A stretch of DNA of 64,000 nt, taken from IMG/VR virus record IMGVR_UViG_3300014204_000111, positions 1 to 64,000 of that record. One strand, 5' to 3'. The notes under the pieces were generated by a model. The model ran no database searches. It was not told the origin of the DNA and saw nothing but the letters and a program-made list of their open reading frames with translations. This stretch comes from a virus (lineage: Duplodnaviria > Caudoviricetes). Positions 1 to 64,000 of this stretch are shown piece by piece. Every line of letters starts with the position of its first letter. Positions within the stretch are counted from its first letter, which is position 1. Both the position numbers and the translations under genes were made by a program.

Positions 1-243
1 AAATTCTTCCTCAGTTTCGCATACAATATTTGCAACATATTCTATGTAATCTGGACGAACCGCATTAGTTCTTTTATCAAACATTTCAGGTAGATTAGCG
101 TCTATCTTACTAAAATGACCATATTTTGTGATATAATCAATATAAAACTTGTCCACAGCAGCTTCCGATGTTTGGGATGAAACCACTAGAAATCCTATTA
201 CAATTAGGACTAATGACAAGAGTGTAGGCACTTTGATATTCAT
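1..243 (-). CDS. Partial exported or membrane-anchored protein (runs off window)
   Basis: Not in ORF track. Manual translation MNIKVPTLLSLVLIVIGFLVVSSQTSEAAVDK..., GGAG upstream, signal-peptide-like N-terminus, open to base 1. Confidence 0.7.
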   Translation of the reverse strand, partial: MNIKVPTLLSLVLIVIGFLVVSSQTSEAAVDKFYIDYITKYGHFSKIDANLPEMFDKRTNAVRPDYIEYVANIVCETEEEF

Positions 244-270
244 CAAGGCACGCTCCTTAAACAATAAAAA

Positions 271-681
271 TTATTCGATTACTTCTATTCTTGCAAAAGC
301 AGAAATAAACTCAAAAGGTACACCTTTTTCTGAAGAAATCGGTTTACCATTACTATTAAAGACTTTAAAATTGAATCCTGTAGGGACATTTCCCCATTCA
401 CTTACATAGCCCGATTCTGCGAGAAAGATATAATATCTCTCTTCATCATTAAAAGAACTAGAACGAAAAGATTCTTTAAATAAAGAGGCAGAAGAAGTCT
501 TTAAGATTTCTACCATCTGTTTCAATACATCTCCATAAACAATCATATAGAGAGGCCAAGTGTCAGGACACCAATCAGGGGCATCCAAAGTTTCATAATA
601 TCCAGTAATAACTAGATTTTCAATTGCGTTAGCAACGAATGTTTTCATTTTAACTCCCGAAAAAGTATTGCCAATCTTCAA
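271..681 (-). CDS. Hypothetical protein
   Basis: ORF in tightly packed minus-strand run; real start may be the internal ATG (MKTFV). Confidence 0.6.
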   Translation of the reverse strand: MKIGNTFSGVKMKTFVANAIENLVITGYYETLDAPDWCPDTWPLYMIVYGDVLKQMVEILKTSSASLFKESFRSSSFNDEERYYIFLAESGYVSEWGNVPTGFNFKVFNSNGKPISSEKGVPFEFISAFARIEVIE

Positions 682-1045
682 AATCTAAGTTTAAAGTATT
701 ATCTTTACTTCCATCGCTTTTTAATAATTCCTCAAGACTTAATAACTCTTCATATCCTTTATAATCACTTATCTTAGTCTGATGCTCTTTAATTTTAGCG
801 TTACACTCATGTAAATCACTTAATAAAGCATTATCAACTTGAACACTAGTTGGCCTATAACTATTAGAAAATATATCAGATAAAGTTTCCTCGAAATTTA
901 TTCCAGTTTCTTTAATTTGTATAATTACTTTTTTCTTTTGTTCGTTCCAAAAAGCTAACCGAGACTCGTGGAAGATAATCTTTTCTTGAGTTGCTTTAAG
1001 AATTTTTTCTTTTTGATATTTAAATAACCATTTGTCGCGTTTCAT
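650..1045 (-). CDS. Hypothetical coiled-coil protein
   Basis: GAGGAG RBS, operon packing. Confidence 0.7.
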   Translation of the reverse strand: MKRDKWLFKYQKEKILKATQEKIIFHESRLAFWNEQKKKVIIQIKETGINFEETLSDIFSNSYRPTSVQVDNALLSDLHECNAKIKEHQTKISDYKGYEELLSLEELLKSDGSKDNTLNLDFEDWQYFFGS

Positions 1046-1047
1046 TT

Positions 1048-1341
1048 TTACTCCTCAATAATATCTTTTATATCTAAATTCAAATCAATTAATTCGCCCA
1101 TAAGTATACAATCAGTTATATAATTATAAATTATACGTTCTTCTGTAGTGATACTTGTATTTTTCTTATAAATAACAAATTTAGTAGGAAAATTAATATG
1201 TTTCCAACTTAAATAATAAATAATATGAGTTTTATCAGCCTTGACTTTAAAATAAAAGGTTAAATCTTTGTTTTTTATATTTATCTTTGCAATATCGTAT
1301 TTTTCATTTAATTTATCTCTGAAATATGTTTTAAGCTTCAT
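1048..1341 (-). CDS. Hypothetical protein
   Basis: GAGGA RBS, operon packing. Confidence 0.65.
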   Translation of the reverse strand: MKLKTYFRDKLNEKYDIAKINIKNKDLTFYFKVKADKTHIIYYLSWKHINFPTKFVIYKKNTSITTEERIIYNYITDCILMGELIDLNLDIKDIIEE

Positions 1342-1342
1342 T

Positions 1343-1600
1343 TTATCCTCTATTTGTAATTAAATCATTATAAATAACTTTAACTAATTCTTCTTCGTCC
1401 ATTGTAAACTTATAAGACCTGAAAACAATCACTTTTCTTCCTGTCATTTGATAAATAGCAGTAACCCACCAACTATTATTAAACTTAAATCCTTCGTTGG
1501 AATCAGTGGTGATTGTAATATCTTCAGGTAATTTTTCTTGAACTCTCTTAACAACATTCATATAGAATGTTCTCTCTTCATCTGTTAATTGATAAATCAT
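1343..1600 (-). CDS. Hypothetical protein
   Basis: GGAGGT RBS, abuts upstream stop. Confidence 0.7.
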   Translation of the reverse strand: MIYQLTDEERTFYMNVVKRVQEKLPEDITITTDSNEGFKFNNSWWVTAIYQMTGRKVIVFRSYKFTMDEEELVKVIYNDLITNRG

Positions 1601-1783
1601 TTAAACCTCCAAATCACAATTAATATTATCATTCCATTCTAAATCAAAATTTATAGGCATTTTATCTATTTTATATACAATTTCTGTTTTAGGAGCCATA
1701 GGAATAGTTTTAAAAATAGCATTTATATATGTCTGTTGTCTAATATAAGGAATTAGAGTATTTGCTACATTTATATTTACCAT
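1601..1783 (-). CDS. Small hypothetical protein ending DLEV
   Basis: TAATG-coupled to upstream small ORF. Confidence 0.6.
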   Translation of the reverse strand: MVNINVANTLIPYIRQQTYINAIFKTIPMAPKTEIVYKIDKMPINFDLEWNDNINCDLEV

Positions 1784-1914
1784 TATATTTCTAGGTCAGA
1801 ATTAATTGGATAATTAAGTATAGTTAATTTTTGTGATTCCACAAAGATACTCATATCCCTACCTTCATCTATAATACAAAGGTCAACTGAATGACCTATT
1901 AACACTTTGTCCAT
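1783..1914 (-). CDS. 43-aa hypothetical protein ending DLEI (below ORF-track cut-off)
   Basis: Manual translation MDKVLIGHSVDLCIIDEGRDMSIFVESQKLTILNYPINSDLEI; fills the gap and its stop overlaps the next ATG; alternative start at 1854. Confidence 0.5.
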   Translation of the reverse strand: MDKVLIGHSVDLCIIDEGRDMSIFVESQKLTILNYPINSDLEI

Positions 1915-2498
1915 CCACATTCATTGCATTGTTTACATCCACCCGAATAAATCAGAGTAGAATTTTTACATTCAGGACAAATATTTTGTCCATTAGGCAA
2001 TGGTGTATCAGGTAAATAAGAGCCAAGAAGTTTTTCTACGTGATAAGTAAAATTGGTGATACCGTGGTCTAATAAATCTAAGGTATTTACTACCTCTAAC
2101 AAAGGAACTCCATGTCTTAAACACATAGATAAAACTCTGCAAAATTTTGCCGAAGATGTTTGATGTTCACTTTTTACTCTTTGCGCTTGAATGAATATTT
2201 CATCAACCTCATAATATCTAGCTAATTTTTCAAGCTTATCTATACCATCTTTGGCAATAACTTGACTATCTCTTGAATTGGTATTAACAAATACTTCTAA
2301 AGGTAATCCGTTATACAAGTTAATAGTAACATACCATTTTTTACCTTCTGCTCTACGAACATAAGTTCTTCCTTCTAAGAAAGTTGGACGTTTATCTATT
2401 TTTCTATCTAATTTTGATAATCTTGTTGAAACATCTAAACCAGTAAGCTCTTCATCTGTTCCAACAAGAATAACATTATCTTTCTTAGTTTTAGGCAT
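1899..2498 (-). CDS. nrdJb: Class II ribonucleotide reductase C-terminal subunit (TSCPD domain plus Zn ribbon, NrdJb-like)
   Basis: YVTIN..PLEVFVN, LSMCLRHGVP, terminal CPEC-LIYSGGCKQCNECGWTKC; start taken at MPKTKK, overlapping the upstream stop. Confidence 0.85.
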   Translation of the reverse strand: MPKTKKDNVILVGTDEELTGLDVSTRLSKLDRKIDKRPTFLEGRTYVRRAEGKKWYVTINLYNGLPLEVFVNTNSRDSQVIAKDGIDKLEKLARYYEVDEIFIQAQRVKSEHQTSSAKFCRVLSMCLRHGVPLLEVVNTLDLLDHGITNFTYHVEKLLGSYLPDTPLPNGQNICPECKNSTLIYSGGCKQCNECGWTKC

Positions 2499-3016
2499 TA
2501 ACAACCACAATTACATTTTGGTGTATTAAGAGGAATTCGACTAGTTTTAAGTTCAATCGGTTTGTTTTCAATTTGAGTCTCAAGTTGTTCAATTTGTTTG
2601 GCAGGAATACCTTGTGCTAAAAATGTTTCTTCTTCATTCTTGGCAAAATTTTCAGCCGTAGTTCCATTCATTTTAACCAAATCTTCTTCAAATTGTTCTT
2701 TATCATCTGCTTCGTCTGATTTAAAAGAATTGATAAATGACTTCAGACTTCCAAATTGGAATCTACTACGAGACATTTCTTCAATCATCCTGCCAAGCAC
2801 AAGTTCTTTAGGCGAAACATTAATTTGAGCACAAGCAGCAAAATCTCCGCTTCTAATTGCTTCCATCATAATTTCTGCATTTGCTGTCACAGATTTTACT
2901 TGTACAAATCCAATAGTTACAGCTTCATCAGCACTAACAGATAACTCAATGTTAGTATCAGATGGCATTGTTTTTAACAGTTCATCAACCAATACTTTTA
3001 TATTATGAAGTTTCAT
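2498..3016 (-). CDS. Hypothetical protein between the two nrdJ parts
   Basis: AAGGAAGG RBS before MKLHNI; acidic; ends KCNCGC. Confidence 0.7.
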   Translation of the reverse strand: MKLHNIKVLVDELLKTMPSDTNIELSVSADEAVTIGFVQVKSVTANAEIMMEAIRSGDFAACAQINVSPKELVLGRMIEEMSRSRFQFGSLKSFINSFKSDEADDKEQFEEDLVKMNGTTAENFAKNEEETFLAQGIPAKQIEQLETQIENKPIELKTSRIPLNTPKCNCGC

Positions 3017-5027
3017 TTTTTCCTTCCTTGAATTTTGCATAAGGGCTACCATATTTATCTATAAAAGAAAAAGAGAAATTATAACTTTTAGGTTTTTCTC
3101 TAAAAAGAATTACTGGTTCTCTACCAGCTTCAGGATGTTGAACATATACTGTACAGCCCTTTAGTCCAGCTTTCCATGCCTCAACGTATATATCTAGTAC
3201 CGTCGCGGGGGACGAAGTAAGTGAATCTAAATTATAAGTAGCACTAATTGAAGCATCAATCCACTTTTGAACTTTACCCATTAAATTGATTTTACTTAAA
3301 TAAGATATTCCATGAGCAGGTTTTACTTTACCATCAAACACTTTAGTAATTAAATCTATTTTCTCTTTGTCAGTATTAAGTGACAATATATCAATTTTTT
3401 CTTTATTGATAATAATTTCTCTTACTAAAGGATGAATAATAAGTTCCCATCTCCATTCTAAAGGATAATTATCAGGAATCACCCTTGTTCTTCTATAATA
3501 CCAGGCATCCATAATAGGTTCAACACCAGAACTAGTGCCTAAAATAATTGACCCTGTACCCGCAGGAGGAACAGTTAAACAACAAACATTTCTCATACCT
3601 TTTTCAAATTCATGCTCTTGAATAGCTCCAGAATTAATTAAATGTCTGATGAATTCACTTGTCTTAAGCTCAGGCCATTTAAAAGCTTTATAAGAACCTC
3701 TTTCTTGAGCCAATTCAAAAGAACGTCTGTAAGCTGCAACACACATAGTCCTGGCGAGTGTCTCAGCTATTGTAGCGGCTTCTGGAGAGTCATAAGGTAC
3801 TTCTCGCTTCAAAAGATAATCACCTAAGCCAGTGAACCCTACACCAACTCTACGAAGAGCTTTCAAATCTTTCTTTTGAAGTTTAGTAGGGCATCTTTTA
3901 TCTCTTAACTGACAAGTAACAACATTATCTAAAAAATGTAGAACTTCTCCAGAAAGATAAGTAAGTTCTTTTATCATTTCCTCTTCATCTTCTGGTAAAA
4001 GAGAAAAGTTAATATTAGCTAATGTACAACTAGAACCATTAGATAATACTTCTTCAGAACAAGCATTAACACTTACAACTGGATATCCTACAGCATCAGA
4101 ATTACTCATTCTCTTAGAAGTATTCCAAAAAAGAACTCCAGGTTCAGCACAAGAATAAGCTGTTTCTGATAATAATTCCATATATTTTGAAGCTGCAATG
4201 GAACTATGAACTTGCCTATCCCATATAAATGACCATGTTTCTTTATTCAAATATGCTGACATAAGAGCATCTGATATTTTTAGTGAGATATTAGCAAATC
4301 TTACTTTATAAGTTTCTTCGATTTTACCATATAATTCTGATATAATTGTTTTAGATTTATCATCTGTAATATGTTTTTCTAGATAAGAAATTTGCTCTTT
4401 AGTATTCATATTATCATTTTTAATATTAATAAATTCTAAAGAGTCAGGATGGGAATCGTCAATAAGAAGAAGTAAGGCTCCACGTCTACCTTGTTGAGCA
4501 ACTGTTCCTGTAATTTTCGAATATAAATCCATCCAACTAACCGCTCCGGTAGATGTTTTAGCAGCATTATTAGTCTTAGAGTGTCTTGGTCTTAAAGCAG
4601 AAATATCTACTCCAACTCCTTCTCCTCTTGATTCTACTTTAGATACAAGGTATCCTGTTTCACTAATAGCTTCTAAACTATCTGGATTAATGGATTTACC
4701 ATTTCTATCAATACCTAAAGCAAATCCTGTACAATTTATAAGAGATACTTTTGCCGGATTAGCTGCTCCATAGATAATCCTTCCGCCAGGAAGAAATTTT
4801 TTAGCCATCATTAACTCAAACCATTCTAGTGCCTTTTTCTCTTCTTGCTCTTTATTTGGTTCTGCTGAGGCAACATATTTAGCAATACGCCAGAATGTTT
4901 CGGCTGGTGTTTCGGAGGTTGAATCTTCTTTAATTAAAGCATATTTATTAGTAAAAATTCTCATTGAAAAAGAATCGTTATCAAAAAAGTCTTCACAAGA
5001 GACTTGACGAGGTGGCGTTAAAACCAT
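3003..5027 (-). CDS. nrdJa: Adenosylcobalamin-dependent (class II) ribonucleotide reductase catalytic subunit
   Basis: FLPGGRI, LINC, RRGA, NACSE (NPCxE radical Cys), SCTL, TVPPAGT, IDASISAT; no ATP cone; TSCPD partner nearby, no nrdB in window. Confidence 0.92.
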   Translation of the reverse strand: MVLTPPRQVSCEDFFDNDSFSMRIFTNKYALIKEDSTSETPAETFWRIAKYVASAEPNKEQEEKKALEWFELMMAKKFLPGGRIIYGAANPAKVSLINCTGFALGIDRNGKSINPDSLEAISETGYLVSKVESRGEGVGVDISALRPRHSKTNNAAKTSTGAVSWMDLYSKITGTVAQQGRRGALLLLIDDSHPDSLEFINIKNDNMNTKEQISYLEKHITDDKSKTIISELYGKIEETYKVRFANISLKISDALMSAYLNKETWSFIWDRQVHSSIAASKYMELLSETAYSCAEPGVLFWNTSKRMSNSDAVGYPVVSVNACSEEVLSNGSSCTLANINFSLLPEDEEEMIKELTYLSGEVLHFLDNVVTCQLRDKRCPTKLQKKDLKALRRVGVGFTGLGDYLLKREVPYDSPEAATIAETLARTMCVAAYRRSFELAQERGSYKAFKWPELKTSEFIRHLINSGAIQEHEFEKGMRNVCCLTVPPAGTGSIILGTSSGVEPIMDAWYYRRTRVIPDNYPLEWRWELIIHPLVREIIINKEKIDILSLNTDKEKIDLITKVFDGKVKPAHGISYLSKINLMGKVQKWIDASISATYNLDSLTSSPATVLDIYVEAWKAGLKGCTVYVQHPEAGREPVILFREKPKSYNFSFSFIDKYGSPYAKFKEGKNETS

Positions 5028-5035
5028 TATTTCTC

Positions 5036-5260
5036 CTAATTAAGTTTTATTTCTTCTGCATTAGGGATAAAATACCAATTATGCAGAGATGTAAGTCTAA
5101 CTATTTCATTGGATGTTACTAAAATACATTTTGTATTATTGATAATCAATCCAGGTACTAAAAATTGAACCATATATTCTGTGAATTCTTTTTCTTGCTT
5201 AAAAGAATGTGGATTATAAATTTCTTTTTTTTCTAAAATAAGATAATTTACTGGTTCCAT
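5036..5260 (-). CDS. Hypothetical protein
   Basis: GAGGT RBS, operon packing. Confidence 0.6.
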   Translation of the reverse strand: MEPVNYLILEKKEIYNPHSFKQEKEFTEYMVQFLVPGLIINNTKCILVTSNEIVRLTSLHNWYFIPNAEEIKLN

Positions 5261-5680
5261 TTATACCTCTGGATGAAAAAATTTATCTATCTTATATTTC
5301 CATTTTGTTATCAATTTAATACGAGGAAAAATTATATTTTTATAGATATCGTTAATAGAATTAAAATCTTCTGGGTTTAAATCTTTTAATATTTTTGCAA
5401 ACCAAGATTTTAAAAGTCCAAATTTTCTATTATTAATAATCTTGATTTTAATTAAGTCCAACTTAGACAATGCCCAAACTACATAATCATCTACTTCGGA
5501 TAATTCGATAATTCTTTCTACGTCTTCTTTTATGTCTTTTATGTCAAATTTTTGCATAAAATCCTTGAGAAGTTTCATTGCAGCAGTATTAGTGTTAGGA
5601 TTAAGAGGAATTGTAACCTTAATAGCCAATTTATCACTAATGACTAAAAATAAAAATTGTTTAAATTCGTGCAAGTTCAT
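5261..5680 (-). CDS. Hypothetical protein
   Basis: GGAG RBS, preceded by a GGGTAAAAT box. Confidence 0.65.
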   Translation of the reverse strand: MNLHEFKQFLFLVISDKLAIKVTIPLNPNTNTAAMKLLKDFMQKFDIKDIKEDVERIIELSEVDDYVVWALSKLDLIKIKIINNRKFGLLKSWFAKILKDLNPEDFNSINDIYKNIIFPRIKLITKWKYKIDKFFHPEV

Positions 5681-5696
5681 ATTTTACTCCAAAGTA

Positions 5697-5706
5697 TATT
5701 TTACCC
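5697..5706 (-). promoter_or_regulatory. GGGTAAAATA candidate -10 box
   Basis: Same motif recurs at several gene boundaries; 16 nt upstream of ATG 5680. Confidence 0.45.
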
Positions 5707-6393
5707 TTTACTGTAATTTTTATAAAAATTTATAATAGAAGAATCTGCAACTCTCGAAGTCAAAAATTTATAATCTACATCAAATTGCTCTAATGGAGCA
5801 AGCCAGGAAATATTCTCTTTATGTCTGATATAAATCATATCTTTTACTAAAGCGTTAGTTTCTATAAGTCCATCTCTTCCATATCTCTCAATATATTTAG
5901 AGAGAAAATCACCATCTTCTCCACACATTTTTTTTGAGTCATATTTTGTTGTAATACTACTTCTATAAGAATGTCCAGTACCAAAACAACTACGTCCAGA
6001 TAATATCTGGTAAGTTTGTATATTAATATCGTATACGCACATAGTTTTCATATTAAGAAAGTTAGTAGATTGATTTTTTTGAAAAAAATTCATTACTTTT
6101 TCAACGTATTGTGGACTATAATAATCGTCAGAATCTATATTGATAATTACATCTCCAGTACTATAATGAAGAGCAATGTTTCGTTTACGTCCTATATTCA
6201 ATGATTTATTATCAACACTAGGAATAATTATGTGTCTAGCATTTTTAAACTTATAGTTAACAGAACTTTGTTCTTCAACTATTATATGTTCTATATTTTG
6301 ATATGTTTGATTAGTAACAATACTTTCTAAAATAGGCTTAAACTTATCTCTTTTCCAAATAGGAGTAATTAATGTAGCCTTAATAAGACTCAT
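5701..6393 (-). CDS. Glycosyltransferase family 2 (GT-A)
   Basis: LITP, NQTYQNIEHIIV, GRKRN, IDSDDYY (DxD), GED. Confidence 0.9.
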   Translation of the reverse strand: MSLIKATLITPIWKRDKFKPILESIVTNQTYQNIEHIIVEEQSSVNYKFKNARHIIIPSVDNKSLNIGRKRNIALHYSTGDVIINIDSDDYYSPQYVEKVMNFFQKNQSTNFLNMKTMCVYDINIQTYQILSGRSCFGTGHSYRSSITTKYDSKKMCGEDGDFLSKYIERYGRDGLIETNALVKDMIYIRHKENISWLAPLEQFDVDYKFLTSRVADSSIINFYKNYSKG

Positions 6394-7744
6394 TAAAAGC
6401 TTCTTCTAAATTAAATTTTTTATTCCACGGAATTTCACAATATACTCTAATTAAAGGTTCTGTACCTGATTTTCTAAACATAATCCAACCCGTCATAAAT
6501 GGGCATTTAATTCCATCTACATCTTGTTCTGGAGAACCTAATTTACCCACCTGATTTTCAAATTTAGTTTTTATTTCTTCTATAGACATATTTGTGTGAA
6601 TATCAAATCTACTATATCTCATTCTTCCGTATTTTTCTCTTATGTTTTGTAATTCGCTTCTTAATCCTCCTTGCCTAGATTCATTAAAATTCATAAGTAT
6701 TATTGCAGCCATTATACCGTCTCTATCACTAAAGAATGGATGGAATGCCAATCCTCCAGATTCTTCTCCTGCAACAACATTATCATCTGAATTTATATAT
6801 AATGGGGAGATATGTTGGAACCCTATCTTACTCCATACAAAATTAATATTTTCTTCATTACAAAATTTTGGTATAATATTTGACATATTATAAGTGGCGA
6901 TAACTTTAGATAACATTTTTTTGGAAGTAGCTTTAATAAAAAGAAGGAAAGTTTCACTAGGAGTTAGTGGTTCTCCATCGATAAACATTAATAATCTATC
7001 TCCATCACCATCTAAAGCAAAAGCAATTCCTGTTTGTGCTGTTTCAAATGGTAGAATAATATTATCTGGCTTAGGTTCTAATGAGTTATTTTTAGCTGGT
7101 GTATTATCTTCAATAACCTGACCTTTAAAAATTTGGTTAATATATCCTTTTGCCGCACCATTTAGTGTACTAAAAGAATATTTATCTTTAGTATATGAAG
7201 GAAGTACTGTTGATGAATATATACTGGCTAAATCAATCATTTTAACATTATAGTCGCGGGTATTTAAATTAAGAGATAAAACATCTTTCTCATCTATTAA
7301 AGTACCTTTTGGAGTTATAAATTTAACACCTACATAATTATCTGGGTTATGTGATGCTGTAAACATTATTCCAAATGCTTTTCTACTTTTACAGAGACGG
7401 CAAAGCATTGGGGTAGTTATTGGTATATTATTAATCAAAGATGATTTGGATTCCCATGAATCTGTGATATCTAAAAGTATCTTCATTCTTCTTGCTAAAA
7501 TTGCACTTTGTGGTCTAGCGTCAAATCCAATACAGATATCTGATGCAAGGTCTGTATCATCATTTAATCCAGGTGGCTGTGTAATATTAAAATTACCAAT
7601 AGTAGCATGGAAAGAATTAAAACTATATTTTTCTCTTGTTGAATTTCGTCTAATATAAGTAAAAAATTTTGCAATTAAAAAGTCGATTTCATTATCGTTG
7701 ATAGAAGAATCCCATCTTGCTCCAGCAGTTCCTAAAACTAACAT
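6380..7744 (-). CDS. manB: Phosphomannomutase/phosphoglucomutase
   Basis: GFDAR, TASHNP (phospho-Ser), DGDGDR, GEESGG, RKSGTEPLIRVY. Confidence 0.92.
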   Translation of the reverse strand: MLVLGTAGARWDSSINDNEIDFLIAKFFTYIRRNSTREKYSFNSFHATIGNFNITQPPGLNDDTDLASDICIGFDARPQSAILARRMKILLDITDSWESKSSLINNIPITTPMLCRLCKSRKAFGIMFTASHNPDNYVGVKFITPKGTLIDEKDVLSLNLNTRDYNVKMIDLASIYSSTVLPSYTKDKYSFSTLNGAAKGYINQIFKGQVIEDNTPAKNNSLEPKPDNIILPFETAQTGIAFALDGDGDRLLMFIDGEPLTPSETFLLFIKATSKKMLSKVIATYNMSNIIPKFCNEENINFVWSKIGFQHISPLYINSDDNVVAGEESGGLAFHPFFSDRDGIMAAIILMNFNESRQGGLRSELQNIREKYGRMRYSRFDIHTNMSIEEIKTKFENQVGKLGSPEQDVDGIKCPFMTGWIMFRKSGTEPLIRVYCEIPWNKKFNLEEAFNESY

Positions 7745-8646
7745 ATAGTCCCCTTTTGTAGTACAGAATTAGATGCAATACATATATTTTTTAATTGACA
7801 ATTATCTTGAATAATTGATGATTGTGCGATAATACATTTATCAATAATAACATTAGCTCCAATTGTAACATTTTTATGAATAACACTATTATTTATTACA
7901 GCAGTTGGATGAATTTTACAATTTTTATTTATAACTGATTCTCCACCATTAAGTCTGATTTGTGTCTCTCTATAAGACTCAATAGTTCCTATATCAGAGA
8001 AATTACCACCTTGAAATATTCTAATACCTGGAGGACAAAAAGCAAATATATCCTTTTCTATAGAAAAGAAATCAGGATAATCTTTTGTGAATTGAAGGTA
8101 TTTTTCAGAATTAATAATATAAATTCCTGTTGATACTAAACTTTTGAAACTTTTAGGAGAAGAAGGTTTTTCTATAAAATCAGTCATAATCCAATTATTA
8201 TGTTGTATATTACCATATCTACAAGGATTATATTTTTCAGAAGCCATAATTGTACACCACTCAGGTGTAGTATTATGTATATTTGACATAACAGATAAAT
8301 CATTGAAAAAATTAAGCACTAAATCTCCGTTAAGAATAAGAGGATTCTTAAAATCAGATTGCTGCAAAGTAAATCTAATTGCCCCTCCTGTTCCTAAAGG
8401 TTTATCTTCTTTAACAATAGATGTATAATGCATATTTGATATATCTATACAATCTGACTTATATCCAGCAGAAATAATTACAGGAATATTATGGCAAATA
8501 ATATTATCAACAGAATTGATAATATATTCCAAATATGTTTCTGATAAAAAAGGAATCATTAATTTAGGCATATCATAAGTAAGAGGTCTAAGTCTAACAC
8601 CCTCTCCTCCTGCTAATATAATAATACCATCAACTTTAGAATTCAT
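7738..8646 (-). CDS. Sugar-1-phosphate nucleotidyltransferase, probably mannose-1-P guanylyltransferase
   Basis: LAGGEGVRLRPLT..PK, EDKPLGTGGA, NGD, FIEKP, C-terminal hexapeptide repeats; sits between manB and gmd. Confidence 0.88.
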   Translation of the reverse strand: MNSKVDGIIILAGGEGVRLRPLTYDMPKLMIPFLSETYLEYIINSVDNIICHNIPVIISAGYKSDCIDISNMHYTSIVKEDKPLGTGGAIRFTLQQSDFKNPLILNGDLVLNFFNDLSVMSNIHNTTPEWCTIMASEKYNPCRYGNIQHNNWIMTDFIEKPSSPKSFKSLVSTGIYIINSEKYLQFTKDYPDFFSIEKDIFAFCPPGIRIFQGGNFSDIGTIESYRETQIRLNGGESVINKNCKIHPTAVINNSVIHKNVTIGANVIIDKCIIAQSSIIQDNCQLKNICIASNSVLQKGTIC

Positions 8647-9676
8647 GAGTTCTTCCTTGCTCTATTCTTAAAATATCTTCTTTAACCATTTCAGTAATCA
8701 TGTATTTAAAAGTAATTTTATCTGGATTCCAATTTAATTGCTTTTTAGCTAAACTTGGGTCAGAATAAAGATATCCGACTTCTTCTGGTCTAAATAAATC
8801 GGGGCTTACTTCTACACGAAGCTCTCCATTTGTATTATACCCCTTTTCATCAGTACCTAAACCAGTCCATATAATATCTTCTCCGATAGTTAAGAATGCA
8901 GCTTCACATAATTGCTTAACTGTGAATGTCTTGCCAGTACCTATTACAACAGTATCAATATTAGATTGATTTACTAATTGCCACATACATTCAACATAAT
9001 TTTCTGCATGACCCCAATCTCTAGAAGCATTTAAATTACCTAATGTAAGATATTGACTTTGCTTTTTAGCTATTTGAGCTACTTTATGGGTTATCTTTCT
9101 CGTTACAAATTGAATACCTCTACGGGGAGATTCGTGATTAAATAAAATACCTTGATAAGTTTTTAATCCATAAGCATTAGCATAGTGTTTAGTAGCATAA
9201 TATCCCATAAGTTTTGCAAGACCGTAAGGACTTGCGGGCATGAATGGAGTATTTTCATTTTGAGGATAGAAGAGAGAAGAGTTAGAACCATATAATTCTG
9301 AGGTACTTGCTTGATAAAATATTGTCTCTTTAGAATAATTCTTAAGAGCCTCCAAAAGTCTTACAACTCCAGTCCCATTAATATCTATAACAGATTCAGG
9401 AGTAATAAACGAAGAGGCAACATAAGAATTAGCAGCCAAATTAAATAAATAAGTTGGCTGGGTAGTTTTAACTATCTTATTGATAGATTGAGTATCTGTC
9501 AAATCACCTTCTACTAACTGAAAATTAGGATGTTTAATACAATTTTCTAAACGCCATAAATTAGGTGCGGCAGACCTACGATACATTCCAACTACTTTGA
9601 GAGATTGATTTAACAATAACTCTGAAAGATAGCTCCCATCCTGGCCCGAAACTCCAGTCACTAAAGCTGTTTGCAT
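8636..9676 (-). CDS. gmd: GDP-mannose 4,6-dehydratase
   Basis: ALVTGVSGQDGSYL, QASTSELYG, SPYGLAK, GILFNHESPRRG, RDWGHA. Confidence 0.96.
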   Translation of the reverse strand: MQTALVTGVSGQDGSYLSELLLNQSLKVVGMYRRSAAPNLWRLENCIKHPNFQLVEGDLTDTQSINKIVKTTQPTYLFNLAANSYVASSFITPESVIDINGTGVVRLLEALKNYSKETIFYQASTSELYGSNSSLFYPQNENTPFMPASPYGLAKLMGYYATKHYANAYGLKTYQGILFNHESPRRGIQFVTRKITHKVAQIAKKQSQYLTLGNLNASRDWGHAENYVECMWQLVNQSNIDTVVIGTGKTFTVKQLCEAAFLTIGEDIIWTGLGTDEKGYNTNGELRVEVSPDLFRPEEVGYLYSDPSLAKKQLNWNPDKITFKYMITEMVKEDILRIEQGRTHEF

Positions 9677-10791
9677 TATAAACTCCTTGTTCCATCAAAA
9701 TATGTATTAATATTATCAATTAAATAATTTCTTTCTCTATTAAGAGAATCAAGTTTTGTAATATAATCTAATAATTCTTCTGGAGTTGCGGTTTGATATT
9801 TTTTTAAATTGACAAATTCCTGATGATTCCAAAGTTTAGTAACAACTTCTTTTAATTTTATCTTTGCTTCTTCATAATCTGAAACAGATATAGATAGATT
9901 ATTATCATATACCTTACATTTAGGGAACGAGATAAAACTCATTTCTCTCATTTCTAATTTATTAATTAACATATATTGCATTTGTAAATTCGTCATTAAA
10001 AGATGTGTTGTCTCTTTATCTTTGTGATTCTGTAATTTCAACTCAGTTGTATAACTAGCGTCAATTATATCTCCAAGAGACATAGTAGATATTGGTGTAG
10101 ATATCTCACTATTTCTAGTTGGTTTAACTGCAATAATCTCCATCATATTTTTAGGCCAAGCAAAATTAACCTTTGCACCGAATAATTTAGCGACAAACTT
10201 AAATTTATCTGTCCAATGAGCATAAGGAAATTCATAAGGATATACAACATCATTAATTTTAAACCCAAAATTTATCAGTATATTACATAGTTCATTATCG
10301 CTGGGAATCATAAAATTATATTTTGGGTCTAACATAGGAAGCGTTCCCCAAAGTTTATAATAAATAGAATTAGTGTTAGGAGTCGCTAAAAAGATTAGCT
10401 TGCCTCTGGGTTTAAGAGCCTTATAACATATAGATATCATATCAAGAGGATTTGGTAAATGTTGAATAACTCCTCTCATGATAATAACATCAAAAACATT
10501 TTCTTTTAATTCTTCTGCTTTCACCAAAGTAATATTTTTTGTATATTTTGCAGCATACTTGGATATTTCTATTCCATATTTTTCATAATATTTAAATACA
10601 CCTTTAATGTCTGCTTTAAAAAAGTCTCCGGTTCCACACCCTACATCTAAAACATTTCCTTTTAACGGAATTTTGTGTTCAATTCTTTTAAGTTCGTTTT
10701 GATATGTACTAATTCTATTTATATCTCGTAAATTATAAGATTTAAAATATTCTTCGTCATATAGTTCTTGTTGTTTTTCTTTATTAAACAT
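9676..10791 (-). CDS. Class I SAM-dependent methyltransferase with fused C-terminal helical domain
   Basis: VLDVGCGTG, YGIEIS, FDVI..VIQHL, LKPRG; C-terminal SLGDIID..LWNHQE..LNRERNYLIDNIN resembles DUF4254/DUF6165-type domains. Confidence 0.85.
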   Translation of the reverse strand: MFNKEKQQELYDEEYFKSYNLRDINRISTYQNELKRIEHKIPLKGNVLDVGCGTGDFFKADIKGVFKYYEKYGIEISKYAAKYTKNITLVKAEELKENVFDVIIMRGVIQHLPNPLDMISICYKALKPRGKLIFLATPNTNSIYYKLWGTLPMLDPKYNFMIPSDNELCNILINFGFKINDVVYPYEFPYAHWTDKFKFVAKLFGAKVNFAWPKNMMEIIAVKPTRNSEISTPISTMSLGDIIDASYTTELKLQNHKDKETTHLLMTNLQMQYMLINKLEMREMSFISFPKCKVYDNNLSISVSDYEEAKIKLKEVVTKLWNHQEFVNLKKYQTATPEELLDYITKLDSLNRERNYLIDNINTYFDGTRSL

Positions 10792-12148
10792 TTTGTGTTA
10801 ACCCACCTGATTTTTCTAATAATTTTTCTAATTCTTCTAAGGTTATAATTTTTACTAAATCATATTTTTCAAATTCTTTTAATAATAGAAGTACATTTTC
10901 ATATGTTTTTCTAAAATTTGTGGCTATATTGTCTATTGTCGTATAATTGTTTTGTATATACGATAATATTCTCTCTTTTTCAACTAATGAAAAAATATCT
11001 GACATAAAATTGTATAATCCAAAATTTGAAAAACATGGCATTTCATTAATTATCGATTTTGCATAATCATCTTGTTCATAATATTTAAATATATCTATCA
11101 GACTAGTTACAGTTAACATTATATTATCTTCATCATATTTATTATCTACATGAGTATGATATTCTAAGAAAGGTTTACCAAATTCATTACTAGAATCAGT
11201 CACTCTATTAAACGAATAACAAGGTATGCGAATAAAATTTAATACTCTATCATCATTACCAATATACCTAAGATTATCTGTTAATATTAAATCTTTTTTA
11301 TTACAAGATATTATATTATTATTTATAAATAATCCACTTCCATTCTTAGCAATTTTATTTATCACTTCTCTTAGAGGATTATGCCAAGAATAAGGTTGTT
11401 GACAAATTAATGGGCCATTTACTCCTATCATATCCAAAAATATAGCTATTTTTATATTTTCTTTAGAAAATTTATGTAACATACACAAAGAGCCTATGGT
11501 TTCTGGTAAAATCCAAAATCTATAAGTATATTTGTTATCTTTTATATTTAAGGCTAAATCAACTAAACCAGCGACACCTGATAATCCATCATTAACCTGA
11601 AATGGATGGTCTAAATGAGCCATAACCAAAATTTCTTCTTTTCTTTTACCTGGAATAATATATTCTAAAACTTTTAAAGACCCTTTTGAAAATTTAGATT
11701 TTATTTTTACAGTAAAATCATCACAAAATTCTTGTGATACAGCAGTTGGTCTAAATTTATCTGCACAACAAAATCCCCAATCATCTTTATAATAAGAGAA
11801 CTTAAAAGGAATACCCCAATTACATTCAGGATTACTATAAATTTTTTCGTTAACTTCTTGCCAAGTAGCATGAGGAATATTTACTGATTGAGAATACGAC
11901 ATAACATGTAATCCATGATTTTGAATATCAATAAGTTTTTGTTTAGTTTTATTATTTTTAATATAAGCCTCTGTTACAGTCCATTTTTTAGGTACTGTCC
12001 AAGTTTCTGTTTTGTATCCACTTGGAAATGAATGTATTTTTGAACCAGGAAGAAGAGATTGAAGATAAGTAATAGCTTCATCATATCCGTCAGAAACCAA
12101 ATCTCTTCTAGTATCCCATAATTTTTCAATTATCTCTTTAAATAACAT
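10784..12148 (-). CDS. DUF4910-type aminopeptidase-like (M28 fold) polysaccharide-biosynthesis protein
   Basis: WTVPKKW, LHVMSYS, SYYKDDWGFC, AHLDHP..NDGLSG, PETIGS, EYHT..D. Confidence 0.85.
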   Translation of the reverse strand: MLFKEIIEKLWDTRRDLVSDGYDEAITYLQSLLPGSKIHSFPSGYKTETWTVPKKWTVTEAYIKNNKTKQKLIDIQNHGLHVMSYSQSVNIPHATWQEVNEKIYSNPECNWGIPFKFSYYKDDWGFCCADKFRPTAVSQEFCDDFTVKIKSKFSKGSLKVLEYIIPGKRKEEILVMAHLDHPFQVNDGLSGVAGLVDLALNIKDNKYTYRFWILPETIGSLCMLHKFSKENIKIAIFLDMIGVNGPLICQQPYSWHNPLREVINKIAKNGSGLFINNNIISCNKKDLILTDNLRYIGNDDRVLNFIRIPCYSFNRVTDSSNEFGKPFLEYHTHVDNKYDEDNIMLTVTSLIDIFKYYEQDDYAKSIINEMPCFSNFGLYNFMSDIFSLVEKERILSYIQNNYTTIDNIATNFRKTYENVLLLLKEFEKYDLVKIITLEELEKLLEKSGGLTQNV

Positions 12149-12939
12149 TAAATCACCTTCCAATAATCTGGAAATTCTGCTACTTGTTCTGTGTTATTAT
12201 ATAATTCTTCATGCATTTTTTCACCCCTTCTTAGCCCTATAGTATTTATAATTGCATTGGGGTTAATAGAAGAGACTACATCTTTTAATTTAACACAATT
12301 CATCTTAGGAATATAAATTGCAGCCTCTTGAGTACTTACATTATCTAATATAAATTTTGAAGCTTTTTCTAATGTTATATAATAACGAGTTGATTCTAAA
12401 TCAGTAACTGATATAATATTATTATGTCTAAATTTTTCTATGATTGAACCAGAAGACCCCAAAAGGTTTCCCAACCTCACTCCCCAAAATAAAGTTTTTT
12501 TATCTCCTTTATTGTTATTAGCATTCATCCATAGTTTTTCTGCTACAAATTTACTAGAACCATAAAGAGAAGTTGCATTAACTGCTTTATCGCTACTAAT
12601 AAAACACGCAGAAGTTACATTGTTACAAATACAAGCCTCTATGACATTAGATGTTCCATCTATATTTGTTTTGATGACTTCACTAGGGTCGTATTCGCCG
12701 GTCTCAATGTGTTTTAATGCAGCACAGTGAATAACAAAATCAACACCTTCAGTTGCTCTTATAATTCTATCCTTATCTCTTATATCACCTAATAAATATC
12801 TAACATCTGGATAAGTTTGTCTCATTTTCCAATGTTTTAATTCATCTCTAGAGAAAACACGAATAGTATTATCTTTATCTATAGCTTTAACAAGTTCAGA
12901 ACCTAATGAACCACAACCACCTGTAATAAGAATTACCAT
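12148..12939 (-). CDS. PseB/CapD-family UDP-GlcNAc 4,6-dehydratase
   Basis: ITGGCGSLG, FSRDELK, HCAALKH, SSDKAV, YGSSK, GLRRGEKMHEEL; shorter than typical PseB. Confidence 0.88.
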   Translation of the reverse strand: MVILITGGCGSLGSELVKAIDKDNTIRVFSRDELKHWKMRQTYPDVRYLLGDIRDKDRIIRATEGVDFVIHCAALKHIETGEYDPSEVIKTNIDGTSNVIEACICNNVTSACFISSDKAVNATSLYGSSKFVAEKLWMNANNNKGDKKTLFWGVRLGNLLGSSGSIIEKFRHNNIISVTDLESTRYYITLEKASKFILDNVSTQEAAIYIPKMNCVKLKDVVSSINPNAIINTIGLRRGEKMHEELYNNTEQVAEFPDYWKVI

Positions 12940-13622
12940 TTAACATCCTTTACTGATTTACTATTTTTTAAATTACCATCAGATAAATCTATAATATTCA
13001 TATTATATATATCTATCATTTGATTTAACATTGGTATGCAATAATATTGATATTCTGTCACTGGGTAACGAAATTTTTTAGTATCTATTATTGAATATAT
13101 AGACTCATCTTCATTTAGTCCTTTATAATATACCCTTTCTTTTTTACACATATCTATTCCACAAAGATATACATCTTCATAGCCTAGTGTATAGGCTAAA
13201 TCAAGAGCGAAAGTTGCTGAAGAAAAATGTCCATATAATTTTTTATAACTACGATTTTTTAAAAGAAGCTCTTTACTTAATACACAACAAGATTCATTAT
13301 TTCTAAAGTGAGGAAATTTAATAGGGTTATTTTGATATTCTGATAATGTCATCCATATAGGATACCATTTTGTATGAGGTTGAGAATCTTTAATCATATA
13401 ATCTAAATATCTTTTGGTATTAGGTGTTGGTATATTAAACCATTCTTGTTTATTTGCTGCTCTATCCTGAGAAATCATATATGTGGCGTTAGGAACTAAT
13501 TTAATAGCTCCATTAATAACCATAATATTTTCAAATCTATCCAAATAAGGAATAATAGATAAAATGCTTGGGCCACTACCTAATATTAAAAGTTTATATG
13601 GAGATTTCGAAATAGTTATCAA
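12933..13622 (-). CDS. Maf/DUF115/Cst-like putative glycosyltransferase
   Basis: ILGSGPS, ING, SSATFALDLAYTLGYEDVYLCGIDM. Confidence 0.7.
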   Translation of the reverse strand: MITISKSPYKLLILGSGPSILSIIPYLDRFENIMVINGAIKLVPNATYMISQDRAANKQEWFNIPTPNTKRYLDYMIKDSQPHTKWYPIWMTLSEYQNNPIKFPHFRNNESCCVLSKELLLKNRSYKKLYGHFSSATFALDLAYTLGYEDVYLCGIDMCKKERVYYKGLNEDESIYSIIDTKKFRYPVTEYQYYCIPMLNQMIDIYNMNIIDLSDGNLKNSKSVKDVKW

Positions 13623-14790
13623 AAACCTCTCCTACATATTCAATGTCATCATCTGTCATTCCTTGGTGACAACCAATGTAAAAAGCTGTATCTACTAAAG
13701 ATAAAGAGACTGGAAGAGTTTTTTTTTCACGAATGTGTTTATAATCTGCTTCATAACAGTGACCATTATCAGTAGTTTGCACTAATTTATTGTTAGGGGC
13801 TTGTTTTATAATAGGTTGATTTAATATGGGCATTAAATCTCTGGTTTCAATTTGCCAATTATTCAAATGAGCTACTAATTTATCCTTTTTACCGTTTTTT
13901 ACAACAATAGGAAAGTTCATAAATGTATTTCCATGTTTTACTGGTAACTGAATGAATGAAGAATGTTGAGAAAGTCTATCCAAGAGTTTATGAGCAACTT
14001 TAATTTTAGCACCAATAATTTCATCAGCCCTTTCTGCTTGTGCTAATCCGAGAGCAGCCATATAATCTCCCATTTTAAATGAAAATCCAACCTTATCAAA
14101 GATGAATTTTTTACTTTTATCGTAAGTTTCATTTCTATTAGCTGTATATAAATTATTAGAGTCAGCTCTTCCGTGATTACAGATACTTTTTATCAAAGAA
14201 TTAAATCTCTTAGAGTTAGTACAGACCATACCACCTGAACCAGTTGTGATTTGATGTGCTGCATAAAAACTTAAACACATTAAATCTCCATAACCTGTTG
14301 TTGGCGCAAAAATACTTTCACAATTATCTTCTACTATTGGATTACTATCTGGCAATAAACAATCTCTATAATCAGGATGGTTAGCACTAATACCCATAAG
14401 ATTTACAGGACAAATAATATCATTTTGCGAAAACCGTAATTTGTGGAAACTCATATTATAAGTGTAAGGATTAACATCTACCAATTGTACTGGTAAATTA
14501 GCATTCCAAGCTGCAAAAATTGTGGAAATATATGTTGTTGCTGGACATAGAACTTTGTTTATTGAATGAGGATATACCATTTTTAAAACTTCAAATGATA
14601 GATGAAGAGCTGATTGACCACTATTTACAAATGTTCCATATTTCATCCCATGTTTATTAGCCACATAATTTTCAAATTGTTCTTGTATATTTCCTGGTGA
14701 AATCTTTCCGCTCTTAAGAACCTTTGTAACTGCATCTATCTCTTTATCTGTAATATCTACAGTTGCTAATCCAATTATTCGTTTGTCCAT
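13594..14790 (-). CDS. DegT/DnrJ/EryC1/StrS-family PLP enzyme, His-type (ColD/RfbH-like 3-dehydratase)
   Basis: VNSGQSAL, VEDNCE, SFYAAHQITTGSGG with His at the usual Schiff-base Lys position. Confidence 0.85.
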   Translation of the reverse strand: MDKRIIGLATVDITDKEIDAVTKVLKSGKISPGNIQEQFENYVANKHGMKYGTFVNSGQSALHLSFEVLKMVYPHSINKVLCPATTYISTIFAAWNANLPVQLVDVNPYTYNMSFHKLRFSQNDIICPVNLMGISANHPDYRDCLLPDSNPIVEDNCESIFAPTTGYGDLMCLSFYAAHQITTGSGGMVCTNSKRFNSLIKSICNHGRADSNNLYTANRNETYDKSKKFIFDKVGFSFKMGDYMAALGLAQAERADEIIGAKIKVAHKLLDRLSQHSSFIQLPVKHGNTFMNFPIVVKNGKKDKLVAHLNNWQIETRDLMPILNQPIIKQAPNNKLVQTTDNGHCYEADYKHIREKKTLPVSLSLVDTAFYIGCHQGMTDDDIEYVGEVFDNYFEISI

Positions 14791-15686
14791 TCTTTAATCC
14801 TTTTGTTAAATTGTTCTTTTAATGTAGCATCTTCTACGTTTATTTCTACAGCATTATCATGACCAAAAAGATAGTGCCAACCACTATAAGTTAAAGGTAA
14901 AATTTTGCTTCTAACGATGATAGATTTTTTCTGATGAAGTCCTGCTAGGAAAGAAATCCCACTATCAACTCCAATATAGTAATCTGCTAATCTAACTACT
15001 TCAGACCATTCTCTCCAAGAATAATCATCAATAATAAAATATGTATTATTTTTATTGATATAAGGAAATTGTTTAAAAATACTATCCTCTGGTAGTTGAT
15101 TGATTTGACAAGCATTAATTATAAAATTAAAATCTGATTGATAGTGAGCTATATCATTAACCATAGATGGTATTTTTTCTAAATCATATGGGTAACTTTT
15201 AGCAATCCAATCTATACAAATAGTTTTTCTTTTTGGTAAAGAATTTATTAATTTTGTAGCTTTTTCTGTATCTTTGTCAATTATATATATTTTATTGTCT
15301 ATATTCGTATCTATTGGTATATCAACCGGCTCTTTTGCAAAATCAAATAAGCTATATTTTTTGTTATTAATTTTATTCCAAAATTCATCTCTATCTAGTG
15401 AATGACAAATATATACTTTATCATAAGCCTCTTTTATTGCTGTATTATACATGTCACTAGATATGTGTTTTAAAATTTCCACCCTATCTTTACTTTGACG
15501 AACAGGTAATTTAGAGTAAGATTTAGTTATTAATATTCCAATATCAGGATTATAATCTAGTATATTTCTAAATTGTTCATCTGTATAAAATGTAACAAAA
15601 TGACCTTCATTTTTTAATGCCTTAACAATCTTTTGAGATAAAATTATATCTCCTCCTGAAAATGGCAAAACTATAGCTATATTCAT
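14775..15686 (-). CDS. GT9-like (heptosyltransferase fold) glycosyltransferase
   Basis: SGGDIILS near N-terminus, ADYYIGVDSGISFLAG. Confidence 0.75.
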   Translation of the reverse strand: MNIAIVLPFSGGDIILSQKIVKALKNEGHFVTFYTDEQFRNILDYNPDIGILITKSYSKLPVRQSKDRVEILKHISSDMYNTAIKEAYDKVYICHSLDRDEFWNKINNKKYSLFDFAKEPVDIPIDTNIDNKIYIIDKDTEKATKLINSLPKRKTICIDWIAKSYPYDLEKIPSMVNDIAHYQSDFNFIINACQINQLPEDSIFKQFPYINKNNTYFIIDDYSWREWSEVVRLADYYIGVDSGISFLAGLHQKKSIIVRSKILPLTYSGWHYLFGHDNAVEINVEDATLKEQFNKRIKEWTNE

Positions 15687-16642
15687 TTAAGTTTCTTTTT
15701 TATTGTCTTATATATTAAGTTAACATCATCCATTACTAAAGATTCAATATTTTTTGCTCCAAATGGATTATATTTATTACCAATTTCTGGATGTACTTTT
15801 ATTAATTCTTTGCTGAGAATCTCTACAATTGGTATATCCTTATTTGTTGCACAAACAGCCCAGCTTTGACCTGTGCAATAACTAATAAATAGTTTTCCAA
15901 TCTGCTTTACTCCATAAGTTGCTGCACCAAGCGGAAGGTCGCACATGATGTATGGATTATTTCCTCCAAGAGTTAATTTATTATAGAACTCTTTAGTTTT
16001 TTGTATATCTGACTTGGCATACATAAAGATTGTTTTAATCTTATCTTCTTTATAGAGTTTCTGAGCAAGAGAAATCATTTGTTCATTATTTATAGCTTTT
16101 GCAGCAGAACGAGCAAACATTTCTGAGCAAACATACTTTTGATTAGTGTCAATATTATTAGAAGCCCAATTATCCCATAATTTTTTATCTTCATCGGTTA
16201 AATTATATGAATTAGAATAACTATCTGTTTTGATAGGTAATTGTAAATTACATGCTTCTAAAAAACATTTAGCTTGATTACCATCATAACTTTGTTTAAT
16301 ATCCAAGATTTCATCTCTGTCTTCTCCAATTAATTTGATAATAACATCATATTCAGTATTATTTACTTTTAAAAAATCTTGTAAAATCTGTTTCTCTTTA
16401 TAATAATAATCAAATCCCTTACTACCTATATATTGAGGTAATATAGATTCGACAATAATCCATTTATCAATATTTGAAATATTATTAGCTACAGTGTCAT
16501 AATATGATTGTAAAATTAACCAATGTATTTGGCAATTAGGATATGCTTGCTTTATGTTTTCTAAAACAATAGACGCTAAAATAGCGTCTCCAACTGCTCC
16601 TAGAAGTACAATTAAAAAAGTTTTATTTTTTGAGTCTAGCAA
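15683..16642 (-). CDS. GT9-like glycosyltransferase
   Basis: LGAVGDAIL..IKQAYPNCQIHWL; close paralog of 18458..19501. Confidence 0.75.
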   Translation of the reverse strand: MLDSKNKTFLIVLLGAVGDAILASIVLENIKQAYPNCQIHWLILQSYYDTVANNISNIDKWIIVESILPQYIGSKGFDYYYKEKQILQDFLKVNNTEYDVIIKLIGEDRDEILDIKQSYDGNQAKCFLEACNLQLPIKTDSYSNSYNLTDEDKKLWDNWASNNIDTNQKYVCSEMFARSAAKAINNEQMISLAQKLYKEDKIKTIFMYAKSDIQKTKEFYNKLTLGGNNPYIMCDLPLGAATYGVKQIGKLFISYCTGQSWAVCATNKDIPIVEILSKELIKVHPEIGNKYNPFGAKNIESLVMDDVNLIYKTIKKKLK

Positions 16643-18461
16643 CAGCTTCTCCTATTAAATCATATGATTTAATGTCAATCACTTCAGTAGAATTATTATA
16701 ATGAGAGTCCTTCACTGTAATATTAGGTAAAACTTTAAGAACATCAGGATGAATTATTTCCAAAATAGGTGTATCAGATGTTTCACATACAGCCCACGTT
16801 TGAGCACTACTACATCCAATAAAAATAGAGCCTTGTTCTTTTATACCTTGAGCAACTTGAGCTAAAGACAAAGCGCAAAGGCGAATATTTTCAGAATTAT
16901 GTTTTGCATATCGTTTTGCTTGCTCAACAGAACAAGAGAATATAGATTTCTGACCAGTATCATCATATATTTTGTTTGCAAGATGGAAATATTCTGTAGG
17001 AGATAAAAGAGGAGTTGTACTAATAGGCAAAAACTCCCAAAAGATATATTTTTCTTGGTCTTTGACCCAATTTCTCCATTTGAGAATATCTTCCCTTAAA
17101 ATAGTGAAAGTTCCCTTCTTTTCTGCGATAGGAATAGAGACAAATCTATTTATATCTTTAATAGCAATTTCCATAATATTACCACCAGAATTTTTCCAAT
17201 TAGAACCATATTGTGTATTATCACATTCTCTTAAAACAATTAAGTTTGGTTTATGTTTTATTAATTCTCTCACTAATACTTGTTGTTTATCTATTTCATT
17301 TATAGGAGCGCCAAGAATATCATCTGCAATAATCCAGTTATCAACTCCCAGAATATTATCTGAAATTTTTGAGTATTTCTCTGCAATATACCAGTTAATA
17401 GTTGTCTTTGGATAAGCAAGTTTAATATTATTTACAACTACAGAATTACAAATTATATCACCTAAAGAGCCAAGAAGAAGAATATTAAATTCTTTGTCGT
17501 TAAAAGAAGGGACTATTGGAGCATTATTTTTCTGTATAATCTTTTTTTGAATAAATGGTTGATTTTTACGAGCACGACAATTTGCTTCATGAATTCTTTT
17601 TTGTTTATCTATTTCTTCTGCTTGTTTTCTTAATAAGGCGAGTCTTTTTTCTCTTATACTTATTGTTGGTACTGAAGACATAAGTGGTTCCTTTAAAATA
17701 AACTTATCATATTTTTCTTTTTTATCTATAATATATTGAGGTAATTCACTTAAAGGTGTAAACATACCAGGATATCTATCTGATGCAAAGTCTACTCCTT
17801 TTTTAATCTTTTCAGAAAGTTCATCTTTAATTTTACGCGTATTATATTCTTGGTGTGCCGCTGCTTCCATTTTATATTTTAATTTCTCAATATCATTAAC
17901 ATAAGCAAAGTGCCAACCAGCGTTATCAACAATATTCCAATCAATTGTATTACTATTTCTAAGATGAAAAGGATTGTATTTTTCTAATATGTCTTTAGTA
18001 AAACTTACCTGATATTGCCAAGGAATAAATTTTCCTGTATATTTATCATATAAGCGATTATTAAAATAATAATAATATAAACCAGAAATATATCTAAAAT
18101 TACCATATTGAGGTTTTTCTTTTAAAAATTCATCGGCATCAGACCAAATTATAATATCTTTTTTTGTGAGTAATGGTAAAAGTTGCTTTAAAGCTCCATG
18201 ATGAACTAGTTCTCTATTCCATGCTACGGAATTTTTTTTAAAAATCTCCTGTTCATCTCCGTCTAAAGACCCTAACTGAATATATATGATTTTATCTTTA
18301 TAGTGTCTAAACCGTTTAAAGTCAAAATTATAATCTTTTGGCAATCCTGAAGTAGTTTGATTAGACTCTATAATAACAAATTTATCAACAAACAAATGCT
18401 GCTCAAATCTTAATTCAAGCATATCATTTTCATTTAAAAATCTAAAGCAGTCGTAAATCAT
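16623..18461 (-). CDS. GT17-like domain fused to GT9-like domain
   Basis: N-terminal IYDCF..NE.DMLELR, FVIIESNQT, SDADE, GWHF; C-terminal LGSLGDII..IKLAYPKTTINW. Confidence 0.8.
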   Translation of the reverse strand: MIYDCFRFLNENDMLELRFEQHLFVDKFVIIESNQTTSGLPKDYNFDFKRFRHYKDKIIYIQLGSLDGDEQEIFKKNSVAWNRELVHHGALKQLLPLLTKKDIIIWSDADEFLKEKPQYGNFRYISGLYYYYFNNRLYDKYTGKFIPWQYQVSFTKDILEKYNPFHLRNSNTIDWNIVDNAGWHFAYVNDIEKLKYKMEAAAHQEYNTRKIKDELSEKIKKGVDFASDRYPGMFTPLSELPQYIIDKKEKYDKFILKEPLMSSVPTISIREKRLALLRKQAEEIDKQKRIHEANCRARKNQPFIQKKIIQKNNAPIVPSFNDKEFNILLLGSLGDIICNSVVVNNIKLAYPKTTINWYIAEKYSKISDNILGVDNWIIADDILGAPINEIDKQQVLVRELIKHKPNLIVLRECDNTQYGSNWKNSGGNIMEIAIKDINRFVSIPIAEKKGTFTILREDILKWRNWVKDQEKYIFWEFLPISTTPLLSPTEYFHLANKIYDDTGQKSIFSCSVEQAKRYAKHNSENIRLCALSLAQVAQGIKEQGSIFIGCSSAQTWAVCETSDTPILEIIHPDVLKVLPNITVKDSHYNNSTEVIDIKSYDLIGEAVARLKK

Positions 18462-19501
18462 AAATAGCTCTTTATCGCATTATATACGGGCATTATATCT
18501 GTTGTAACTAAAGATGTTACTTTCATTTGTCCAAACGGATTAAATTTAGCTCCAATTTCAGGATGTCTAGTAGCAGTTTTGTAATTGAGAACCTCGACAA
18601 TAGGTATTGACCTATTTGTGGCACAAACAGCCCATGTTTGTCCAGTACAATAGCTAACAAAAACACGGCCAACTTGATTTATTCCGTAAGTAGCTGCTCC
18701 TAAAGGTAAGTCACACATAATATATGAACCATCATTATTTTCTAAATCATAAAATTCTTTAGCACGAATTCTATCTGACTTAGAGTGCATAAAAATAGTT
18801 TTTACATTCTCTGTCTTATAAACCATATGAGCAAGATTAATCATAGACCAATTATTTAAGGTTGGGCCAGCAGAACGAGCAAACATTTCTGAACAAATAT
18901 ACTTCTGTTTAGTATCAATATTTTTAGACCACTCTTCCCAAAGCTCTTTATCTTCATTGGTTAAAACAAAAGAACCAGTTCTAATATTCTTACTAATAGG
19001 TAATTGTCTATTACAGGCTTCTAAAAAGCGTTCTGTTTGATTACCGTTATGATTTCCTAAACTAGTAATTCTTTTTCTATCAGGGCCAACAAGTACAACA
19101 ATTGAATCATAATGGACAGTATTTTGTTCTAAAAATGTTTTTAATAAAATAGGTTGCTTAGTAAAGTATGCTTTTTCAGAGTTAAGAAAACTTGGAACAA
19201 AAGATTCTAATATAAGCCATTTATCAACATCAACAATATTATGACTAATTACATTGTAATAATCTTTAAGTATTAACCAATGTATTTGACAACCAGGATA
19301 AGATTGCTTAATATTTTTTAAAACCGTTGAACCAAGAATAGCGTCTCCTACTGCTCCAAATAAAACAATTAAAACTGTTTGGATATTTTGTGGAGATACT
19401 AACCTTTTTCTAGAAGCTATTTGTTGTGCAAGATTTTTTTGAATTCTTAAATCTTGTGCTTGCTTTCTAGCTATTTCAAGTCTTCTTTCTCTTATATTCA
19501 T
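18458..19501 (-). CDS. GT9-like glycosyltransferase with basic N-terminal helix
   Basis: FGAVGDAILG..IKQSYPGCQIHWL; shares CSEMFARSA and CDLPLGAATYG with 15683..16642. Confidence 0.75.
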   Translation of the reverse strand: MNIRERRLEIARKQAQDLRIQKNLAQQIASRKRLVSPQNIQTVLIVLFGAVGDAILGSTVLKNIKQSYPGCQIHWLILKDYYNVISHNIVDVDKWLILESFVPSFLNSEKAYFTKQPILLKTFLEQNTVHYDSIVVLVGPDRKRITSLGNHNGNQTERFLEACNRQLPISKNIRTGSFVLTNEDKELWEEWSKNIDTKQKYICSEMFARSAGPTLNNWSMINLAHMVYKTENVKTIFMHSKSDRIRAKEFYDLENNDGSYIMCDLPLGAATYGINQVGRVFVSYCTGQTWAVCATNRSIPIVEVLNYKTATRHPEIGAKFNPFGQMKVTSLVTTDIMPVYNAIKSYL

Positions 19502-20169
19502 TTAATATGATACTCCGTTAAATATTTCATTGAAAGAGGGAATAATTTAGAAAGAATTGAGTGTATTTCATTAGCATATTCTCTAATTTCTATTTGAGCA
19601 TGATTATCCATTCTAAGTTTTAAAAATCTAGTCCAGTTAAAAAGATTAGCCGTACAATAGAAGCTAGTATATGTATTCAGAGGTAAAATCATTCGTGCTA
19701 CTTCTAAAGGACAACCTATAGAAATTAAATGTTGATAATTACTTTCGCATAAATCTGTAACTTGTTTTATAATTTCTCTCGTTGTATAGGCATTCTTTAA
19801 TTCTAATTTACCCGCTCCTTGACGAGAATCTTTGGTCTGTTCTTCAATTAACCTTGAAGTTTCGGGAATATAAAATTCGTCATAACAACGAGAAGAATAT
19901 CGTCCAGAAACTTCATTATAAGACATAGTTCTATGTCTCATCCATTGTCTTGCTGTAAAAAATGGAACTTTTACAAAAAATGTTGCAGTTAAATGCTCAA
20001 AAGGGGACGAATGCCCCATTTTAGCCATATATTTAATTAAAGCCTCATCGCTTTCTGGAGTTTGTTCTGTAGTTCTTTCTCCAACCTCAATACTTACTCT
20101 AGCTGCTTCTACTACTCTACCATCATTGCCCATATGGTCAACTAACTTTAAATATTTTTTTGATATCAT
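19498..20169 (-). CDS. thyX: Flavin-dependent thymidylate synthase
   Basis: AARVS, HSSPFEH, RHRTMSYNEVSGRY, EVARMILP, HAQIEIR. Confidence 0.96.
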   Translation of the reverse strand: MISKKYLKLVDHMGNDGRVVEAARVSIEVGERTTEQTPESDEALIKYMAKMGHSSPFEHLTATFFVKVPFFTARQWMRHRTMSYNEVSGRYSSRCYDEFYIPETSRLIEEQTKDSRQGAGKLELKNAYTTREIIKQVTDLCESNYQHLISIGCPLEVARMILPLNTYTSFYCTANLFNWTRFLKLRMDNHAQIEIREYANEIHSILSKLFPLSMKYLTEYHIK

Positions 20170-20626
20170 CAATAACCTCATTCATATTTATACAGTGTTT
20201 TTTAAAATCATCTATTTTAATAAGATAAAGTTTAGTAGAAGAGCCTTTATCTCCTCCAATCACCTTTTTTGTGGCAAGTAAGCAAATTTCTCTTAACTTA
20301 TCCACAGTAATAAAATAAGGAATTCCATCTATTCCGTGAACCCACCAATCTGCTGTAGTAACTACAAGTCCACTTTCTTCTCCTCTGCATTCATATTCAA
20401 TAGCCACATTTCCAGTTTTTGTAGCCATCAAATCATTTTTAACTTCAAAAGTAACATTTTTAGAATTATTACTAACATTCTCAAAAGTATCACTAACTAG
20501 AATATCATATTCTTTTGTTTTATTTGTAATAAAAACAAAGTCATCTAAATAACCTTTTAGAAGTTTTGTGACTTCTTCTTCAAAAGAAGCCCCATCTTTT
20601 AAATCTTTTTGAAATTGATAGTGCAT
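20138..20626 (-). CDS. PD-(D/E)XK-fold phage nuclease-like protein
   Basis: YDILV..FEVKND..TGNVAIEY..SGL..TTADWW. Confidence 0.65.
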   Translation of the reverse strand: MHYQFQKDLKDGASFEEEVTKLLKGYLDDFVFITNKTKEYDILVSDTFENVSNNSKNVTFEVKNDLMATKTGNVAIEYECRGEESGLVVTTADWWVHGIDGIPYFITVDKLREICLLATKKVIGGDKGSSTKLYLIKIDDFKKHCINMNEVIDDIKKIFKVS

Positions 20627-20641
20627 TATATATAGACCTTA

Positions 20642-21037
20642 TTAAACAAATGGATACCAATACCCCTTAAGAGGGTGCTGCGTAGTGGAAATAGGAGTCC
20701 ATATAGACACTAATTCTATAGCCTTATATGAAATCTCAGCATCATTTAATGCTCTTTTATAACCAAGCATAAATTCATAAAATCTTTTAGATTCTTTTTT
20801 TGTTAAAATATAAAGTTCCCAATTGGTGCATAGACTATGAATTTTGCCATTAAAGAAAAACATATAGGAAAAATCTGCTGTATATTTCTCCATACTTCCT
20901 TTTGGTGTACAACCAGGAGGAAATATCTTATGAGCAAGTCCTTTATAATTTTTTATGCCACATTCATATTTTACACCACCGTACATATAATCTTTCATAT
21001 ATTGTTCAATATCTTTATCGTCCATAATTAGCTCCAC
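20642..21037 (-). CDS. Hypothetical protein
   Basis: Operon packing. Confidence 0.6.
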   Translation of the reverse strand: MELIMDDKDIEQYMKDYMYGGVKYECGIKNYKGLAHKIFPPGCTPKGSMEKYTADFSYMFFFNGKIHSLCTNWELYILTKKESKRFYEFMLGYKRALNDAEISYKAIELVSIWTPISTTQHPLKGYWYPFV

Positions 21038-21365
21038 AATTACTACAAGTTATAACATTTTTAGAGAATACCTGTCTTTGAACAGCATCAAGATATCCAC
21101 AAGAATGACACCTAAACACAAATGAGTACCCGCTTGTACTTAATGCCATTGGAATAAAAATACAACCATTAATTATTACTGGAATTGCAAGCATTAGTAA
21201 GCAAATCCAAAATAATTGTAAAAATGTTCCTGACAAAACAATATGAATACCAAACCAAAGTAATCCGGAAAAAACTAAAGAGATAAGGGCCAAACCTCCA
21301 CAAAATAAGCTTATAATAATGATATATTGCATTATAGCATTATGAGCATCTTTAGTTATCTTCAT
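21015..21365 (-). CDS. Membrane protein with C-terminal Zn ribbon
   Basis: Two hydrophobic segments, CHSC..CSNCG. Confidence 0.65.
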   Translation of the reverse strand: MKITKDAHNAIMQYIIIISLFCGGLALISLVFSGLLWFGIHIVLSGTFLQLFWICLLMLAIPVIINGCIFIPMALSTSGYSFVFRCHSCGYLDAVQRQVFSKNVITCSNCGANYGR

Positions 21366-24300
21366 ATTCTTTAAACCTTATTTTGGCATTCATAGTATAA
21401 TTTAAAGCCCATCTTGCCTCTTTATTTAAATTAGTTTTTAATAATTGTTCTTGTCCTAGAGGAGTAGTTAAAACTACCTCATCAGTACCTTGATTACTAG
21501 TTAAAAACTCTAAGGCATCCTTAAATCTAGGGTCAGGAACCCGTATATTAGTTATACCCGATATATGAGTCCATTCCGTAATTTCATAAATATTTAATTT
21601 AACATTTTGTAAAGTTAGTTCTTTTTCGTCACTGATAGCATCTGGTGTTAATTTTCCACTAATAATTACAGGATTATATTGACCAGATAATCTTACCGCA
21701 AGACTTCCATAAGAATTTACAATATTTTCAAATCCAAGCAGCATAATAGATTCTACACCATCTGTAATAGTTCCTGTCATATATTGTTTACTTTTTTTAG
21801 ATGTTTGTATACTTACATTATCTAAAAATCCTACTATGCTTACTGTACGAGATGATAAATCATCAGGAATATCCATTGGCATATCAAGGTCAACTCTAGA
21901 ATAACATTTATGTTGTAAATATGGGTTAGATGAAAAGAAAAATCCTAAAGCTTCTTTTTCCATAAGTGCTAGCTCGATATCTGTATATTCGACAATTTGT
22001 TCCATTGCCCAACTAATAGATTTATTTCTATCAGCTTCAATATTATCAAAAGCACCACCATTAGCCAAAAATGTTTTAACTCTTGAGTTAGCACAACTAC
22101 GAGGAACTTTAGCAACAAAGTCTTCAATGCTAGTAAATGGTCTCATTTTGATGATACGATTAGCAGCCTTATCTCCAACATTTTTTACTCCTAAAAGTCC
22201 GTTAAGAATATAAGCCCCCTTACTGTCATAACCCATAGTATAATTTAAGTGAGATTTATTGATATCTGGTGTTTTAATTCGAATATTATATTTTGTGATA
22301 TTACGAATAACTTCTTTAACATCTTCTGAACTACCAATAACAGAGTTTAGAACAGCACAATAAAATTCTGTTGGATAATAATGTTTGAGCCATAATGTCT
22401 TATAGGCAATAGCGGCATATCCTATACTATGTCCTTTATTAAAAGAATAAAGAGCATTGTCCATCATTTGTTCTATAATATATTGGATTTCTGACTTTTT
22501 ATATCCTTTAATTGTAGCTTGTTCTTCAAATTCTTGTAGAAGAACTTTCATTTCTTCAACATGTTTTTTACCACAAGCCTTTCTTAAGTCATCAGCTTTT
22601 TCAGCAGAAAAACCTCCTACTACTTGAGCAACATGCATTAATTGCTCTTGATATACCATAATACCTCTAGTATCTTTAAGTAAATCATTCATAGCTGTAA
22701 TTTTATGTGTAAATCCACCTTCTGCATATTTATCTGCCCATCCAGAGGTTAAAGCACCAGGACGAATAAGAGCAATAAGGTCACATAACTCTCCAATATT
22801 AGAAGGATTAATCTTTGAATAATAGGAATAAGCGAGTCCAGAACCTAATTGAAAAACGTTATCTAGACCATATTTTGCTTGATATACAGTATCATCAGTA
22901 AAATCACCCCATTCTGGAATAATAATATTTTTATAATTTGTTTTTATCAATCTTTCTGCATCATTAACAACTGATAGATTTCTTAATCCTAAAAAATCAA
23001 ATTTGATTTGTTTAGCAAAAGATTCTACTTCTTTCATATTAAATCCAATAGTTGTTAATGGAGAGGTTTGATTAGGACGTAACGGTACTAAATCTTCGAG
23101 AGATTTTTGTGAAATAACAATTCCTGATGCATGGACTCCTTCTCCTGCTAATCCACCTTCAAGACCCTTAGCAAGTTCTACTACTTGTTCTAATTTATGC
23201 TTTTTAATAAATTCGGTAACAACATCTCTTTTTAGATTATCTTCTATGCTTACTAACGTGTCGGTTCCAGGCTGTCTTTCTTGCAATAACTTAGAGAAAT
23301 CATTCATAATAAAAAATTCAATCCCCATTGCTCTAGCGGCAGTTTTAATAGCTGTTTTACAAGAATATCTTGTATCTGTCCCCATATGATAAACGTATGG
23401 ATATTTATTTTTGAGATATTCCAAAAACTTTTGTCTACCATCTTGAGAAATATCGCAATCAACATCAATCATTGAAGAGTAAATAACATGACCATTAGCG
23501 TCTACTCTTAATCTTCCTTTGTTTAAAAATCTACTAAATTCTAATTGATAAATAATAGGGTCTAATGCTGTAATATCCAATAAATAGTTGGTTAAACAAT
23601 TAACAGCACTTCCTCTTCCTGGGCCTGTATAAATATCATTGTTTCTGCACCAAGTTAAAGCATCTGACATTACTAGCAAATAATTACCAAATTTAAAATC
23701 TTTAATAACAGATAGCTCGTAATCAAGCCTTGTTTGATATTCTTGTATATTGGGTGGATTAAGAGAAGAAAGTTTTTTATAAGTAATATTTTTAATTTCT
23801 TCTAAAGCTTGTTCTTCTGTTAACCAACAATTAACATCTAATTCTCTACATTGTGCTTGTGGAAAATTATATTCACTTAATTCTGGGTCAAATAATTCAA
23901 TCATATCCGCTATTTTACCAGAATTATGAACAGCTTCTAAGTTGTTGGGAAATAATTTTTCCATTTCATCTTCATTTTTAAAATAGAAACTCTTATCATA
24001 AAAGTATTTATAATCTATATTAGTTAGTTTAACATTATGAGCATCACATAAAATGACTTGGTGAGCCTTATAATCTTCTGCATTTGGATAGTGAACATCA
24101 TTAGTTGTAACTAAATCTAAATGATATTTTTCGGCCATTTTTATAAGCCAAGGATTAATAATTTTTAATTCACTATCAGCACAAGTATCATGTTGTTGTA
24201 ATTCTAAAAAGAACTTATTTCCTACAATATTTACAAACCACTGCAATCTCTCTTCGGCGGCTTCTTCTCCAAACTCTATTAACGGCTTAGCTAATACTCC

Positions 24301-24711
24301 ACCAGCACAGGCTGATAGAATAATAATTCCCTCGCAATATTTAGATAACATGTTTTTATCAATTCGAGGCTTATAATAAAATCCATCCATATAAGAAAGA
24401 GATGTTAATTTAACTATATTTTTATATCCAATAGAATTTTGAGCTAATAAAATTATGTGTGAATAATTTCTACTACCTGTTATAGGCTTCTCTTCAATAT
24501 CATCTACAAAATATGCTTCTAAACCATATATGGGCTTAATATTATATTTTTTACAATATTTATTTAATTCAGGCCAAGATTTAATATTACCGTGTTCTGT
24601 AACAGCAATTGCTGACATACCAAGTTTAGAAGCTAATTCGACAAAAGTACCAACTCTACCAACCGCATCCTTAAGTGAATAAGTGGTATGCGTATGTAAC
24701 GAAATATACAT
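21352..24711 (-). CDS. dnaE: DNA polymerase III alpha subunit (family C) with PHP domain
   Basis: HTHTTYS, TEHG, NDVHY, GPGRGSA, DVDCD, HASG, KFDFLGL, YQEQLM, YSFNKGH. Confidence 0.97.
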   Translation of the reverse strand: MYISLHTHTTYSLKDAVGRVGTFVELASKLGMSAIAVTEHGNIKSWPELNKYCKKYNIKPIYGLEAYFVDDIEEKPITGSRNYSHIILLAQNSIGYKNIVKLTSLSYMDGFYYKPRIDKNMLSKYCEGIIILSACAGGVLAKPLIEFGEEAAEERLQWFVNIVGNKFFLELQQHDTCADSELKIINPWLIKMAEKYHLDLVTTNDVHYPNAEDYKAHQVILCDAHNVKLTNIDYKYFYDKSFYFKNEDEMEKLFPNNLEAVHNSGKIADMIELFDPELSEYNFPQAQCRELDVNCWLTEEQALEEIKNITYKKLSSLNPPNIQEYQTRLDYELSVIKDFKFGNYLLVMSDALTWCRNNDIYTGPGRGSAVNCLTNYLLDITALDPIIYQLEFSRFLNKGRLRVDANGHVIYSSMIDVDCDISQDGRQKFLEYLKNKYPYVYHMGTDTRYSCKTAIKTAARAMGIEFFIMNDFSKLLQERQPGTDTLVSIEDNLKRDVVTEFIKKHKLEQVVELAKGLEGGLAGEGVHASGIVISQKSLEDLVPLRPNQTSPLTTIGFNMKEVESFAKQIKFDFLGLRNLSVVNDAERLIKTNYKNIIIPEWGDFTDDTVYQAKYGLDNVFQLGSGLAYSYYSKINPSNIGELCDLIALIRPGALTSGWADKYAEGGFTHKITAMNDLLKDTRGIMVYQEQLMHVAQVVGGFSAEKADDLRKACGKKHVEEMKVLLQEFEEQATIKGYKKSEIQYIIEQMMDNALYSFNKGHSIGYAAIAYKTLWLKHYYPTEFYCAVLNSVIGSSEDVKEVIRNITKYNIRIKTPDINKSHLNYTMGYDSKGAYILNGLLGVKNVGDKAANRIIKMRPFTSIEDFVAKVPRSCANSRVKTFLANGGAFDNIEADRNKSISWAMEQIVEYTDIELALMEKEALGFFFSSNPYLQHKCYSRVDLDMPMDIPDDLSSRTVSIVGFLDNVSIQTSKKSKQYMTGTITDGVESIMLLGFENIVNSYGSLAVRLSGQYNPVIISGKLTPDAISDEKELTLQNVKLNIYEITEWTHISGITNIRVPDPRFKDALEFLTSNQGTDEVVLTTPLGQEQLLKTNLNKEARWALNYTMNAKIRFKEYEDN

Positions 24712-24725
24712 ATATCTCCTTTATT

Positions 24726-24753
24726 AAAAAAGCAAGGAGTTTAACTCCTTGCT
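24726..24753 (-). terminator. Intrinsic terminator between the vWA gene and dnaE
   Basis: AGCAAGGAGTT/AACTCCTTGCT inverted repeat followed by a T-run on the minus strand. Confidence 0.8.
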
Positions 24754-24758
24754 GTATA

Positions 24759-26273
24759 TTACAATTTCTTATATTTACCCTTTGGGTCGATAGAAAATTC
24801 ATCTATGATTTTCTCTCTTAACGAATTAAAATACTCCTTTTGAATATAATTTGCTGTATATACTACAATCAAGTTAACTTCTGGGTCATCTTTTAATTCT
24901 TGCCACCATCTTCCTCCAAAACAACCATCAGTATAGACTACTGCATTTTTAATTCCATTTTGTACCATATGCATAGCCCAACAATCATTGGTTCCTCCAG
25001 TAGAGTGATATTGACCTTCACAAAATTCATCTACAGTACATTCAGCGGTAACTGTAGAGAATGGAATTATTCTCTCAAAGTGTTCTATAGAATATCTAAT
25101 TGAAGAGATAAATACAGGATGAAATTCATAAGTAGAACCAGATACATCAATATAAGCAACAGCCTTAATAGAAGTGTCAGGTTTTCTTCTATTAAAAAAG
25201 AATTGAGGAATATTCATTAAACGATATAGCATTGCTCGTCTATCAAAAGGTGTTGGTACAATACCTCTAGTTATAGCATTACTTTGAATATTTAAAAAAT
25301 CTTTTTCTAACTCTGAGTTAAAAGTTGCTTCAGCAGACATATAGATAACTTGTTCTGCAAAGTCAATATCTTCAACATTATTAATGAACTCTTTTAATTT
25401 ATATGTAGCTAAAATTGTGGCATTAGGGTCACAATCATGAGAGGAATCCATTTCGTCTCCACCCGCACCTTCACCTTCATGTATAAATTCATCATGAGAA
25501 TCTACAATTTCTTGTGCTACCTCTGCGGCGGCATTATTCAACATATCTTGATTTTGTTGATTTCCAGGTTGTGACTTATTACCTCCACCTCCCATTCCAT
25601 GTCCGCCAAGTAAGATATAATCTTGTTTACTTCCACCACCTTCAGAGTGTTCTTCGATAATATCTCGAATTTCATATCCTGTTGCAGAAGCCTTAGAATA
25701 TAATCTATCATGAACATCTTGAATGTCAGGTTCAGGAAATTGACTACCTGGACGTAACATACCTTGAGGCATTTCGTCATGCTTATAAAGTTGTTCAAAT
25801 AGTTTAGTAAATCTTTGGTCAAAATTAAAGTTTCGAGCAATCATAGCATTAATAATAGCGTCTTGAATAGTATTTTTAATTAAAGCTTCTTCAGGTTTAA
25901 TACCTAATTCTCTGTCAATATCATACTCGTCAAGATGTCCAAGAGCATAATGCATAATTTCATGTGTTAATAACGTACAAAACATGTAACAATCTACTCT
26001 CTGCTCGACCAAAAATCTTTCAAACACTTTCATAGAATAGTTTCCATCAATAAAAGCTGTAGGTTTATTGCCTCCCTTTTCAAACATTTTTGAATAAGCT
26101 TCTTCCTCTTCACTTCCCATTGTAATTATACTGATATCAGAAGCATTACAAAAGTTATAAAGAGCAAACTTAAAATCTCTCACTAAAGCTAGGAACGCAT
26201 CAAAAAATGCGTTCCATTGTCCTGCTTCATAAGGTTTACTATAATCTCTAATAGGATTATGATTGATGTACAT
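24759..26273 (-). CDS. Metallopeptidase (HEXXH) plus vWA domain protein (DUF2201-like)
   Basis: THEIMHYALGH, DAIIN, Gly-rich linker, IDVSGST MIDAS, TGGT, YTDG. Confidence 0.85.
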   Translation of the reverse strand: MYINHNPIRDYSKPYEAGQWNAFFDAFLALVRDFKFALYNFCNASDISIITMGSEEEEAYSKMFEKGGNKPTAFIDGNYSMKVFERFLVEQRVDCYMFCTLLTHEIMHYALGHLDEYDIDRELGIKPEEALIKNTIQDAIINAMIARNFNFDQRFTKLFEQLYKHDEMPQGMLRPGSQFPEPDIQDVHDRLYSKASATGYEIRDIIEEHSEGGGSKQDYILLGGHGMGGGGNKSQPGNQQNQDMLNNAAAEVAQEIVDSHDEFIHEGEGAGGDEMDSSHDCDPNATILATYKLKEFINNVEDIDFAEQVIYMSAEATFNSELEKDFLNIQSNAITRGIVPTPFDRRAMLYRLMNIPQFFFNRRKPDTSIKAVAYIDVSGSTYEFHPVFISSIRYSIEHFERIIPFSTVTAECTVDEFCEGQYHSTGGTNDCWAMHMVQNGIKNAVVYTDGCFGGRWWQELKDDPEVNLIVVYTANYIQKEYFNSLREKIIDEFSIDPKGKYKKL

Positions 26274-26281
26274 TATTACTC

Positions 26282-26953
26282 CTAAACAGTTAAACGAGAC
26301 ACGATATTAGTAGAGTGAATCATTACAAAATAGTAAGGAAATTTTCCACTTTTAACGCCACTTTGAACTTTGGGAACATAAAATCCATGTTCACCTTTGT
26401 TATTATAAATAGTATTACTTAATAGATATCCAATTTGGTCTTCTGGTAAGAAATTTGCAAATACATTGGCAGTTCTATAAGCCTCATGTTCTCCGCCTGT
26501 TACAATTGTATGATAATCTGGAAATGGAGGAATTGTAGTTTTTGTATGAACAGGAAACTTATTTCCTTCTCCTAGCTTTACACTAAAAGTAATACTAAAT
26601 GCAGCGTATCGATAATGAGGAACACATTGCAATAGTTCACCATCATTAACTACTAAATCTCCATTTTTATTTTCAAAACTAAATCCCCATCTGTTATTAA
26701 ATGATTCAATTGTTGGATTGCCAGATGTACTAAATTTAATATCTTGAAAATTCTTATCAAACTTTGCAACAGTAACGGATGGAGTATGATTGACTGTTGG
26801 AGAAGCTCCAGCAATAGCGATAATATGATATTCATCATTATGTTTTACTAGTAATGATGCTTTCTCATTTGGAAGTTCGAGTTTAGAACCATCTTCCAAG
26901 ATGGTTCTGCGACATGTATTAAACATTTCAATAATATTATTGTTTTTTGCCAT
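26282..26953 (-). CDS. Hypothetical protein in MoxR/vWA module
   Basis: AGGAGA RBS. Confidence 0.75.
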   Translation of the reverse strand: MAKNNNIIEMFNTCRRTILEDGSKLELPNEKASLLVKHNDEYHIIAIAGASPTVNHTPSVTVAKFDKNFQDIKFSTSGNPTIESFNNRWGFSFENKNGDLVVNDGELLQCVPHYRYAAFSITFSVKLGEGNKFPVHTKTTIPPFPDYHTIVTGGEHEAYRTANVFANFLPEDQIGYLLSNTIYNNKGEHGFYVPKVQSGVKSGKFPYYFVMIHSTNIVSRLTV

Positions 26954-26964
26954 AAGAATCTCCT

Positions 26965-28470
26965 TTATTTAAGTGACTGTGCAATCTTTTTAATATGATT
27001 TACTACACCCTGTGCTACACTTGCGTCAGCAGTTAATAATGTTGAGGTACTACTAAAGAACTCAACAACGAATAACTTATCAAAATCTCCATTTAGGTCA
27101 TGAAATTGGTCATCATTCATGAATTTAGTTTTATTAGCCTGAAACACGGAAGAAGTGATTTTCTCATTTGTATTATAAACTCCATTAATCAAATAACGAG
27201 TAATAATTTCTAACTGATTACCAGTCCATCCACCAATCATTACAGGTGTTTCATTTAAACCATTAAATGTTGTTACTGCACGCTCAAGAGTTGGCTTATT
27301 AACTGTGTTAGGGTTAACAAGAATCCAAGTAGCAATAGCTTGCTCAATCATTCCACCCTTTTCTTTGCTTCCGCTGTTATTATCAATATCTTCTTTTCTC
27401 GCAATATTAAGAGCTGATAATATCACTTCTGAATAAAGTTCTTTATCTGATGAAGTTTCTTTATCCTTTGTTGCAGCAATTAACATTTCTGTCGCATTCG
27501 TCATAGAAAGAAACTTTGAAGCAGGATTATTATTGTCATACAACTTATCCAATGATGCTTCTACAGCAGCTTTAATTAACTCAATCTTAAACTCTTCACC
27601 ACTAGTTACACGCTCTGGCATAGAATAATAAATTAGAGAATTTAGTTGTGCAGCATTACGTGGATTAAACTTTCTTCCCTCTTTCACCTTTTTGATAGCG
27701 AAAAGAGCACGAACATTACGATAAATCATTCCAGCACGACGACCAGAGATATCAATGTTCTTTCCCTTGTTTAGTTCATCGACTAAGCTATTGACAAACT
27801 TATCAATACCACAGTCCATATTCTTATACTCTTCTCTAGCATTAGCCAACAATGCCTGCAACTCAGAAGACTCATTAGGATTAGTAGAACCACCAATCAT
27901 TACAGCATCTTGAGTTGTTGTGTTAGTAATAACTTGCAACTTTTCTCCCATGCTCTTTAATTGACTAAACTTAGGGAAGGTAATCAATAAAGAGAATCTG
28001 TCTGCTAAAGCTCTATCCAAAGGCTTAGTACCCTTTTCGTGAAGCTCGTTCATAGCAGCAAAGATATAATGCAAATCTAACTTGATTCCAGCACAACGTC
28101 TATCACGAATTGCTTGCAAAACTTGGTTTTGCATATCATACTTGGTACGATTTAACTCGTCCCATAAAACAATTTTCTTGTCCCAAATGGTTGTTTCTGT
28201 TCTTGCATAACGAAGATTATAGCTTCCATCACCAGCATCTACAGGCATAGGAAGTCCAACTACATCTTCAAAGTTAATTGTAGGACTTGAGTAAAGAGCA
28301 ATCTCTTCTTCTTTATACCCAAGAAGGTGTGCTAGTCTTTCAACAAATGCTGTTTTTCCGCAGCCTGGAGCGCCTATAAGAAGAATAGGGTCTCCTGTGC
28401 AAAGACCCGCCAAAAGAGTGTCCTCAATGGCGTCAATGCCTATAATGCCTGTTTTGTGCAAATAGCTCAT
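26965..28470 (-). CDS. MoxR-family AAA+ ATPase
   Basis: GAPGCGKT, LWDELNR, AAMN, ALADRF, ISGRR. Confidence 0.9.
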   Translation of the reverse strand: MSYLHKTGIIGIDAIEDTLLAGLCTGDPILLIGAPGCGKTAFVERLAHLLGYKEEEIALYSSPTINFEDVVGLPMPVDAGDGSYNLRYARTETTIWDKKIVLWDELNRTKYDMQNQVLQAIRDRRCAGIKLDLHYIFAAMNELHEKGTKPLDRALADRFSLLITFPKFSQLKSMGEKLQVITNTTTQDAVMIGGSTNPNESSELQALLANAREEYKNMDCGIDKFVNSLVDELNKGKNIDISGRRAGMIYRNVRALFAIKKVKEGRKFNPRNAAQLNSLIYYSMPERVTSGEEFKIELIKAAVEASLDKLYDNNNPASKFLSMTNATEMLIAATKDKETSSDKELYSEVILSALNIARKEDIDNNSGSKEKGGMIEQAIATWILVNPNTVNKPTLERAVTTFNGLNETPVMIGGWTGNQLEIITRYLINGVYNTNEKITSSVFQANKTKFMNDDQFHDLNGDFDKLFVVEFFSSTSTLLTADASVAQGVVNHIKKIAQSLK

Positions 28471-28587
28471 AAATACTCCTATAATAATCTAGAATCTCAC
28501 GCTCTGGCGTGTCACAGGTAATGATACCCGGTTTTAGGGTGATTCAGCGTTTATTCACCAAAATTTAACCGGATTTCTGACTGACAC

Positions 28588-28596
28588 TGGTATAAT
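28588..28596 (+). promoter_or_regulatory. Extended -10 promoter TGGTATAAT for the rightward replication operon
   Basis: Perfect TGnTATAAT in the divergent intergenic gap. Confidence 0.55.
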
Positions 28597-28625
28597 ATAG
28601 TGTTGTCCTTCTTCTCTTTAAGAGA

Positions 28626-28704
28626 GTCACATTTAGAGTAATGTGACATACGCAGGCGACAGTCACTACTAACTATGTTAGTTATGCTAACTATGCTAGT
28701 TATA
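28626..28704. repeat. Inverted repeat plus four tandem 9-bp repeats (candidate origin or operator)
   Basis: GTCACATT-N6-AATGTGAC (28626-28647); CTAACTATG TTAGTTATG CTAACTATG CTAGTTATA (28669-28704). Confidence 0.7.
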
Positions 28705-28730
28705 CCACTCTCAGAGAAGGAATAAGTTAA

Positions 28731-29018
28731 ATGATATTTTTGGTATGTTTAGTTGCAATAATAACTATGGGTTTAACATTAGCAATAGAGACCAATCCTT
28801 TGATTGGGGTTATTTTTGATTGGATTGTAGAAAGATTTCCAGATGGATTTTGGAAACAATATGTAGCTCATGGGCTAGAATGCCGTATATGTCGCGGATT
28901 TTGGGTATCACTACTCATCAGCATCCTGGTTAAATGTGGGTTAACTATTTGGCTAGGAGGGTATAGTATTGCTGTCCTTATCTTTTATATTGGAGTCTTA
29001 GATTGGAACCAAAAATAA
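28731..29018 (+). CDS. Small membrane protein (DUF1360-like)
   Basis: Hydrophobic helices, LECRICRGFW. Confidence 0.6.
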   Translation: MIFLVCLVAIITMGLTLAIETNPLIGVIFDWIVERFPDGFWKQYVAHGLECRICRGFWVSLLISILVKCGLTIWLGGYSIAVLIFYIGVLDWNQK

Positions 29019-29923
29019 TTAATAAAATTATAGATTTATTTTTTGTTACAGATTATTATGCAATTCAAACCGTAGATGGAGGATATACACCTAATAGAGT
29101 TAAGGGTGTTGATTTAACAATTCAACCATCAGATATAGTTTCTTCTATTATTGATAAAAGTATGGTAATAGGGACTTATACAACAAGTCGTGATAATAAA
29201 TGTAAATGGATAGTTTTCGATTTTGATTCACATGAAGGAAAAGCTGGTTTAATTAGATTAAGAGGACAAGTTAACGAAATTTATAAAAGATGTTTAAATT
29301 ACAAATTAATTCCATATTTGGAAAGTAGTGGAAATAAAGGTTATCATTTATGGATTTTCTTTGACTCTTTATCTTCTGAAACAGCATTCAATGCTGCTAA
29401 AATTCTTGCAAAAGGTAATATTTCAGGAGAGATATTCCCTCGTCAAGCAAAATTAAAAGCAGGTAATCGTTATGGAAATTTAGTTAGATTACCTTGCTCT
29501 TTAAATAGAAAAACTGGTAAATCTTCTACGTGGATAGACTTTTCTTTTAGACCATATATAAACCAAGTAGATATCTTTTCAAAAATAAAGAAGACACCAA
29601 AAGAGTTAATAGAGAATATTGCAAGTCAATGGACAATTGATATAGAGGAAGAAGTTTCACAGATTGATAAAACTATTGACTCTTCATTAGTTGTAGATAT
29701 AACTCATTCAGTAGTAACTATTCATCGAGATAAAAATCCAAGACATCGTGCTCAATATATTTTGATTACAAGATGTTTAAAAGCTGGATATTCAGACAAT
29801 AAAATATTACAATTAGGCAGACAATGGTTACTACATAATAGACAAAATTTTTCTAGCGATATAGAATATGCTATGTTAGATTTTAAAAATTCTTTAGATT
29901 ATTGTAGAGCGATAAGGAGGTAA
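29003..29923 (+). CDS. Archaeo-eukaryotic primase (AEP) superfamily primase
   Basis: WIVFDFDSH, ESSGNKGYHLWIFF, EIFPRQ, GNLVRLP. Confidence 0.85.
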   Translation: MEPKIINKIIDLFFVTDYYAIQTVDGGYTPNRVKGVDLTIQPSDIVSSIIDKSMVIGTYTTSRDNKCKWIVFDFDSHEGKAGLIRLRGQVNEIYKRCLNYKLIPYLESSGNKGYHLWIFFDSLSSETAFNAAKILAKGNISGEIFPRQAKLKAGNRYGNLVRLPCSLNRKTGKSSTWIDFSFRPYINQVDIFSKIKKTPKELIENIASQWTIDIEEEVSQIDKTIDSSLVVDITHSVVTIHRDKNPRHRAQYILITRCLKAGYSDNKILQLGRQWLLHNRQNFSSDIEYAMLDFKNSLDYCRAIRR

Positions 29924-29928
29924 GATAA

Positions 29929-30798
29929 TTGGAAAACTTAGTTCTAGTTTCAACCAATATAGGTCAATCAACTGTCTTATTGAGACAATGTGATATTGAT
30001 TATGAAGTTATAGTACCGAAAGGTCATTCTACGTCAAGAGCGCCTAATACTACTAATGATATAAAGTATAGTATATATAATATTGCTGGAGCACATTCGT
30101 TTGGTTTAGATATATTATCTACCTCAAATGATATTAAAAAATTTGAAACGGTTATATCTAAAAGTATTGATGCAAAGTTTATTTCTAATTTTGTTTGTAA
30201 AACCTCAGAGTTTGAGAGCAGTGCTATAAGATTGTTAGCAACACAAACTGCTTATGCATTAATTCACTTGCGTAATGGATTATATAATAATATTCTTTTA
30301 AGACCAGTTCCAATAATTTTATTTGATAGTTCTAATATTACACAATCTAATAAGAATATTAATTCAAGCTCTAACTATCTAAACTATAAAAGCGTTTTTA
30401 CTTGGCCTGCTCCATATGAACATTTTAATCCAGTGTATAACGGATATGCACCTGATAATAGTTTATATGTTCCAGCAGATTATACATCTATTTCATCTAT
30501 TTTAAATGAAATGAAATCTTATCCTACGTCAATTTTTCCTATTATGAGGTGGTTATATTCTACAACATATCCTGTACAGTTTTGGTGTGATTTTTTTAAT
30601 ACAATAAGGAGGCATAATATTACAAAAGTTAGCGTAAGTTTATTGTCATTTTTATCAGATGAATTAACGGGTATGGCCCTTTCTAAGCAATTGGGTTATG
30701 ATGCTTCATCTGATTTTCAAAAACATATTCGTAATATTCTAAATAAAAATAAAGTAAATCTTATGGAATCACCACAAGATTTTGAACTAGAGATATAG
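29929..30798 (+). CDS. Hypothetical protein ending ELEI
   Basis: AGGAGG RBS, TTG start. Confidence 0.7.
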   Translation: MENLVLVSTNIGQSTVLLRQCDIDYEVIVPKGHSTSRAPNTTNDIKYSIYNIAGAHSFGLDILSTSNDIKKFETVISKSIDAKFISNFVCKTSEFESSAIRLLATQTAYALIHLRNGLYNNILLRPVPIILFDSSNITQSNKNINSSSNYLNYKSVFTWPAPYEHFNPVYNGYAPDNSLYVPADYTSISSILNEMKSYPTSIFPIMRWLYSTTYPVQFWCDFFNTIRRHNITKVSVSLLSFLSDELTGMALSKQLGYDASSDFQKHIRNILNKNKVNLMESPQDFELEI

Positions 30799-30807
30799 GA
30801 GTCTACA

Positions 30808-31128
30808 ATGGCTGATAAAAAAAATGTACGCATTGAACTCGTTAAGAAGTGGAAGGGTAAGGACGTTCCTGAAGTTGATGCATTTGAATTTAGCGATATG
30901 TTTTTCGTTAATGCAGAAAAAACTCCAGGTTCCAGTCGTCCTGATTACAAAGGAGGTAATGGAGCTGCTTGGATGAAGAGTGGGTCTTACGAAAAGGATG
31001 GAGAGACCAAGAAATATGATGGTCTTAGTTTTAATCATTCAGTAGAAATAGAAGAACTTCGCAAAATGATTGCTGAATATGATGCTGGAAATTTAAAATT
31101 CAAGTCAAAGGGAAATAAAAATGCCTAA
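30808..31128 (+). CDS. Possible ssDNA-binding (DUF736-like) protein
   Basis: RPDYKG..GAAWMK..YDGLSF; replication-module context. Confidence 0.45.
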   Translation: MADKKNVRIELVKKWKGKDVPEVDAFEFSDMFFVNAEKTPGSSRPDYKGGNGAAWMKSGSYEKDGETKKYDGLSFNHSVEIEELRKMIAEYDAGNLKFKSKGNKNA

Positions 31129-32020
31129 CGAACAGGTTGAATATGATGAACAAGGCAATCGTATAATTAAAGTTCGAGATTGGGAAAGTTTAGATGCTTT
31201 ATTACAGAATTATAGCCAAGTTCAGCAAGCTCAGCCTCAGTTAGTTATGAAGCAAGGAGGAGAAGTGGTTCAAGAACCACTTCCTCCTAATCGTTCATCA
31301 GGATTATCTTCTGAAGAAAAAAGAGCAGCATTTTTGAGAGCTAATGCAGGTAATCCTGTTGATAAATTGCAACGACAATCTGCGGAATATGAGCGGGGTG
31401 GCTATATAGAGTCTAATCCTTTCGAAGGAATGACGGAAGATGAATATCGACAATTACAATATGAAGGCGCTGCTCAAAAGAAAGCAGAAAGAGATGAAAT
31501 GTTGCGTCGTCAAAAAATAGAGAAAGGTGACTTTAAAGAAGAGATTTGTGATTTTTTAAAAGATAGCCCGGTTTATCAAAAAATTAAAACAAAAGTGGTT
31601 GCTCCAAGATTTTACGAAAGTATTATGCCTTTTTTTACTAATACTCTTAAGACGTTTTCGGAATTTTTTCCAATTAAAGTAAAGAATACACTTAGAACAA
31701 CAAAAATTATCGATTTTGAAAAAGCTCTTGGCGCTGAACTAATCAAAAATACTCAATTATCAGAACTATCTAAAGATTCAAGAGCTTGTGTCTGGTCTAT
31801 TCGTCCTCCTGATAATGAAAAAAGGATGTTGTATATTATCGCTTATGATGGTAAGTTATCTTTTGTTACTAAAATTGATTCTGTATACGAAGAGAGATTT
31901 ATTGATTCGGTAATTGGTATTGATATGAAAGAAGATAATTATGCTAGACAATCTTTATACGAGGAACTTGTTTCTAGTATAAAAGATGTTCTTGCAATAG
32001 AAGATGAAGATGGAGACTGA
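31121..32020 (+). CDS. Hypothetical protein with acidic tail
   Basis: Long ORF, operon packing. Confidence 0.7.
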   Translation: MPNEQVEYDEQGNRIIKVRDWESLDALLQNYSQVQQAQPQLVMKQGGEVVQEPLPPNRSSGLSSEEKRAAFLRANAGNPVDKLQRQSAEYERGGYIESNPFEGMTEDEYRQLQYEGAAQKKAERDEMLRRQKIEKGDFKEEICDFLKDSPVYQKIKTKVVAPRFYESIMPFFTNTLKTFSEFFPIKVKNTLRTTKIIDFEKALGAELIKNTQLSELSKDSRACVWSIRPPDNEKRMLYIIAYDGKLSFVTKIDSVYEERFIDSVIGIDMKEDNYARQSLYEELVSSIKDVLAIEDEDGD

Positions 32021-32711
32021 TAAGACAACTATTTATTTAACGAAGAAACTCCAAGAAGCTGAAGCTGCTGGAGATGATATACAAAGAGATAAATATTATC
32101 AGTTACTTTTAGCAAAATATAACGATTTGATATATTTTATCGTCAAAAAGTTTGATATTCCACCGCGTGTAGGAGTTGATGATGTAGTGTCAGTTGCGAA
32201 ATTAGGGTTATGGAAGGGATTTAAAAGATTTGACCCAAGTATTAGCAAAGCTACTACATATCTTACCAAAGTTATTAAAGGTGAAATATATAGATATTAT
32301 AGAGATTATTGTTGGCAGTGGAAAGTTGCTCGTAGATTAAAAGAAGCTGTTTCCTCTTCAAAAGATGTAGAAGAAATTTCTAAAAAATACAATATATCTA
32401 CCGAGGAAGTAATAGAAATTCAAAATATACTTCGTTCTAATTTATCGCACGAAGATTATCAAGAATTTCACGAAGATGTGGATGAACAAGCTTTTGAAAA
32501 AACACATAATGATATAATAGTAGAACAAATGCTTTCAACTTTAGGAGAAATAGAATCAGAGGTTATTAAACTTTTTTATATAGAAGAAAGAGGAATAACT
32601 GATATTGCTGACATTTGTTGTATAGAAGTTGCAGCAGTTAAAAAAATTCTTACTAAAGCTGTTGAGAAATTAAAAGAAGAATTTGAAAATGAAAAAGAGG
32701 AAAATAAATGA
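32004..32711 (+). CDS. RNA polymerase sigma-70 family factor, SigB/SigF-like
   Basis: Region 2 VAKLGLWKGFKRFDP..TYLTKVIKGEIYRYYRD..WKVARRLKE; region 4 HTH. Confidence 0.88.
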   Translation: MKMETDKTTIYLTKKLQEAEAAGDDIQRDKYYQLLLAKYNDLIYFIVKKFDIPPRVGVDDVVSVAKLGLWKGFKRFDPSISKATTYLTKVIKGEIYRYYRDYCWQWKVARRLKEAVSSSKDVEEISKKYNISTEEVIEIQNILRSNLSHEDYQEFHEDVDEQAFEKTHNDIIVEQMLSTLGEIESEVIKLFYIEERGITDIADICCIEVAAVKKILTKAVEKLKEEFENEKEENK

Positions 32712-33538
32712 TTGCTGGATTATTAACTTTAGATATGTTACCTGATTTGTATAATAAAATTGCAAAAGAAATAAAGAGTTTAGAAGCAGATAAAAATGCA
32801 ATAGAGGTTATTCCAAAAGAGATAAGTAAAAAAGGATATGATTCTACTGGTTATAGATATCAATATCTTTGTAACGTATTAAATCAAGTTATTGGTTCTT
32901 GGCATTGGACATTAACTCCTGATTTAATCCATAATTATCAATATGAAGTAACAGATAAATGGGGTAATACCAAAACATATTTTAATGTTTGTGTAAAAAC
33001 TACGTTGAGAATTGGTAATTGGATTCCGTCAGTCGATACAGAATCACAAGTCTCTTCTGTTTTTGAAATTTTGGATGAAAAAGTTCATTATGGAAATAAT
33101 ACGTCTCCTTTTGTTGGAGAAGCTATTAAAGGCTGCGTTACTAATTCTATCAAAAAGACTTTTGCTTTAGCTGGTTTTGGTGAAAGAGCAATGACTGGCG
33201 CTCTTGCCCGTGAATTTGGAGATGAATTACCTCCTGATGAAGAATTTGAAACTGCTGATTTCGAACATCCGGTAACTAAACCAATAAATAAATCAGTTCC
33301 AACCAAAGGAATAGAAATATATTCTACTTCATTTTATGATGCCAAAAACCCATATGGATTAGCACATTGTCATAGAACTAATTTCCCCCTCTCTGAAGAG
33401 CAAATGAATTTTTGTAAAAAAGAAAGATATAGACCTTCATCTGTGAAGGTAATTTCTGAGAGTAAGGGTAATATAAATAGTATAAAATTATCACCAGAGG
33501 AAATTGAATATGCCAAGGAACTTAAGCAAATTAGCTAA
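32708..33538 (+). CDS. Rad52/Sak-like ssDNA annealing protein
   Basis: GYRYQYLCNVLNQVIG..W, AIKGCVTNSIKKTFALAGFG. Confidence 0.75.
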   Translation: MIAGLLTLDMLPDLYNKIAKEIKSLEADKNAIEVIPKEISKKGYDSTGYRYQYLCNVLNQVIGSWHWTLTPDLIHNYQYEVTDKWGNTKTYFNVCVKTTLRIGNWIPSVDTESQVSSVFEILDEKVHYGNNTSPFVGEAIKGCVTNSIKKTFALAGFGERAMTGALAREFGDELPPDEEFETADFEHPVTKPINKSVPTKGIEIYSTSFYDAKNPYGLAHCHRTNFPLSEEQMNFCKKERYRPSSVKVISESKGNINSIKLSPEEIEYAKELKQIS

Positions 33539-33845
33539 TTTTCTTAAAAATTGTAGAGGAACTACAACACATAAAGATTTTGCGGCTAAATTAGCTGCCT
33601 TTTTTAATGAAGAGATTTTTATTTCTTATTCTCACTTAGCTAATATTGAAGCTGACCGAAAATCTCCAGACCAGTCTAAATTTCTTCGTTTATGTACAGA
33701 ATTTATCAAAATTGACCATGACACTGCTCTTGCAATGTGGGTAGAACAGAAAAGATTAGTAGAAGCTAATCGTAAATTTAAAAAAAAGATAGATAATTTA
33801 CAAAAAGAGTTTAATAAAAAAAATACGTTACCATTAGAGGATTAA
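33510..33845 (+). CDS. XRE-family HTH protein
   Basis: LKNCRG.TTHKDFA..ISYSHLANIEADRKSP. Confidence 0.75.
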   Translation: MPRNLSKLANFLKNCRGTTTHKDFAAKLAAFFNEEIFISYSHLANIEADRKSPDQSKFLRLCTEFIKIDHDTALAMWVEQKRLVEANRKFKKKIDNLQKEFNKKNTLPLED

Positions 33846-34279
33846 TGATTTCACTACCAAATAAGTATCCCTCTAGATTAATGACTGAGGTATATAATAC
33901 AAACCCTAAAATACTCGATGAGTTTATTTTAGATATTGGTAAAGAGAGAAAAATCAAAGACATTTCATTTATAGCAGATATTACAAAAGCCTATAGAAAA
34001 AAATTTAAGGCTCCTTATTATAGGATATTTATCTCTAACCACTTTCCTTTTGACAAAAGGAATAAACAATATGTTTCTTTGCTTAATAGTGGAGAGATAG
34101 TAATTTTATTAGAACCGTTTTTGTTTAAGACGGAAGTTTGCAATTATTCTAGTTCACTCTTTATGATTTCAAGTGGATTGCCTATTATAAGTAATGGAAA
34201 GATTATTCAAACAGTTAAATTATATGATATAGAATATATAGCAACAAGGTTTTTTCAAACGGATGATACAAAATTATAG
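33845..34279 (+). CDS. Hypothetical protein
   Basis: TAATG coupling. Confidence 0.65.
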   Translation: MISLPNKYPSRLMTEVYNTNPKILDEFILDIGKERKIKDISFIADITKAYRKKFKAPYYRIFISNHFPFDKRNKQYVSLLNSGEIVILLEPFLFKTEVCNYSSSLFMISSGLPIISNGKIIQTVKLYDIEYIATRFFQTDDTKL

Positions 34280-34931
34280 AGATTTATATGCCGGTAAAGT
34301 CATTGCTGTTATTGGGAGCGGCCCAACAGCAATAAAGTATAGTGGAAAAGAGGATATTGCTATTGTTCTTAATGGAGCAATTAATCTTGCCGCAAAAACT
34401 GACTATTTTATGGGATTTGATTTAAGTATTCCTGAACTTAGTTATTATTATTCTAATACGGCAATAACTAGATTAGTAGGAGCAAATATTGTTTCTATGG
34501 ATAGAATTGTCTATCCAGATTTACTTGATAGACAAAGAAAAATTCTTAGAGGAGGACATGTTACTGAGAATGAATTTCATTTAAGCAATATTGTACCAAA
34601 ATCTCCTCATGGATATTGGTTTTTTCAAACTAGAAAATCACCTATTTTTGATAAGGGAATGATGTATCTTTCAGCAATGGGCAATATATCAGTCCCTGGT
34701 GTAGAAACAGCTATTATTATGGGAGCTAAGAGAATCAATTTATATGGTATAGATTTAGGTAAAAGAGGATACTTTTATGCTCCTAGTAATTCTAAACAAA
34801 TTAAGGCTTATCAGCCACAAAGGTCTAAGTTTATGAATGATTTATTAACTTTATGCTTACAAAATGGCATAGAAATTGGAGTTTGTCGTGGACAAACCTC
34901 AAGAGTGACAGTGGGGGAAAATATTGGCTAA
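34263..34931 (+). CDS. Maf/DUF115/Cst-like putative glycosyltransferase (homolog of 12933..13622)
   Basis: VIGSGPT, LNGA, AIIMGAKRINLYGIDL. Confidence 0.65.
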   Translation: MIQNYRDLYAGKVIAVIGSGPTAIKYSGKEDIAIVLNGAINLAAKTDYFMGFDLSIPELSYYYSNTAITRLVGANIVSMDRIVYPDLLDRQRKILRGGHVTENEFHLSNIVPKSPHGYWFFQTRKSPIFDKGMMYLSAMGNISVPGVETAIIMGAKRINLYGIDLGKRGYFYAPSNSKQIKAYQPQRSKFMNDLLTLCLQNGIEIGVCRGQTSRVTVGENIG

Positions 34932-36126
34932 AGGTAATGTAGCAGAAATTTTAAAACAACATTTAGAAGATATTAAAACCCCAAAACCAAGAATTATGAC
35001 TGGATATAAGGATTTAGATGACGCATTAAAGGGGATTCGTCCATCAGATTTTGCAATTATAGCTGGAGGAACTGGAGAGTTTAAAAGTACGCTATCTACT
35101 AATGTACTTTTAGCAAATTTGAAACAAGGTCATTCTGCTGTAATGTATAATTATGAAATGTCTAATCTTCAATCTTTTCGAAGAATATTATGTGGAGAGA
35201 TGTTAACATCACTTTCAGATTTGGAAGACCCGAATCAATCGAAAGAGTTAATTAAGGCCACAGAAGAAAAAGCAGCAGAATTAGTGAAAAGTAATCTATA
35301 TTTTGTTGAAAACAATATTGATAACGTAGATATGTTACTTCTTGATATTGCTAGAAAAAAACAGGAAGGTTTTAATCTTTTTATTGTAGATTATATTCAA
35401 TTAATTAATAGTGACAAAGGCTCAAGAGTAGAACAAATAGAATATGTAGCTAGAAAGCTAAGGAAAGCTGCATTATCAACAGATACAGTAGTATTAGGAA
35501 TTTCTCAATTATCTCGCGCTCACAAAAGAGAAGGAGGGGAGCCGGATTTACATGACCTTAAAGGTTCCGGTGGTTTAGAGAATGATGCTACTCAAGTAAT
35601 TTTTGTTTTTACAAAAAGATATAATGAAATTTTGAGAGCTAAAGGCATTACTAAAGCATATCTTCCTTCCTATAGAGAATCAGAGCTTGTTATTAAAAAG
35701 AATCGTCACGGAGAATCAGGTCGTCGTTCTCGATGTATTGTACTTCCGTCTTATTATAAATTTATTAATATAGAAGATACAGTGGGAGTAGACCCATCTA
35801 AAATTGGGCCATTTCCTTGTATTGGAGATGAAGGTAGATGTAATGAGGAAGAATTTATAATAATAGGTAATGAATTTTATTGCGCTCATTGTAAAAGTAG
35901 GTATAATACTCAGTGTTCTCGTTGTAATGATACTGGATATGTAAGATATACTAAAATGAGCCATAATTATGATTATGAGTATATTGGATTTTGTCCATCT
36001 TGTCCTAGAGGTCAAGCCTTAGTAAGTAGTATTAAAGCGACTAATAGTATTCTCGATACTCCACAAGATAAAATTACTCTTTTACCATTTATTAAACAGG
36101 TTACTCCACAGGAAGTTTCTGTGTAA
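34924..36126 (+). CDS. dnaB: DnaB-like SF4 replicative helicase with Cys-rich C-terminal extension
   Basis: TGYKDLD, AGGTGEFKST, YEMS, VDYIQL, SQLSR, DLKGSGGLENDA, KNRHG. Confidence 0.92.
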   Translation: MAKGNVAEILKQHLEDIKTPKPRIMTGYKDLDDALKGIRPSDFAIIAGGTGEFKSTLSTNVLLANLKQGHSAVMYNYEMSNLQSFRRILCGEMLTSLSDLEDPNQSKELIKATEEKAAELVKSNLYFVENNIDNVDMLLLDIARKKQEGFNLFIVDYIQLINSDKGSRVEQIEYVARKLRKAALSTDTVVLGISQLSRAHKREGGEPDLHDLKGSGGLENDATQVIFVFTKRYNEILRAKGITKAYLPSYRESELVIKKNRHGESGRRSRCIVLPSYYKFINIEDTVGVDPSKIGPFPCIGDEGRCNEEEFIIIGNEFYCAHCKSRYNTQCSRCNDTGYVRYTKMSHNYDYEYIGFCPSCPRGQALVSSIKATNSILDTPQDKITLLPFIKQVTPQEVSV

Positions 36127-36680
36127 TGAAAATATATAAAGATTTTAGTTATGCTGATAGGGTTGGATATTATAAGTTTTTAGCAAATTATCCAGAAAAA
36201 ATAGCCAATTACGAACTTCAACCATTTAATTCTATTTATAGAAGAATAGAAGAATTTGCAGATAGTGATTATAATAGGGGATTTTGGGTATCTTCTCCAA
36301 ATCCCATTAATACAGGTTCGCTCTTAATTCCTCTTGCTATTAAATTAGGAATTACTTATGTTAATATATTAAATTTAACATCTAAAGATGTAGAAGAAAC
36401 AATGGAGATAGTTAGGAATACAGAGCTTATTATAGATGAAATAGGTAGCGAAGGCCAAAGAATGACTTGGTTAGTTGATAAGATTATGCAAGAACGATAT
36501 TCTAATGGTCTTATCACTTTCATTGGGTCTACTCGTCCATTTAGACAACTTAATAATACTTATAATGCAGCAACCTTATCTAAAATGGATAGTATGACTT
36601 GTTTTCGCGTAGATATAGAAACATTTGATATGTTTCCTTCTATGGATTCTAGTAAAAATATAATTTTAACGGAGAAATAA
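36126..36680 (+). CDS. Degenerate DnaC/IstB-like helicase loader
   Basis: LIIDEIGSE..IMQERYSNGLITFIGST; Walker A position reads SSPNPINTGS. Confidence 0.65.
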   Translation: MKIYKDFSYADRVGYYKFLANYPEKIANYELQPFNSIYRRIEEFADSDYNRGFWVSSPNPINTGSLLIPLAIKLGITYVNILNLTSKDVEETMEIVRNTELIIDEIGSEGQRMTWLVDKIMQERYSNGLITFIGSTRPFRQLNNTYNAATLSKMDSMTCFRVDIETFDMFPSMDSSKNIILTEK

Positions 36681-37010
36681 ATGATTAATTGTATTGAAGA
36701 AATTGACCAACGAAATAACCTTGGTTCGGGTATGTTTCTTTGGGCTAAAGAAAAAAAACTTGATGTAATGATTACTGTTAAAAGTCTTCCTTATAGTCTT
36801 AATCTCTTTCCTAAAGATGAGCATGGAGAAGTAAAAAAGATGGAAACTCCATTAGATTATAATGTAGTAGGAGGAGTTATTGAAGAAGTTTTTGGATATA
36901 ACTCTGCTGATACTTGGCTTATGTTTAAATCTAATGAAGGTAGAATCTTTGCTCTTAACACCAAAGAAGTTGTAATGATATCATTCATGGATGAGCCAGA
37001 TGCAAAATAA
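36681..37010 (+). CDS. Hypothetical protein
   Basis: GGAG RBS. Confidence 0.7.
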   Translation: MINCIEEIDQRNNLGSGMFLWAKEKKLDVMITVKSLPYSLNLFPKDEHGEVKKMETPLDYNVVGGVIEEVFGYNSADTWLMFKSNEGRIFALNTKEVVMISFMDEPDAK

Positions 37011-38106
37011 GATTTTAGCGGTAGGAGATATTCAAATCTGCCCTAAATCTTATGACCAAATTGATAAATTTCTTAACGAATATCTTTTAGATTATATTAC
37101 TAAAAATGATATAGACACTGTAATATTTCCTGGGGATTTATTTGAATATTCTAACTATACTAATAACTATGTGAGTAGTGCTTCTATAATAAAGCCGTAT
37201 TCAAAATTCTTTGACTCTTTATCTTGGGTTAATCCTAAACATCTTAATAATTTTGGTAAGAAAGTAACAGTTATTATTGTTGATGGTAATCATGATAAAA
37301 GCTATGGTAGTTTTGCAAATGCCAATGATATATTTATTGCAGAACATATTATACATTCTTCGAAGACAATTGAATTATATAAACCACCTAGTTTAACCTG
37401 TGGATTCATTCTGGTTCCGTGGTTGATGCCTCATGAATATACGTCTCGTAGTGAGGTACTTGATTATATTAAGTTCCTTGCCTTCCAGTGTAAGTCTGAG
37501 GGGCTTATTCCGATATTGGTCGGACACTTGCGAGTTGTAGATTTAGAGTCTAGTATAAAGATAAAAAAATCGGATTATAGTTTCACTTTTTCTTCTGAGG
37601 AACTAAACTCGTTAGGTATTGAATATGGTATTTTAGGCGATATTCATACAAAACAAAATGTGGTTAATAAAATAGATTATATTGGATGTATTAGGCAGAG
37701 AAATTTTGGTGAAGTTAATAATCCTAGTGTATTTAGAGTTATTACTATTACTAATCAAGTGATAACACATGATAAATATGAGGTATGTAATTTTTTCCCT
37801 GAATATCATACTCTTACTGTAGAATCAGAAGAAGCTTTAGAGAAATTATTAGAAGATAATCATTTTATAGACAGAGATTTTTACAGGATTGATGCTTTAT
37901 TTCCTACAGTTACTAAAAGTTTTCGTCCTAATGTGATTGTACGTTCAACTGTTAAATTAGCTACTAAAGAACTGTCTACTCCAACAAGAGTCCAAGATTT
38001 AGATGCTTCAAATTTAATTAAAATTTATAATGATTATACAAAAGAATTTGATGACTTAGAAAAAATAATGAAATATTGGAACGACACTAATGATACAACA
38101 AGTTAA
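36991..38106 (+). CDS. sbcD: SbcD/Mre11-like nuclease
   Basis: GDIQ, PGDLF, GNHD, VGH, LGDIH, NFGE; adjacent to SbcC. Confidence 0.88.
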   Translation: MSQMQNKILAVGDIQICPKSYDQIDKFLNEYLLDYITKNDIDTVIFPGDLFEYSNYTNNYVSSASIIKPYSKFFDSLSWVNPKHLNNFGKKVTVIIVDGNHDKSYGSFANANDIFIAEHIIHSSKTIELYKPPSLTCGFILVPWLMPHEYTSRSEVLDYIKFLAFQCKSEGLIPILVGHLRVVDLESSIKIKKSDYSFTFSSEELNSLGIEYGILGDIHTKQNVVNKIDYIGCIRQRNFGEVNNPSVFRVITITNQVITHDKYEVCNFFPEYHTLTVESEEALEKLLEDNHFIDRDFYRIDALFPTVTKSFRPNVIVRSTVKLATKELSTPTRVQDLDASNLIKIYNDYTKEFDDLEKIMKYWNDTNDTTS

Positions 38107-39820
38107 AATAGAAAATTTATGTACTATTAAAGATGTAGAATTTGATTTATCCGATATTTCTGTTGCTATGATTGTTGGAGAATCTGGAAGTGGTAAGACA
38201 ACTTTTATTGGTTCTATCTTTGCGTGTTTATATGGAAGTTTTCCTGATAAACCAGAACAGTCTTTATATGACGATGTTTTAAATAAAGAGGCACAAGCAA
38301 AGATATCTGTTACAATAGATATTTCTGGAAAATCATATGTAATACAAAGAATTATTGATAATAAAGACCGAAGATGTTATGCATATGTGTATAATATCAA
38401 TGATATGGCTTCTCCTATTGTTGGCCCTCAAATAAAAGGATTTAATCAATGGATAAGTAACAATTTATTTGATAAAAATATCTTTTTAGCTCTTTATTAT
38501 CTTAGTCAAAAAAAGAAAAATGACATATGTGATTTAGCACCATCAGTAGCCTCAACGGTACTTATGGGACTATTTGGGCTGGATTCTTTCTCAGATACTT
38601 CTAAAAAATACCAAGAATTAGCTAAAGATGCAAATAAAAATCTCGTATATGTAGATAACCAATTTTCAATAATAAGAACTGCTAAAAGTAGACTTGAAGA
38701 GTCTCAAATTAAAATTCAACAATGTTCTACTCAAATAGACGAATGTAATAAAGAACTTAGTGAAATTGACATGTTTTTAAATAATTCTGAATTAACAGAG
38801 CTATCTAAAAATATTACAAGAATTCAAACAGACATTGCGAAATCTCTTTCTTCAAAAGAGAAGTTAGAATTGTCAAATAAGGCAATAAGAAAACAACAAG
38901 ATGTTTATAAGGTTCAAGAGAATTTAATTCGTAACGCTGCGTGTAAAAAAGGCGCTAATTTTGAATATCCATCTTGTCCATTTTTAAATGCTGATAAAAT
39001 TGCTAAAAATTTACAAGATTTACAAGACCAAATTGACCGCAATAATAAGGATATGAGTAAACTTGATAAAGAGCTAGCTCAACAAAGAACTAAATTGCAA
39101 GAATTAACATCAGAAGATAAACCTGGATTTATAAATAAAAAAATTATTTCACAGGAACAAAAAAAGAATGTACTTTCTTTAATTGCTGCTAAAAATAAAG
39201 AACTAGGTGGATTAGAGAACGAAATAGAACATTTACAACAAATTATATCAAAAGAGTCTACATTAAAAAAGGAAAAAGAAATATTTAGAAAAAATGCTTT
39301 ATATGCAGACTTTTTATATAGAACATTTGGTAGAAGAGGAGCGCCATCTTTAATTGTAGAATCTTCGTTAGAAGAGATAAATATAATTGCAAACACTATG
39401 TGTACAGAGTATTATGTGCCATTTAAATTTGCTTTAACCTTTACGAAGGAAGATTCTAATGAAACCCTTCTCGGCTCTTTGAACGTGGTATTATTAGATG
39501 AGGCGTCAAAGCCGCGACATGTATCATCCTATTCTGGAGGAGAAATGCAGTTAGCCCAAATTGTTCTTAGATTTGCTATTCAAGAATATCTCAAAAAATA
39601 TTTAGCAAAAGATAAATTAGCAATTTTTATTGCTGATGAACCTTGGAGCGAAATGGATTCTAATTTAGCAGAATTAGCGTATAATATAATCAATGATAAG
39701 AGTGAATTAGCACAAATTTTAATTATTTCTCATGATACTTCTTTTTGTTCTAAATTTGAGAATGTTATAGAAGTAACAAAATTAGGTAATGAAACAAAGA
39801 TAGAGTTGGTACAAAAATAA
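38090..39820 (+). CDS. sbcC: SbcC/Rad50-like SMC ATPase
   Basis: GESGSGKT, coiled coil, YSGGE, IADEP, ISHD. Confidence 0.9.
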   Translation: MIQQVKIENLCTIKDVEFDLSDISVAMIVGESGSGKTTFIGSIFACLYGSFPDKPEQSLYDDVLNKEAQAKISVTIDISGKSYVIQRIIDNKDRRCYAYVYNINDMASPIVGPQIKGFNQWISNNLFDKNIFLALYYLSQKKKNDICDLAPSVASTVLMGLFGLDSFSDTSKKYQELAKDANKNLVYVDNQFSIIRTAKSRLEESQIKIQQCSTQIDECNKELSEIDMFLNNSELTELSKNITRIQTDIAKSLSSKEKLELSNKAIRKQQDVYKVQENLIRNAACKKGANFEYPSCPFLNADKIAKNLQDLQDQIDRNNKDMSKLDKELAQQRTKLQELTSEDKPGFINKKIISQEQKKNVLSLIAAKNKELGGLENEIEHLQQIISKESTLKKEKEIFRKNALYADFLYRTFGRRGAPSLIVESSLEEINIIANTMCTEYYVPFKFALTFTKEDSNETLLGSLNVVLLDEASKPRHVSSYSGGEMQLAQIVLRFAIQEYLKKYLAKDKLAIFIADEPWSEMDSNLAELAYNIINDKSELAQILIISHDTSFCSKFENVIEVTKLGNETKIELVQK

Positions 39821-40797
39821 TGACAAAAGAAATAGGTGATAGTCTCGGCACTTTAAGTAAAGAATTAAATAAGGAGTATGGAGAAGGTACTATTGTTGAT
39901 TTAGATAACGAAGATATTTTTGATGTAGAAACTATTTCGACAGGCTCTTTAGTATTAGATGATTTAACTGGTATTGGAGGAATTCCTTGCGGAAGAGTAA
40001 CTGAGATTTTTGGTAGTGAAGGATGTGGAAAAACTACAATTTGCTCTCAAACAGTTGTTCAAGCTCAAAAGATGGGCAAGAGATGTTTATATTTAGATAC
40101 AGAACATACGGTTGATTTACGATATATGAAGAGTATGGGAGTTGATTTAAAAACACTTATTTTTTCTCGTCCTGCTATCGGAGAGGATGTAATGACAATT
40201 ATTAAAAGATATGTAGAAGAAGATTTAGTAGGATTAGTTGTTCTTGACTCTGTTGCTCAAATGACTACAAAAGCTGAGTCAGAGGGAGACATTGGAGATG
40301 CTAATATGGGAGGAAAAGCTCGTTTAATGGGTCAAACTCTTCGTCTTTTGAGCAAGCCTCTCTTTGACCATAATGTTGCATTAATTCTTGTTAATCAGGT
40401 AAGAGATAAAATTGGTATTACATTTGGTAGTCCTAAGACAACTCCTGGTGGCAAAGCTCTTGCTTTTGCTTGTAGTCTTAGAATTGATATGACAAAACTA
40501 AAAAAGATAAACGGAGATAAGGCCATTCTTACTAAAGCAGAAATTGTTAAAAATAAGTTGGCGTGTCCTTTTGCTAAAGGAGAATTAACAATTGTTCTAG
40601 GAAAAGGAACAATTATAGAACAAGAGATGGTTGAAATAGGTGTTGAAAAGAATTTATGGACAAAGGGTGGAGCTTGGTATAAAATAGATGAAGAGACTAA
40701 ATTTCAAGGCTCTGATAAGCTTGTAGAATATTTAACTGATTTAAGGAGTACGAATAATGAATTATACAAACAGTATCTCTCCACTTGTAGAGGCTAG
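39820..40797 (+). CDS. recA: RecA recombinase
   Basis: ISTGSL, GRVTEIFGSEGCGKTT, DSVA, NQVR, TPGGKAL, KNK. Confidence 0.97.
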   Translation: MTKEIGDSLGTLSKELNKEYGEGTIVDLDNEDIFDVETISTGSLVLDDLTGIGGIPCGRVTEIFGSEGCGKTTICSQTVVQAQKMGKRCLYLDTEHTVDLRYMKSMGVDLKTLIFSRPAIGEDVMTIIKRYVEEDLVGLVVLDSVAQMTTKAESEGDIGDANMGGKARLMGQTLRLLSKPLFDHNVALILVNQVRDKIGITFGSPKTTPGGKALAFACSLRIDMTKLKKINGDKAILTKAEIVKNKLACPFAKGELTIVLGKGTIIEQEMVEIGVEKNLWTKGGAWYKIDEETKFQGSDKLVEYLTDLRSTNNELYKQYLSTCRG

Positions 40798-41398
40798 TAT
40801 GGGAGTTAATATGTTAGATATCGAAAAATTTAATAAAATTAATGATTTTGATATTAAAAACAGAATTGCTCGTATTGGTACAATAATTAACGAACAATTA
40901 GTAGTAAGAATGTCTCGTTTTTTGAGTGATATATATAATTGTCCTTTAAATAGAATTAAGAATGCAGAAATTACTAGTGCTAATAACAAAATAACTATTG
41001 AGCTTTGTTCTCCTGGTGGAAGTGCTTTTGATTCTATATCTATTTATAATATGTTAAAAGATGCTTTACCAAAAGAAGTAGAGGTTACAACTGTTGCGTT
41101 GGGATTTGTGGCATCTGGTGCATCATTAATTTATTGTGCTGGTAGTAAGAGATTTTCTACCCGTGGTACTAGATTTATGCTTCATCAACCATCTCAACCA
41201 GGAGGATTTCCTGTTGACAAAGATGTTTTAGAGAATCACAGAGAAGTATTAGCTTCGTTTGAAGAAGAGGCTTATTCAATTTATGCCTTAACTACAGGCA
41301 GAAAAAAAACTCAAATTCAGAAAGATTTATATAGAAAGGATTTTTACCTAACTGCTGTAGCAGCACTTGATTATGGTTTAGTAACGGATATTATGTAA
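40757..41398 (+). CDS. clpP: ClpP-family protease with intact triad
   Basis: SPGG, VASGA (Ser), MLHQP (His), RKDFY (Asp), YGLVTDI; start may be 40799. Confidence 0.88.
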   Translation: MNYTNSISPLVEASMGVNMLDIEKFNKINDFDIKNRIARIGTIINEQLVVRMSRFLSDIYNCPLNRIKNAEITSANNKITIELCSPGGSAFDSISIYNMLKDALPKEVEVTTVALGFVASGASLIYCAGSKRFSTRGTRFMLHQPSQPGGFPVDKDVLENHREVLASFEEEAYSIYALTTGRKKTQIQKDLYRKDFYLTAVAALDYGLVTDIM

Positions 41399-42312
41399 TG
41401 GCAAAATTTATAAAAAGTATAACAGATATTTTATATTCTCCTTCTTCATTGAAAAATTTTATGGAATGTCATAGAAAATTTTATTTTGATAAAACTGGTA
41501 CTCCTAAAGCTGCTGAAGAATGGGGTGCTCTTTCTAGGGGAAATGCAGTACATTCAGCAATTGAGAAATATCATAAAAATAACTCTGTGTCAGAGGCAGA
41601 AATGGCTGATATGGGGGAAAAAGAATATAGAAGAGAATGGGGAGTTAGGAAAAGAAAGGGAATCAAAATAAAAACTAATTTTACTAATGATATTAAAGTA
41701 TGTAGAAATATGTGCCTTGGTTATGCCAGATTTATTGCTCCTTTATTAACCGTTGTTTCTTCTGAAGCGGAAATCAATTTTTCACTTCCTAGCGTTTTTG
41801 ATAGTATACCTCCAATTCATCGTATTACAGCTTTTACCTGTAAGTTAGACTTAATTTGTGATGAAGTTGATGGTTATTTATTAGCAGATGTTAAAACAGG
41901 AAAAGATTCTCCAACTGATTTTTATATAGAACAAGATTTTCAATTAGAAATGTATGCATATGCCTTAAATCATGGAGATTTTCAAATTTCTAAAGGTGAC
42001 TATGGAAGTAAAACATATACTAAAATAGTCTCTCCTATTAGTAGAGATAAAAAAGTAACACAAAAAGCAATTTTAAATCTTAAAAATTTATTAAATGAGA
42101 ATGGAGAGTTACAATCTAAACCAAATATTAGTAAAGTTGTATATAAATCAGATATTATGACTGAAGATTGTTTTCTTAAAACATTAAATCATACTCTAAA
42201 AGAAATTAAGCTTTGTTATGATGAAGATTATTGGCCTAAACACGTAGGAAGCATACATGCAACGGCGTGTTCGTTTTGTGATTATCAAGAAGTATGTAGG
42301 AAGGAGAATTAA
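41398..42312 (+). CDS. RecB/Cas4-like PD-(D/E)XK exonuclease with Fe-S cysteines
   Basis: SPSS..ECHRK, GNAVHSAIE, KLDL, DVKTG, QLEMYAYA, CSFCDYQEVC. Confidence 0.88.
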   Translation: MAKFIKSITDILYSPSSLKNFMECHRKFYFDKTGTPKAAEEWGALSRGNAVHSAIEKYHKNNSVSEAEMADMGEKEYRREWGVRKRKGIKIKTNFTNDIKVCRNMCLGYARFIAPLLTVVSSEAEINFSLPSVFDSIPPIHRITAFTCKLDLICDEVDGYLLADVKTGKDSPTDFYIEQDFQLEMYAYALNHGDFQISKGDYGSKTYTKIVSPISRDKKVTQKAILNLKNLLNENGELQSKPNISKVVYKSDIMTEDCFLKTLNHTLKEIKLCYDEDYWPKHVGSIHATACSFCDYQEVCRKEN

Positions 42313-42313
42313 T

Positions 42314-42697
42314 ATGCAAGTTAAGGTTAGTTGTACAGTTGATGATAAATTACTTAATAGACTTTTTAGTCGTACTAAAAGTAGTACTTGGGATAATAGA
42401 TTAGGTGTTCGTCTTAAAGCTATGTTAGAAAGTTTAGATAAAAGTTTGGGATGTAATGATGGTATTAAATATATTGTCCCATTAGGATATGAAGCTAAGG
42501 TTAATATTTGTGAGGAGGCTAAATTAATATACAAAGCGGGAACAGAATTATGTATTAGAAAAAGGCAAGATTTTCAAAGTAGAACAGGAACCTATATTAT
42601 TACATTGTCTGTATCAATTGATGGAGGTATGACATGGTGCAATGTTAATTCTATTGAGATTATAGGTAAAGAATTTTCTGGGGAATTAGAAATTTAA
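42314..42697 (+). CDS. Hypothetical protein ending ELEI
   Basis: AAGGAG RBS before ATG 42314. Confidence 0.7.
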   Translation: MQVKVSCTVDDKLLNRLFSRTKSSTWDNRLGVRLKAMLESLDKSLGCNDGIKYIVPLGYEAKVNICEEAKLIYKAGTELCIRKRQDFQSRTGTYIITLSVSIDGGMTWCNVNSIEIIGKEFSGELEI

Positions 42698-42990
42698 TGG
42701 CTATTGACGATGATGTTTTAAGTAGAGATGAATATAAGTGTTCTTTTTGTGGAGATATTAATAATCTAGAAATACATCATATTTCTTATAGAAGTCATCA
42801 TGGTAAGAATAGTAAAGAATATTTAGAAAGTTTGGCTAACAAAATTACTGTATGTCAATTGCATCATATAGCCATTCATCATCATGATTTACGGGTAATA
42901 TATAGTGTCTTAGAACCAGACCGTCCATTAGTTGTCACTAAAGAAGTTTGGGAAAAATTAGATAAAAATCAATATTCAGGAGTTAATTAA
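42697..42990 (+). CDS. Small HNH endonuclease
   Basis: RDEYKCSFCG..LEIHHI..NKITVC..HH..H. Confidence 0.8.
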   Translation: MAIDDDVLSRDEYKCSFCGDINNLEIHHISYRSHHGKNSKEYLESLANKITVCQLHHIAIHHHDLRVIYSVLEPDRPLVVTKEVWEKLDKNQYSGVN

Positions 42991-42991
42991 A

Positions 42992-43402
42992 ATGCAAGAC
43001 AAGAAAATTATTAAGATGTATCCAAAGTGGCAGTTCGAAAAGTACGCTCGTTTACAGGGTTGGAAATTCGATTATATGGGTCTACACGAAGCTCATATCA
43101 ATTCAAATAAACTTCCAGATTCAATGAAGTTTCAACCAAGCTATTTGGTTGACCAAGATTTCAGTAACCAACTTTCTCCTCTTACTTGGGTAGAAGTTAA
43201 ATCCTGTTCTAAATTAGGTGTTTTAAAAATTCTTAAGAGTGAATGGGAAATTCATCAAAAATTTAATGAAGTTTGGGGAGTGTATTATGCTATATATCAA
43301 CCAGCTACTAAAGATTTTGCTGGAGTAATACACATTGCTGAAATTGAAGAATTGCTTAAAGAAGATGGAGATTATCTCGTATTTAGTATAGAAGATATTT
43401 AA
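42992..43402 (+). CDS. PD-(D/E)XK-like hypothetical nuclease
   Basis: QPSYLV..WVEVKS. Confidence 0.5.
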   Translation: MQDKKIIKMYPKWQFEKYARLQGWKFDYMGLHEAHINSNKLPDSMKFQPSYLVDQDFSNQLSPLTWVEVKSCSKLGVLKILKSEWEIHQKFNEVWGVYYAIYQPATKDFAGVIHIAEIEELLKEDGDYLVFSIEDI

Positions 43403-43417
43403 TCTAAGAGGCAATTT

Positions 43418-43618
43418 ATGAATAAGGTTATCGTTAAAACACTAGTCCCAAAAGACCAGAAAGAAATTACGTCATTTGATGTTAGTACGATAAGCAAAGA
43501 GGCTTTTGAAGAAGAGGTTGACCAATATGAATTTATTGGTATGGAGTACGAAAAGTACTTGTTAGACGATAATAGGAAAATCTTAATATTAGAATATCGG
43601 AGATTAAATGCCAACTAA
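43418..43618 (+). CDS. Hypothetical protein
   Basis: GAGG RBS. Confidence 0.65.
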   Translation: MNKVIVKTLVPKDQKEITSFDVSTISKEAFEEEVDQYEFIGMEYEKYLLDDNRKILILEYRRLNAN

Positions 43619-44012
43619 TAATTCTGTTCAAGACCAAAATACACAGAAGGTTCAATTAGGACACTTCATCCAGTTTAATGATAAGTTTGAATTAGGTAAT
43701 GAATTAGTTTCATTTGATACGTGTCAACTTAACATTAATTCTATCAACAAGACTCTTTATCTTTCTGTTAAAAAGGGTGATAAAGAGGTAGTAGAACTTG
43801 GCAAAATTACTAGATGGAAATTGACAACAGGAAATTTTATCATTAAAGGTGTAGGAGAAGATTATAGCTCTGTAACAATTCAGTTTGCTATGGCTCCTAC
43901 ACTTAACCCAGGATTAGTAGTTACTATTTATATTTCTAATCTTGAAATATTTTTAGATAAAGTAAATACTACTAATAAAATTGTTTTTGAAAATTTAGTT
44001 ATACCAAAGTAG
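43608..44012 (+). CDS. Hypothetical protein
   Basis: GGAG RBS. Confidence 0.7.
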   Translation: MPTNNSVQDQNTQKVQLGHFIQFNDKFELGNELVSFDTCQLNINSINKTLYLSVKKGDKEVVELGKITRWKLTTGNFIIKGVGEDYSSVTIQFAMAPTLNPGLVVTIYISNLEIFLDKVNTTNKIVFENLVIPK

Positions 44013-44020
44013 GAGATTTA

Positions 44021-44245
44021 ATGATTAATTTAAGTGATTTGAAGAAATTTATTGACGAAGCTTGTGATAAATTAGAGCAAGCTGGGTTTCCTTTAAATGA
44101 GGTAGATGTATGTTTAGATTATGAAGAGAGTTTAACTGACATAAAAATTAGTGAATTAAACTTATCTAATATATCTATTGTAAGTCACGATGATACAGAT
44201 GGTATGCCATACTTATCTATTGAAGTTATTAAAAAAAATAATTAG
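44021..44245 (+). CDS. Hypothetical protein
   Basis: AGGAG RBS. Confidence 0.7.
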   Translation: MINLSDLKKFIDEACDKLEQAGFPLNEVDVCLDYEESLTDIKISELNLSNISIVSHDDTDGMPYLSIEVIKKNN

Positions 44246-44253
44246 GAGGAATT

Positions 44254-44910
44254 ATGAGCGAAGTAGTAGTTTGTATTCCAAATGCATTAATTGATGATGG
44301 AATTCATATGGCAGGTTCCAATAAATTTCATGATTTAATGGATTATATTGGAGGATGTAGGTTTAGTGCTGTTAGAGACAAAACAGATAAAAGTTCTACA
44401 TCATTAGAATTTAATACATCTGTTAGACAATTAGTTGTTTGTGCTCTTATTCAAGACGGAGACGACCTCCTTATTTATCGAAGAAAAAACAAGACAGGCG
44501 AAAAAAGACTTGCTGGTTATTATTCTTTACCTAGTGGTCATATGAATGCTTTTACTAAAAACTTTCATGCTGATATTGTAGATGATACCTTAAGAGAAGT
44601 TACAGAAGAGTTGAATCTTACCCCCATTGGTCAAGAAGCTGTCTTTTCTCCAGAAGGAGCTACTTTACCTATGAAAGTATGTGCCTTATTTCAAACATCT
44701 TCACCCGAAGATAATGGCGTTCATTTAGTGCATACAGGATTGTTAATTAAAATTGATGTCACAGATAAATTTAAAGTTTCTCTTAAAGAAACTGGTTCTA
44801 TGGAAGAGTTGACCCGCGTTAATAGTAATAACTATTCAGAATATTTAAAAGAATGTGACTTATGGCTTAGATTAACTTTGCCTTGGTTTTCTCAATTAAT
44901 TTTGTTATAA
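44254..44910 (+). CDS. Nudix hydrolase
   Basis: RQLVV, GEKRLAGYYSLPSGHM, TLREVTEELNL, VHTGL. Confidence 0.85.
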   Translation: MSEVVVCIPNALIDDGIHMAGSNKFHDLMDYIGGCRFSAVRDKTDKSSTSLEFNTSVRQLVVCALIQDGDDLLIYRRKNKTGEKRLAGYYSLPSGHMNAFTKNFHADIVDDTLREVTEELNLTPIGQEAVFSPEGATLPMKVCALFQTSSPEDNGVHLVHTGLLIKIDVTDKFKVSLKETGSMEELTRVNSNNYSEYLKECDLWLRLTLPWFSQLILL

Positions 44911-44967
44911 GGATATTTAAATGAATAAATTAAGTTTCAAAGAAGAAGTAGTGGAGGTATTAGGATA

Positions 44968-45150
44968 ATGGCAGCACCAGATGTACAAGTAACAATCACT
45001 TGGGTTGGAGATTTAGTTAAAGGACAGATTGTGATTGATAAGACAATCAAGATGAATTTTGATATTTCTCCAATTAGTCAAATTGATGAAACAGTCGGGA
45101 AGTATCTTGATATTGTGACTGAAATTATCAAGAGTTTTAAACTAAAATAA
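44968..45150 (+). CDS. Hypothetical protein
   Basis: Operon packing. Confidence 0.6.
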   Translation: MAAPDVQVTITWVGDLVKGQIVIDKTIKMNFDISPISQIDETVGKYLDIVTEIIKSFKLK

Positions 45151-45551
45151 TGTTAGTACGCGGAAGATTTGTTATTGATGAGTCGGCTTTAAAAATACTT
45201 ATAGCAGAATTACGACCATATTTAAATATGGATATTAAAGAAATATTTATCGAGTCAGACCGTTGTGTATCTATTAAGACTAAGTATAATAAATTTGACG
45301 TTGAAATTAAACTTAAACCAATAGTCTATAACGGACATTTAGCTATTGACTTATTTAAAATTTTTGTTTCTAAAGGATTAGAAATATCTTATTTAGTTGG
45401 AGCAATTGCTTCAAGTATAAAGAGTAAATTTAAAAATTATCCAGTAGATATAGAGGGAACAAAAATTATCTTTAATACTGTTAAAGCGTCTTATTCTGGT
45501 ATTTTAAAAAAGGAGATTTTATTTGATGGCATCTGGAATATTGGTAAATAA
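45150..45551 (+). CDS. Hypothetical protein
   Basis: TAATG coupling. Confidence 0.65.
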   Translation: MLVRGRFVIDESALKILIAELRPYLNMDIKEIFIESDRCVSIKTKYNKFDVEIKLKPIVYNGHLAIDLFKIFVSKGLEISYLVGAIASSIKSKFKNYPVDIEGTKIIFNTVKASYSGILKKEILFDGIWNIGK

Positions 45552-46005
45552 ATTTGTTTATGATAATTTACCTTCAATAGGTAGATTTTCTACTCACAAT
45601 AATAATAGTAAACCTTTTGGTAAAGTAACTAATATTAAAAGTGATGAGGAAGGAAATTATATAATCAGTACAGAAATGAATAGTGGTTGGTATCCAAATA
45701 ATAATAATTGGTATCCAAATAACACTTCATCCACTAATTCAGGTAATCCTCCTTGGACATATCCATATGTGGGTCATGAACAGGTTCAACCGGGTTATGA
45801 TGATATAGTTAATAATTATACATGGCCTCCTCATACTCAAACATTAATTGAAAAAATATTAGATTTAGCTCGTTACTTACCAGGAGATGATTTAGAAAAT
45901 ATTATTAAGACACTCTCTCCTTCAGAAAAAGAAACTTTAAGATTAATTATTTCAAAAATTCACCCAGTATTAAGTAATGAGCCTATTGGAGACTTAGAAA
46001 TTTAA
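45523..46005 (+). CDS. Hypothetical protein with W/Y/P/N-rich repeats, ending DLEI
   Basis: AAGGAG RBS; WYPNN twice, PPWTYP, YTWPP. Confidence 0.65.
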   Translation: MMASGILVNKFVYDNLPSIGRFSTHNNNSKPFGKVTNIKSDEEGNYIISTEMNSGWYPNNNNWYPNNTSSTNSGNPPWTYPYVGHEQVQPGYDDIVNNYTWPPHTQTLIEKILDLARYLPGDDLENIIKTLSPSEKETLRLIISKIHPVLSNEPIGDLEI

Positions 46006-46946
46006 TGTTAGAATTTACAGGGCCGTGGATGGACTTTCCTATTCCATCAGAAGTTGTTAGAGACGAAGATTTAGAAGCAGCACAAACAGATTTAACTAAA
46101 TATGCTAAATTAGTCTTAATTAAAAGATTAAGAGAAAATGCTGATTATACAGTCTTTTTACCTAGTTTGACTTCTTGTAAAGCAATTGACGAAGTAAAAG
46201 GAAGAATAGGAATTATTTCTAAAACAACAGACCCTAATTTTTACTTAACCCAAGGAACCGCTGTTCTTGATTCTCTTATTTTGGGAGGAATCCAAACTTT
46301 TGAAATAGATAAACTACCTACAAATGGATTACCTACTATTTTATTTAAAGTTTCTTCTTTAATTGAGAATAATCAAATATTTGATACAGTAATGAATAGA
46401 AGAGATAAATTACCTTTGGTGTATTGGGTTGCTAAAACAAAATTAATGGATACGCAAGAGAAGTCTTTGAGTGATTTAGGCTTTGCTCTTTATGAAGAGG
46501 AAGGGAAAGAATTACGAGAAGCTCTTTTCTCTTATGGTGTTAATGTTTCTGATTTATCCGATTTTACTGCAATAGAGAAGTATAGACAAAATTTAATGTA
46601 TGTTTCTGAAGCAGATTATTATCAAGTAGTTCTTTATGATAAGATTGGATTTTTTGGTGCTTTAGGTGGAATTAGTAATCCTATTTATAGACAAAAATTA
46701 TCTCATTCAGCATTTATTACAGATAATAGAGCAGATTTTTATCCAAATGATATTCAAGACTATATATTAAATATTGCTGATAAAGATTATATTAACTACA
46801 GATTTAAAGTAGTTGATATCAATGGGATTGCTTATTTACAAGTGCAATGGCGTTTCCCCCAAGCAAGTTATGCTAAAAAACTTTTAGCAAGAAGAAGCTT
46901 TTCGCCATCAGAGCTTGTAACTCTTTATACGAAAAAAGAACTCTAA
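46005..46946 (+). CDS. Hypothetical protein
   Basis: 313-aa ORF, TAATG coupling. Confidence 0.75.
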   Translation: MLEFTGPWMDFPIPSEVVRDEDLEAAQTDLTKYAKLVLIKRLRENADYTVFLPSLTSCKAIDEVKGRIGIISKTTDPNFYLTQGTAVLDSLILGGIQTFEIDKLPTNGLPTILFKVSSLIENNQIFDTVMNRRDKLPLVYWVAKTKLMDTQEKSLSDLGFALYEEEGKELREALFSYGVNVSDLSDFTAIEKYRQNLMYVSEADYYQVVLYDKIGFFGALGGISNPIYRQKLSHSAFITDNRADFYPNDIQDYILNIADKDYINYRFKVVDINGIAYLQVQWRFPQASYAKKLLARRSFSPSELVTLYTKKEL

Positions 46947-46956
46947 GGAGAATTAA

Positions 46957-47661
46957 ATGTTAAAAGAAGGATTAAAACGTGGAGATTCTGGGGCTGCTGT
47001 TAAAGCACTTCAGACTGTAATTAATAAAACAGGATTAACCATTCTTAATGTGGATGGTATTTTTGGGCCAGCTACAGAGGCCGCTTTGATGAAATTTGGT
47101 GTAGGGAAAGTTCTTACTGCTGAAGCAATTAAACTCATTGAAGGTTCTGTTATCAAAGTAAAGCCTCAACCATATCCCAATTGGTTAGATACAATGCTTA
47201 CAATTGCTTTTGGAGAAATGAAAGCAGGAGCACGAGAGATTGGTGGTAATAATATGGGGCCGTGGGTTCGTAAATATATGGACGGTAATGAAGGGAAGGA
47301 ATGGCCGTGGTGTGCAGGATTTTCTTTGTGGTGTGTAAAACAAGCTGCGTTACCTTTTAAGCCACCTATTAAAGAAAAGTATTCTTCTGGACGTATTGGT
47401 AAAGAGGCTAAATCAAAAGGTTGGCTTACCAAAGATATTAAAAAGGTTTATCCTGGTTGTCTTTTCTTAGTTGAAGACCCTGATAAAAATCCTTCTCTTT
47501 ATCAACATACAGGTATTGTTGCTGAAGTTGGCCCAGATTATATAGTTACTATAGAAGGTAATTCTCGTATTCCAGGTGAAATTGGTGGAGATAAGGTCTG
47601 TAGTAAACATAGAGGAATAAAGAATCTTACATTTGTATTGTTGCCAAAAGTTTTGGCGTAA
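46957..47661 (+). CDS. Endolysin: peptidoglycan-binding domain plus CHAP amidase
   Basis: LKRGDSGAAVKALQ..VDGIFGPATEAA; WPWCAGF, HTGIV, TIEGN. Confidence 0.9.
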   Translation: MLKEGLKRGDSGAAVKALQTVINKTGLTILNVDGIFGPATEAALMKFGVGKVLTAEAIKLIEGSVIKVKPQPYPNWLDTMLTIAFGEMKAGAREIGGNNMGPWVRKYMDGNEGKEWPWCAGFSLWCVKQAALPFKPPIKEKYSSGRIGKEAKSKGWLTKDIKKVYPGCLFLVEDPDKNPSLYQHTGIVAEVGPDYIVTIEGNSRIPGEIGGDKVCSKHRGIKNLTFVLLPKVLA

Positions 47662-47670
47662 GGTAATTCT

Positions 47671-48288
47671 ATGGGTAAAGAATGTCCTAAATGTAAAACA
47701 TACAAAGAAGATGTAGAATTTCATAAAAATAGTTCATCGAAAAATGGTTTATCTTCTTATTGTAAAGTGTGTAGACATAATATGGATAAAGAGCGCCAAT
47801 TATATTTTGACCAAAGAAAAGATATAAAAAAGTCATATGACCAAGAACGTCAAAATAATGATAGAGAAGTTATTAACGAACAGCATAGACAATATTATAG
47901 AAGAAATAAAGAGCAAATAAAAATTAAACATAAGGATTATTATGATAGTAACAAAGATATAATAAATGATAAGAAAAGAATATCTCATATAGAAACAAGT
48001 TATCAAATCTTTCTTTTAAAAGATAAGTTTATAAGGTTAAAAGGAGGTGAATGCGAACATTGTGGATTAATTTATGATATTTATAATTATCCTTCTTTTG
48101 AATTTCATCATATTGACCCCAAAATAAAGGAATTTGAAATTAGTAGAATGGGGTTATCCGCACATTCTTATGAAAAGCAGAGAGAGGAAATAAGTAAATG
48201 TTTATTATTATGTTCTAATTGTCACAGAATATTGCATTCTGTTAATGCTAAAAGTAATATAGAAAAATTCTTTAAGGAGAATAATTAA
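47671..48288 (+). CDS. HNH homing endonuclease
   Basis: N-terminal CPKC..CKVC; CEHCG..FEFHHIDP..EISKCLLLCSNCHRILH. Confidence 0.88.
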   Translation: MGKECPKCKTYKEDVEFHKNSSSKNGLSSYCKVCRHNMDKERQLYFDQRKDIKKSYDQERQNNDREVINEQHRQYYRRNKEQIKIKHKDYYDSNKDIINDKKRISHIETSYQIFLLKDKFIRLKGGECEHCGLIYDIYNYPSFEFHHIDPKIKEFEISRMGLSAHSYEKQREEISKCLLLCSNCHRILHSVNAKSNIEKFFKENN

Positions 48289-48660
48289 ATGGAAGATGTA
48301 AAAGTTGGGCAAGAATTAACAGTTGAACCAGAGCCAACAAGGGGCTTCATTACAGAAGAGATTACTACGGAGTTTAGAACCAAATTGGTTGCTCTTATGG
48401 ACGAATATGGAGCAAAGGATTTTGTGGGCGCAGTAGATAACGTGGAAGATACTTTATTTCAGGGTGTTGTAGTATCACATACTACTTCTCGTAAATATCT
48501 TGTTTCTATTGGGCGTTTTATTTTGAATATTGCTCAGATTCCTGGCCCTAAAATTGATAAGTTTTTAGCTGAATATTTTGAAGAAGAAGCAAAAATCTTT
48601 GCGGAAAAAGAGCGTATGGAAAAGGAACAAAATGAAGCACAGAGCGAAAAAAGTAATTAA
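48289..48660 (+). CDS. Hypothetical protein
   Basis: AAGGAG RBS. Confidence 0.7.
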   Translation: MEDVKVGQELTVEPEPTRGFITEEITTEFRTKLVALMDEYGAKDFVGAVDNVEDTLFQGVVVSHTTSRKYLVSIGRFILNIAQIPGPKIDKFLAEYFEEEAKIFAEKERMEKEQNEAQSEKSN

Positions 48661-48922
48661 TCTTGTTTTGCCACTTTTAGCAGGAGCAATAACATATTAC
48701 TTTTTTCCAACAACCTATATTTTGATAGGAGTTATTGTTGTAGGTATGTATCTTTATGGATATTTTACCTACAACATTGGTTTTGATGAAGGTGTATATA
48801 TGGGAATTGCAAGTACTTCTAAAAGATGGAGTCAAGGAATCAAATCACAATTGGGAGCAATACCCAATTTCAACACCTTGCCTAAAGGAAACAAAAGTAT
48901 AAAGGAAGAATGGGATGCCTAA
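48632..48922 (+). CDS. Small membrane protein with two hydrophobic segments
   Basis: AAGGA RBS before ATG 48632. Confidence 0.6.
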   Translation: MKHRAKKVINLVLPLLAGAITYYFFPTTYILIGVIVVGMYLYGYFTYNIGFDEGVYMGIASTSKRWSQGIKSQLGAIPNFNTLPKGNKSIKEEWDA

Positions 48923-49481
48923 ACAACAAGTAATTGTACCAGAGGGGTTTGAACCATTTGATTTTGGAATAGACCTTATATTAAACCAAAGTGAGTATGA
49001 ATCCGGTGCTCTTCATCTTCATTTTAAACCCAGACTTATTGCTACATTAATAAATCCTTTTGTTCTTGAGAGAACTGGTAATATGATGGACTTACTTGCA
49101 GGACAATTTACTGAAGATGGTAAAGCAATGTCTAATACAGACTTTGGAAAAGAAATGGATAAGGCTTTAGGAGATGTTTCTTCTGAGGCTGGAACTCTGT
49201 CTGCGGGGACTGAATTAAATGTCTTCGGAGTTATTGGGGTATTTTCTGGAGAGCATTATGTTGCTAATAAACTAGGTTCTATTGAAAACGCCGTTGTTAT
49301 TGGTACTCCTACATTCTCCAAAACAATCACCATGATTCCTGCTTGTGAATGTATGGTTGATTGGGCTGTTATAAATGGTAGTGGAATCATGGTGACAGAT
49401 ATTACTGTACAACAATTAGTCGATAGATTTTACATGGAAAGAACGAAAGGTGCATCAGAGCGAAGAATTTCTGTCTATTAA
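48915..49481 (+). CDS. Hypothetical protein
   Basis: Overlap coupling. Confidence 0.7.
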   Translation: MPKQQVIVPEGFEPFDFGIDLILNQSEYESGALHLHFKPRLIATLINPFVLERTGNMMDLLAGQFTEDGKAMSNTDFGKEMDKALGDVSSEAGTLSAGTELNVFGVIGVFSGEHYVANKLGSIENAVVIGTPTFSKTITMIPACECMVDWAVINGSGIMVTDITVQQLVDRFYMERTKGASERRISVY

Positions 49482-50345
49482 AGACATTTTTTCTAGACCT
49501 TTATTTGTTAATTGACGGCGAGCTTTGATTGTTAACATACCCTGAGTAATTAAAAATGCTTCGTGATTACGAATTGTTTCTGGGCTTTCTCCTGTAGCTC
49601 CACAAAGAGCAGAAAGAGAAAGCTCATTTGTTTGATGTAGTAAGGACATAATTTTTAAATCTAACCTATCAAAACCACCTTCATAAATACCTAATTCTTC
49701 CATAATACTAATTGCCTTTTCTTTAGATACATAATTTGAAATAGTATATTCATCCAGAAGAGACTTCAATATTTGAACAATGTTTCGAGGTACTCCTCTA
49801 GACCTATTTGCTACTTCATGGATGATTTCAGAATGTAACTGTAATTTAAGAATCTCAGAATGCATTTGTGTGATTAGAATCAGTTCATCTTGGGTATAAT
49901 CTTCCATCTGGAAAGCTCTTAATCTTGATTTCAGAGGCTGAGACAGACAAGAGATATTATTAGTAGCAATGGCAATAGTGTAGTCATAAGAGCTAGGATA
50001 AGTTACACCATTTACACAAACAAGTCTATTTTCAAGGAATGGACGCAGAAAAAAGTCTAATTTAGAATTAGTAGCGTTCCATTCTTCAAGAAATATAATA
50101 GAATTATTTGGTAGCATGCCCATTGCATTAGCAACATCGACAGGAGTAGTGTCTACTGCACCTAATGTCTGTATATTTACAGAAAGAGTTTTAGCGATTT
50201 CGTTAATAAACATAGTTTTCCCTGTTCCACCTGTTCCAGAGGATAGGCAGAAATGAGGAAAATATGTTTTTCTTATCTTTGCTGCATTTGCAGCTCTTTC
50301 TAATTGTTGTTTAAGTGACTGTTGACCAATTATTGAAGTGAACAA
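49455..50345 (-). CDS. ruvB: RuvB-like Holliday junction branch-migration ATPase
   Basis: IIGQQ..LE, GTGKT, IAIAT, LSQPLKSR, IHEVANRSRGVPR, GFDRLD, EAFLITQG; GGAGGT RBS before TTG at 50345. Confidence 0.85.
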   Translation of the reverse strand: MFTSIIGQQSLKQQLERAANAAKIRKTYFPHFCLSSGTGGTGKTMFINEIAKTLSVNIQTLGAVDTTPVDVANAMGMLPNNSIIFLEEWNATNSKLDFFLRPFLENRLVCVNGVTYPSSYDYTIAIATNNISCLSQPLKSRLRAFQMEDYTQDELILITQMHSEILKLQLHSEIIHEVANRSRGVPRNIVQILKSLLDEYTISNYVSKEKAISIMEELGIYEGGFDRLDLKIMSLLHQTNELSLSALCGATGESPETIRNHEAFLITQGMLTIKARRQLTNKGLEKMSLIDRNSSL

Positions 50346-50366
50346 AACTAGCACCTCCAGTCGCTT

Positions 50367-50415
50367 ATTATACCCACCGCCTCCTGTTTGCAAACGTCTC
50401 GAATTGGGTAAAATA
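50367..50415. promoter_or_regulatory. Bidirectional SigB/SigF-type promoter sharing a palindromic -35
   Basis: GTTTGCAAAC palindrome (50386-50395) gives GTTT-N16-GGGTAA on plus and GTTT-N16-GGGTAT on minus. Confidence 0.7.
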
Positions 50416-50443
50416 GAGCACAGACCAAAATTAGGAGAAAAAT

Positions 50444-50776
50444 TTGATTCCCAATTTAGATTCATTAAGTAATATAAGAAAGAAGAGATTAAATATAGCA
50501 GAAGACTATCTTATTATGGTAGCTCCAGTACAATATGATTTTGATACTCCAATGACGCATGAAGTTTATATCAATAAGAGACAAGATGTACTATATTCTG
50601 TTTATTCATTGAAAGAAACAAGTGAAATCTTGTTTATTTTAAAAGCAGAAACTGATTTAGGTAGTATTAATGATGTATCAGTTATGACAGGGCCGAGTAG
50701 TGGTTTTAAATCTATGATTAAAGAACTTAAATTAAAATTAGTTAAAAAAGATTTTGGAAAAGAAGAGAATGTCTAA
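50444..50776 (+). CDS. Hypothetical protein
   Basis: AGGAG RBS, TTG start. Confidence 0.65.
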   Translation: MIPNLDSLSNIRKKRLNIAEDYLIMVAPVQYDFDTPMTHEVYINKRQDVLYSVYSLKETSEILFILKAETDLGSINDVSVMTGPSSGFKSMIKELKLKLVKKDFGKEENV

Positions 50777-51605
50777 GTTAAATGATATATTGGATGTTTT
50801 GGGTAAGGTTGACTTATTAAAGGCAGGAATATATCCTTCTATAAAAGTATCTCGACCATATTCTCTTCCAATAGAACAATTAATTCAGACCATTCTTTCA
50901 CATCACTCAGAAAAATTAGGTTCTACGCCATTAGGGAAGGTAATTTCTAACATATCTAGCATTAGAGACCCTCGTACTCAAACCCCTTTATATGGTCATG
51001 GGTTTTTAAAAAATTCTCTTTCTCTTTTACCAAGAGATGAGAAAGGATTTAAATCTTTAATGCAAGTTATTTCTACTTCAGCGCCCAAAATTAACCCTGG
51101 ATATGAAGGATTTGCAAGTGGGGCAATGAATATTAATATAGATGCTCATAGAGGAAACTTAAAACAAGAAGCAAGAAAAGAATCTGGGGCAAGTCCTTTG
51201 ACTGGATATCAATTAACTCCAGATGGTAGTGGATATGTCCCTAGTAACTCTACTTTTAAAAATGGTAATTGGGAAACAAGAAGTAGATTAGGTGTAAATA
51301 ATACAGGACAAATCATTCCGAGGTCTGTTATTCCTAGACAATTATTTGAAAATTTTGCTTCTTTAATGGATGGAGTACAAATTGACCCTGGAAGTTTTGT
51401 TCGTAAAGGAAATACTTTAGAGGCAAAGATTCACGGTGGCTCTTTATCTAAAGGTATAGATGTTGTTGCAGATGAAAGTGGTGTTAGATATAAATTAGGT
51501 ATGGGTAATAAAAATATTATCGTGCCAGGAGTTAATATAGAGAAGGGTTCAGTTAGCCCAAAGACTATTCCGTGGCATCATATTACTCAAATTCTCAATT
51601 CTTAA
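50769..51605 (+). CDS. Hypothetical protein
   Basis: Long ORF, start MSKLND overlapping upstream stop. Confidence 0.7.
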   Translation: MSKLNDILDVLGKVDLLKAGIYPSIKVSRPYSLPIEQLIQTILSHHSEKLGSTPLGKVISNISSIRDPRTQTPLYGHGFLKNSLSLLPRDEKGFKSLMQVISTSAPKINPGYEGFASGAMNINIDAHRGNLKQEARKESGASPLTGYQLTPDGSGYVPSNSTFKNGNWETRSRLGVNNTGQIIPRSVIPRQLFENFASLMDGVQIDPGSFVRKGNTLEAKIHGGSLSKGIDVVADESGVRYKLGMGNKNIIVPGVNIEKGSVSPKTIPWHHITQILNS

Positions 51606-51886
51606 AAAACACTTACTTAGTCTGCGACGAAGGTATAACATATGGGTTTCAAAATATTACTTTATTATCGAGAGGTAAGATGAAGAGAGAAGAAGAAGTT
51701 GTGGTTCAGTCTCCAGTAAAAAGACAGGACTTATTTGAAATGAAAGATTTCAAAGAATTAAAATTTATGGGTTATTACCCTTGTTTTTTAGAGTCTATCT
51801 CTGCTGATAAGACAAGAGTTATTATTAGGTATGGAAAATGGATGTGGGAAGCTCCTGCAACATGTATTAATATTGGATTAAATTAA
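51572..51886 (+). CDS. Hypothetical protein (true start probably internal MKREEE)
   Basis: GAGGT RBS before internal ATG. Confidence 0.55.
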   Translation: MASYYSNSQFLKNTYLVCDEGITYGFQNITLLSRGKMKREEEVVVQSPVKRQDLFEMKDFKELKFMGYYPCFLESISADKTRVIIRYGKWMWEAPATCINIGLN

Positions 51887-51897
51887 GGAGATTAAAT

Positions 51898-52416
51898 ATG
51901 GATTATCAAAAGTTGATTGAAGAAATGAGAGAAAATCGTATTCCTAGCAAGGATATTATTATCGAAGCAGTACAAAATGCATCTAATACAATTATTTCTC
52001 GCATTGAAAAGGCGGATGTAATTAATTCTGATATGATTGATGTAATTAAGACAGTTTGTTGTTTATCAGATGTTAATTGTCATGATATCGCCATTTATGA
52101 TGCTCGTTTTTGTCAATTTGCTTGGAATGCTTTTTGTAGTAATGAATTCTATAAGACTATTGAAGATTTGAATGTTCCAATCAGTGATAAATTGATTGAA
52201 ACTGTTCTTGAATCTGTTTTGAAGTTTCCCGAATATGAGGGAGCTAATATTCATCGGGCTTACACCAAAATTTTTGAAGTAAGTCACTATTTGATTCAAA
52301 ATGGCTATGTGACAGTTATCGATGAAGGAGAATATGAAGGAGAATTGTGCCTAACTTCTTTAGGGAAGAAGGTTAATTCTGATTCTGCAACTCCAGATTC
52401 AGATATTAATGTATAA
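51898..52416 (+). CDS. Hypothetical protein
   Basis: AAGGAG RBS. Confidence 0.7.
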   Translation: MDYQKLIEEMRENRIPSKDIIIEAVQNASNTIISRIEKADVINSDMIDVIKTVCCLSDVNCHDIAIYDARFCQFAWNAFCSNEFYKTIEDLNVPISDKLIETVLESVLKFPEYEGANIHRAYTKIFEVSHYLIQNGYVTVIDEGEYEGELCLTSLGKKVNSDSATPDSDINV

Positions 52417-52425
52417 GGAACAGAA

Positions 52426-53052
52426 TTGAAACATTGTTATGAAGATGAGGCTATACACGAGAGAAGAAGAGAGGATATCAATTCTTTTGATTGTGACAGA
52501 GGTATCATTAGATTATATGGTGATATAAGTCCCAAAACAGTAAAAGAGGTAAATGAATTTGCCTCTGATTTTAACACACATCCTTTGGGAGTCGGAGTTT
52601 TAAGTCCCGAAGGAATTATTAAAAAGAAAGCTATTTGGGTAGAAGTAATGTCTTCTGGAGGATGTGTTCAAAGTGCATTAGCAATTTATGATATTTTAAC
52701 TACGGCATTTCCATCTTTTGTAGATATTTATACTTCTGCTGTTGGATATATTTCTTCTTCAGCAAATTTGATTTATTGTGCTGGAACAAAACGCCTAGCG
52801 TTACCTAGTACACAGTTTCTTTTAGATAAACCTGTAGCTCTTATGATAGATGGAACAACAAATGACTTTGAGCTACAAGCCGATTATGTACAGAGAATTC
52901 AGTCTCATATGACTAGAGTTTATAGTACAGTTTTTAAAGGAGCAAAAGGTAAGAAAATTCTTACACAATTATCAAATGAAAATCAAGTTCTTTTATCGGT
53001 TGAAGAGGCTTTAGCAGTTGGTTTAGTTACAGATATAATGGGACTGGAGTAA
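52426..53052 (+). CDS. ClpP-fold protein with degenerate triad (ClpR-like)
   Basis: IRLYGDI, SSGG, ALAIYD, ISSSA, KRLALP, LLDKP in place of MxHQP, EEALAVGLVTDI. Confidence 0.8.
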   Translation: MKHCYEDEAIHERRREDINSFDCDRGIIRLYGDISPKTVKEVNEFASDFNTHPLGVGVLSPEGIIKKKAIWVEVMSSGGCVQSALAIYDILTTAFPSFVDIYTSAVGYISSSANLIYCAGTKRLALPSTQFLLDKPVALMIDGTTNDFELQADYVQRIQSHMTRVYSTVFKGAKGKKILTQLSNENQVLLSVEEALAVGLVTDIMGLE

Positions 53053-53056
53053 ATTA

Positions 53057-53617
53057 GTGAAAATTTATGTAACAAGATTTGGCTCTTTGATTACTAAAGA
53101 GTGGGGAGTTCCATCTCTAAGAGATATTTCTTATGGTCTTGCGAATATTATTCGTTATAATGGCTCTTCAAGAAAGTTAATTAGTGTAGCTGCTCACTCT
53201 ATTTTTGTTTATGAACTTGCAACTTATTTTAAAGAGCCTTTAAATATTAGATTACATTGTTTATTACATGATGCAGCAGAATGTGTTATTGGAGATATTC
53301 CGTCTGCATTTAAAGTGCCTGAAATTATTACTATTGAAAATCAGGTTCTTGATAGAATTCTTGTTTCTATGGGATTAACATCTCCTAATCAATCTGAAGC
53401 AATTGTAATCAAAAAGTATGATTATGAAGCTCTTTGTATTGAGATTCATCATTTAGATGGTGGAGGAGAGGGGAATAAAGATTTAGTACATCGTCCTATT
53501 TTAGAATATCCTTTTGATTTAATTAGTAAATTTAACGAGAGACTTCAGACTTTTACTAATTGGGATGAAGAGTACGAGGTTCTTGCTAGACAACTATTAA
53601 AAGAATTTCATGTTTAA
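53057..53617 (+). CDS. HD-domain hydrolase (YfdR-like 5'-deoxynucleotidase)
   Basis: DISYGLANIIRYNG, SVAAHS, LLHDAAECVIGDIP. Confidence 0.88.
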   Translation: MKIYVTRFGSLITKEWGVPSLRDISYGLANIIRYNGSSRKLISVAAHSIFVYELATYFKEPLNIRLHCLLHDAAECVIGDIPSAFKVPEIITIENQVLDRILVSMGLTSPNQSEAIVIKKYDYEALCIEIHHLDGGGEGNKDLVHRPILEYPFDLISKFNERLQTFTNWDEEYEVLARQLLKEFHV

Positions 53618-53640
53618 CGCTGTGGTTCTGAGGGTAAAAT
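53612..53640 (+). promoter_or_regulatory. SigB-type promoter GTTTAA-N14-GGGTAA
   Basis: Matches the Bacillus SigB consensus in sequence and spacing; upstream of a small ORF and the tRNA. Confidence 0.65.
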
Positions 53641-53645
53641 ATATT

Positions 53646-53795
53646 ATGACTAAGCTAGAACAAAAAATGTGGTATTTTCAGTGTTTGGGGTTTGACTTTC
53701 CCACTGCTTTATCTATGGCTAGTGCAGAATTGGAAAGTGAAAGGCAAATAGAGACAAATGATACCGCAAGTATTTTAGCTAATTTAATAATTTAA
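53646..53795 (+). CDS. Small hypothetical protein, probably leaderless
   Basis: ATG 5 nt after GGGTAAAAT, no SD. Confidence 0.5.
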   Translation: MTKLEQKMWYFQCLGFDFPTALSMASAELESERQIETNDTASILANLII

Positions 53796-53811
53796 GTTTG
53801 TATGTAGCTAC

Positions 53812-53908
53812 TAGAGGGATGGAACGCCCAGGTACACACAAGAACGGCTCTAGGCATAGTACCCGTTTTGAATGGTGAGAAAGTTCTGGTAAGTCGTGAG
53901 TCCCTTTA
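53812..53908 (+). ncRNA. Candidate structured RNA upstream of tRNA
   Basis: GC-enriched intergenic segment; TAGAGGGA/TCCCTTTA closing stem with inner CCAGG/TCTGG and AGAACGG/CCGTTTT stems. Confidence 0.35.
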
Positions 53909-53912
53909 TTTT

Positions 53913-54001
53913 GGAGAATTGGTAGAGCCAGGTTTATTACGACATCCTGCTAAGATGTTGAACCCTAAAAGGTTCCGAAAGTTCGAATCTTTCATTCTCC
54001 G
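53913..54001 (+). tRNA. tRNA-Ser(GCT), CCA not encoded
   Basis: Acceptor GGAGAAT/ATTCTCC plus G discriminator, anticodon arm ACATC-CTGCTAA-GATGT, long variable arm GAACC/GGTTC, T arm GAAAG-TTCGAAT-CTTTC. Confidence 0.95.
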
Positions 54002-54027
54002 TATTTTAATATATTATAGGAGAAATA

Positions 54028-54648
54028 ATGTTCGATTTATCAAAGTTTCAAGATATTATGTCTGCTGCTAAAAAGGATGGAGAAAAAATAACAACACCTT
54101 TAAAACATAAAACACCTCCTCCAATTAAACAAGAAAAATTAGCAGTAAATAAGAGTGAAAGTAATACTCCAACAAAACCTATTTCACCTGTAATATCTGA
54201 TACATCTGTTTTTATTTCGAAAATTTATGCGACTGCTAAAGAAACTGGAGATAAGAAATATTCTCGTAAAATAGAGATTCTTTTAAGTAATGATAATATC
54301 TTGTCTCTTTATTGGGACAAATATGGGAAGCTTTACTACACTATGCATCCAATTGGTGTTAGTGAAGGTATGACAGGTCAATATATTAGAGACCATGAAG
54401 CTTATGAGTTGATTATTAAAGATGGTAAGGTCATAGAAATAAAAGTACCTGAAACAATCAAAGAAAATCCAGAAGAATTTGCTGGTAATAGAGTTGCTCC
54501 AAGAGAGTTAAATGCAAAAGAGACTAAAGAGCCTATGAGATTTGTCCCTTGTACAATTCATAAGACTTATACAGCAAAGAGACAACCAAGAACAGATTGT
54601 CCGCAATGTAGGAAGTTATATAAACAAATGCATCCAGAAACTCAATAA
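54028..54648 (+). CDS. Hypothetical protein with C-terminal C-H-C-C Zn motif
   Basis: AGGAG RBS; CTIH..CPQC. Confidence 0.7.
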   Translation: MFDLSKFQDIMSAAKKDGEKITTPLKHKTPPPIKQEKLAVNKSESNTPTKPISPVISDTSVFISKIYATAKETGDKKYSRKIEILLSNDNILSLYWDKYGKLYYTMHPIGVSEGMTGQYIRDHEAYELIIKDGKVIEIKVPETIKENPEEFAGNRVAPRELNAKETKEPMRFVPCTIHKTYTAKRQPRTDCPQCRKLYKQMHPETQ

Positions 54649-54680
54649 ATGGCATTCTATATCCTATATAGGAGATTATT

Positions 54681-54923
54681 ATGTTAATTAATATAGTATT
54701 ATGTTTTATTATAACAATGATAATATTATTGTTATCTTGTAACAAATATGTACGATGGAATAGAAAAAGAATAGCAGAATGGATAAGGTCTGAACATGAT
54801 ATCAATCCATATTTGATTCCTTTGTTCTTTTGCTCTTCAGATGATTTGATAACCTTCTCCCTTATCGAAGGAATTTATGATAAGGATATACAATCTATAG
54901 TGTGTTATTTAAGAGGAGAATAA
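54681..54923 (+). CDS. Small membrane-anchored protein
   Basis: AGGAG RBS, N-terminal hydrophobic helix. Confidence 0.65.
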   Translation: MLINIVLCFIITMIILLLSCNKYVRWNRKRIAEWIRSEHDINPYLIPLFFCSSDDLITFSLIEGIYDKDIQSIVCYLRGE

Positions 54924-54925
54924 AT

Positions 54926-55675
54926 ATGAAGTTTTTTATTAGTTTTATTATTGCAATGGTGCTTTTCACTTTGCCTTGCTGGGCGCTGGATTCAGAATTG
55001 AAGGATACAGCTTTTCGTTATACGTCAGAAGTTGTAACATATGATGGTTGCTCAGAGTGTTTTTATCCCGATAGGGATTCTTGCCTTGCTCTTTATGAGA
55101 GAGATGGAGTTGGTTATTGGCTTACCTCAGATGTACCCGAAGTAGGGCTTATTAGTGTCGATGGACATGAAGCTCAAATTTATAAGCGTGGAGTAGGTTG
55201 GGTGGTTCTTGTAACGGAGACATATGCCCCTTTTCTTGGTATGACACCTCATACATTTTATGTAAACGACGGAGAAGAGTTTTATTACAGCGATATCAAT
55301 CAATATCAAACTGTAACCAAGGGTCACGAAGTACATATGGATGCATTCTTTGTAGAAATGAATACCACACCTTTGCCGGAGAACGAGGGCGCTCCAGTCT
55401 TCAACCACATGGGGGAAGTAGTTGGTATTGTGGTAGGAAAGGCAGAACCATGCAAGAAATGCCCAAGTTATAAGCCTTGTGGTGGCACTAGATTTATTAG
55501 ATTAACATTGGATATGTTTGAACCTGTGTTAGAAATGGGAGAAGTACCAAAGATTGACCCTGTTTTTATCGAAGAAATTTATCCAGAAGTAATTCCTGAA
55601 GTAGTACCTCAACCTGATTTTAGTTATCAACCTGATGAAGAACCTGAAGTTATTGTTGTTGAAGGAAGGGGTTAA
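54926..55675 (+). CDS. Secreted trypsin-like pseudoprotease
   Basis: Signal peptide; PENEGAPVFNHMGEVVGIV aligns with PGNSGGPxxNxxGEVVGI but lacks the Ser. Confidence 0.65.
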   Translation: MKFFISFIIAMVLFTLPCWALDSELKDTAFRYTSEVVTYDGCSECFYPDRDSCLALYERDGVGYWLTSDVPEVGLISVDGHEAQIYKRGVGWVVLVTETYAPFLGMTPHTFYVNDGEEFYYSDINQYQTVTKGHEVHMDAFFVEMNTTPLPENEGAPVFNHMGEVVGIVVGKAEPCKKCPSYKPCGGTRFIRLTLDMFEPVLEMGEVPKIDPVFIEEIYPEVIPEVVPQPDFSYQPDEEPEVIVVEGRG

Positions 55676-55862
55676 AATGTTATTTGGTATTTATGAGATT
55701 GAGTATCCTGATGAGGGTCATATAATCATAGAGGCTGAATCAGAGGATGAAGCCAAACAAAAATATAACGAACATACTGGTACGCCAATGGAATTTGATA
55801 TGTTAGGTATTTTTGATGTTTGTCAAAGTTGCGGACAAGCAATATTACCCGACGAAGATTAA
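55635..55862 (+). CDS. Hypothetical protein (true start probably internal MLFG)
   Basis: Purine-rich RBS before internal ATG. Confidence 0.55.
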   Translation: MKNLKLLLLKEGVKMLFGIYEIEYPDEGHIIIEAESEDEAKQKYNEHTGTPMEFDMLGIFDVCQSCGQAILPDED

Positions 55863-55886
55863 TGTATTCTAAGACGGAGATAAGTA

Positions 55887-56087
55887 ATGGAACATTTGGA
55901 ATATAATGTATTTTATTCAGGGACAAATCTTTTAACCGCACTTGATTATCTTAATAATATTGCGACTAAAGAGGGTTGGGAATTGGTTAGTGTTGCTGGT
56001 GATTATAGTAATGGGTATGTATTATTTTTAAAGAGGGTCATTAAAAATGAATCTATAGCAAAACCCACGGAGGTTGAATCGTGCTAA
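55887..56087 (+). CDS. DUF4177-like small protein
   Basis: LNNIATKEGWELVSV..LFLKR. Confidence 0.65.
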   Translation: MEHLEYNVFYSGTNLLTALDYLNNIATKEGWELVSVAGDYSNGYVLFLKRVIKNESIAKPTEVESC

Positions 56088-56416
56088 TTAATACAATTAA
56101 GACACTTTTTATTGTGTTGATATTATTTTTATCAGTATCTTGCGTTCCTGACACAGAATATAAACCAAATCCTACTGAAACAGTCTTGGTGTTGTCCAAA
56201 ACTATTGCAGGAGATAGTTTTAGCGGGCATATGTACATAGTGGAAACAGATAAAGGAACATGTTTAGCTGGTGATGGAGGATGGGCATATCCTAAGATGA
56301 CAATAGGAAATAGTTACAATATCAGATATACAATGTATAACGGATATAAGTATGTCCTTAGCATAGATGAAACATTAGTAAATGAAACAAGTCAACGAGG
56401 TGCAAAATGCAAGTAA
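56081..56416 (+). CDS. Putative lipoprotein
   Basis: GGAGGT RBS; hydrophobic leader ending LSVSC. Confidence 0.6.
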   Translation: MLINTIKTLFIVLILFLSVSCVPDTEYKPNPTETVLVLSKTIAGDSFSGHMYIVETDKGTCLAGDGGWAYPKMTIGNSYNIRYTMYNGYKYVLSIDETLVNETSQRGAKCK

Positions 56417-56649
56417 TTTGTAAGGTATGTCATGGCAGAGGTCGTGTGGGTGGGACGGGAAATCCTATTGAAACAGCATTCCTAAGAGGTATGACAGAAT
56501 TACTTACAGGGGGAATGAGTAAAATTCCAGCAGATATTGATGGTAGTATCGAGTGTGATGCGTGTCACGGTACTGGTACAATTGAATCTTTTAAGCGTAG
56601 TTTAGTTCAAAAACTAAAAGATGCTTGGTATCAACTTATTAATCCATAA
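56407..56649 (+). CDS. DnaJ-type zinc-finger protein
   Basis: CKVCHGRG and CDACHGTG. Confidence 0.7.
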   Translation: MQVICKVCHGRGRVGGTGNPIETAFLRGMTELLTGGMSKIPADIDGSIECDACHGTGTIESFKRSLVQKLKDAWYQLINP

Positions 56650-56661
56650 AGAGGTAATATA

Positions 56662-56907
56662 ATGAATGTTATAATTTATTCGTATACAGATGATGATTGG
56701 GAAGAGCGCCAACAAATGCATATTGATGGCAAATTCGTAATGAGTGTTGGCGGTGGAGAACCTGAAGATATGAGAATTGGCAGGGATTTAGTTCCTTGTC
56801 AAGAAATTGCTTCGTTTATGAAGAAGGCTTTTGATGCAGCTAAGAATGGAGAAGAATTTACTCTTGAAGTTAAAGAGTGTACTGAGGATGAGTGGGATGA
56901 GTTGTAA
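56662..56907 (+). CDS. Hypothetical acidic protein
   Basis: GAGGT RBS. Confidence 0.7.
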   Translation: MNVIIYSYTDDDWEERQQMHIDGKFVMSVGGGEPEDMRIGRDLVPCQEIASFMKKAFDAAKNGEEFTLEVKECTEDEWDEL

Positions 56908-57178
56908 AAAGAATAGTAAAGAAAAGAATAGTAAAGTAAAGAAGTGGAGAAGTTATTCTTATCAATTATTATTTTGGTATCCTACATGTTATCAGTTAAA
57001 ACTTTACATAAATGAAGAATTAGCTATTCCGGTAGGATTTGTCCAGAGAAGTAGAACAAAATGGTTTGGTGCAGAAGATGGTCATCAAATTGACAACCTT
57101 ATATATGGCAAAACAAAACATGAAGTAGCTAAACAAATCTTAGAAAGATATTATTTTGAACCTGATAAATGGAAGTAG
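56831..57178 (+). CDS. Hypothetical protein (start uncertain)
   Basis: Fills gap; likely internal start. Confidence 0.5.
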   Translation: MMQLRMEKNLLLKLKSVLRMSGMSCKKNSKEKNSKVKKWRSYSYQLLFWYPTCYQLKLYINEELAIPVGFVQRSRTKWFGAEDGHQIDNLIYGKTKHEVAKQILERYYFEPDKWK

Positions 57179-57182
57179 ATAA

Positions 57183-57569
57183 ATGTCACCAATTTTAATT
57201 ATAGGTTTTTCTATTGCATCTTATTTTTTCTTAAAGGCTCTTTATTCTTATATTAGATATAAGCGAGGAGAAAAAGAATATCAGAAATTAATAGACAAGA
57301 ATCATTATGAGAATACTAAAGCAGCACTAGGTGAATATGGAGTTGATTATACTCCAGAACAAGCAAAAGAGACAATGGATATAATAAGGTCTGTTGTAAA
57401 TAAAAATTACAACAGAAAACTACAAGGCAAAAAGCCACAAGTTGCTTATTCTCAGAGAGTGGTTGAGAATCCAGATGGAACCAAGAGATATCAAATTTTG
57501 GCAAATGGAGAAGTTCACGGAGAAGTTTTCGGTGTTACTTTTAAAGATACTCAGTTAATTAAAGATTAG
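57183..57569 (+). CDS. Membrane-anchored hypothetical protein
   Basis: N-terminal hydrophobic helix. Confidence 0.65.
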   Translation: MSPILIIGFSIASYFFLKALYSYIRYKRGEKEYQKLIDKNHYENTKAALGEYGVDYTPEQAKETMDIIRSVVNKNYNRKLQGKKPQVAYSQRVVENPDGTKRYQILANGEVHGEVFGVTFKDTQLIKD

Positions 57570-57578
57570 GAGAAAGTT

Positions 57579-57785
57579 ATGTATAAACAAAAAACTGTAA
57601 CAATTACTTGTCCAAATTGCGGTCAAACCAGAACAGTACCAGAATCAGATATGAGAGTTCATGCAGATTGGGAAGATGGTGGTTATTGTAGCGAAGAATG
57701 TTCTAAGGCATCACGAGGAGATTACCATCGAATATTATGGAATGTTGGTAAATGGGTAGAGAATTTATGGAAATGGAGAGGATAA
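57579..57785 (+). CDS. Small Zn-finger protein
   Basis: AGGAG RBS; CPNCG..YCSEEC. Confidence 0.7.
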   Translation: MYKQKTVTITCPNCGQTRTVPESDMRVHADWEDGGYCSEECSKASRGDYHRILWNVGKWVENLWKWRG

Positions 57786-57848
57786 GACAAAGACTCTTTA
57801 TCTTAGGAGAAAAATGAAATATTTAATTAGTTTAATTGTTGTGTTGTT

Positions 57849-58142
57849 GTGAGGGAGATAAAGAGAGAAGATGGAGATATGAAAACAATTAATTTAGATG
57901 ATTATAAAGATTTTGATATTTTAAGTTCGTGGTATGAATTAACCAAACAATTTGAAATGTTAGAAGGGCGTTTGAGGTTAGAAGGTTTTTCAGAGGATGA
58001 TTATTTGGATTTGACCACTCACGAAATGGTGGATTTATTATACAATCATCTAAAGGAACAACATCGTAAGACTCCAGAAGGAAGAGAAACACTTCGACAA
58101 CACGAAGAATATATGAAAGTTCATTATCCAGAAGACTCTTAA
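57849..58142 (+). CDS. Hypothetical protein
   Basis: GGAG RBS before internal MKTIN. Confidence 0.6.
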   Translation: MREIKREDGDMKTINLDDYKDFDILSSWYELTKQFEMLEGRLRLEGFSEDDYLDLTTHEMVDLLYNHLKEQHRKTPEGRETLRQHEEYMKVHYPEDS

Positions 58143-58146
58143 TTAT

Positions 58147-58155
58147 GGGTAAAAT
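58147..58155 (+). promoter_or_regulatory. GGGTAAAAT candidate -10 box
   Basis: Intergenic copy of the recurring motif. Confidence 0.5.
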
Positions 58156-58195
58156 AACTATGGAAATGTGATGAAACAAAACTTGCTATCTCGAC

Positions 58196-58240
58196 GGCTC
58201 CAGCGCCCTTCATCAGGCTTCCACTGGAGCTTATTTTTTT
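58196..58240 (+). terminator. Hairpin plus T-tract immediately upstream of HNH gene
   Basis: GGCTCCAG..CTGGAGCT stem followed by TATTTTTTT. Confidence 0.7.
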
Positions 58241-58249
58241 ATTGGAGAA

Positions 58250-58753
58250 ATGATGGAAACTAAAGTGTGTAGCGTGTGTAAAAGAGCCTTGCCTTTTGAT
58301 AGATTTGGCCCAGATAAAAGAAATAAAACTTATGGTTTAAGATGTGAGTGTAAAGATTGTAGAAAAGATTACTATAATTTACACAGAGATAAGTTAAATG
58401 AACAACATAGAGCTTATAGAATTAATAATCCAGAACTTTATGGTGCATATCGTATTAAAGCAATACACAGATATTTTGTTATAAAACATAAACAAATTCT
58501 TCATTTAGGCGGAGAATGTCGTATATGTCACTTAAAATATAATATAGATAATCAATATATGTTTGCATTTCACCATTTAAATCCTGAAGAGAAAGATAAG
58601 ACGGTTAGTGACTATAAAGATTTTGAAGCCTCTTTGGTAGAAGTGAATAAGTGCGAATTATTATGTCACAATTGTCACAGTGGCTTGCACGCAACAAATA
58701 ATGAAATGTGCGTAAGAGATTTAAAAGAACAATTACTTGTCGATTTGAAGTAA
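58250..58753 (+). CDS. HNH homing endonuclease
   Basis: CSVC..CKDC; CRIC..FAFHHLNP..EVNKCELLCHNCH. Confidence 0.88.
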   Translation: MMETKVCSVCKRALPFDRFGPDKRNKTYGLRCECKDCRKDYYNLHRDKLNEQHRAYRINNPELYGAYRIKAIHRYFVIKHKQILHLGGECRICHLKYNIDNQYMFAFHHLNPEEKDKTVSDYKDFEASLVEVNKCELLCHNCHSGLHATNNEMCVRDLKEQLLVDLK

Positions 58754-60697
58754 TTCTTCTATAGAGGCTCTTTTTTGTCTAGTTAAACCGTTCATCATAT
58801 ACTGGAACTGAAAAGATTTAATGAGGGAAGGATTTATTCCTCCCTCTTTACCTTCAATATAGGTTTGTCCGTATTTATCTATGTTGGCTTGTTTACGAGC
58901 CTCAAAACTTTCCATACCTGCTTGTGTTTTTAAGAAACCTGCTTGCTCTGCACCTTTTTTACTATAATGGGTTTGATGTGGCAAAGGTGGTTTATCTTCT
59001 AATGGTTCTGGTTCTGAGCCGCCCAGGAAAGGATGACCGGCAAAGCTGGTCACGTTCTTTACATCTCTTGTTTTGTTTAAATTTAAACATCTTAAACATC
59101 CAGCGCAACTATGAGGATTTCCATCATCGCTCTCTTCACCTGTTCCCATATCCTTTCCTCCACGACAAGGAGAAATCATAAAACCTTGGTTTCCATTCTG
59201 TAGTCTTTGAATAAGAGCTAGTTTTTGGGAATGTTCTGGTCTACCATTAATAGATTGAGCGAACTTAGAGATGTATTCTTCATCTTGAAGAGGAAAATGC
59301 GTATATTCTAAATTAGTATTTTTTAATCTAGCATCTTTATTATGTCTTAATCCGTGTTGGACGGCAATACCAGTAGCTCCAGCATTAAGAGCAGAATGAA
59401 TGGCGTGTGCTTCTGGTTCAGTCATATCTTCGAATCTAGGAGCAGAAATTTGCATTGAAACATTAGGTAAAGAGAAAAGACCACTTAATTCATGCATGTA
59501 GTTTTTATCTAATTCATCTACAACAGGAATACCAGTAGATTTAGTTAGAGGAACTTTAGTGTATCCCCAAACATTAACTAATGGTTTTCCATCTTTTCCT
59601 ACTTGAGAGAAGGCATTTTTTAAACCAGCTAAGTGTCTTGTTGAAATTTCTTTGATAGTATTTAAGTTAATAGAACCGTCAGGATTATAAACTTGTACTC
59701 CTCTTTGTTGTAAACCTTTCATTAATTCATCATCAAAAGGCATAGAATTACCAGTAGCTATTTTTTGAGGGTCAAGTAAAAATCTATGTCCCATAAGTAA
59801 ATCACCAGAAGGATGAAGTCTCATATTTCTTTCGCCCGTTTTAGCAACATATGTTTGAAGCTCTTTACCTAATCTTGGCCCAAATCCAGCGGTTAAAGAG
59901 GCATAGAAGTTCTTCATTCCTGATTGAGTTGCTGTAGGTTTAGCTAAAGCTCCTAATTCAGCAAAACATCCTCTACACATTCCAGGTCTTTCACAATCAT
60001 GTCCAGAGCAAGTAGCAGCGTTAATTTGAGGAGTAATACTTAGGCTTGAAGGGAATATACCTACTTGAGGGTCAAATCCATGTTCTTCTACTGTTCCCCA
60101 TCTTTGTCCAAATGCTTGTATATTTTGTTTCTGGGCAGTATCTGCCATATTATAGACTTGTTTTGTTTGTTCTGGAGTTAAATTAATAGAATTATAAGAA
60201 GTTGATTTACCTCTACCTGTTTTATATCCTTTAAACATTTGGGGAAAGTAATCTACCATTCTTTTAATTAAGTCTTTGCTACTCTTAGTGTCTCCTTCTA
60301 ATTGTAAACCATTTGGAGAGTTTTTGATTAGGTTCTTTATCTTTGTATAATCATTAATTTGTTGTTTAGTAGCCATATAAGGAGCTAATTCTCTCATAAG
60401 TTGATTTTCTAAGCCTGCATCTGTAATGGGATTACCAGCATTATCTTTTCCAGAAAGAGCCGCTATAATCATTTGTTTATGTTGACCCCAATTTGGAGTT
60501 GTTAAAAGACGAGCAGCGCCAGATAAGTTTACAACTCTACCAATCTTACTATTGCCAGCTTGAGTTAAACTACCAGCACGGTTAGTTTCTTTAATAACTA
60601 AGTTATGAAGTGTCTGAGCTTCTACATTAGGATTCTTTTTGGTAGAGACACCTTTGAAGAATTCAAATGATTCAAAAATTTTATCTGGATTTAACAA
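58733..60697 (-). CDS. Enlarged GP88-like (Cys-rich, radical-SAM-related) protein
   Basis: TCSGHDC..MCRGCFA, RLHPSGDL, WGYTK, QISA, SPC..CAGCLRC. Confidence 0.65.
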   Translation of the reverse strand: MLNPDKIFESFEFFKGVSTKKNPNVEAQTLHNLVIKETNRAGSLTQAGNSKIGRVVNLSGAARLLTTPNWGQHKQMIIAALSGKDNAGNPITDAGLENQLMRELAPYMATKQQINDYTKIKNLIKNSPNGLQLEGDTKSSKDLIKRMVDYFPQMFKGYKTGRGKSTSYNSINLTPEQTKQVYNMADTAQKQNIQAFGQRWGTVEEHGFDPQVGIFPSSLSITPQINAATCSGHDCERPGMCRGCFAELGALAKPTATQSGMKNFYASLTAGFGPRLGKELQTYVAKTGERNMRLHPSGDLLMGHRFLLDPQKIATGNSMPFDDELMKGLQQRGVQVYNPDGSINLNTIKEISTRHLAGLKNAFSQVGKDGKPLVNVWGYTKVPLTKSTGIPVVDELDKNYMHELSGLFSLPNVSMQISAPRFEDMTEPEAHAIHSALNAGATGIAVQHGLRHNKDARLKNTNLEYTHFPLQDEEYISKFAQSINGRPEHSQKLALIQRLQNGNQGFMISPCRGGKDMGTGEESDDGNPHSCAGCLRCLNLNKTRDVKNVTSFAGHPFLGGSEPEPLEDKPPLPHQTHYSKKGAEQAGFLKTQAGMESFEARKQANIDKYGQTYIEGKEGGINPSLIKSFQFQYMMNGLTRQKRASIEELLQIDK

Positions 60698-60726
60698 AAT
60701 TATCCTCTAATTTTAGGTTGATATAG

Positions 60727-60784
60727 TATTTTACCCTCTATTATGCTCTTAACATGTTAAGCAAGCCTGGATTTGGGGTATAAT
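60727..60784. promoter_or_regulatory. Divergent GGGTA promoters flanking a TTAACATGTTAA palindrome
   Basis: Minus GGGTAAAATA (60727-60736), palindrome 60749-60760, plus GTTA-N16-GGGTATAAT (60756-60784). Confidence 0.55.
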
Positions 60785-60842
60785 ACATCGTTATGGGAGA
60801 CTGAGTGGGACGATACGCACCAATTGAATAGAGGAGATATAA

Positions 60843-61379
60843 ATGGTTAATGATGAAGAAGCTTTAGAACTTGGAAAGAAAATACTTGCTCAAAGAGAAA
60901 GAGAAAATAAAAAGCAAATGAAAATTATTGCTATACATACTGAAGCTAATCAAAAAATTATTGATGAAATTGAACACCTTCAAAAACAATATGAAGAAAT
61001 GCCTTTCGAAGTTGCTTCTTTTATTTTAGGTTTTTTTGAATCTAAAAATCAAACTATTTGGTCTGGGACTAGTTCTCATACTATGTCTATATGGTACAGA
61101 AGATGTGAATCACAGTTAAAAGATAAACCTATTTTAGCATATTTAGAAGAGGTGGTTCATGATAGATATGGAGATTGTAACCTTTCTTATCAGATTCACT
61201 TTTTTGATACAAAAGAAGAGTTGGGTAAGTGGATTATGTTATATGATACAGAGTCGAGAAGAATAAGGTATGTGTGGGAAGATTATAAGTGTATTAATAT
61301 CGAAGCAAAAGAAGTGTTTATTTTGGATGGAGAAGTTATCGGAGAGCGAAAAGTAGACAGAAGTTATGTTAGTTTATAA
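60843..61379 (+). CDS. Hypothetical protein
   Basis: GAGGAG RBS. Confidence 0.7.
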   Translation: MVNDEEALELGKKILAQRERENKKQMKIIAIHTEANQKIIDEIEHLQKQYEEMPFEVASFILGFFESKNQTIWSGTSSHTMSIWYRRCESQLKDKPILAYLEEVVHDRYGDCNLSYQIHFFDTKEELGKWIMLYDTESRRIRYVWEDYKCINIEAKEVFILDGEVIGERKVDRSYVSL

Positions 61380-61763
61380 TTGTGTCAAATGTTCGAGATG
61401 ATGACAGTTATGACACAAACAAATACACTTATCTATTTCTTCCCAAAAGTTTGGATTAGTTATATATTTTATATTTAACTCTAATTTTTTAGAATCTGGG
61501 TCTTTGTGATGGAAGCATAATACTAATGGGTTAGTTTCTCCACAATGATAACAACCTCTTGATTGCTTATAATCATAAAATAGTATTTGTAATTTTTTAG
61601 TACGACGCCGCGCTGTTTCAGGATTGTAATAACTCTTTTTAGTATAAGATTTTACTTTTTCTTGGTTGTTTTTTCGAAAATTTCTCGAATATTCTCTAAG
61701 TTTATCTTGATTCTCGCTCCGCCATTTTTTCATATAAATCTTTTTTTGTTCTGTAGTAATCAT
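61374..61763 (-). CDS. HNH endonuclease
   Basis: CYHCGE..LCFHHKDP..EIDKCICLCHNCH; start taken at MITTEQ, 5 nt after GGATAATAT. Confidence 0.85.
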   Translation of the reverse strand: MITTEQKKIYMKKWRSENQDKLREYSRNFRKNNQEKVKSYTKKSYYNPETARRRTKKLQILFYDYKQSRGCYHCGETNPLVLCFHHKDPDSKKLELNIKYITNPNFWEEIDKCICLCHNCHHLEHLTQL

Positions 61764-61783
61764 AAGATATATTATCCACAAAA

Positions 61784-62239
61784 TTATGAATTTTTAATTA
61801 GGTTATCTAGATATTGTTTTAGTTGTTGTTTTGACAATTCGCCTTCATAACGGTTTATAATCTCTCCATTTTTATTGATGAAGATAGTAACAGGAATCGC
61901 GCTTATATTATATATAGAGTGTGCCTCAGACGAATACCCAAAAATCCAAGGATATTTATGTTTTTCGACAAAGTTTTTTGGATTTCCGTCAAAATCAACG
62001 GCTAGACTGATAATTGTGATTTTATCTGAATAATCTGGGTATAAAGAATTAATTGTGGATAATTCAGAGATACAATATGGACACCAGACTGCCCACCAAT
62101 TTAAAACTATCGGAGTTTTATATTCAGAAAGTTTATGAGATTTATTATCAAAAGTTTTGAATTTGAAATCAATGGCGGTTGACCCGCACAACAGGGTAGC
62201 AAACAGCACTATCACTAGGGTTATAAAAATGTGTTTCAT
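61784..62239 (-). CDS. TlpA/ResA-like exported thioredoxin
   Basis: Signal peptide, VLNWWAVWCPYC, IPVTIFINKNGEI. Confidence 0.9.
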   Translation of the reverse strand: MKHIFITLVIVLFATLLCGSTAIDFKFKTFDNKSHKLSEYKTPIVLNWWAVWCPYCISELSTINSLYPDYSDKITIISLAVDFDGNPKNFVEKHKYPWIFGYSSEAHSIYNISAIPVTIFINKNGEIINRYEGELSKQQLKQYLDNLIKNS

Positions 62240-62244
62240 ATATC

Positions 62245-62253
62245 ATATTACCC
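62245..62253 (-). promoter_or_regulatory. GGGTAATAT box 5 nt before ATG (leaderless arrangement)
   Basis: GGGTAATAT-GATAT-ATG, no SD. Confidence 0.55.
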
Positions 62254-62267
62254 ATAAGGAGAATTAA

Positions 62268-62600
62268 ATGGATAAATTTATTGAAAAACTTAGAAAGATG
62301 GAAACATTAGATGCAGCAACTTGGTTGGTAAATAAATATCCTTTAGATAAGAATTTTAAATTGATTCTTATTAAGTTTGAAGATTTAGAAGAACTTCTCT
62401 CTTTAATTAGTAATAAGATAGAGAATAAAGAGTTTTTGACTGGATTTACTGTAGATGAAGAGAAAGGAATCAGGTTTGAAAAGGATTTGCTATGTCCTTT
62501 CTCTCTTCCTCAAGCTGATACATTTGAAGGTGTGAGAATTTTAAATTTATATGAAGATTTATCTATAAGAATCGAGGAATACAATGATAAGAATAACTAA
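62268..62600 (+). CDS. Hypothetical protein
   Basis: AAGGAG RBS. Confidence 0.7.
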   Translation: MDKFIEKLRKMETLDAATWLVNKYPLDKNFKLILIKFEDLEELLSLISNKIENKEFLTGFTVDEEKGIRFEKDLLCPFSLPQADTFEGVRILNLYEDLSIRIEEYNDKNN

Positions 62601-62841
62601 TTTAGATAGAAATAGGGTTGTTTATTTTGCTAATGATTTTATCAATGACGACTCTGTTAAGCATAAAGAGGCAGGAATTGTTGCTCAATTCTTGTCTAAG
62701 TATAGCGCTGATTCTTCACAAAAGATTGAAGCAATTTTAAGAAAGCAAAAGTGGTATAAGGCTGGAGATTTCTACGCAGAAGTGATTGAAAGCACAATGT
62801 CTTCTAGTATTAAACAGATTGAGAAATTATTAGGAGTATAA
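62584..62841 (+). CDS. Hypothetical protein
   Basis: GAGGA RBS. Confidence 0.65.
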   Translation: MIRITNLDRNRVVYFANDFINDDSVKHKEAGIVAQFLSKYSADSSQKIEAILRKQKWYKAGDFYAEVIESTMSSSIKQIEKLLGV

Positions 62842-62843
62842 TT

Positions 62844-63068
62844 ATGGATATTATATTAACAAACGAAGAAAAGACCTTGATAGAAGAATGGAAAAACACC
62901 ATCTATAATACTTCTCGTAAATTTACAGATGATGAATATAATTTCAGGGAAGATGATGAATTGAATTGGTTTGAATTATGTTTTGGCTGGCTTCTAGGGA
63001 AAGGCGTGGATGAAATAAGAGCAAATTCCCTTGCCATTTATATGCGTTATAACTTAGAAATAGCATAA
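62844..63068 (+). CDS. Hypothetical protein
   Basis: AGGAG RBS. Confidence 0.65.
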   Translation: MDIILTNEEKTLIEEWKNTIYNTSRKFTDDEYNFREDDELNWFELCFGWLLGKGVDEIRANSLAIYMRYNLEIA

Positions 63069-63079
63069 AGGAGTATAAG

Positions 63080-63289
63080 ATGCAGTGGTTAGCTAAATGG
63101 ATGGCAGCATGGTTTATTCGAAAGTTTTGGGGGCCAAGATGCAAAGAAATTTCATTAGGATGTGGAGGTTGTGATGCTTGGCTTATGTATGATTATCTTT
63201 TTGGGGATAAGTGGTTTGATGGTGATGTAAAGATGGTTAAGATACACATTTATGTTCCTGAAACAACTGTTATTAATGAGGAGGAATAA
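63080..63289 (+). CDS. Hypothetical protein
   Basis: AAGGAG RBS. Confidence 0.6.
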   Translation: MQWLAKWMAAWFIRKFWGPRCKEISLGCGGCDAWLMYDYLFGDKWFDGDVKMVKIHIYVPETTVINEEE

Positions 63290-63502
63290 ATGAATTGTTT
63301 TATTTTATTGCAAGAAGTAGAAAGTTGTGGAAAACCTTATCAGTTATTTCATAGCGCTCATAAAACAATGGAAGGCGCTTTAAAGAAGATGAAAGAAAAT
63401 GCTGTAGATTGTAAACAAATACCTAGTGGAGAGTTTTGGGTAAGAGACAAGCAGTTTAATGTAGCTTATTATAGCATTACAAAAACAATTTTAGGAGAAT
63501 AA
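63290..63502 (+). CDS. Hypothetical protein
   Basis: GGAGG RBS. Confidence 0.65.
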   Translation: MNCFILLQEVESCGKPYQLFHSAHKTMEGALKKMKENAVDCKQIPSGEFWVRDKQFNVAYYSITKTILGE

Positions 63503-63503
63503 A

Positions 63504-64000
63504 ATGATTTGGGTAAGTGGAGATACACATCTAGGCCATGTGGGTATAATTGGCTCATGCAATAGACCTTTTCAAAATGTTGAAGAAATGAATAAAACAA
63601 TTATTGATGGGTTCAACGATAGAGTTGGAAAGAATGACATTGTTTATTTCTTGGGAGATTTTACTTGCAATGCTAATACAGAAATCTGCAAAGAGTATAT
63701 GCGTCAACTCAAGGGTAAATGGGTTATGATTCAAGGTAATCATGATAGAAAGAAGGCTCTTCAAGAAATGAAGAGCGAAGGACTTATTATTAAACATGAC
63801 AAGATTATGAAGATTGAATATGGTGGTCGTAAAATGGTTCTTTCTCATTGTCCTATGGTGACTTGGGAAGGAATTTATGATGGTGTATGGCATATTCATG
63901 GTCATACACATTCTAATTATAACCATCCTTCTCCAATGGCTTATGATGTTGGTGTGGATGGACATAATTTTTTACCTATTTCTTTTGATGAATTAAATAC
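63504..64000 (+). CDS. Calcineurin-like metallophosphoesterase (partial)
   Basis: Not in ORF track. Manual translation MIWVSGDTHLGH..RPF..EEMN..YFLGDF..GNHD..HGHTH; AGGAG RBS. Confidence 0.9.
   Translation, partial: MIWVSGDTHLGHVGIIGSCNRPFQNVEEMNKTIIDGFNDRVGKNDIVYFLGDFTCNANTEICKEYMRQLKGKWVMIQGNHDRKKALQEMKSEGLIIKHDKIMKIEYGGRKMVLSHCPMVTWEGIYDGVWHIHGHTHSNYNHPSPMAYDVGVDGHNFLPISFDELN

Follow-up and report, generated by a model that had tools for sequence, protein, structure and literature searches.

The presence in a phage genome of a long block of genes for sugar synthesis and glycan assembly raises the question of what such a virus would glycosylate, and with which sugars. The window analysed here, a stretch of 64,000 nucleotides with uniform G+C throughout, belongs to the complete genome of an uncultured phage (220,861 bp, direct terminal repeats, CheckV completeness 100%) that encodes a terminase, portal, major head protein and tail sheath. 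The terminal repeats, completeness, structural genes and even G+C, together with the recurrence of the cassette in a second phage, rule out a bacterial chromosome or chimeric contig and uphold the phage origin assumed in an earlier note on this DNA. The polymerase of the phage is of the DnaE type, with at most 32% identity to any phage record.

The cassette consists of 13 minus-strand ORFs (5701-19501) that overlap by 1-29 bases at every junction, counting the longest ORFs, and is flanked by thyX on one side and an nrdJ-like reductase gene on the other; the ORF map and family matches agree with the 13 overlapping glycan genes between thyX and nrdJ that the earlier note had described. The thyX gene (19498..20181, minus strand) overlaps the first cassette gene (18458..19501) and encodes a canonical ThyX, which passes the equivalog cut-off (TIGR02170, 178 bits; cut-off 88) and has an intact RHR..S..SGRYS motif, the same as in T. 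maritima ThyX. The NrdJ-like reductase (3003-5027) scores 357 bits for a cut-off of 400, and a 139-aa ORF lies between its gene and the GT2 gene of the cassette. Genes for replication and nucleotide metabolism run in the same direction as the cassette and overlap with it, and the head genes are ~140 kb away. Across the whole genome, sugar genes are confined to this one block, outside which there was no other GT2 gene and no GT1/GT4 gene (PF00534 without a match).

Predicted nucleotide-sugar supply and tailoring

All cassette genes described below are on the minus strand. A phosphohexomutase of the PGM/PMM superfamily (6380..7744; PF02880, PF02878 and PF00408, domains I, III and IV) has archaeal GlmM as its best NCBIfam model (148 bits, under its cut-off) and is ManB-like by context. 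The adjoining gene (7738..8646) encodes a sugar-1-phosphate nucleotidyltransferase with a C-terminal left-handed beta-helix (PF00483, 84 bits), whose best NCBIfam model, mannose-1-P guanylyltransferase, scores 102 bits, far under cut-off, and so does not fix its specificity; context makes it ManC-like. GDP-mannose 4,6-dehydratase, Gmd (8636..9676), matches PF16363 over its full length (371 bits) and TIGR01472 at 360 bits, just under its cut-off (415), and is 71% identical to its orthologue in a relative, phage G001. An early-type promoter box lies within the 3' end of gmd (8862-8834, minus strand). Of the ManB, nucleotidyltransferase and Gmd named in the earlier note all three families were matched, with the ManB and ManC identities resting on context.

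The DegT-family PLP/PMP enzyme (13594..14790; PF01041, 176 bits) is of the His type and resembles sugar 3-dehydratases of the ColD/E1 kind, its top PDB matches being ColD and E1. Its His179 aligned to ColD His188, an alignment verified with the mutant chains 3b8x and 2r0t (H188N and H188K), and 38 of 39 aligned homologues carry His at this position and none Lys. The scores to ColD and to CDP-sugar E1/RfbH are near-equal and do not tell GDP from CDP. A short (263 aa) homologue of PseB/FlaA1-like UDP-HexNAc 4,6-dehydratases (12148..12939; PF02719, 234 bits) scores 265 bits with TIGR03589, below its cut-off of 408, and matches H. pylori FlaA1 (2gn4) at E 3e-61, keeping the D-K and Y..K motifs, so that both the His-type DegT enzyme and the PseB-like dehydratase recognised earlier were confirmed. 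The pseudaminic acid pathway is not complete, with the PseB-like enzyme only, a DegT enzyme without the aminotransferase Lys, a sub-threshold Maf-like protein, and neither NeuB nor a CMP-sugar synthetase (CTP_transf_3) found in the whole genome, where a GmhA-type SIS protein was not found either.

From the Gmd and DegT family matches, which bear out the earlier proposal of a GDP-sugar route of the phage's own with a His-type 3-dehydratase-like enzyme, the phosphohexomutase, nucleotidyltransferase and Gmd are predicted to yield GDP-4-keto-6-deoxymannose, from which the DegT enzyme would take off the 3-hydroxyl to give GDP-4-keto-3,6-dideoxyhexose; both steps are well supported from sequence. 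The first four steps of the GDP-L-colitose pathway of Gram-negative O-antigens (ManB, ManC, Gmd, ColD and ColC) are thereby predicted in the cassette. The pathway differs in its last enzyme, as a ColC-type 3,5-epimerase/4-reductase was not found in this cassette or in that of G001, the only other SDR being the PseB-like protein; with this absence and the about equal ColD and E1/RfbH scores, the final sugar is not specified. Since the conserved core is without a ColC-type reductase, we propose that the 4-keto group would be reduced by a bifunctional Gmd or a host enzyme. The PseB-like enzyme may supply a UDP-6-deoxy-HexNAc branch, present only in the 221-kb phage and not in its relative.

Two further proteins may modify the sugar, or else the glycan once assembled, and their family matches agree with those assigned earlier. 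One is a class I SAM methyltransferase (9676..10791; PF13489, 63 bits, residues 26-179) with an uncharacterised C-terminal half of ~190 residues, the PDB chain matches being limited to the methyltransferase core. The other is a DUF4910/DUF2172 metallopeptidase-like protein (10784..12163; PF16254, 110 bits; PF09940, 61 bits), which had no homologue among 50,697 phage records; DUF4910 is a recurring companion of sugar-modification genes, with a role proposed from context (PMC4000134).

Glycosyltransferase domains and membrane components

The cassette encodes seven glycosyltransferase domains, namely one GT2, one GT17, four very divergent GT9-like domains and one weak Maf/Cst-like domain. The last cassette gene (5701..6393) encodes a small soluble GT2 (PF00535, 46 bits, the only GT2 match of the genome) and is the least conserved, with 33% identity to the G001 orthologue. 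The GT17 domain (residues 2-209; PF04724, 59.9 bits) is fused via a basic helix to a GT9-like domain (residues ~325-612) in the product of 16623..18461, which is 61% identical to its G001 orthologue. The C-terminal half of this fusion shares 28-30% identity with the two GT9-like proteins encoded at 15683..16642 and 18458..19501 and matches TIGR02193 over residues 328-375 (E 2e-5).

The assignment of the GT9-like proteins draws on fold and remote homology, as a whole-genome PF01075 search returned nothing even at E<=1. For 15683..16642, a profile search reaches PF01075 proteins and the AF2 model (pLDDT 71.6) has a GT-B fold; the Foldseek check suggested earlier gave GT9 chains for all of the top eight PDB matches (E 5e-11 to 4e-8; 3tov, 1psw, 2h1h, 2h1f, 2gt1 and 6dfe), at TM-scores of just 0.33-0.43. 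Its paralogue (18458..19501) is 54% identical to it, has no Pfam match and a weak heptosyltransferase I match (E 0.002), retains the G-D motif, and begins with a strongly basic helix of 42 residues (pI 11.9, low hydrophobicity). Together with the C-terminal half of the fusion, these proteins match the heptosyltransferase I model TIGR02193 at 17-24 bits against a cut-off of 185, and the weak matches fall precisely on the segment of the N-terminal G-D motif, in which both G and D are conserved in every one of the six sequences aligned and which in GT9 contains the catalytic Asp (WaaC Asp13). These sequence comparisons tie the three paralogues to GT9, with the qualification that membership is below curated thresholds. 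The fourth copy (14775..15686), 60% identical to its G001 orthologue, matched no Pfam or NCBIfam family and is assigned by an Atlas look-alike search, in which its nearest clusters are viral GT9 (score 0.97; TM 0.79), and by an alignment at 17% identity; its G-D motif aligned as well. Among 5.8 billion proteins searched, the GT9-like family comprises four only. These proteins share with GT9 heptosyltransferases the GT-B fold, the N-terminal G-D catalytic motif and their size; they differ in scoring below curated thresholds and in belonging to a phage that has no ADP-heptose genes.

The remaining domain (12933..13622) is an MptE-like/DUF115-type protein that stays below the PF01973 threshold (33.9 bits; cut-off 34.6) and may be a transferase of the Maf or Cst (GT42-like) type. 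A two-sequence profile matches the sialyltransferase Cst-I (2p2v, E 0.0017), the nearest Atlas clusters are viral and their MptE-like share is low, and the structure prediction reaches a pLDDT of just 43.5. The putative identity of this protein as a Maf/Cst-like transferase is weak. Of the seven domains counted in the earlier note, the GT2 and GT17 stand as they were, the four GT9-like domains need the qualification given above, and the Maf/Cst-like domain is weak. The seven soluble domains would assemble an oligosaccharide. With at most two donors made by the phage, most transferases must draw on host nucleotide sugars, and any heptose donor would be host-made given the lack of a GmhA-type gene.

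The hydrophobicity scan and family searches also agree with the earlier description of an all-soluble cassette without export or priming parts. No membrane-span-like hydrophobic 19-mer was found in the cassette except in the first beta-strand of Rossmann folds, and a Kyte-Doolittle scan of the whole genome, a crude test, found no ORF with four or more hydrophobic segments and so no polytopic membrane protein. The cassette differs from Wzx/Wzy or ABC surface-polysaccharide loci in that no flippase, polymerase, ligase or priming transferase was found.

A second phage with the cassette and comparison with known systems

The survey of cluster conservation proposed in the earlier note yielded a syntenic 11-gene cassette in one other phage, G001 (202 kb), without orthologues of the PseB-like gene (12148..12939) and of one GT9-like gene (18458..19501). 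Median identity between the two phages is 60% for the cassette and 37% for 81 other shared genes (Mann-Whitney p 6e-6), only one of which reaches 60%, a difference that points to strong selection or recent exchange. In G001 the cassette is on the late-gene strand, within an accessory island that separates the major head protein gene from the head-tail adaptor gene and that also holds a Mom-like protein (of a DNA-modification family), an endolysin, a redoxin and thyX. The latter is ~0.5 kb from the cassette, set apart from it by one small gene, and its side and strand are the reverse of those in the 221-kb phage. As the island is a mixed one, the position of the cassette among G001 structural genes may mean little. 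New here are the syntenic cassette in a second phage, its high conservation over the backbone and its different genomic place.

The cassette is a phage-encoded and putatively mobile system for glycan synthesis, and phage sugar cassettes of such a kind are already known. Sugar-gene ('LPS') islands of T4-like cyanomyoviruses, such as P-SSM2, have been known since 2005 (PMC1079782). The islands of P-SSM2, S-H68, S-B05, S-B43, RN05-S and RB11-B are alike in having a sugar-tailoring block and several soluble glycosyltransferases in lytic phages without export genes. Homologues of the His-type DegT enzyme and of GT17 are at most 4 kb apart in at least five cultured cyanophages and one 642-kb megaphage, and in the S-H68 DegT enzyme, too, the catalytic position is occupied by His. 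The differences are an unrelated phage lineage, a route that starts from GDP-mannose, and the GT9-like expansion and GT17-GT9 fusion particular to the cassette, whose DUF4910 and Maf-like proteins had no match in cultured phages.

PBCV-1 glycosylates its capsid autonomously in the cytoplasm, with a bifunctional Gmd that reduces its own product (PMC4691112), a precedent for the reductase missing from the cassette of the 221-kb phage. PBCV-1 and the mimiviruses resemble the cassette in having a virus Gmd and soluble transferases that act on a structural protein with no cellular export, the PBCV-1 glycan being O-methylated (PMC4691112); they are eukaryotic viruses that share no cassette ancestry and are without a 3-dehydratase or GT9-like enzymes.

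Candidate acceptors

We tentatively favour, as the leading explanation, a self-contained and horizontally mobile glycosylation cassette acting in the host cytoplasm during lytic infection, with virion protein(s) as the most likely acceptor. The acceptor is the least certain step. Virion proteins would be glycosylated before or during assembly, and the particle, if this is true, would carry a sugar coat that differs from strain to strain. The evidence leans mildly towards the virion through the site of the cassette in G001, the lack of an integrase, and a protein with 36 consecutive serines, for which all six Ser codons are used, in the variable tail region of the 221-kb phage. Judged by its sequence, this protein is a candidate acceptor; it is absent from G001, which retains the cassette. 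In mycobacteriophages Che8, Corndog and Myrna, O-glycans are reported at the C-termini of capsid and tail-tube subunits (Freeman et al., 2023, as summarised in PMC12619734). The favoured mechanism is alike in using phage-encoded, soluble, cytoplasmic glycosyltransferases with the glycan on the particle; it differs in that the capsid and the small post-sheath protein of the 221-kb phage, the latter taken as the tail tube, have no Ser/Thr-rich C-terminal tails of that kind, in that the cassette encodes a complete sugar pathway as well as seven transferase domains, and in that it is not beside structural genes, being ~140 kb from the capsid and tail genes here, with the G001 copy between the major head protein and adaptor in its mixed island.

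The earlier note had argued from the lack of membrane parts to a cytoplasmic acceptor, most plausibly the virion; the lack itself stood and the inference is weaker than claimed. GT9 enzymes such as WaaC/WaaF are soluble or peripheral LPS-core enzymes without membrane spans, LPS core is made without a flippase or priming enzyme of its own, and the product exits via host MsbA/Lpt, so that an all-soluble phage set is equally compatible with remodelling of the host envelope and the absence of membrane parts is not decisive. Here the transferases would extend the LPS/LOS core or a lipid-linked glycan at the inner membrane face, with export by host MsbA/Lpt or Wzx, and the altered surface, if this were true, would block superinfection or stop progeny sticking to debris. 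We regard this as less likely than glycosylation of the virion. In its favour, the GT9-like domains are nearest to WaaC/WaaF by fold and profile, LOS loci hold a comparable mix of GT9, GT2 and Cst-like enzymes, the predicted 3,6-dideoxyhexose belongs to a class of classic O-antigen sugars, and in the 221-kb phage the cassette points the same way as the early or middle genes for replication. Against it, the GT9-like proteins are under every curated GT9 threshold, the presence of LPS in the host is not certain, and the G001 cassette is within the late structural region. Seroconversion usually pays in the prophage state, and with no integrase or resolvase found in the whole genome lysogenic conversion is unlikely; of the host LPS-core alternative raised earlier, it is this form that is weakened, whereas envelope remodelling fits the all-soluble set. 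A host-surface role has been suggested for the 24 sugar genes of cyanophage P-SSM2 (PMC1079782).

Hypermodification of DNA, with sugars on a modified base against restriction as in T-even phages, RB69/DLP3 and RL38J1, would explain the proximity of thyX, reductase and polymerase. The overlap of the cassette with thyX, the closeness of thyX to it in G001 and the Mom-family protein of the G001 island speak for this explanation, which we nevertheless consider very improbable. The nucleotides 5hmC, 5hmU or 5hoC are made by ThyA-family homologues; neither a ThyA homologue (PF00303) nor a TET/JBP dioxygenase (PF12851) was found in the genome at E<=0.1 with positive controls, and with the canonical ThyX these absences weaken the DNA alternative of the earlier note. 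Seven transferase domains and a dideoxy sugar also exceed known DNA glycans, and we know of none on that scale. Phages with poly-glycosylated DNA encode NDP-sugar synthesis themselves, along with several transferases, next to a homologue of thymidylate synthase, the DNA glycosyltransferases being GT-B enzymes of the GT1/GT4 kind (PMC13326640), unlike the present genome with its lack of a PF00534 match. The RB69, DLP3 and RL38J1 clusters thus resemble the cassette in gene content and neighbourhood; they differ in needing a ThyA homologue that makes 5-hydroxy-dCMP (PMC13326640), where the neighbour of the cassette is a canonical ThyX.

Another cytoplasmic acceptor, such as a host or phage non-structural protein, a small molecule, a free oligosaccharide or RNA, seems improbable. 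No acceptor gene is physically linked to the cassette in both genomes, and the highly basic, non-hydrophobic helices before two GT9-like domains could bind nucleic acid or an acidic partner; specific evidence was not found, however, and we know of no phage in which a pathway with seven transferases acts on targets of this kind.

Glycosylation of the virion also has against it the placing of the cassette in the 221-kb phage, with replication and nucleotide-metabolism genes and ~140 kb from the head genes, and the LPS-core nature of GT9. GT9 enzymes are by definition LPS-core transferases, and the family includes WaaC/WaaF as well as the protein-directed BAHT enzymes TibC/AAH. A more specific form of virion glycosylation, possible though somewhat doubtful, is that a strictly lytic giant phage other than an actinobacteriophage coats its particle, for example on the 36-serine protein, with a glycan of hepta-saccharide scale in which a 3,6-dideoxyhexose is included, that the phage-only heptosyltransferase-like branch represents protein O-glycosyltransferases, and that the cassette has been exchanged between lineages as a unit.

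Gene content and sugar route of the cassette

The 220,861-bp record carrying the cassette has direct terminal repeats and is 100% complete according to CheckV. Genes in the window include those for a DnaE-type polymerase, helicase, primase, SbcCD and UvsX-like proteins, and beyond it the same genome (G000) encodes a terminase, portal, major head protein, head-tail adaptor and tail sheath. An earlier note made from the sequence alone had raised the prospect of a bacterial chromosome or chimeric assembly; this is ruled out by the even G+C content along the window (0.27-0.35), by the terminal repeats and completeness, and by retention of the cassette in a relative phage, so that, structural genes included, the contig is that of a phage. 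The DnaE-type polymerase shares at most 32% identity with its best match among 50,697 phage records, which places the phage in a lineage without a cultured relative.

The cassette comprises 13 minus-strand ORFs running from 19501 down to 5701 and overlapping at every junction. Its first gene is overlapped by thyX (19498-20181), which scores above the equivalog cut-off, and a 139-aa ORF separates its end from the NrdJ-like reductase. Family searches bore out the gene list of the earlier note, namely GT2, PGM/PMM-superfamily mutase, NTP_transferase, Gmd (371 bits), methyltransferase, DUF4910/DUF2172, PseB-like, DegT and GT17; the nucleotidyltransferase joins an NTP_transferase domain to a beta-helix tail, and family matches leave the C-terminal half of the class I methyltransferase unexplained. 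In the adjacent NrdJ-like reductase region (1899-5027, minus strand) the gene looks split in two pieces: the ORF at 3003-5027 (minus) is a near full-length match to NrdJ_Z, that at 1899-2510 (minus) matches a B12-dependent reductase over its final ~190 residues (E 2.5e-12), and between them sits a 184-aa ORF without a family (2498-3052, minus). The two pieces are separate in the relative phage too.

Assignment of the mutase as ManB and of the nucleotidyltransferase as ManC is by context only, their specificities being left unsettled by the family models. Among solved structures the DegT enzyme comes closest to ColD (2gms) and the CDP-sugar dehydrase E1. In the alignment with ColD its His179 falls on His188, which stands in for the Schiff-base lysine; the register is fixed by the H188N and H188K mutant chains among the matches. 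This histidine is identical in the relative phage, and among 39 homologues with identities as low as 32% it is present in 38, with lysine in none. Given a His-type DegT enzyme alongside Gmd, the expected product of their successive action would be GDP-4-keto-3,6-dideoxyhexose. Since the cassette contains no ColC-type reductase/epimerase, its only extra SDR being the PseB-like enzyme, and since the relative phage dispenses with the latter, we infer the reduction step: the 4-keto group would be reduced by Gmd itself, as the PBCV-1 Gmd reduces its own product (PMC4691112), or alternatively by a host enzyme. The short PseB-like dehydratase matches H. pylori FlaA1 (E 3e-61) and retains the catalytic D-K and Y..K residues; as a hint to the host it yielded only matches of at most 36% identity in unrelated phyla among 185,579 genomes. 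DUF4910 proteins, which have no assigned reaction, are known to accompany genes for sugar modification (PMC4000134), and cultured phages lack them (no homologue in 50,697 phage records).

TRANSFERASES

Three of the transferase domains are paralogues, encoded at 15683-16642, at 18458-19501 and in the C-terminal half of 16623-18461 (54% and 28-30% identity). None has a Pfam match, PF01075 being absent from the whole of G000 even at E<=1, and their family numbers four proteins among 5.8 billion. A five-member profile searched against 1.84 billion representatives gave weak remote matches only, genuine PF01075 proteins matched over their full length among them, and each paralogue has a weak heptosyltransferase I match across its N-terminal G-D segment, the G-D motif being invariant among the aligned sequences. 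The eight best Foldseek PDB matches of an AF2 model of the 15683-16642 protein (pLDDT 71.6) were all GT9 chains. The three paralogues are thus GT9-like in fold and motif, yet they fall below the curated GT9 thresholds. The fourth of the GT9-like domains counted in the earlier note (14775-15686) is a putative one, assigned from an Atlas search for look-alikes, in which viral GT9 clusters came nearest, and from an alignment at 17% identity.

The protein encoded at 12933-13622 may be Maf/Cst-like, a weak assignment that draws on a sub-threshold MptE-like score (33.9 bits; cut-off 34.6) and on a two-sequence profile matching Cst-I (E 0.0017). A role for this MptE-like protein near thyX as a pterin kinase was rejected, as its only PDB match is a sialyltransferase and its gene lies amid sugar genes. 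Elsewhere G000 contains no other GT2 or GT1/GT4 gene, and it lacks NeuB, CMP-sugar synthetase and GmhA-type genes, from which it follows that the seven transferase domains must for the most part use host nucleotide sugars. Homologous, highly basic and weakly hydrophobic helices (consensus I-R-E-[RK]-R-L...R-K-Q-A; pI 11.9 for the N-terminal helix) precede two of the GT9-like domains, at 19376-19501 and ~17487-17666 (both minus strand), and their low hydrophobicity makes them unlikely membrane anchors.

Conservation and movement of the cassette

The relative phage, a 202,677-bp IMG/VR record that is 91% complete, carries eleven syntenic cassette genes, the second GT9-like paralogue and the PseB-like gene being missing. 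Whole-genome comparison gave 92 reciprocal best pairs, 11 in the cassette and 81 elsewhere, with a median identity of 60% (33-71%) for the former and 37% for the latter (Mann-Whitney p 6e-6). The best-conserved genes are those of the cassette and of the major head protein (62%), the only one of the 81 other pairs to reach 60%; the polymerases are 44% identical. The gene order of the head and tail modules is preserved. The relative's cassette is on the late-gene strand, inside a 21-kb insertion that separates the major head protein/HNH genes from the head-tail adaptor; in G000 these genes are within ~4.5 kb of each other. A CHAP/PG-binding endolysin directly precedes the cassette in this accessory island, which also carries a redoxin, thyX and a Mom-family protein (PF25680, 50 bits; relative phage 64,322-65,173, or L002:1382-2233 on that stretch of its genome, plus strand). 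An IMPDH/GMP-reductase-family gene (249 bits; G000 166,088-167,191, minus strand, or L038:16088-17191 on that stretch of G000) is a lone minus-strand gene between the head genes and the head-tail adaptor gene, its homologue in the relative phage being ~130 kb distant.

Judged from these comparisons, the cassette behaves as a mobile, strongly conserved unit, and that it moved yet is unusually well conserved argues for its selection as a unit. Its link to replication genes in G000 is not fixed, and that to structural genes in the relative is suggestive but not clean. Queried with alignments of the GT9-like and DegT proteins, viral contigs yielded the relative alone, and a metagenome scan returned the same sequence (100% identical); the one further copy in these collections, a third instance of the GT9-like and DegT genes (P0002, P0104), is on a 5.6-kb contig. 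A DegT relative is encoded at 26 further viral loci, where essentially no other cassette gene is found (one Gmd match and two weak PseB-like matches). A smaller module, a His-type DegT and a GT17 homologue at most 4 kb apart, occurs in at least five cultured cyanomyoviruses and one megaphage, inside well-known sugar islands.

In kind the cassette is an export-free phage sugar island, as known from cyanomyoviruses since 2005, and no new category. It differs from those islands in lineage, in its GDP-mannose/ColD-type route without a reductase, in its DUF4910 protein, GT17-GT9 fusion and GT9-like expansion, and in its clear mobile-unit behaviour and better conservation than the phage core. With a defined sugar route, seven transferases, no export parts and a relative in which it has moved, it offers a compact and complete test case that includes uncharacterised enzymology, namely that of DUF4910, of the highly divergent GT9-like enzymes and of a His-type dehydratase that has no reductase to partner it.

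Candidate acceptors and promoter boxes

Phage-made glycans could protect particles against antibodies, nucleases or proteases, adjust host recognition or alter the host surface. To our knowledge their chemistry has been worked out just for mycobacteriophage virions and a few DNA modifications; the mechanistic options for the cassette are illustrated by those virions, chlorovirus capsids and glycosylated phage DNA. The earlier note reasoned that a system lacking membrane parts builds on a cytoplasmic acceptor, most plausibly the virion. Its premise agrees with a Kyte-Doolittle scan, a crude test, which found no span in the cassette except the first strand of Rossmann folds and no ORF with at least four hydrophobic segments in the whole of G000. 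The deduction is not decisive, however, because GT9 enzymes are themselves soluble or peripheral and the LPS core leaves the cytoplasm via host MsbA/Lpt, needing no dedicated flippase or priming enzyme. Modification of the host envelope is accordingly a rival, consistent with the early-side position of the cassette in G000 and its LOS-like mix of transferase families, and such a role was proposed for the P-SSM2 sugar genes by Sullivan et al. (PMC1079782). We nevertheless consider it rather unlikely, as no integrase or resolvase was found in G000, the host may lack LPS and the cassette is placed among late genes in the relative.

The virion is our tentative choice, a possible acceptor favoured by the precedents, by the cassette's position in the relative and by a 209-aa protein (G000 193,553-194,182, plus strand; L040:3553-4182 on that stretch of G000) with 36 consecutive serines at residues 87-122, encoded with all six serine codons. 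This ORF has no PHROG family and is tightly coupled to its neighbours; the part of the late operon in which it lies, upstream of the tail sheath, is variable. Against the virion, the relative has neither this ORF nor a poly-serine tract and nevertheless keeps the cassette, and no Ser/Thr tails were seen at the capsid and tail-tube C-termini. Phage DNA as acceptor is very improbable: in the known sugar-bearing phage DNAs, a ThyA homologue or a methyltransferase and TET pair creates the glycosylated hydroxyl (PMC13326640; 10.1101/2023.12.21.572611), but G000 has neither and its ThyX is canonical. Some other acceptor seems improbable.

A sigma-70 promoter and terminator scan gave 129 hits against 110.5 +/- 10.8 in shuffles, that is, no excess. 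The phage's early-type promoter box (GTTT-N16-GGGTATAAT) is on the plus strand in 36 of its 39 occurrences in G000, at 50-130 kb. As the cassette has no copy upstream of it and the relative phage does not use the box, it gives no reading of cassette timing; the one full copy in the cassette (8834-8862, minus strand) falls within the gmd 3' end, just ahead of the nucleotidyltransferase gene. A GGGTAWAAT box at 5698-5706 (minus strand) overlaps the end of the GT2 gene, namely its final codons and stop.
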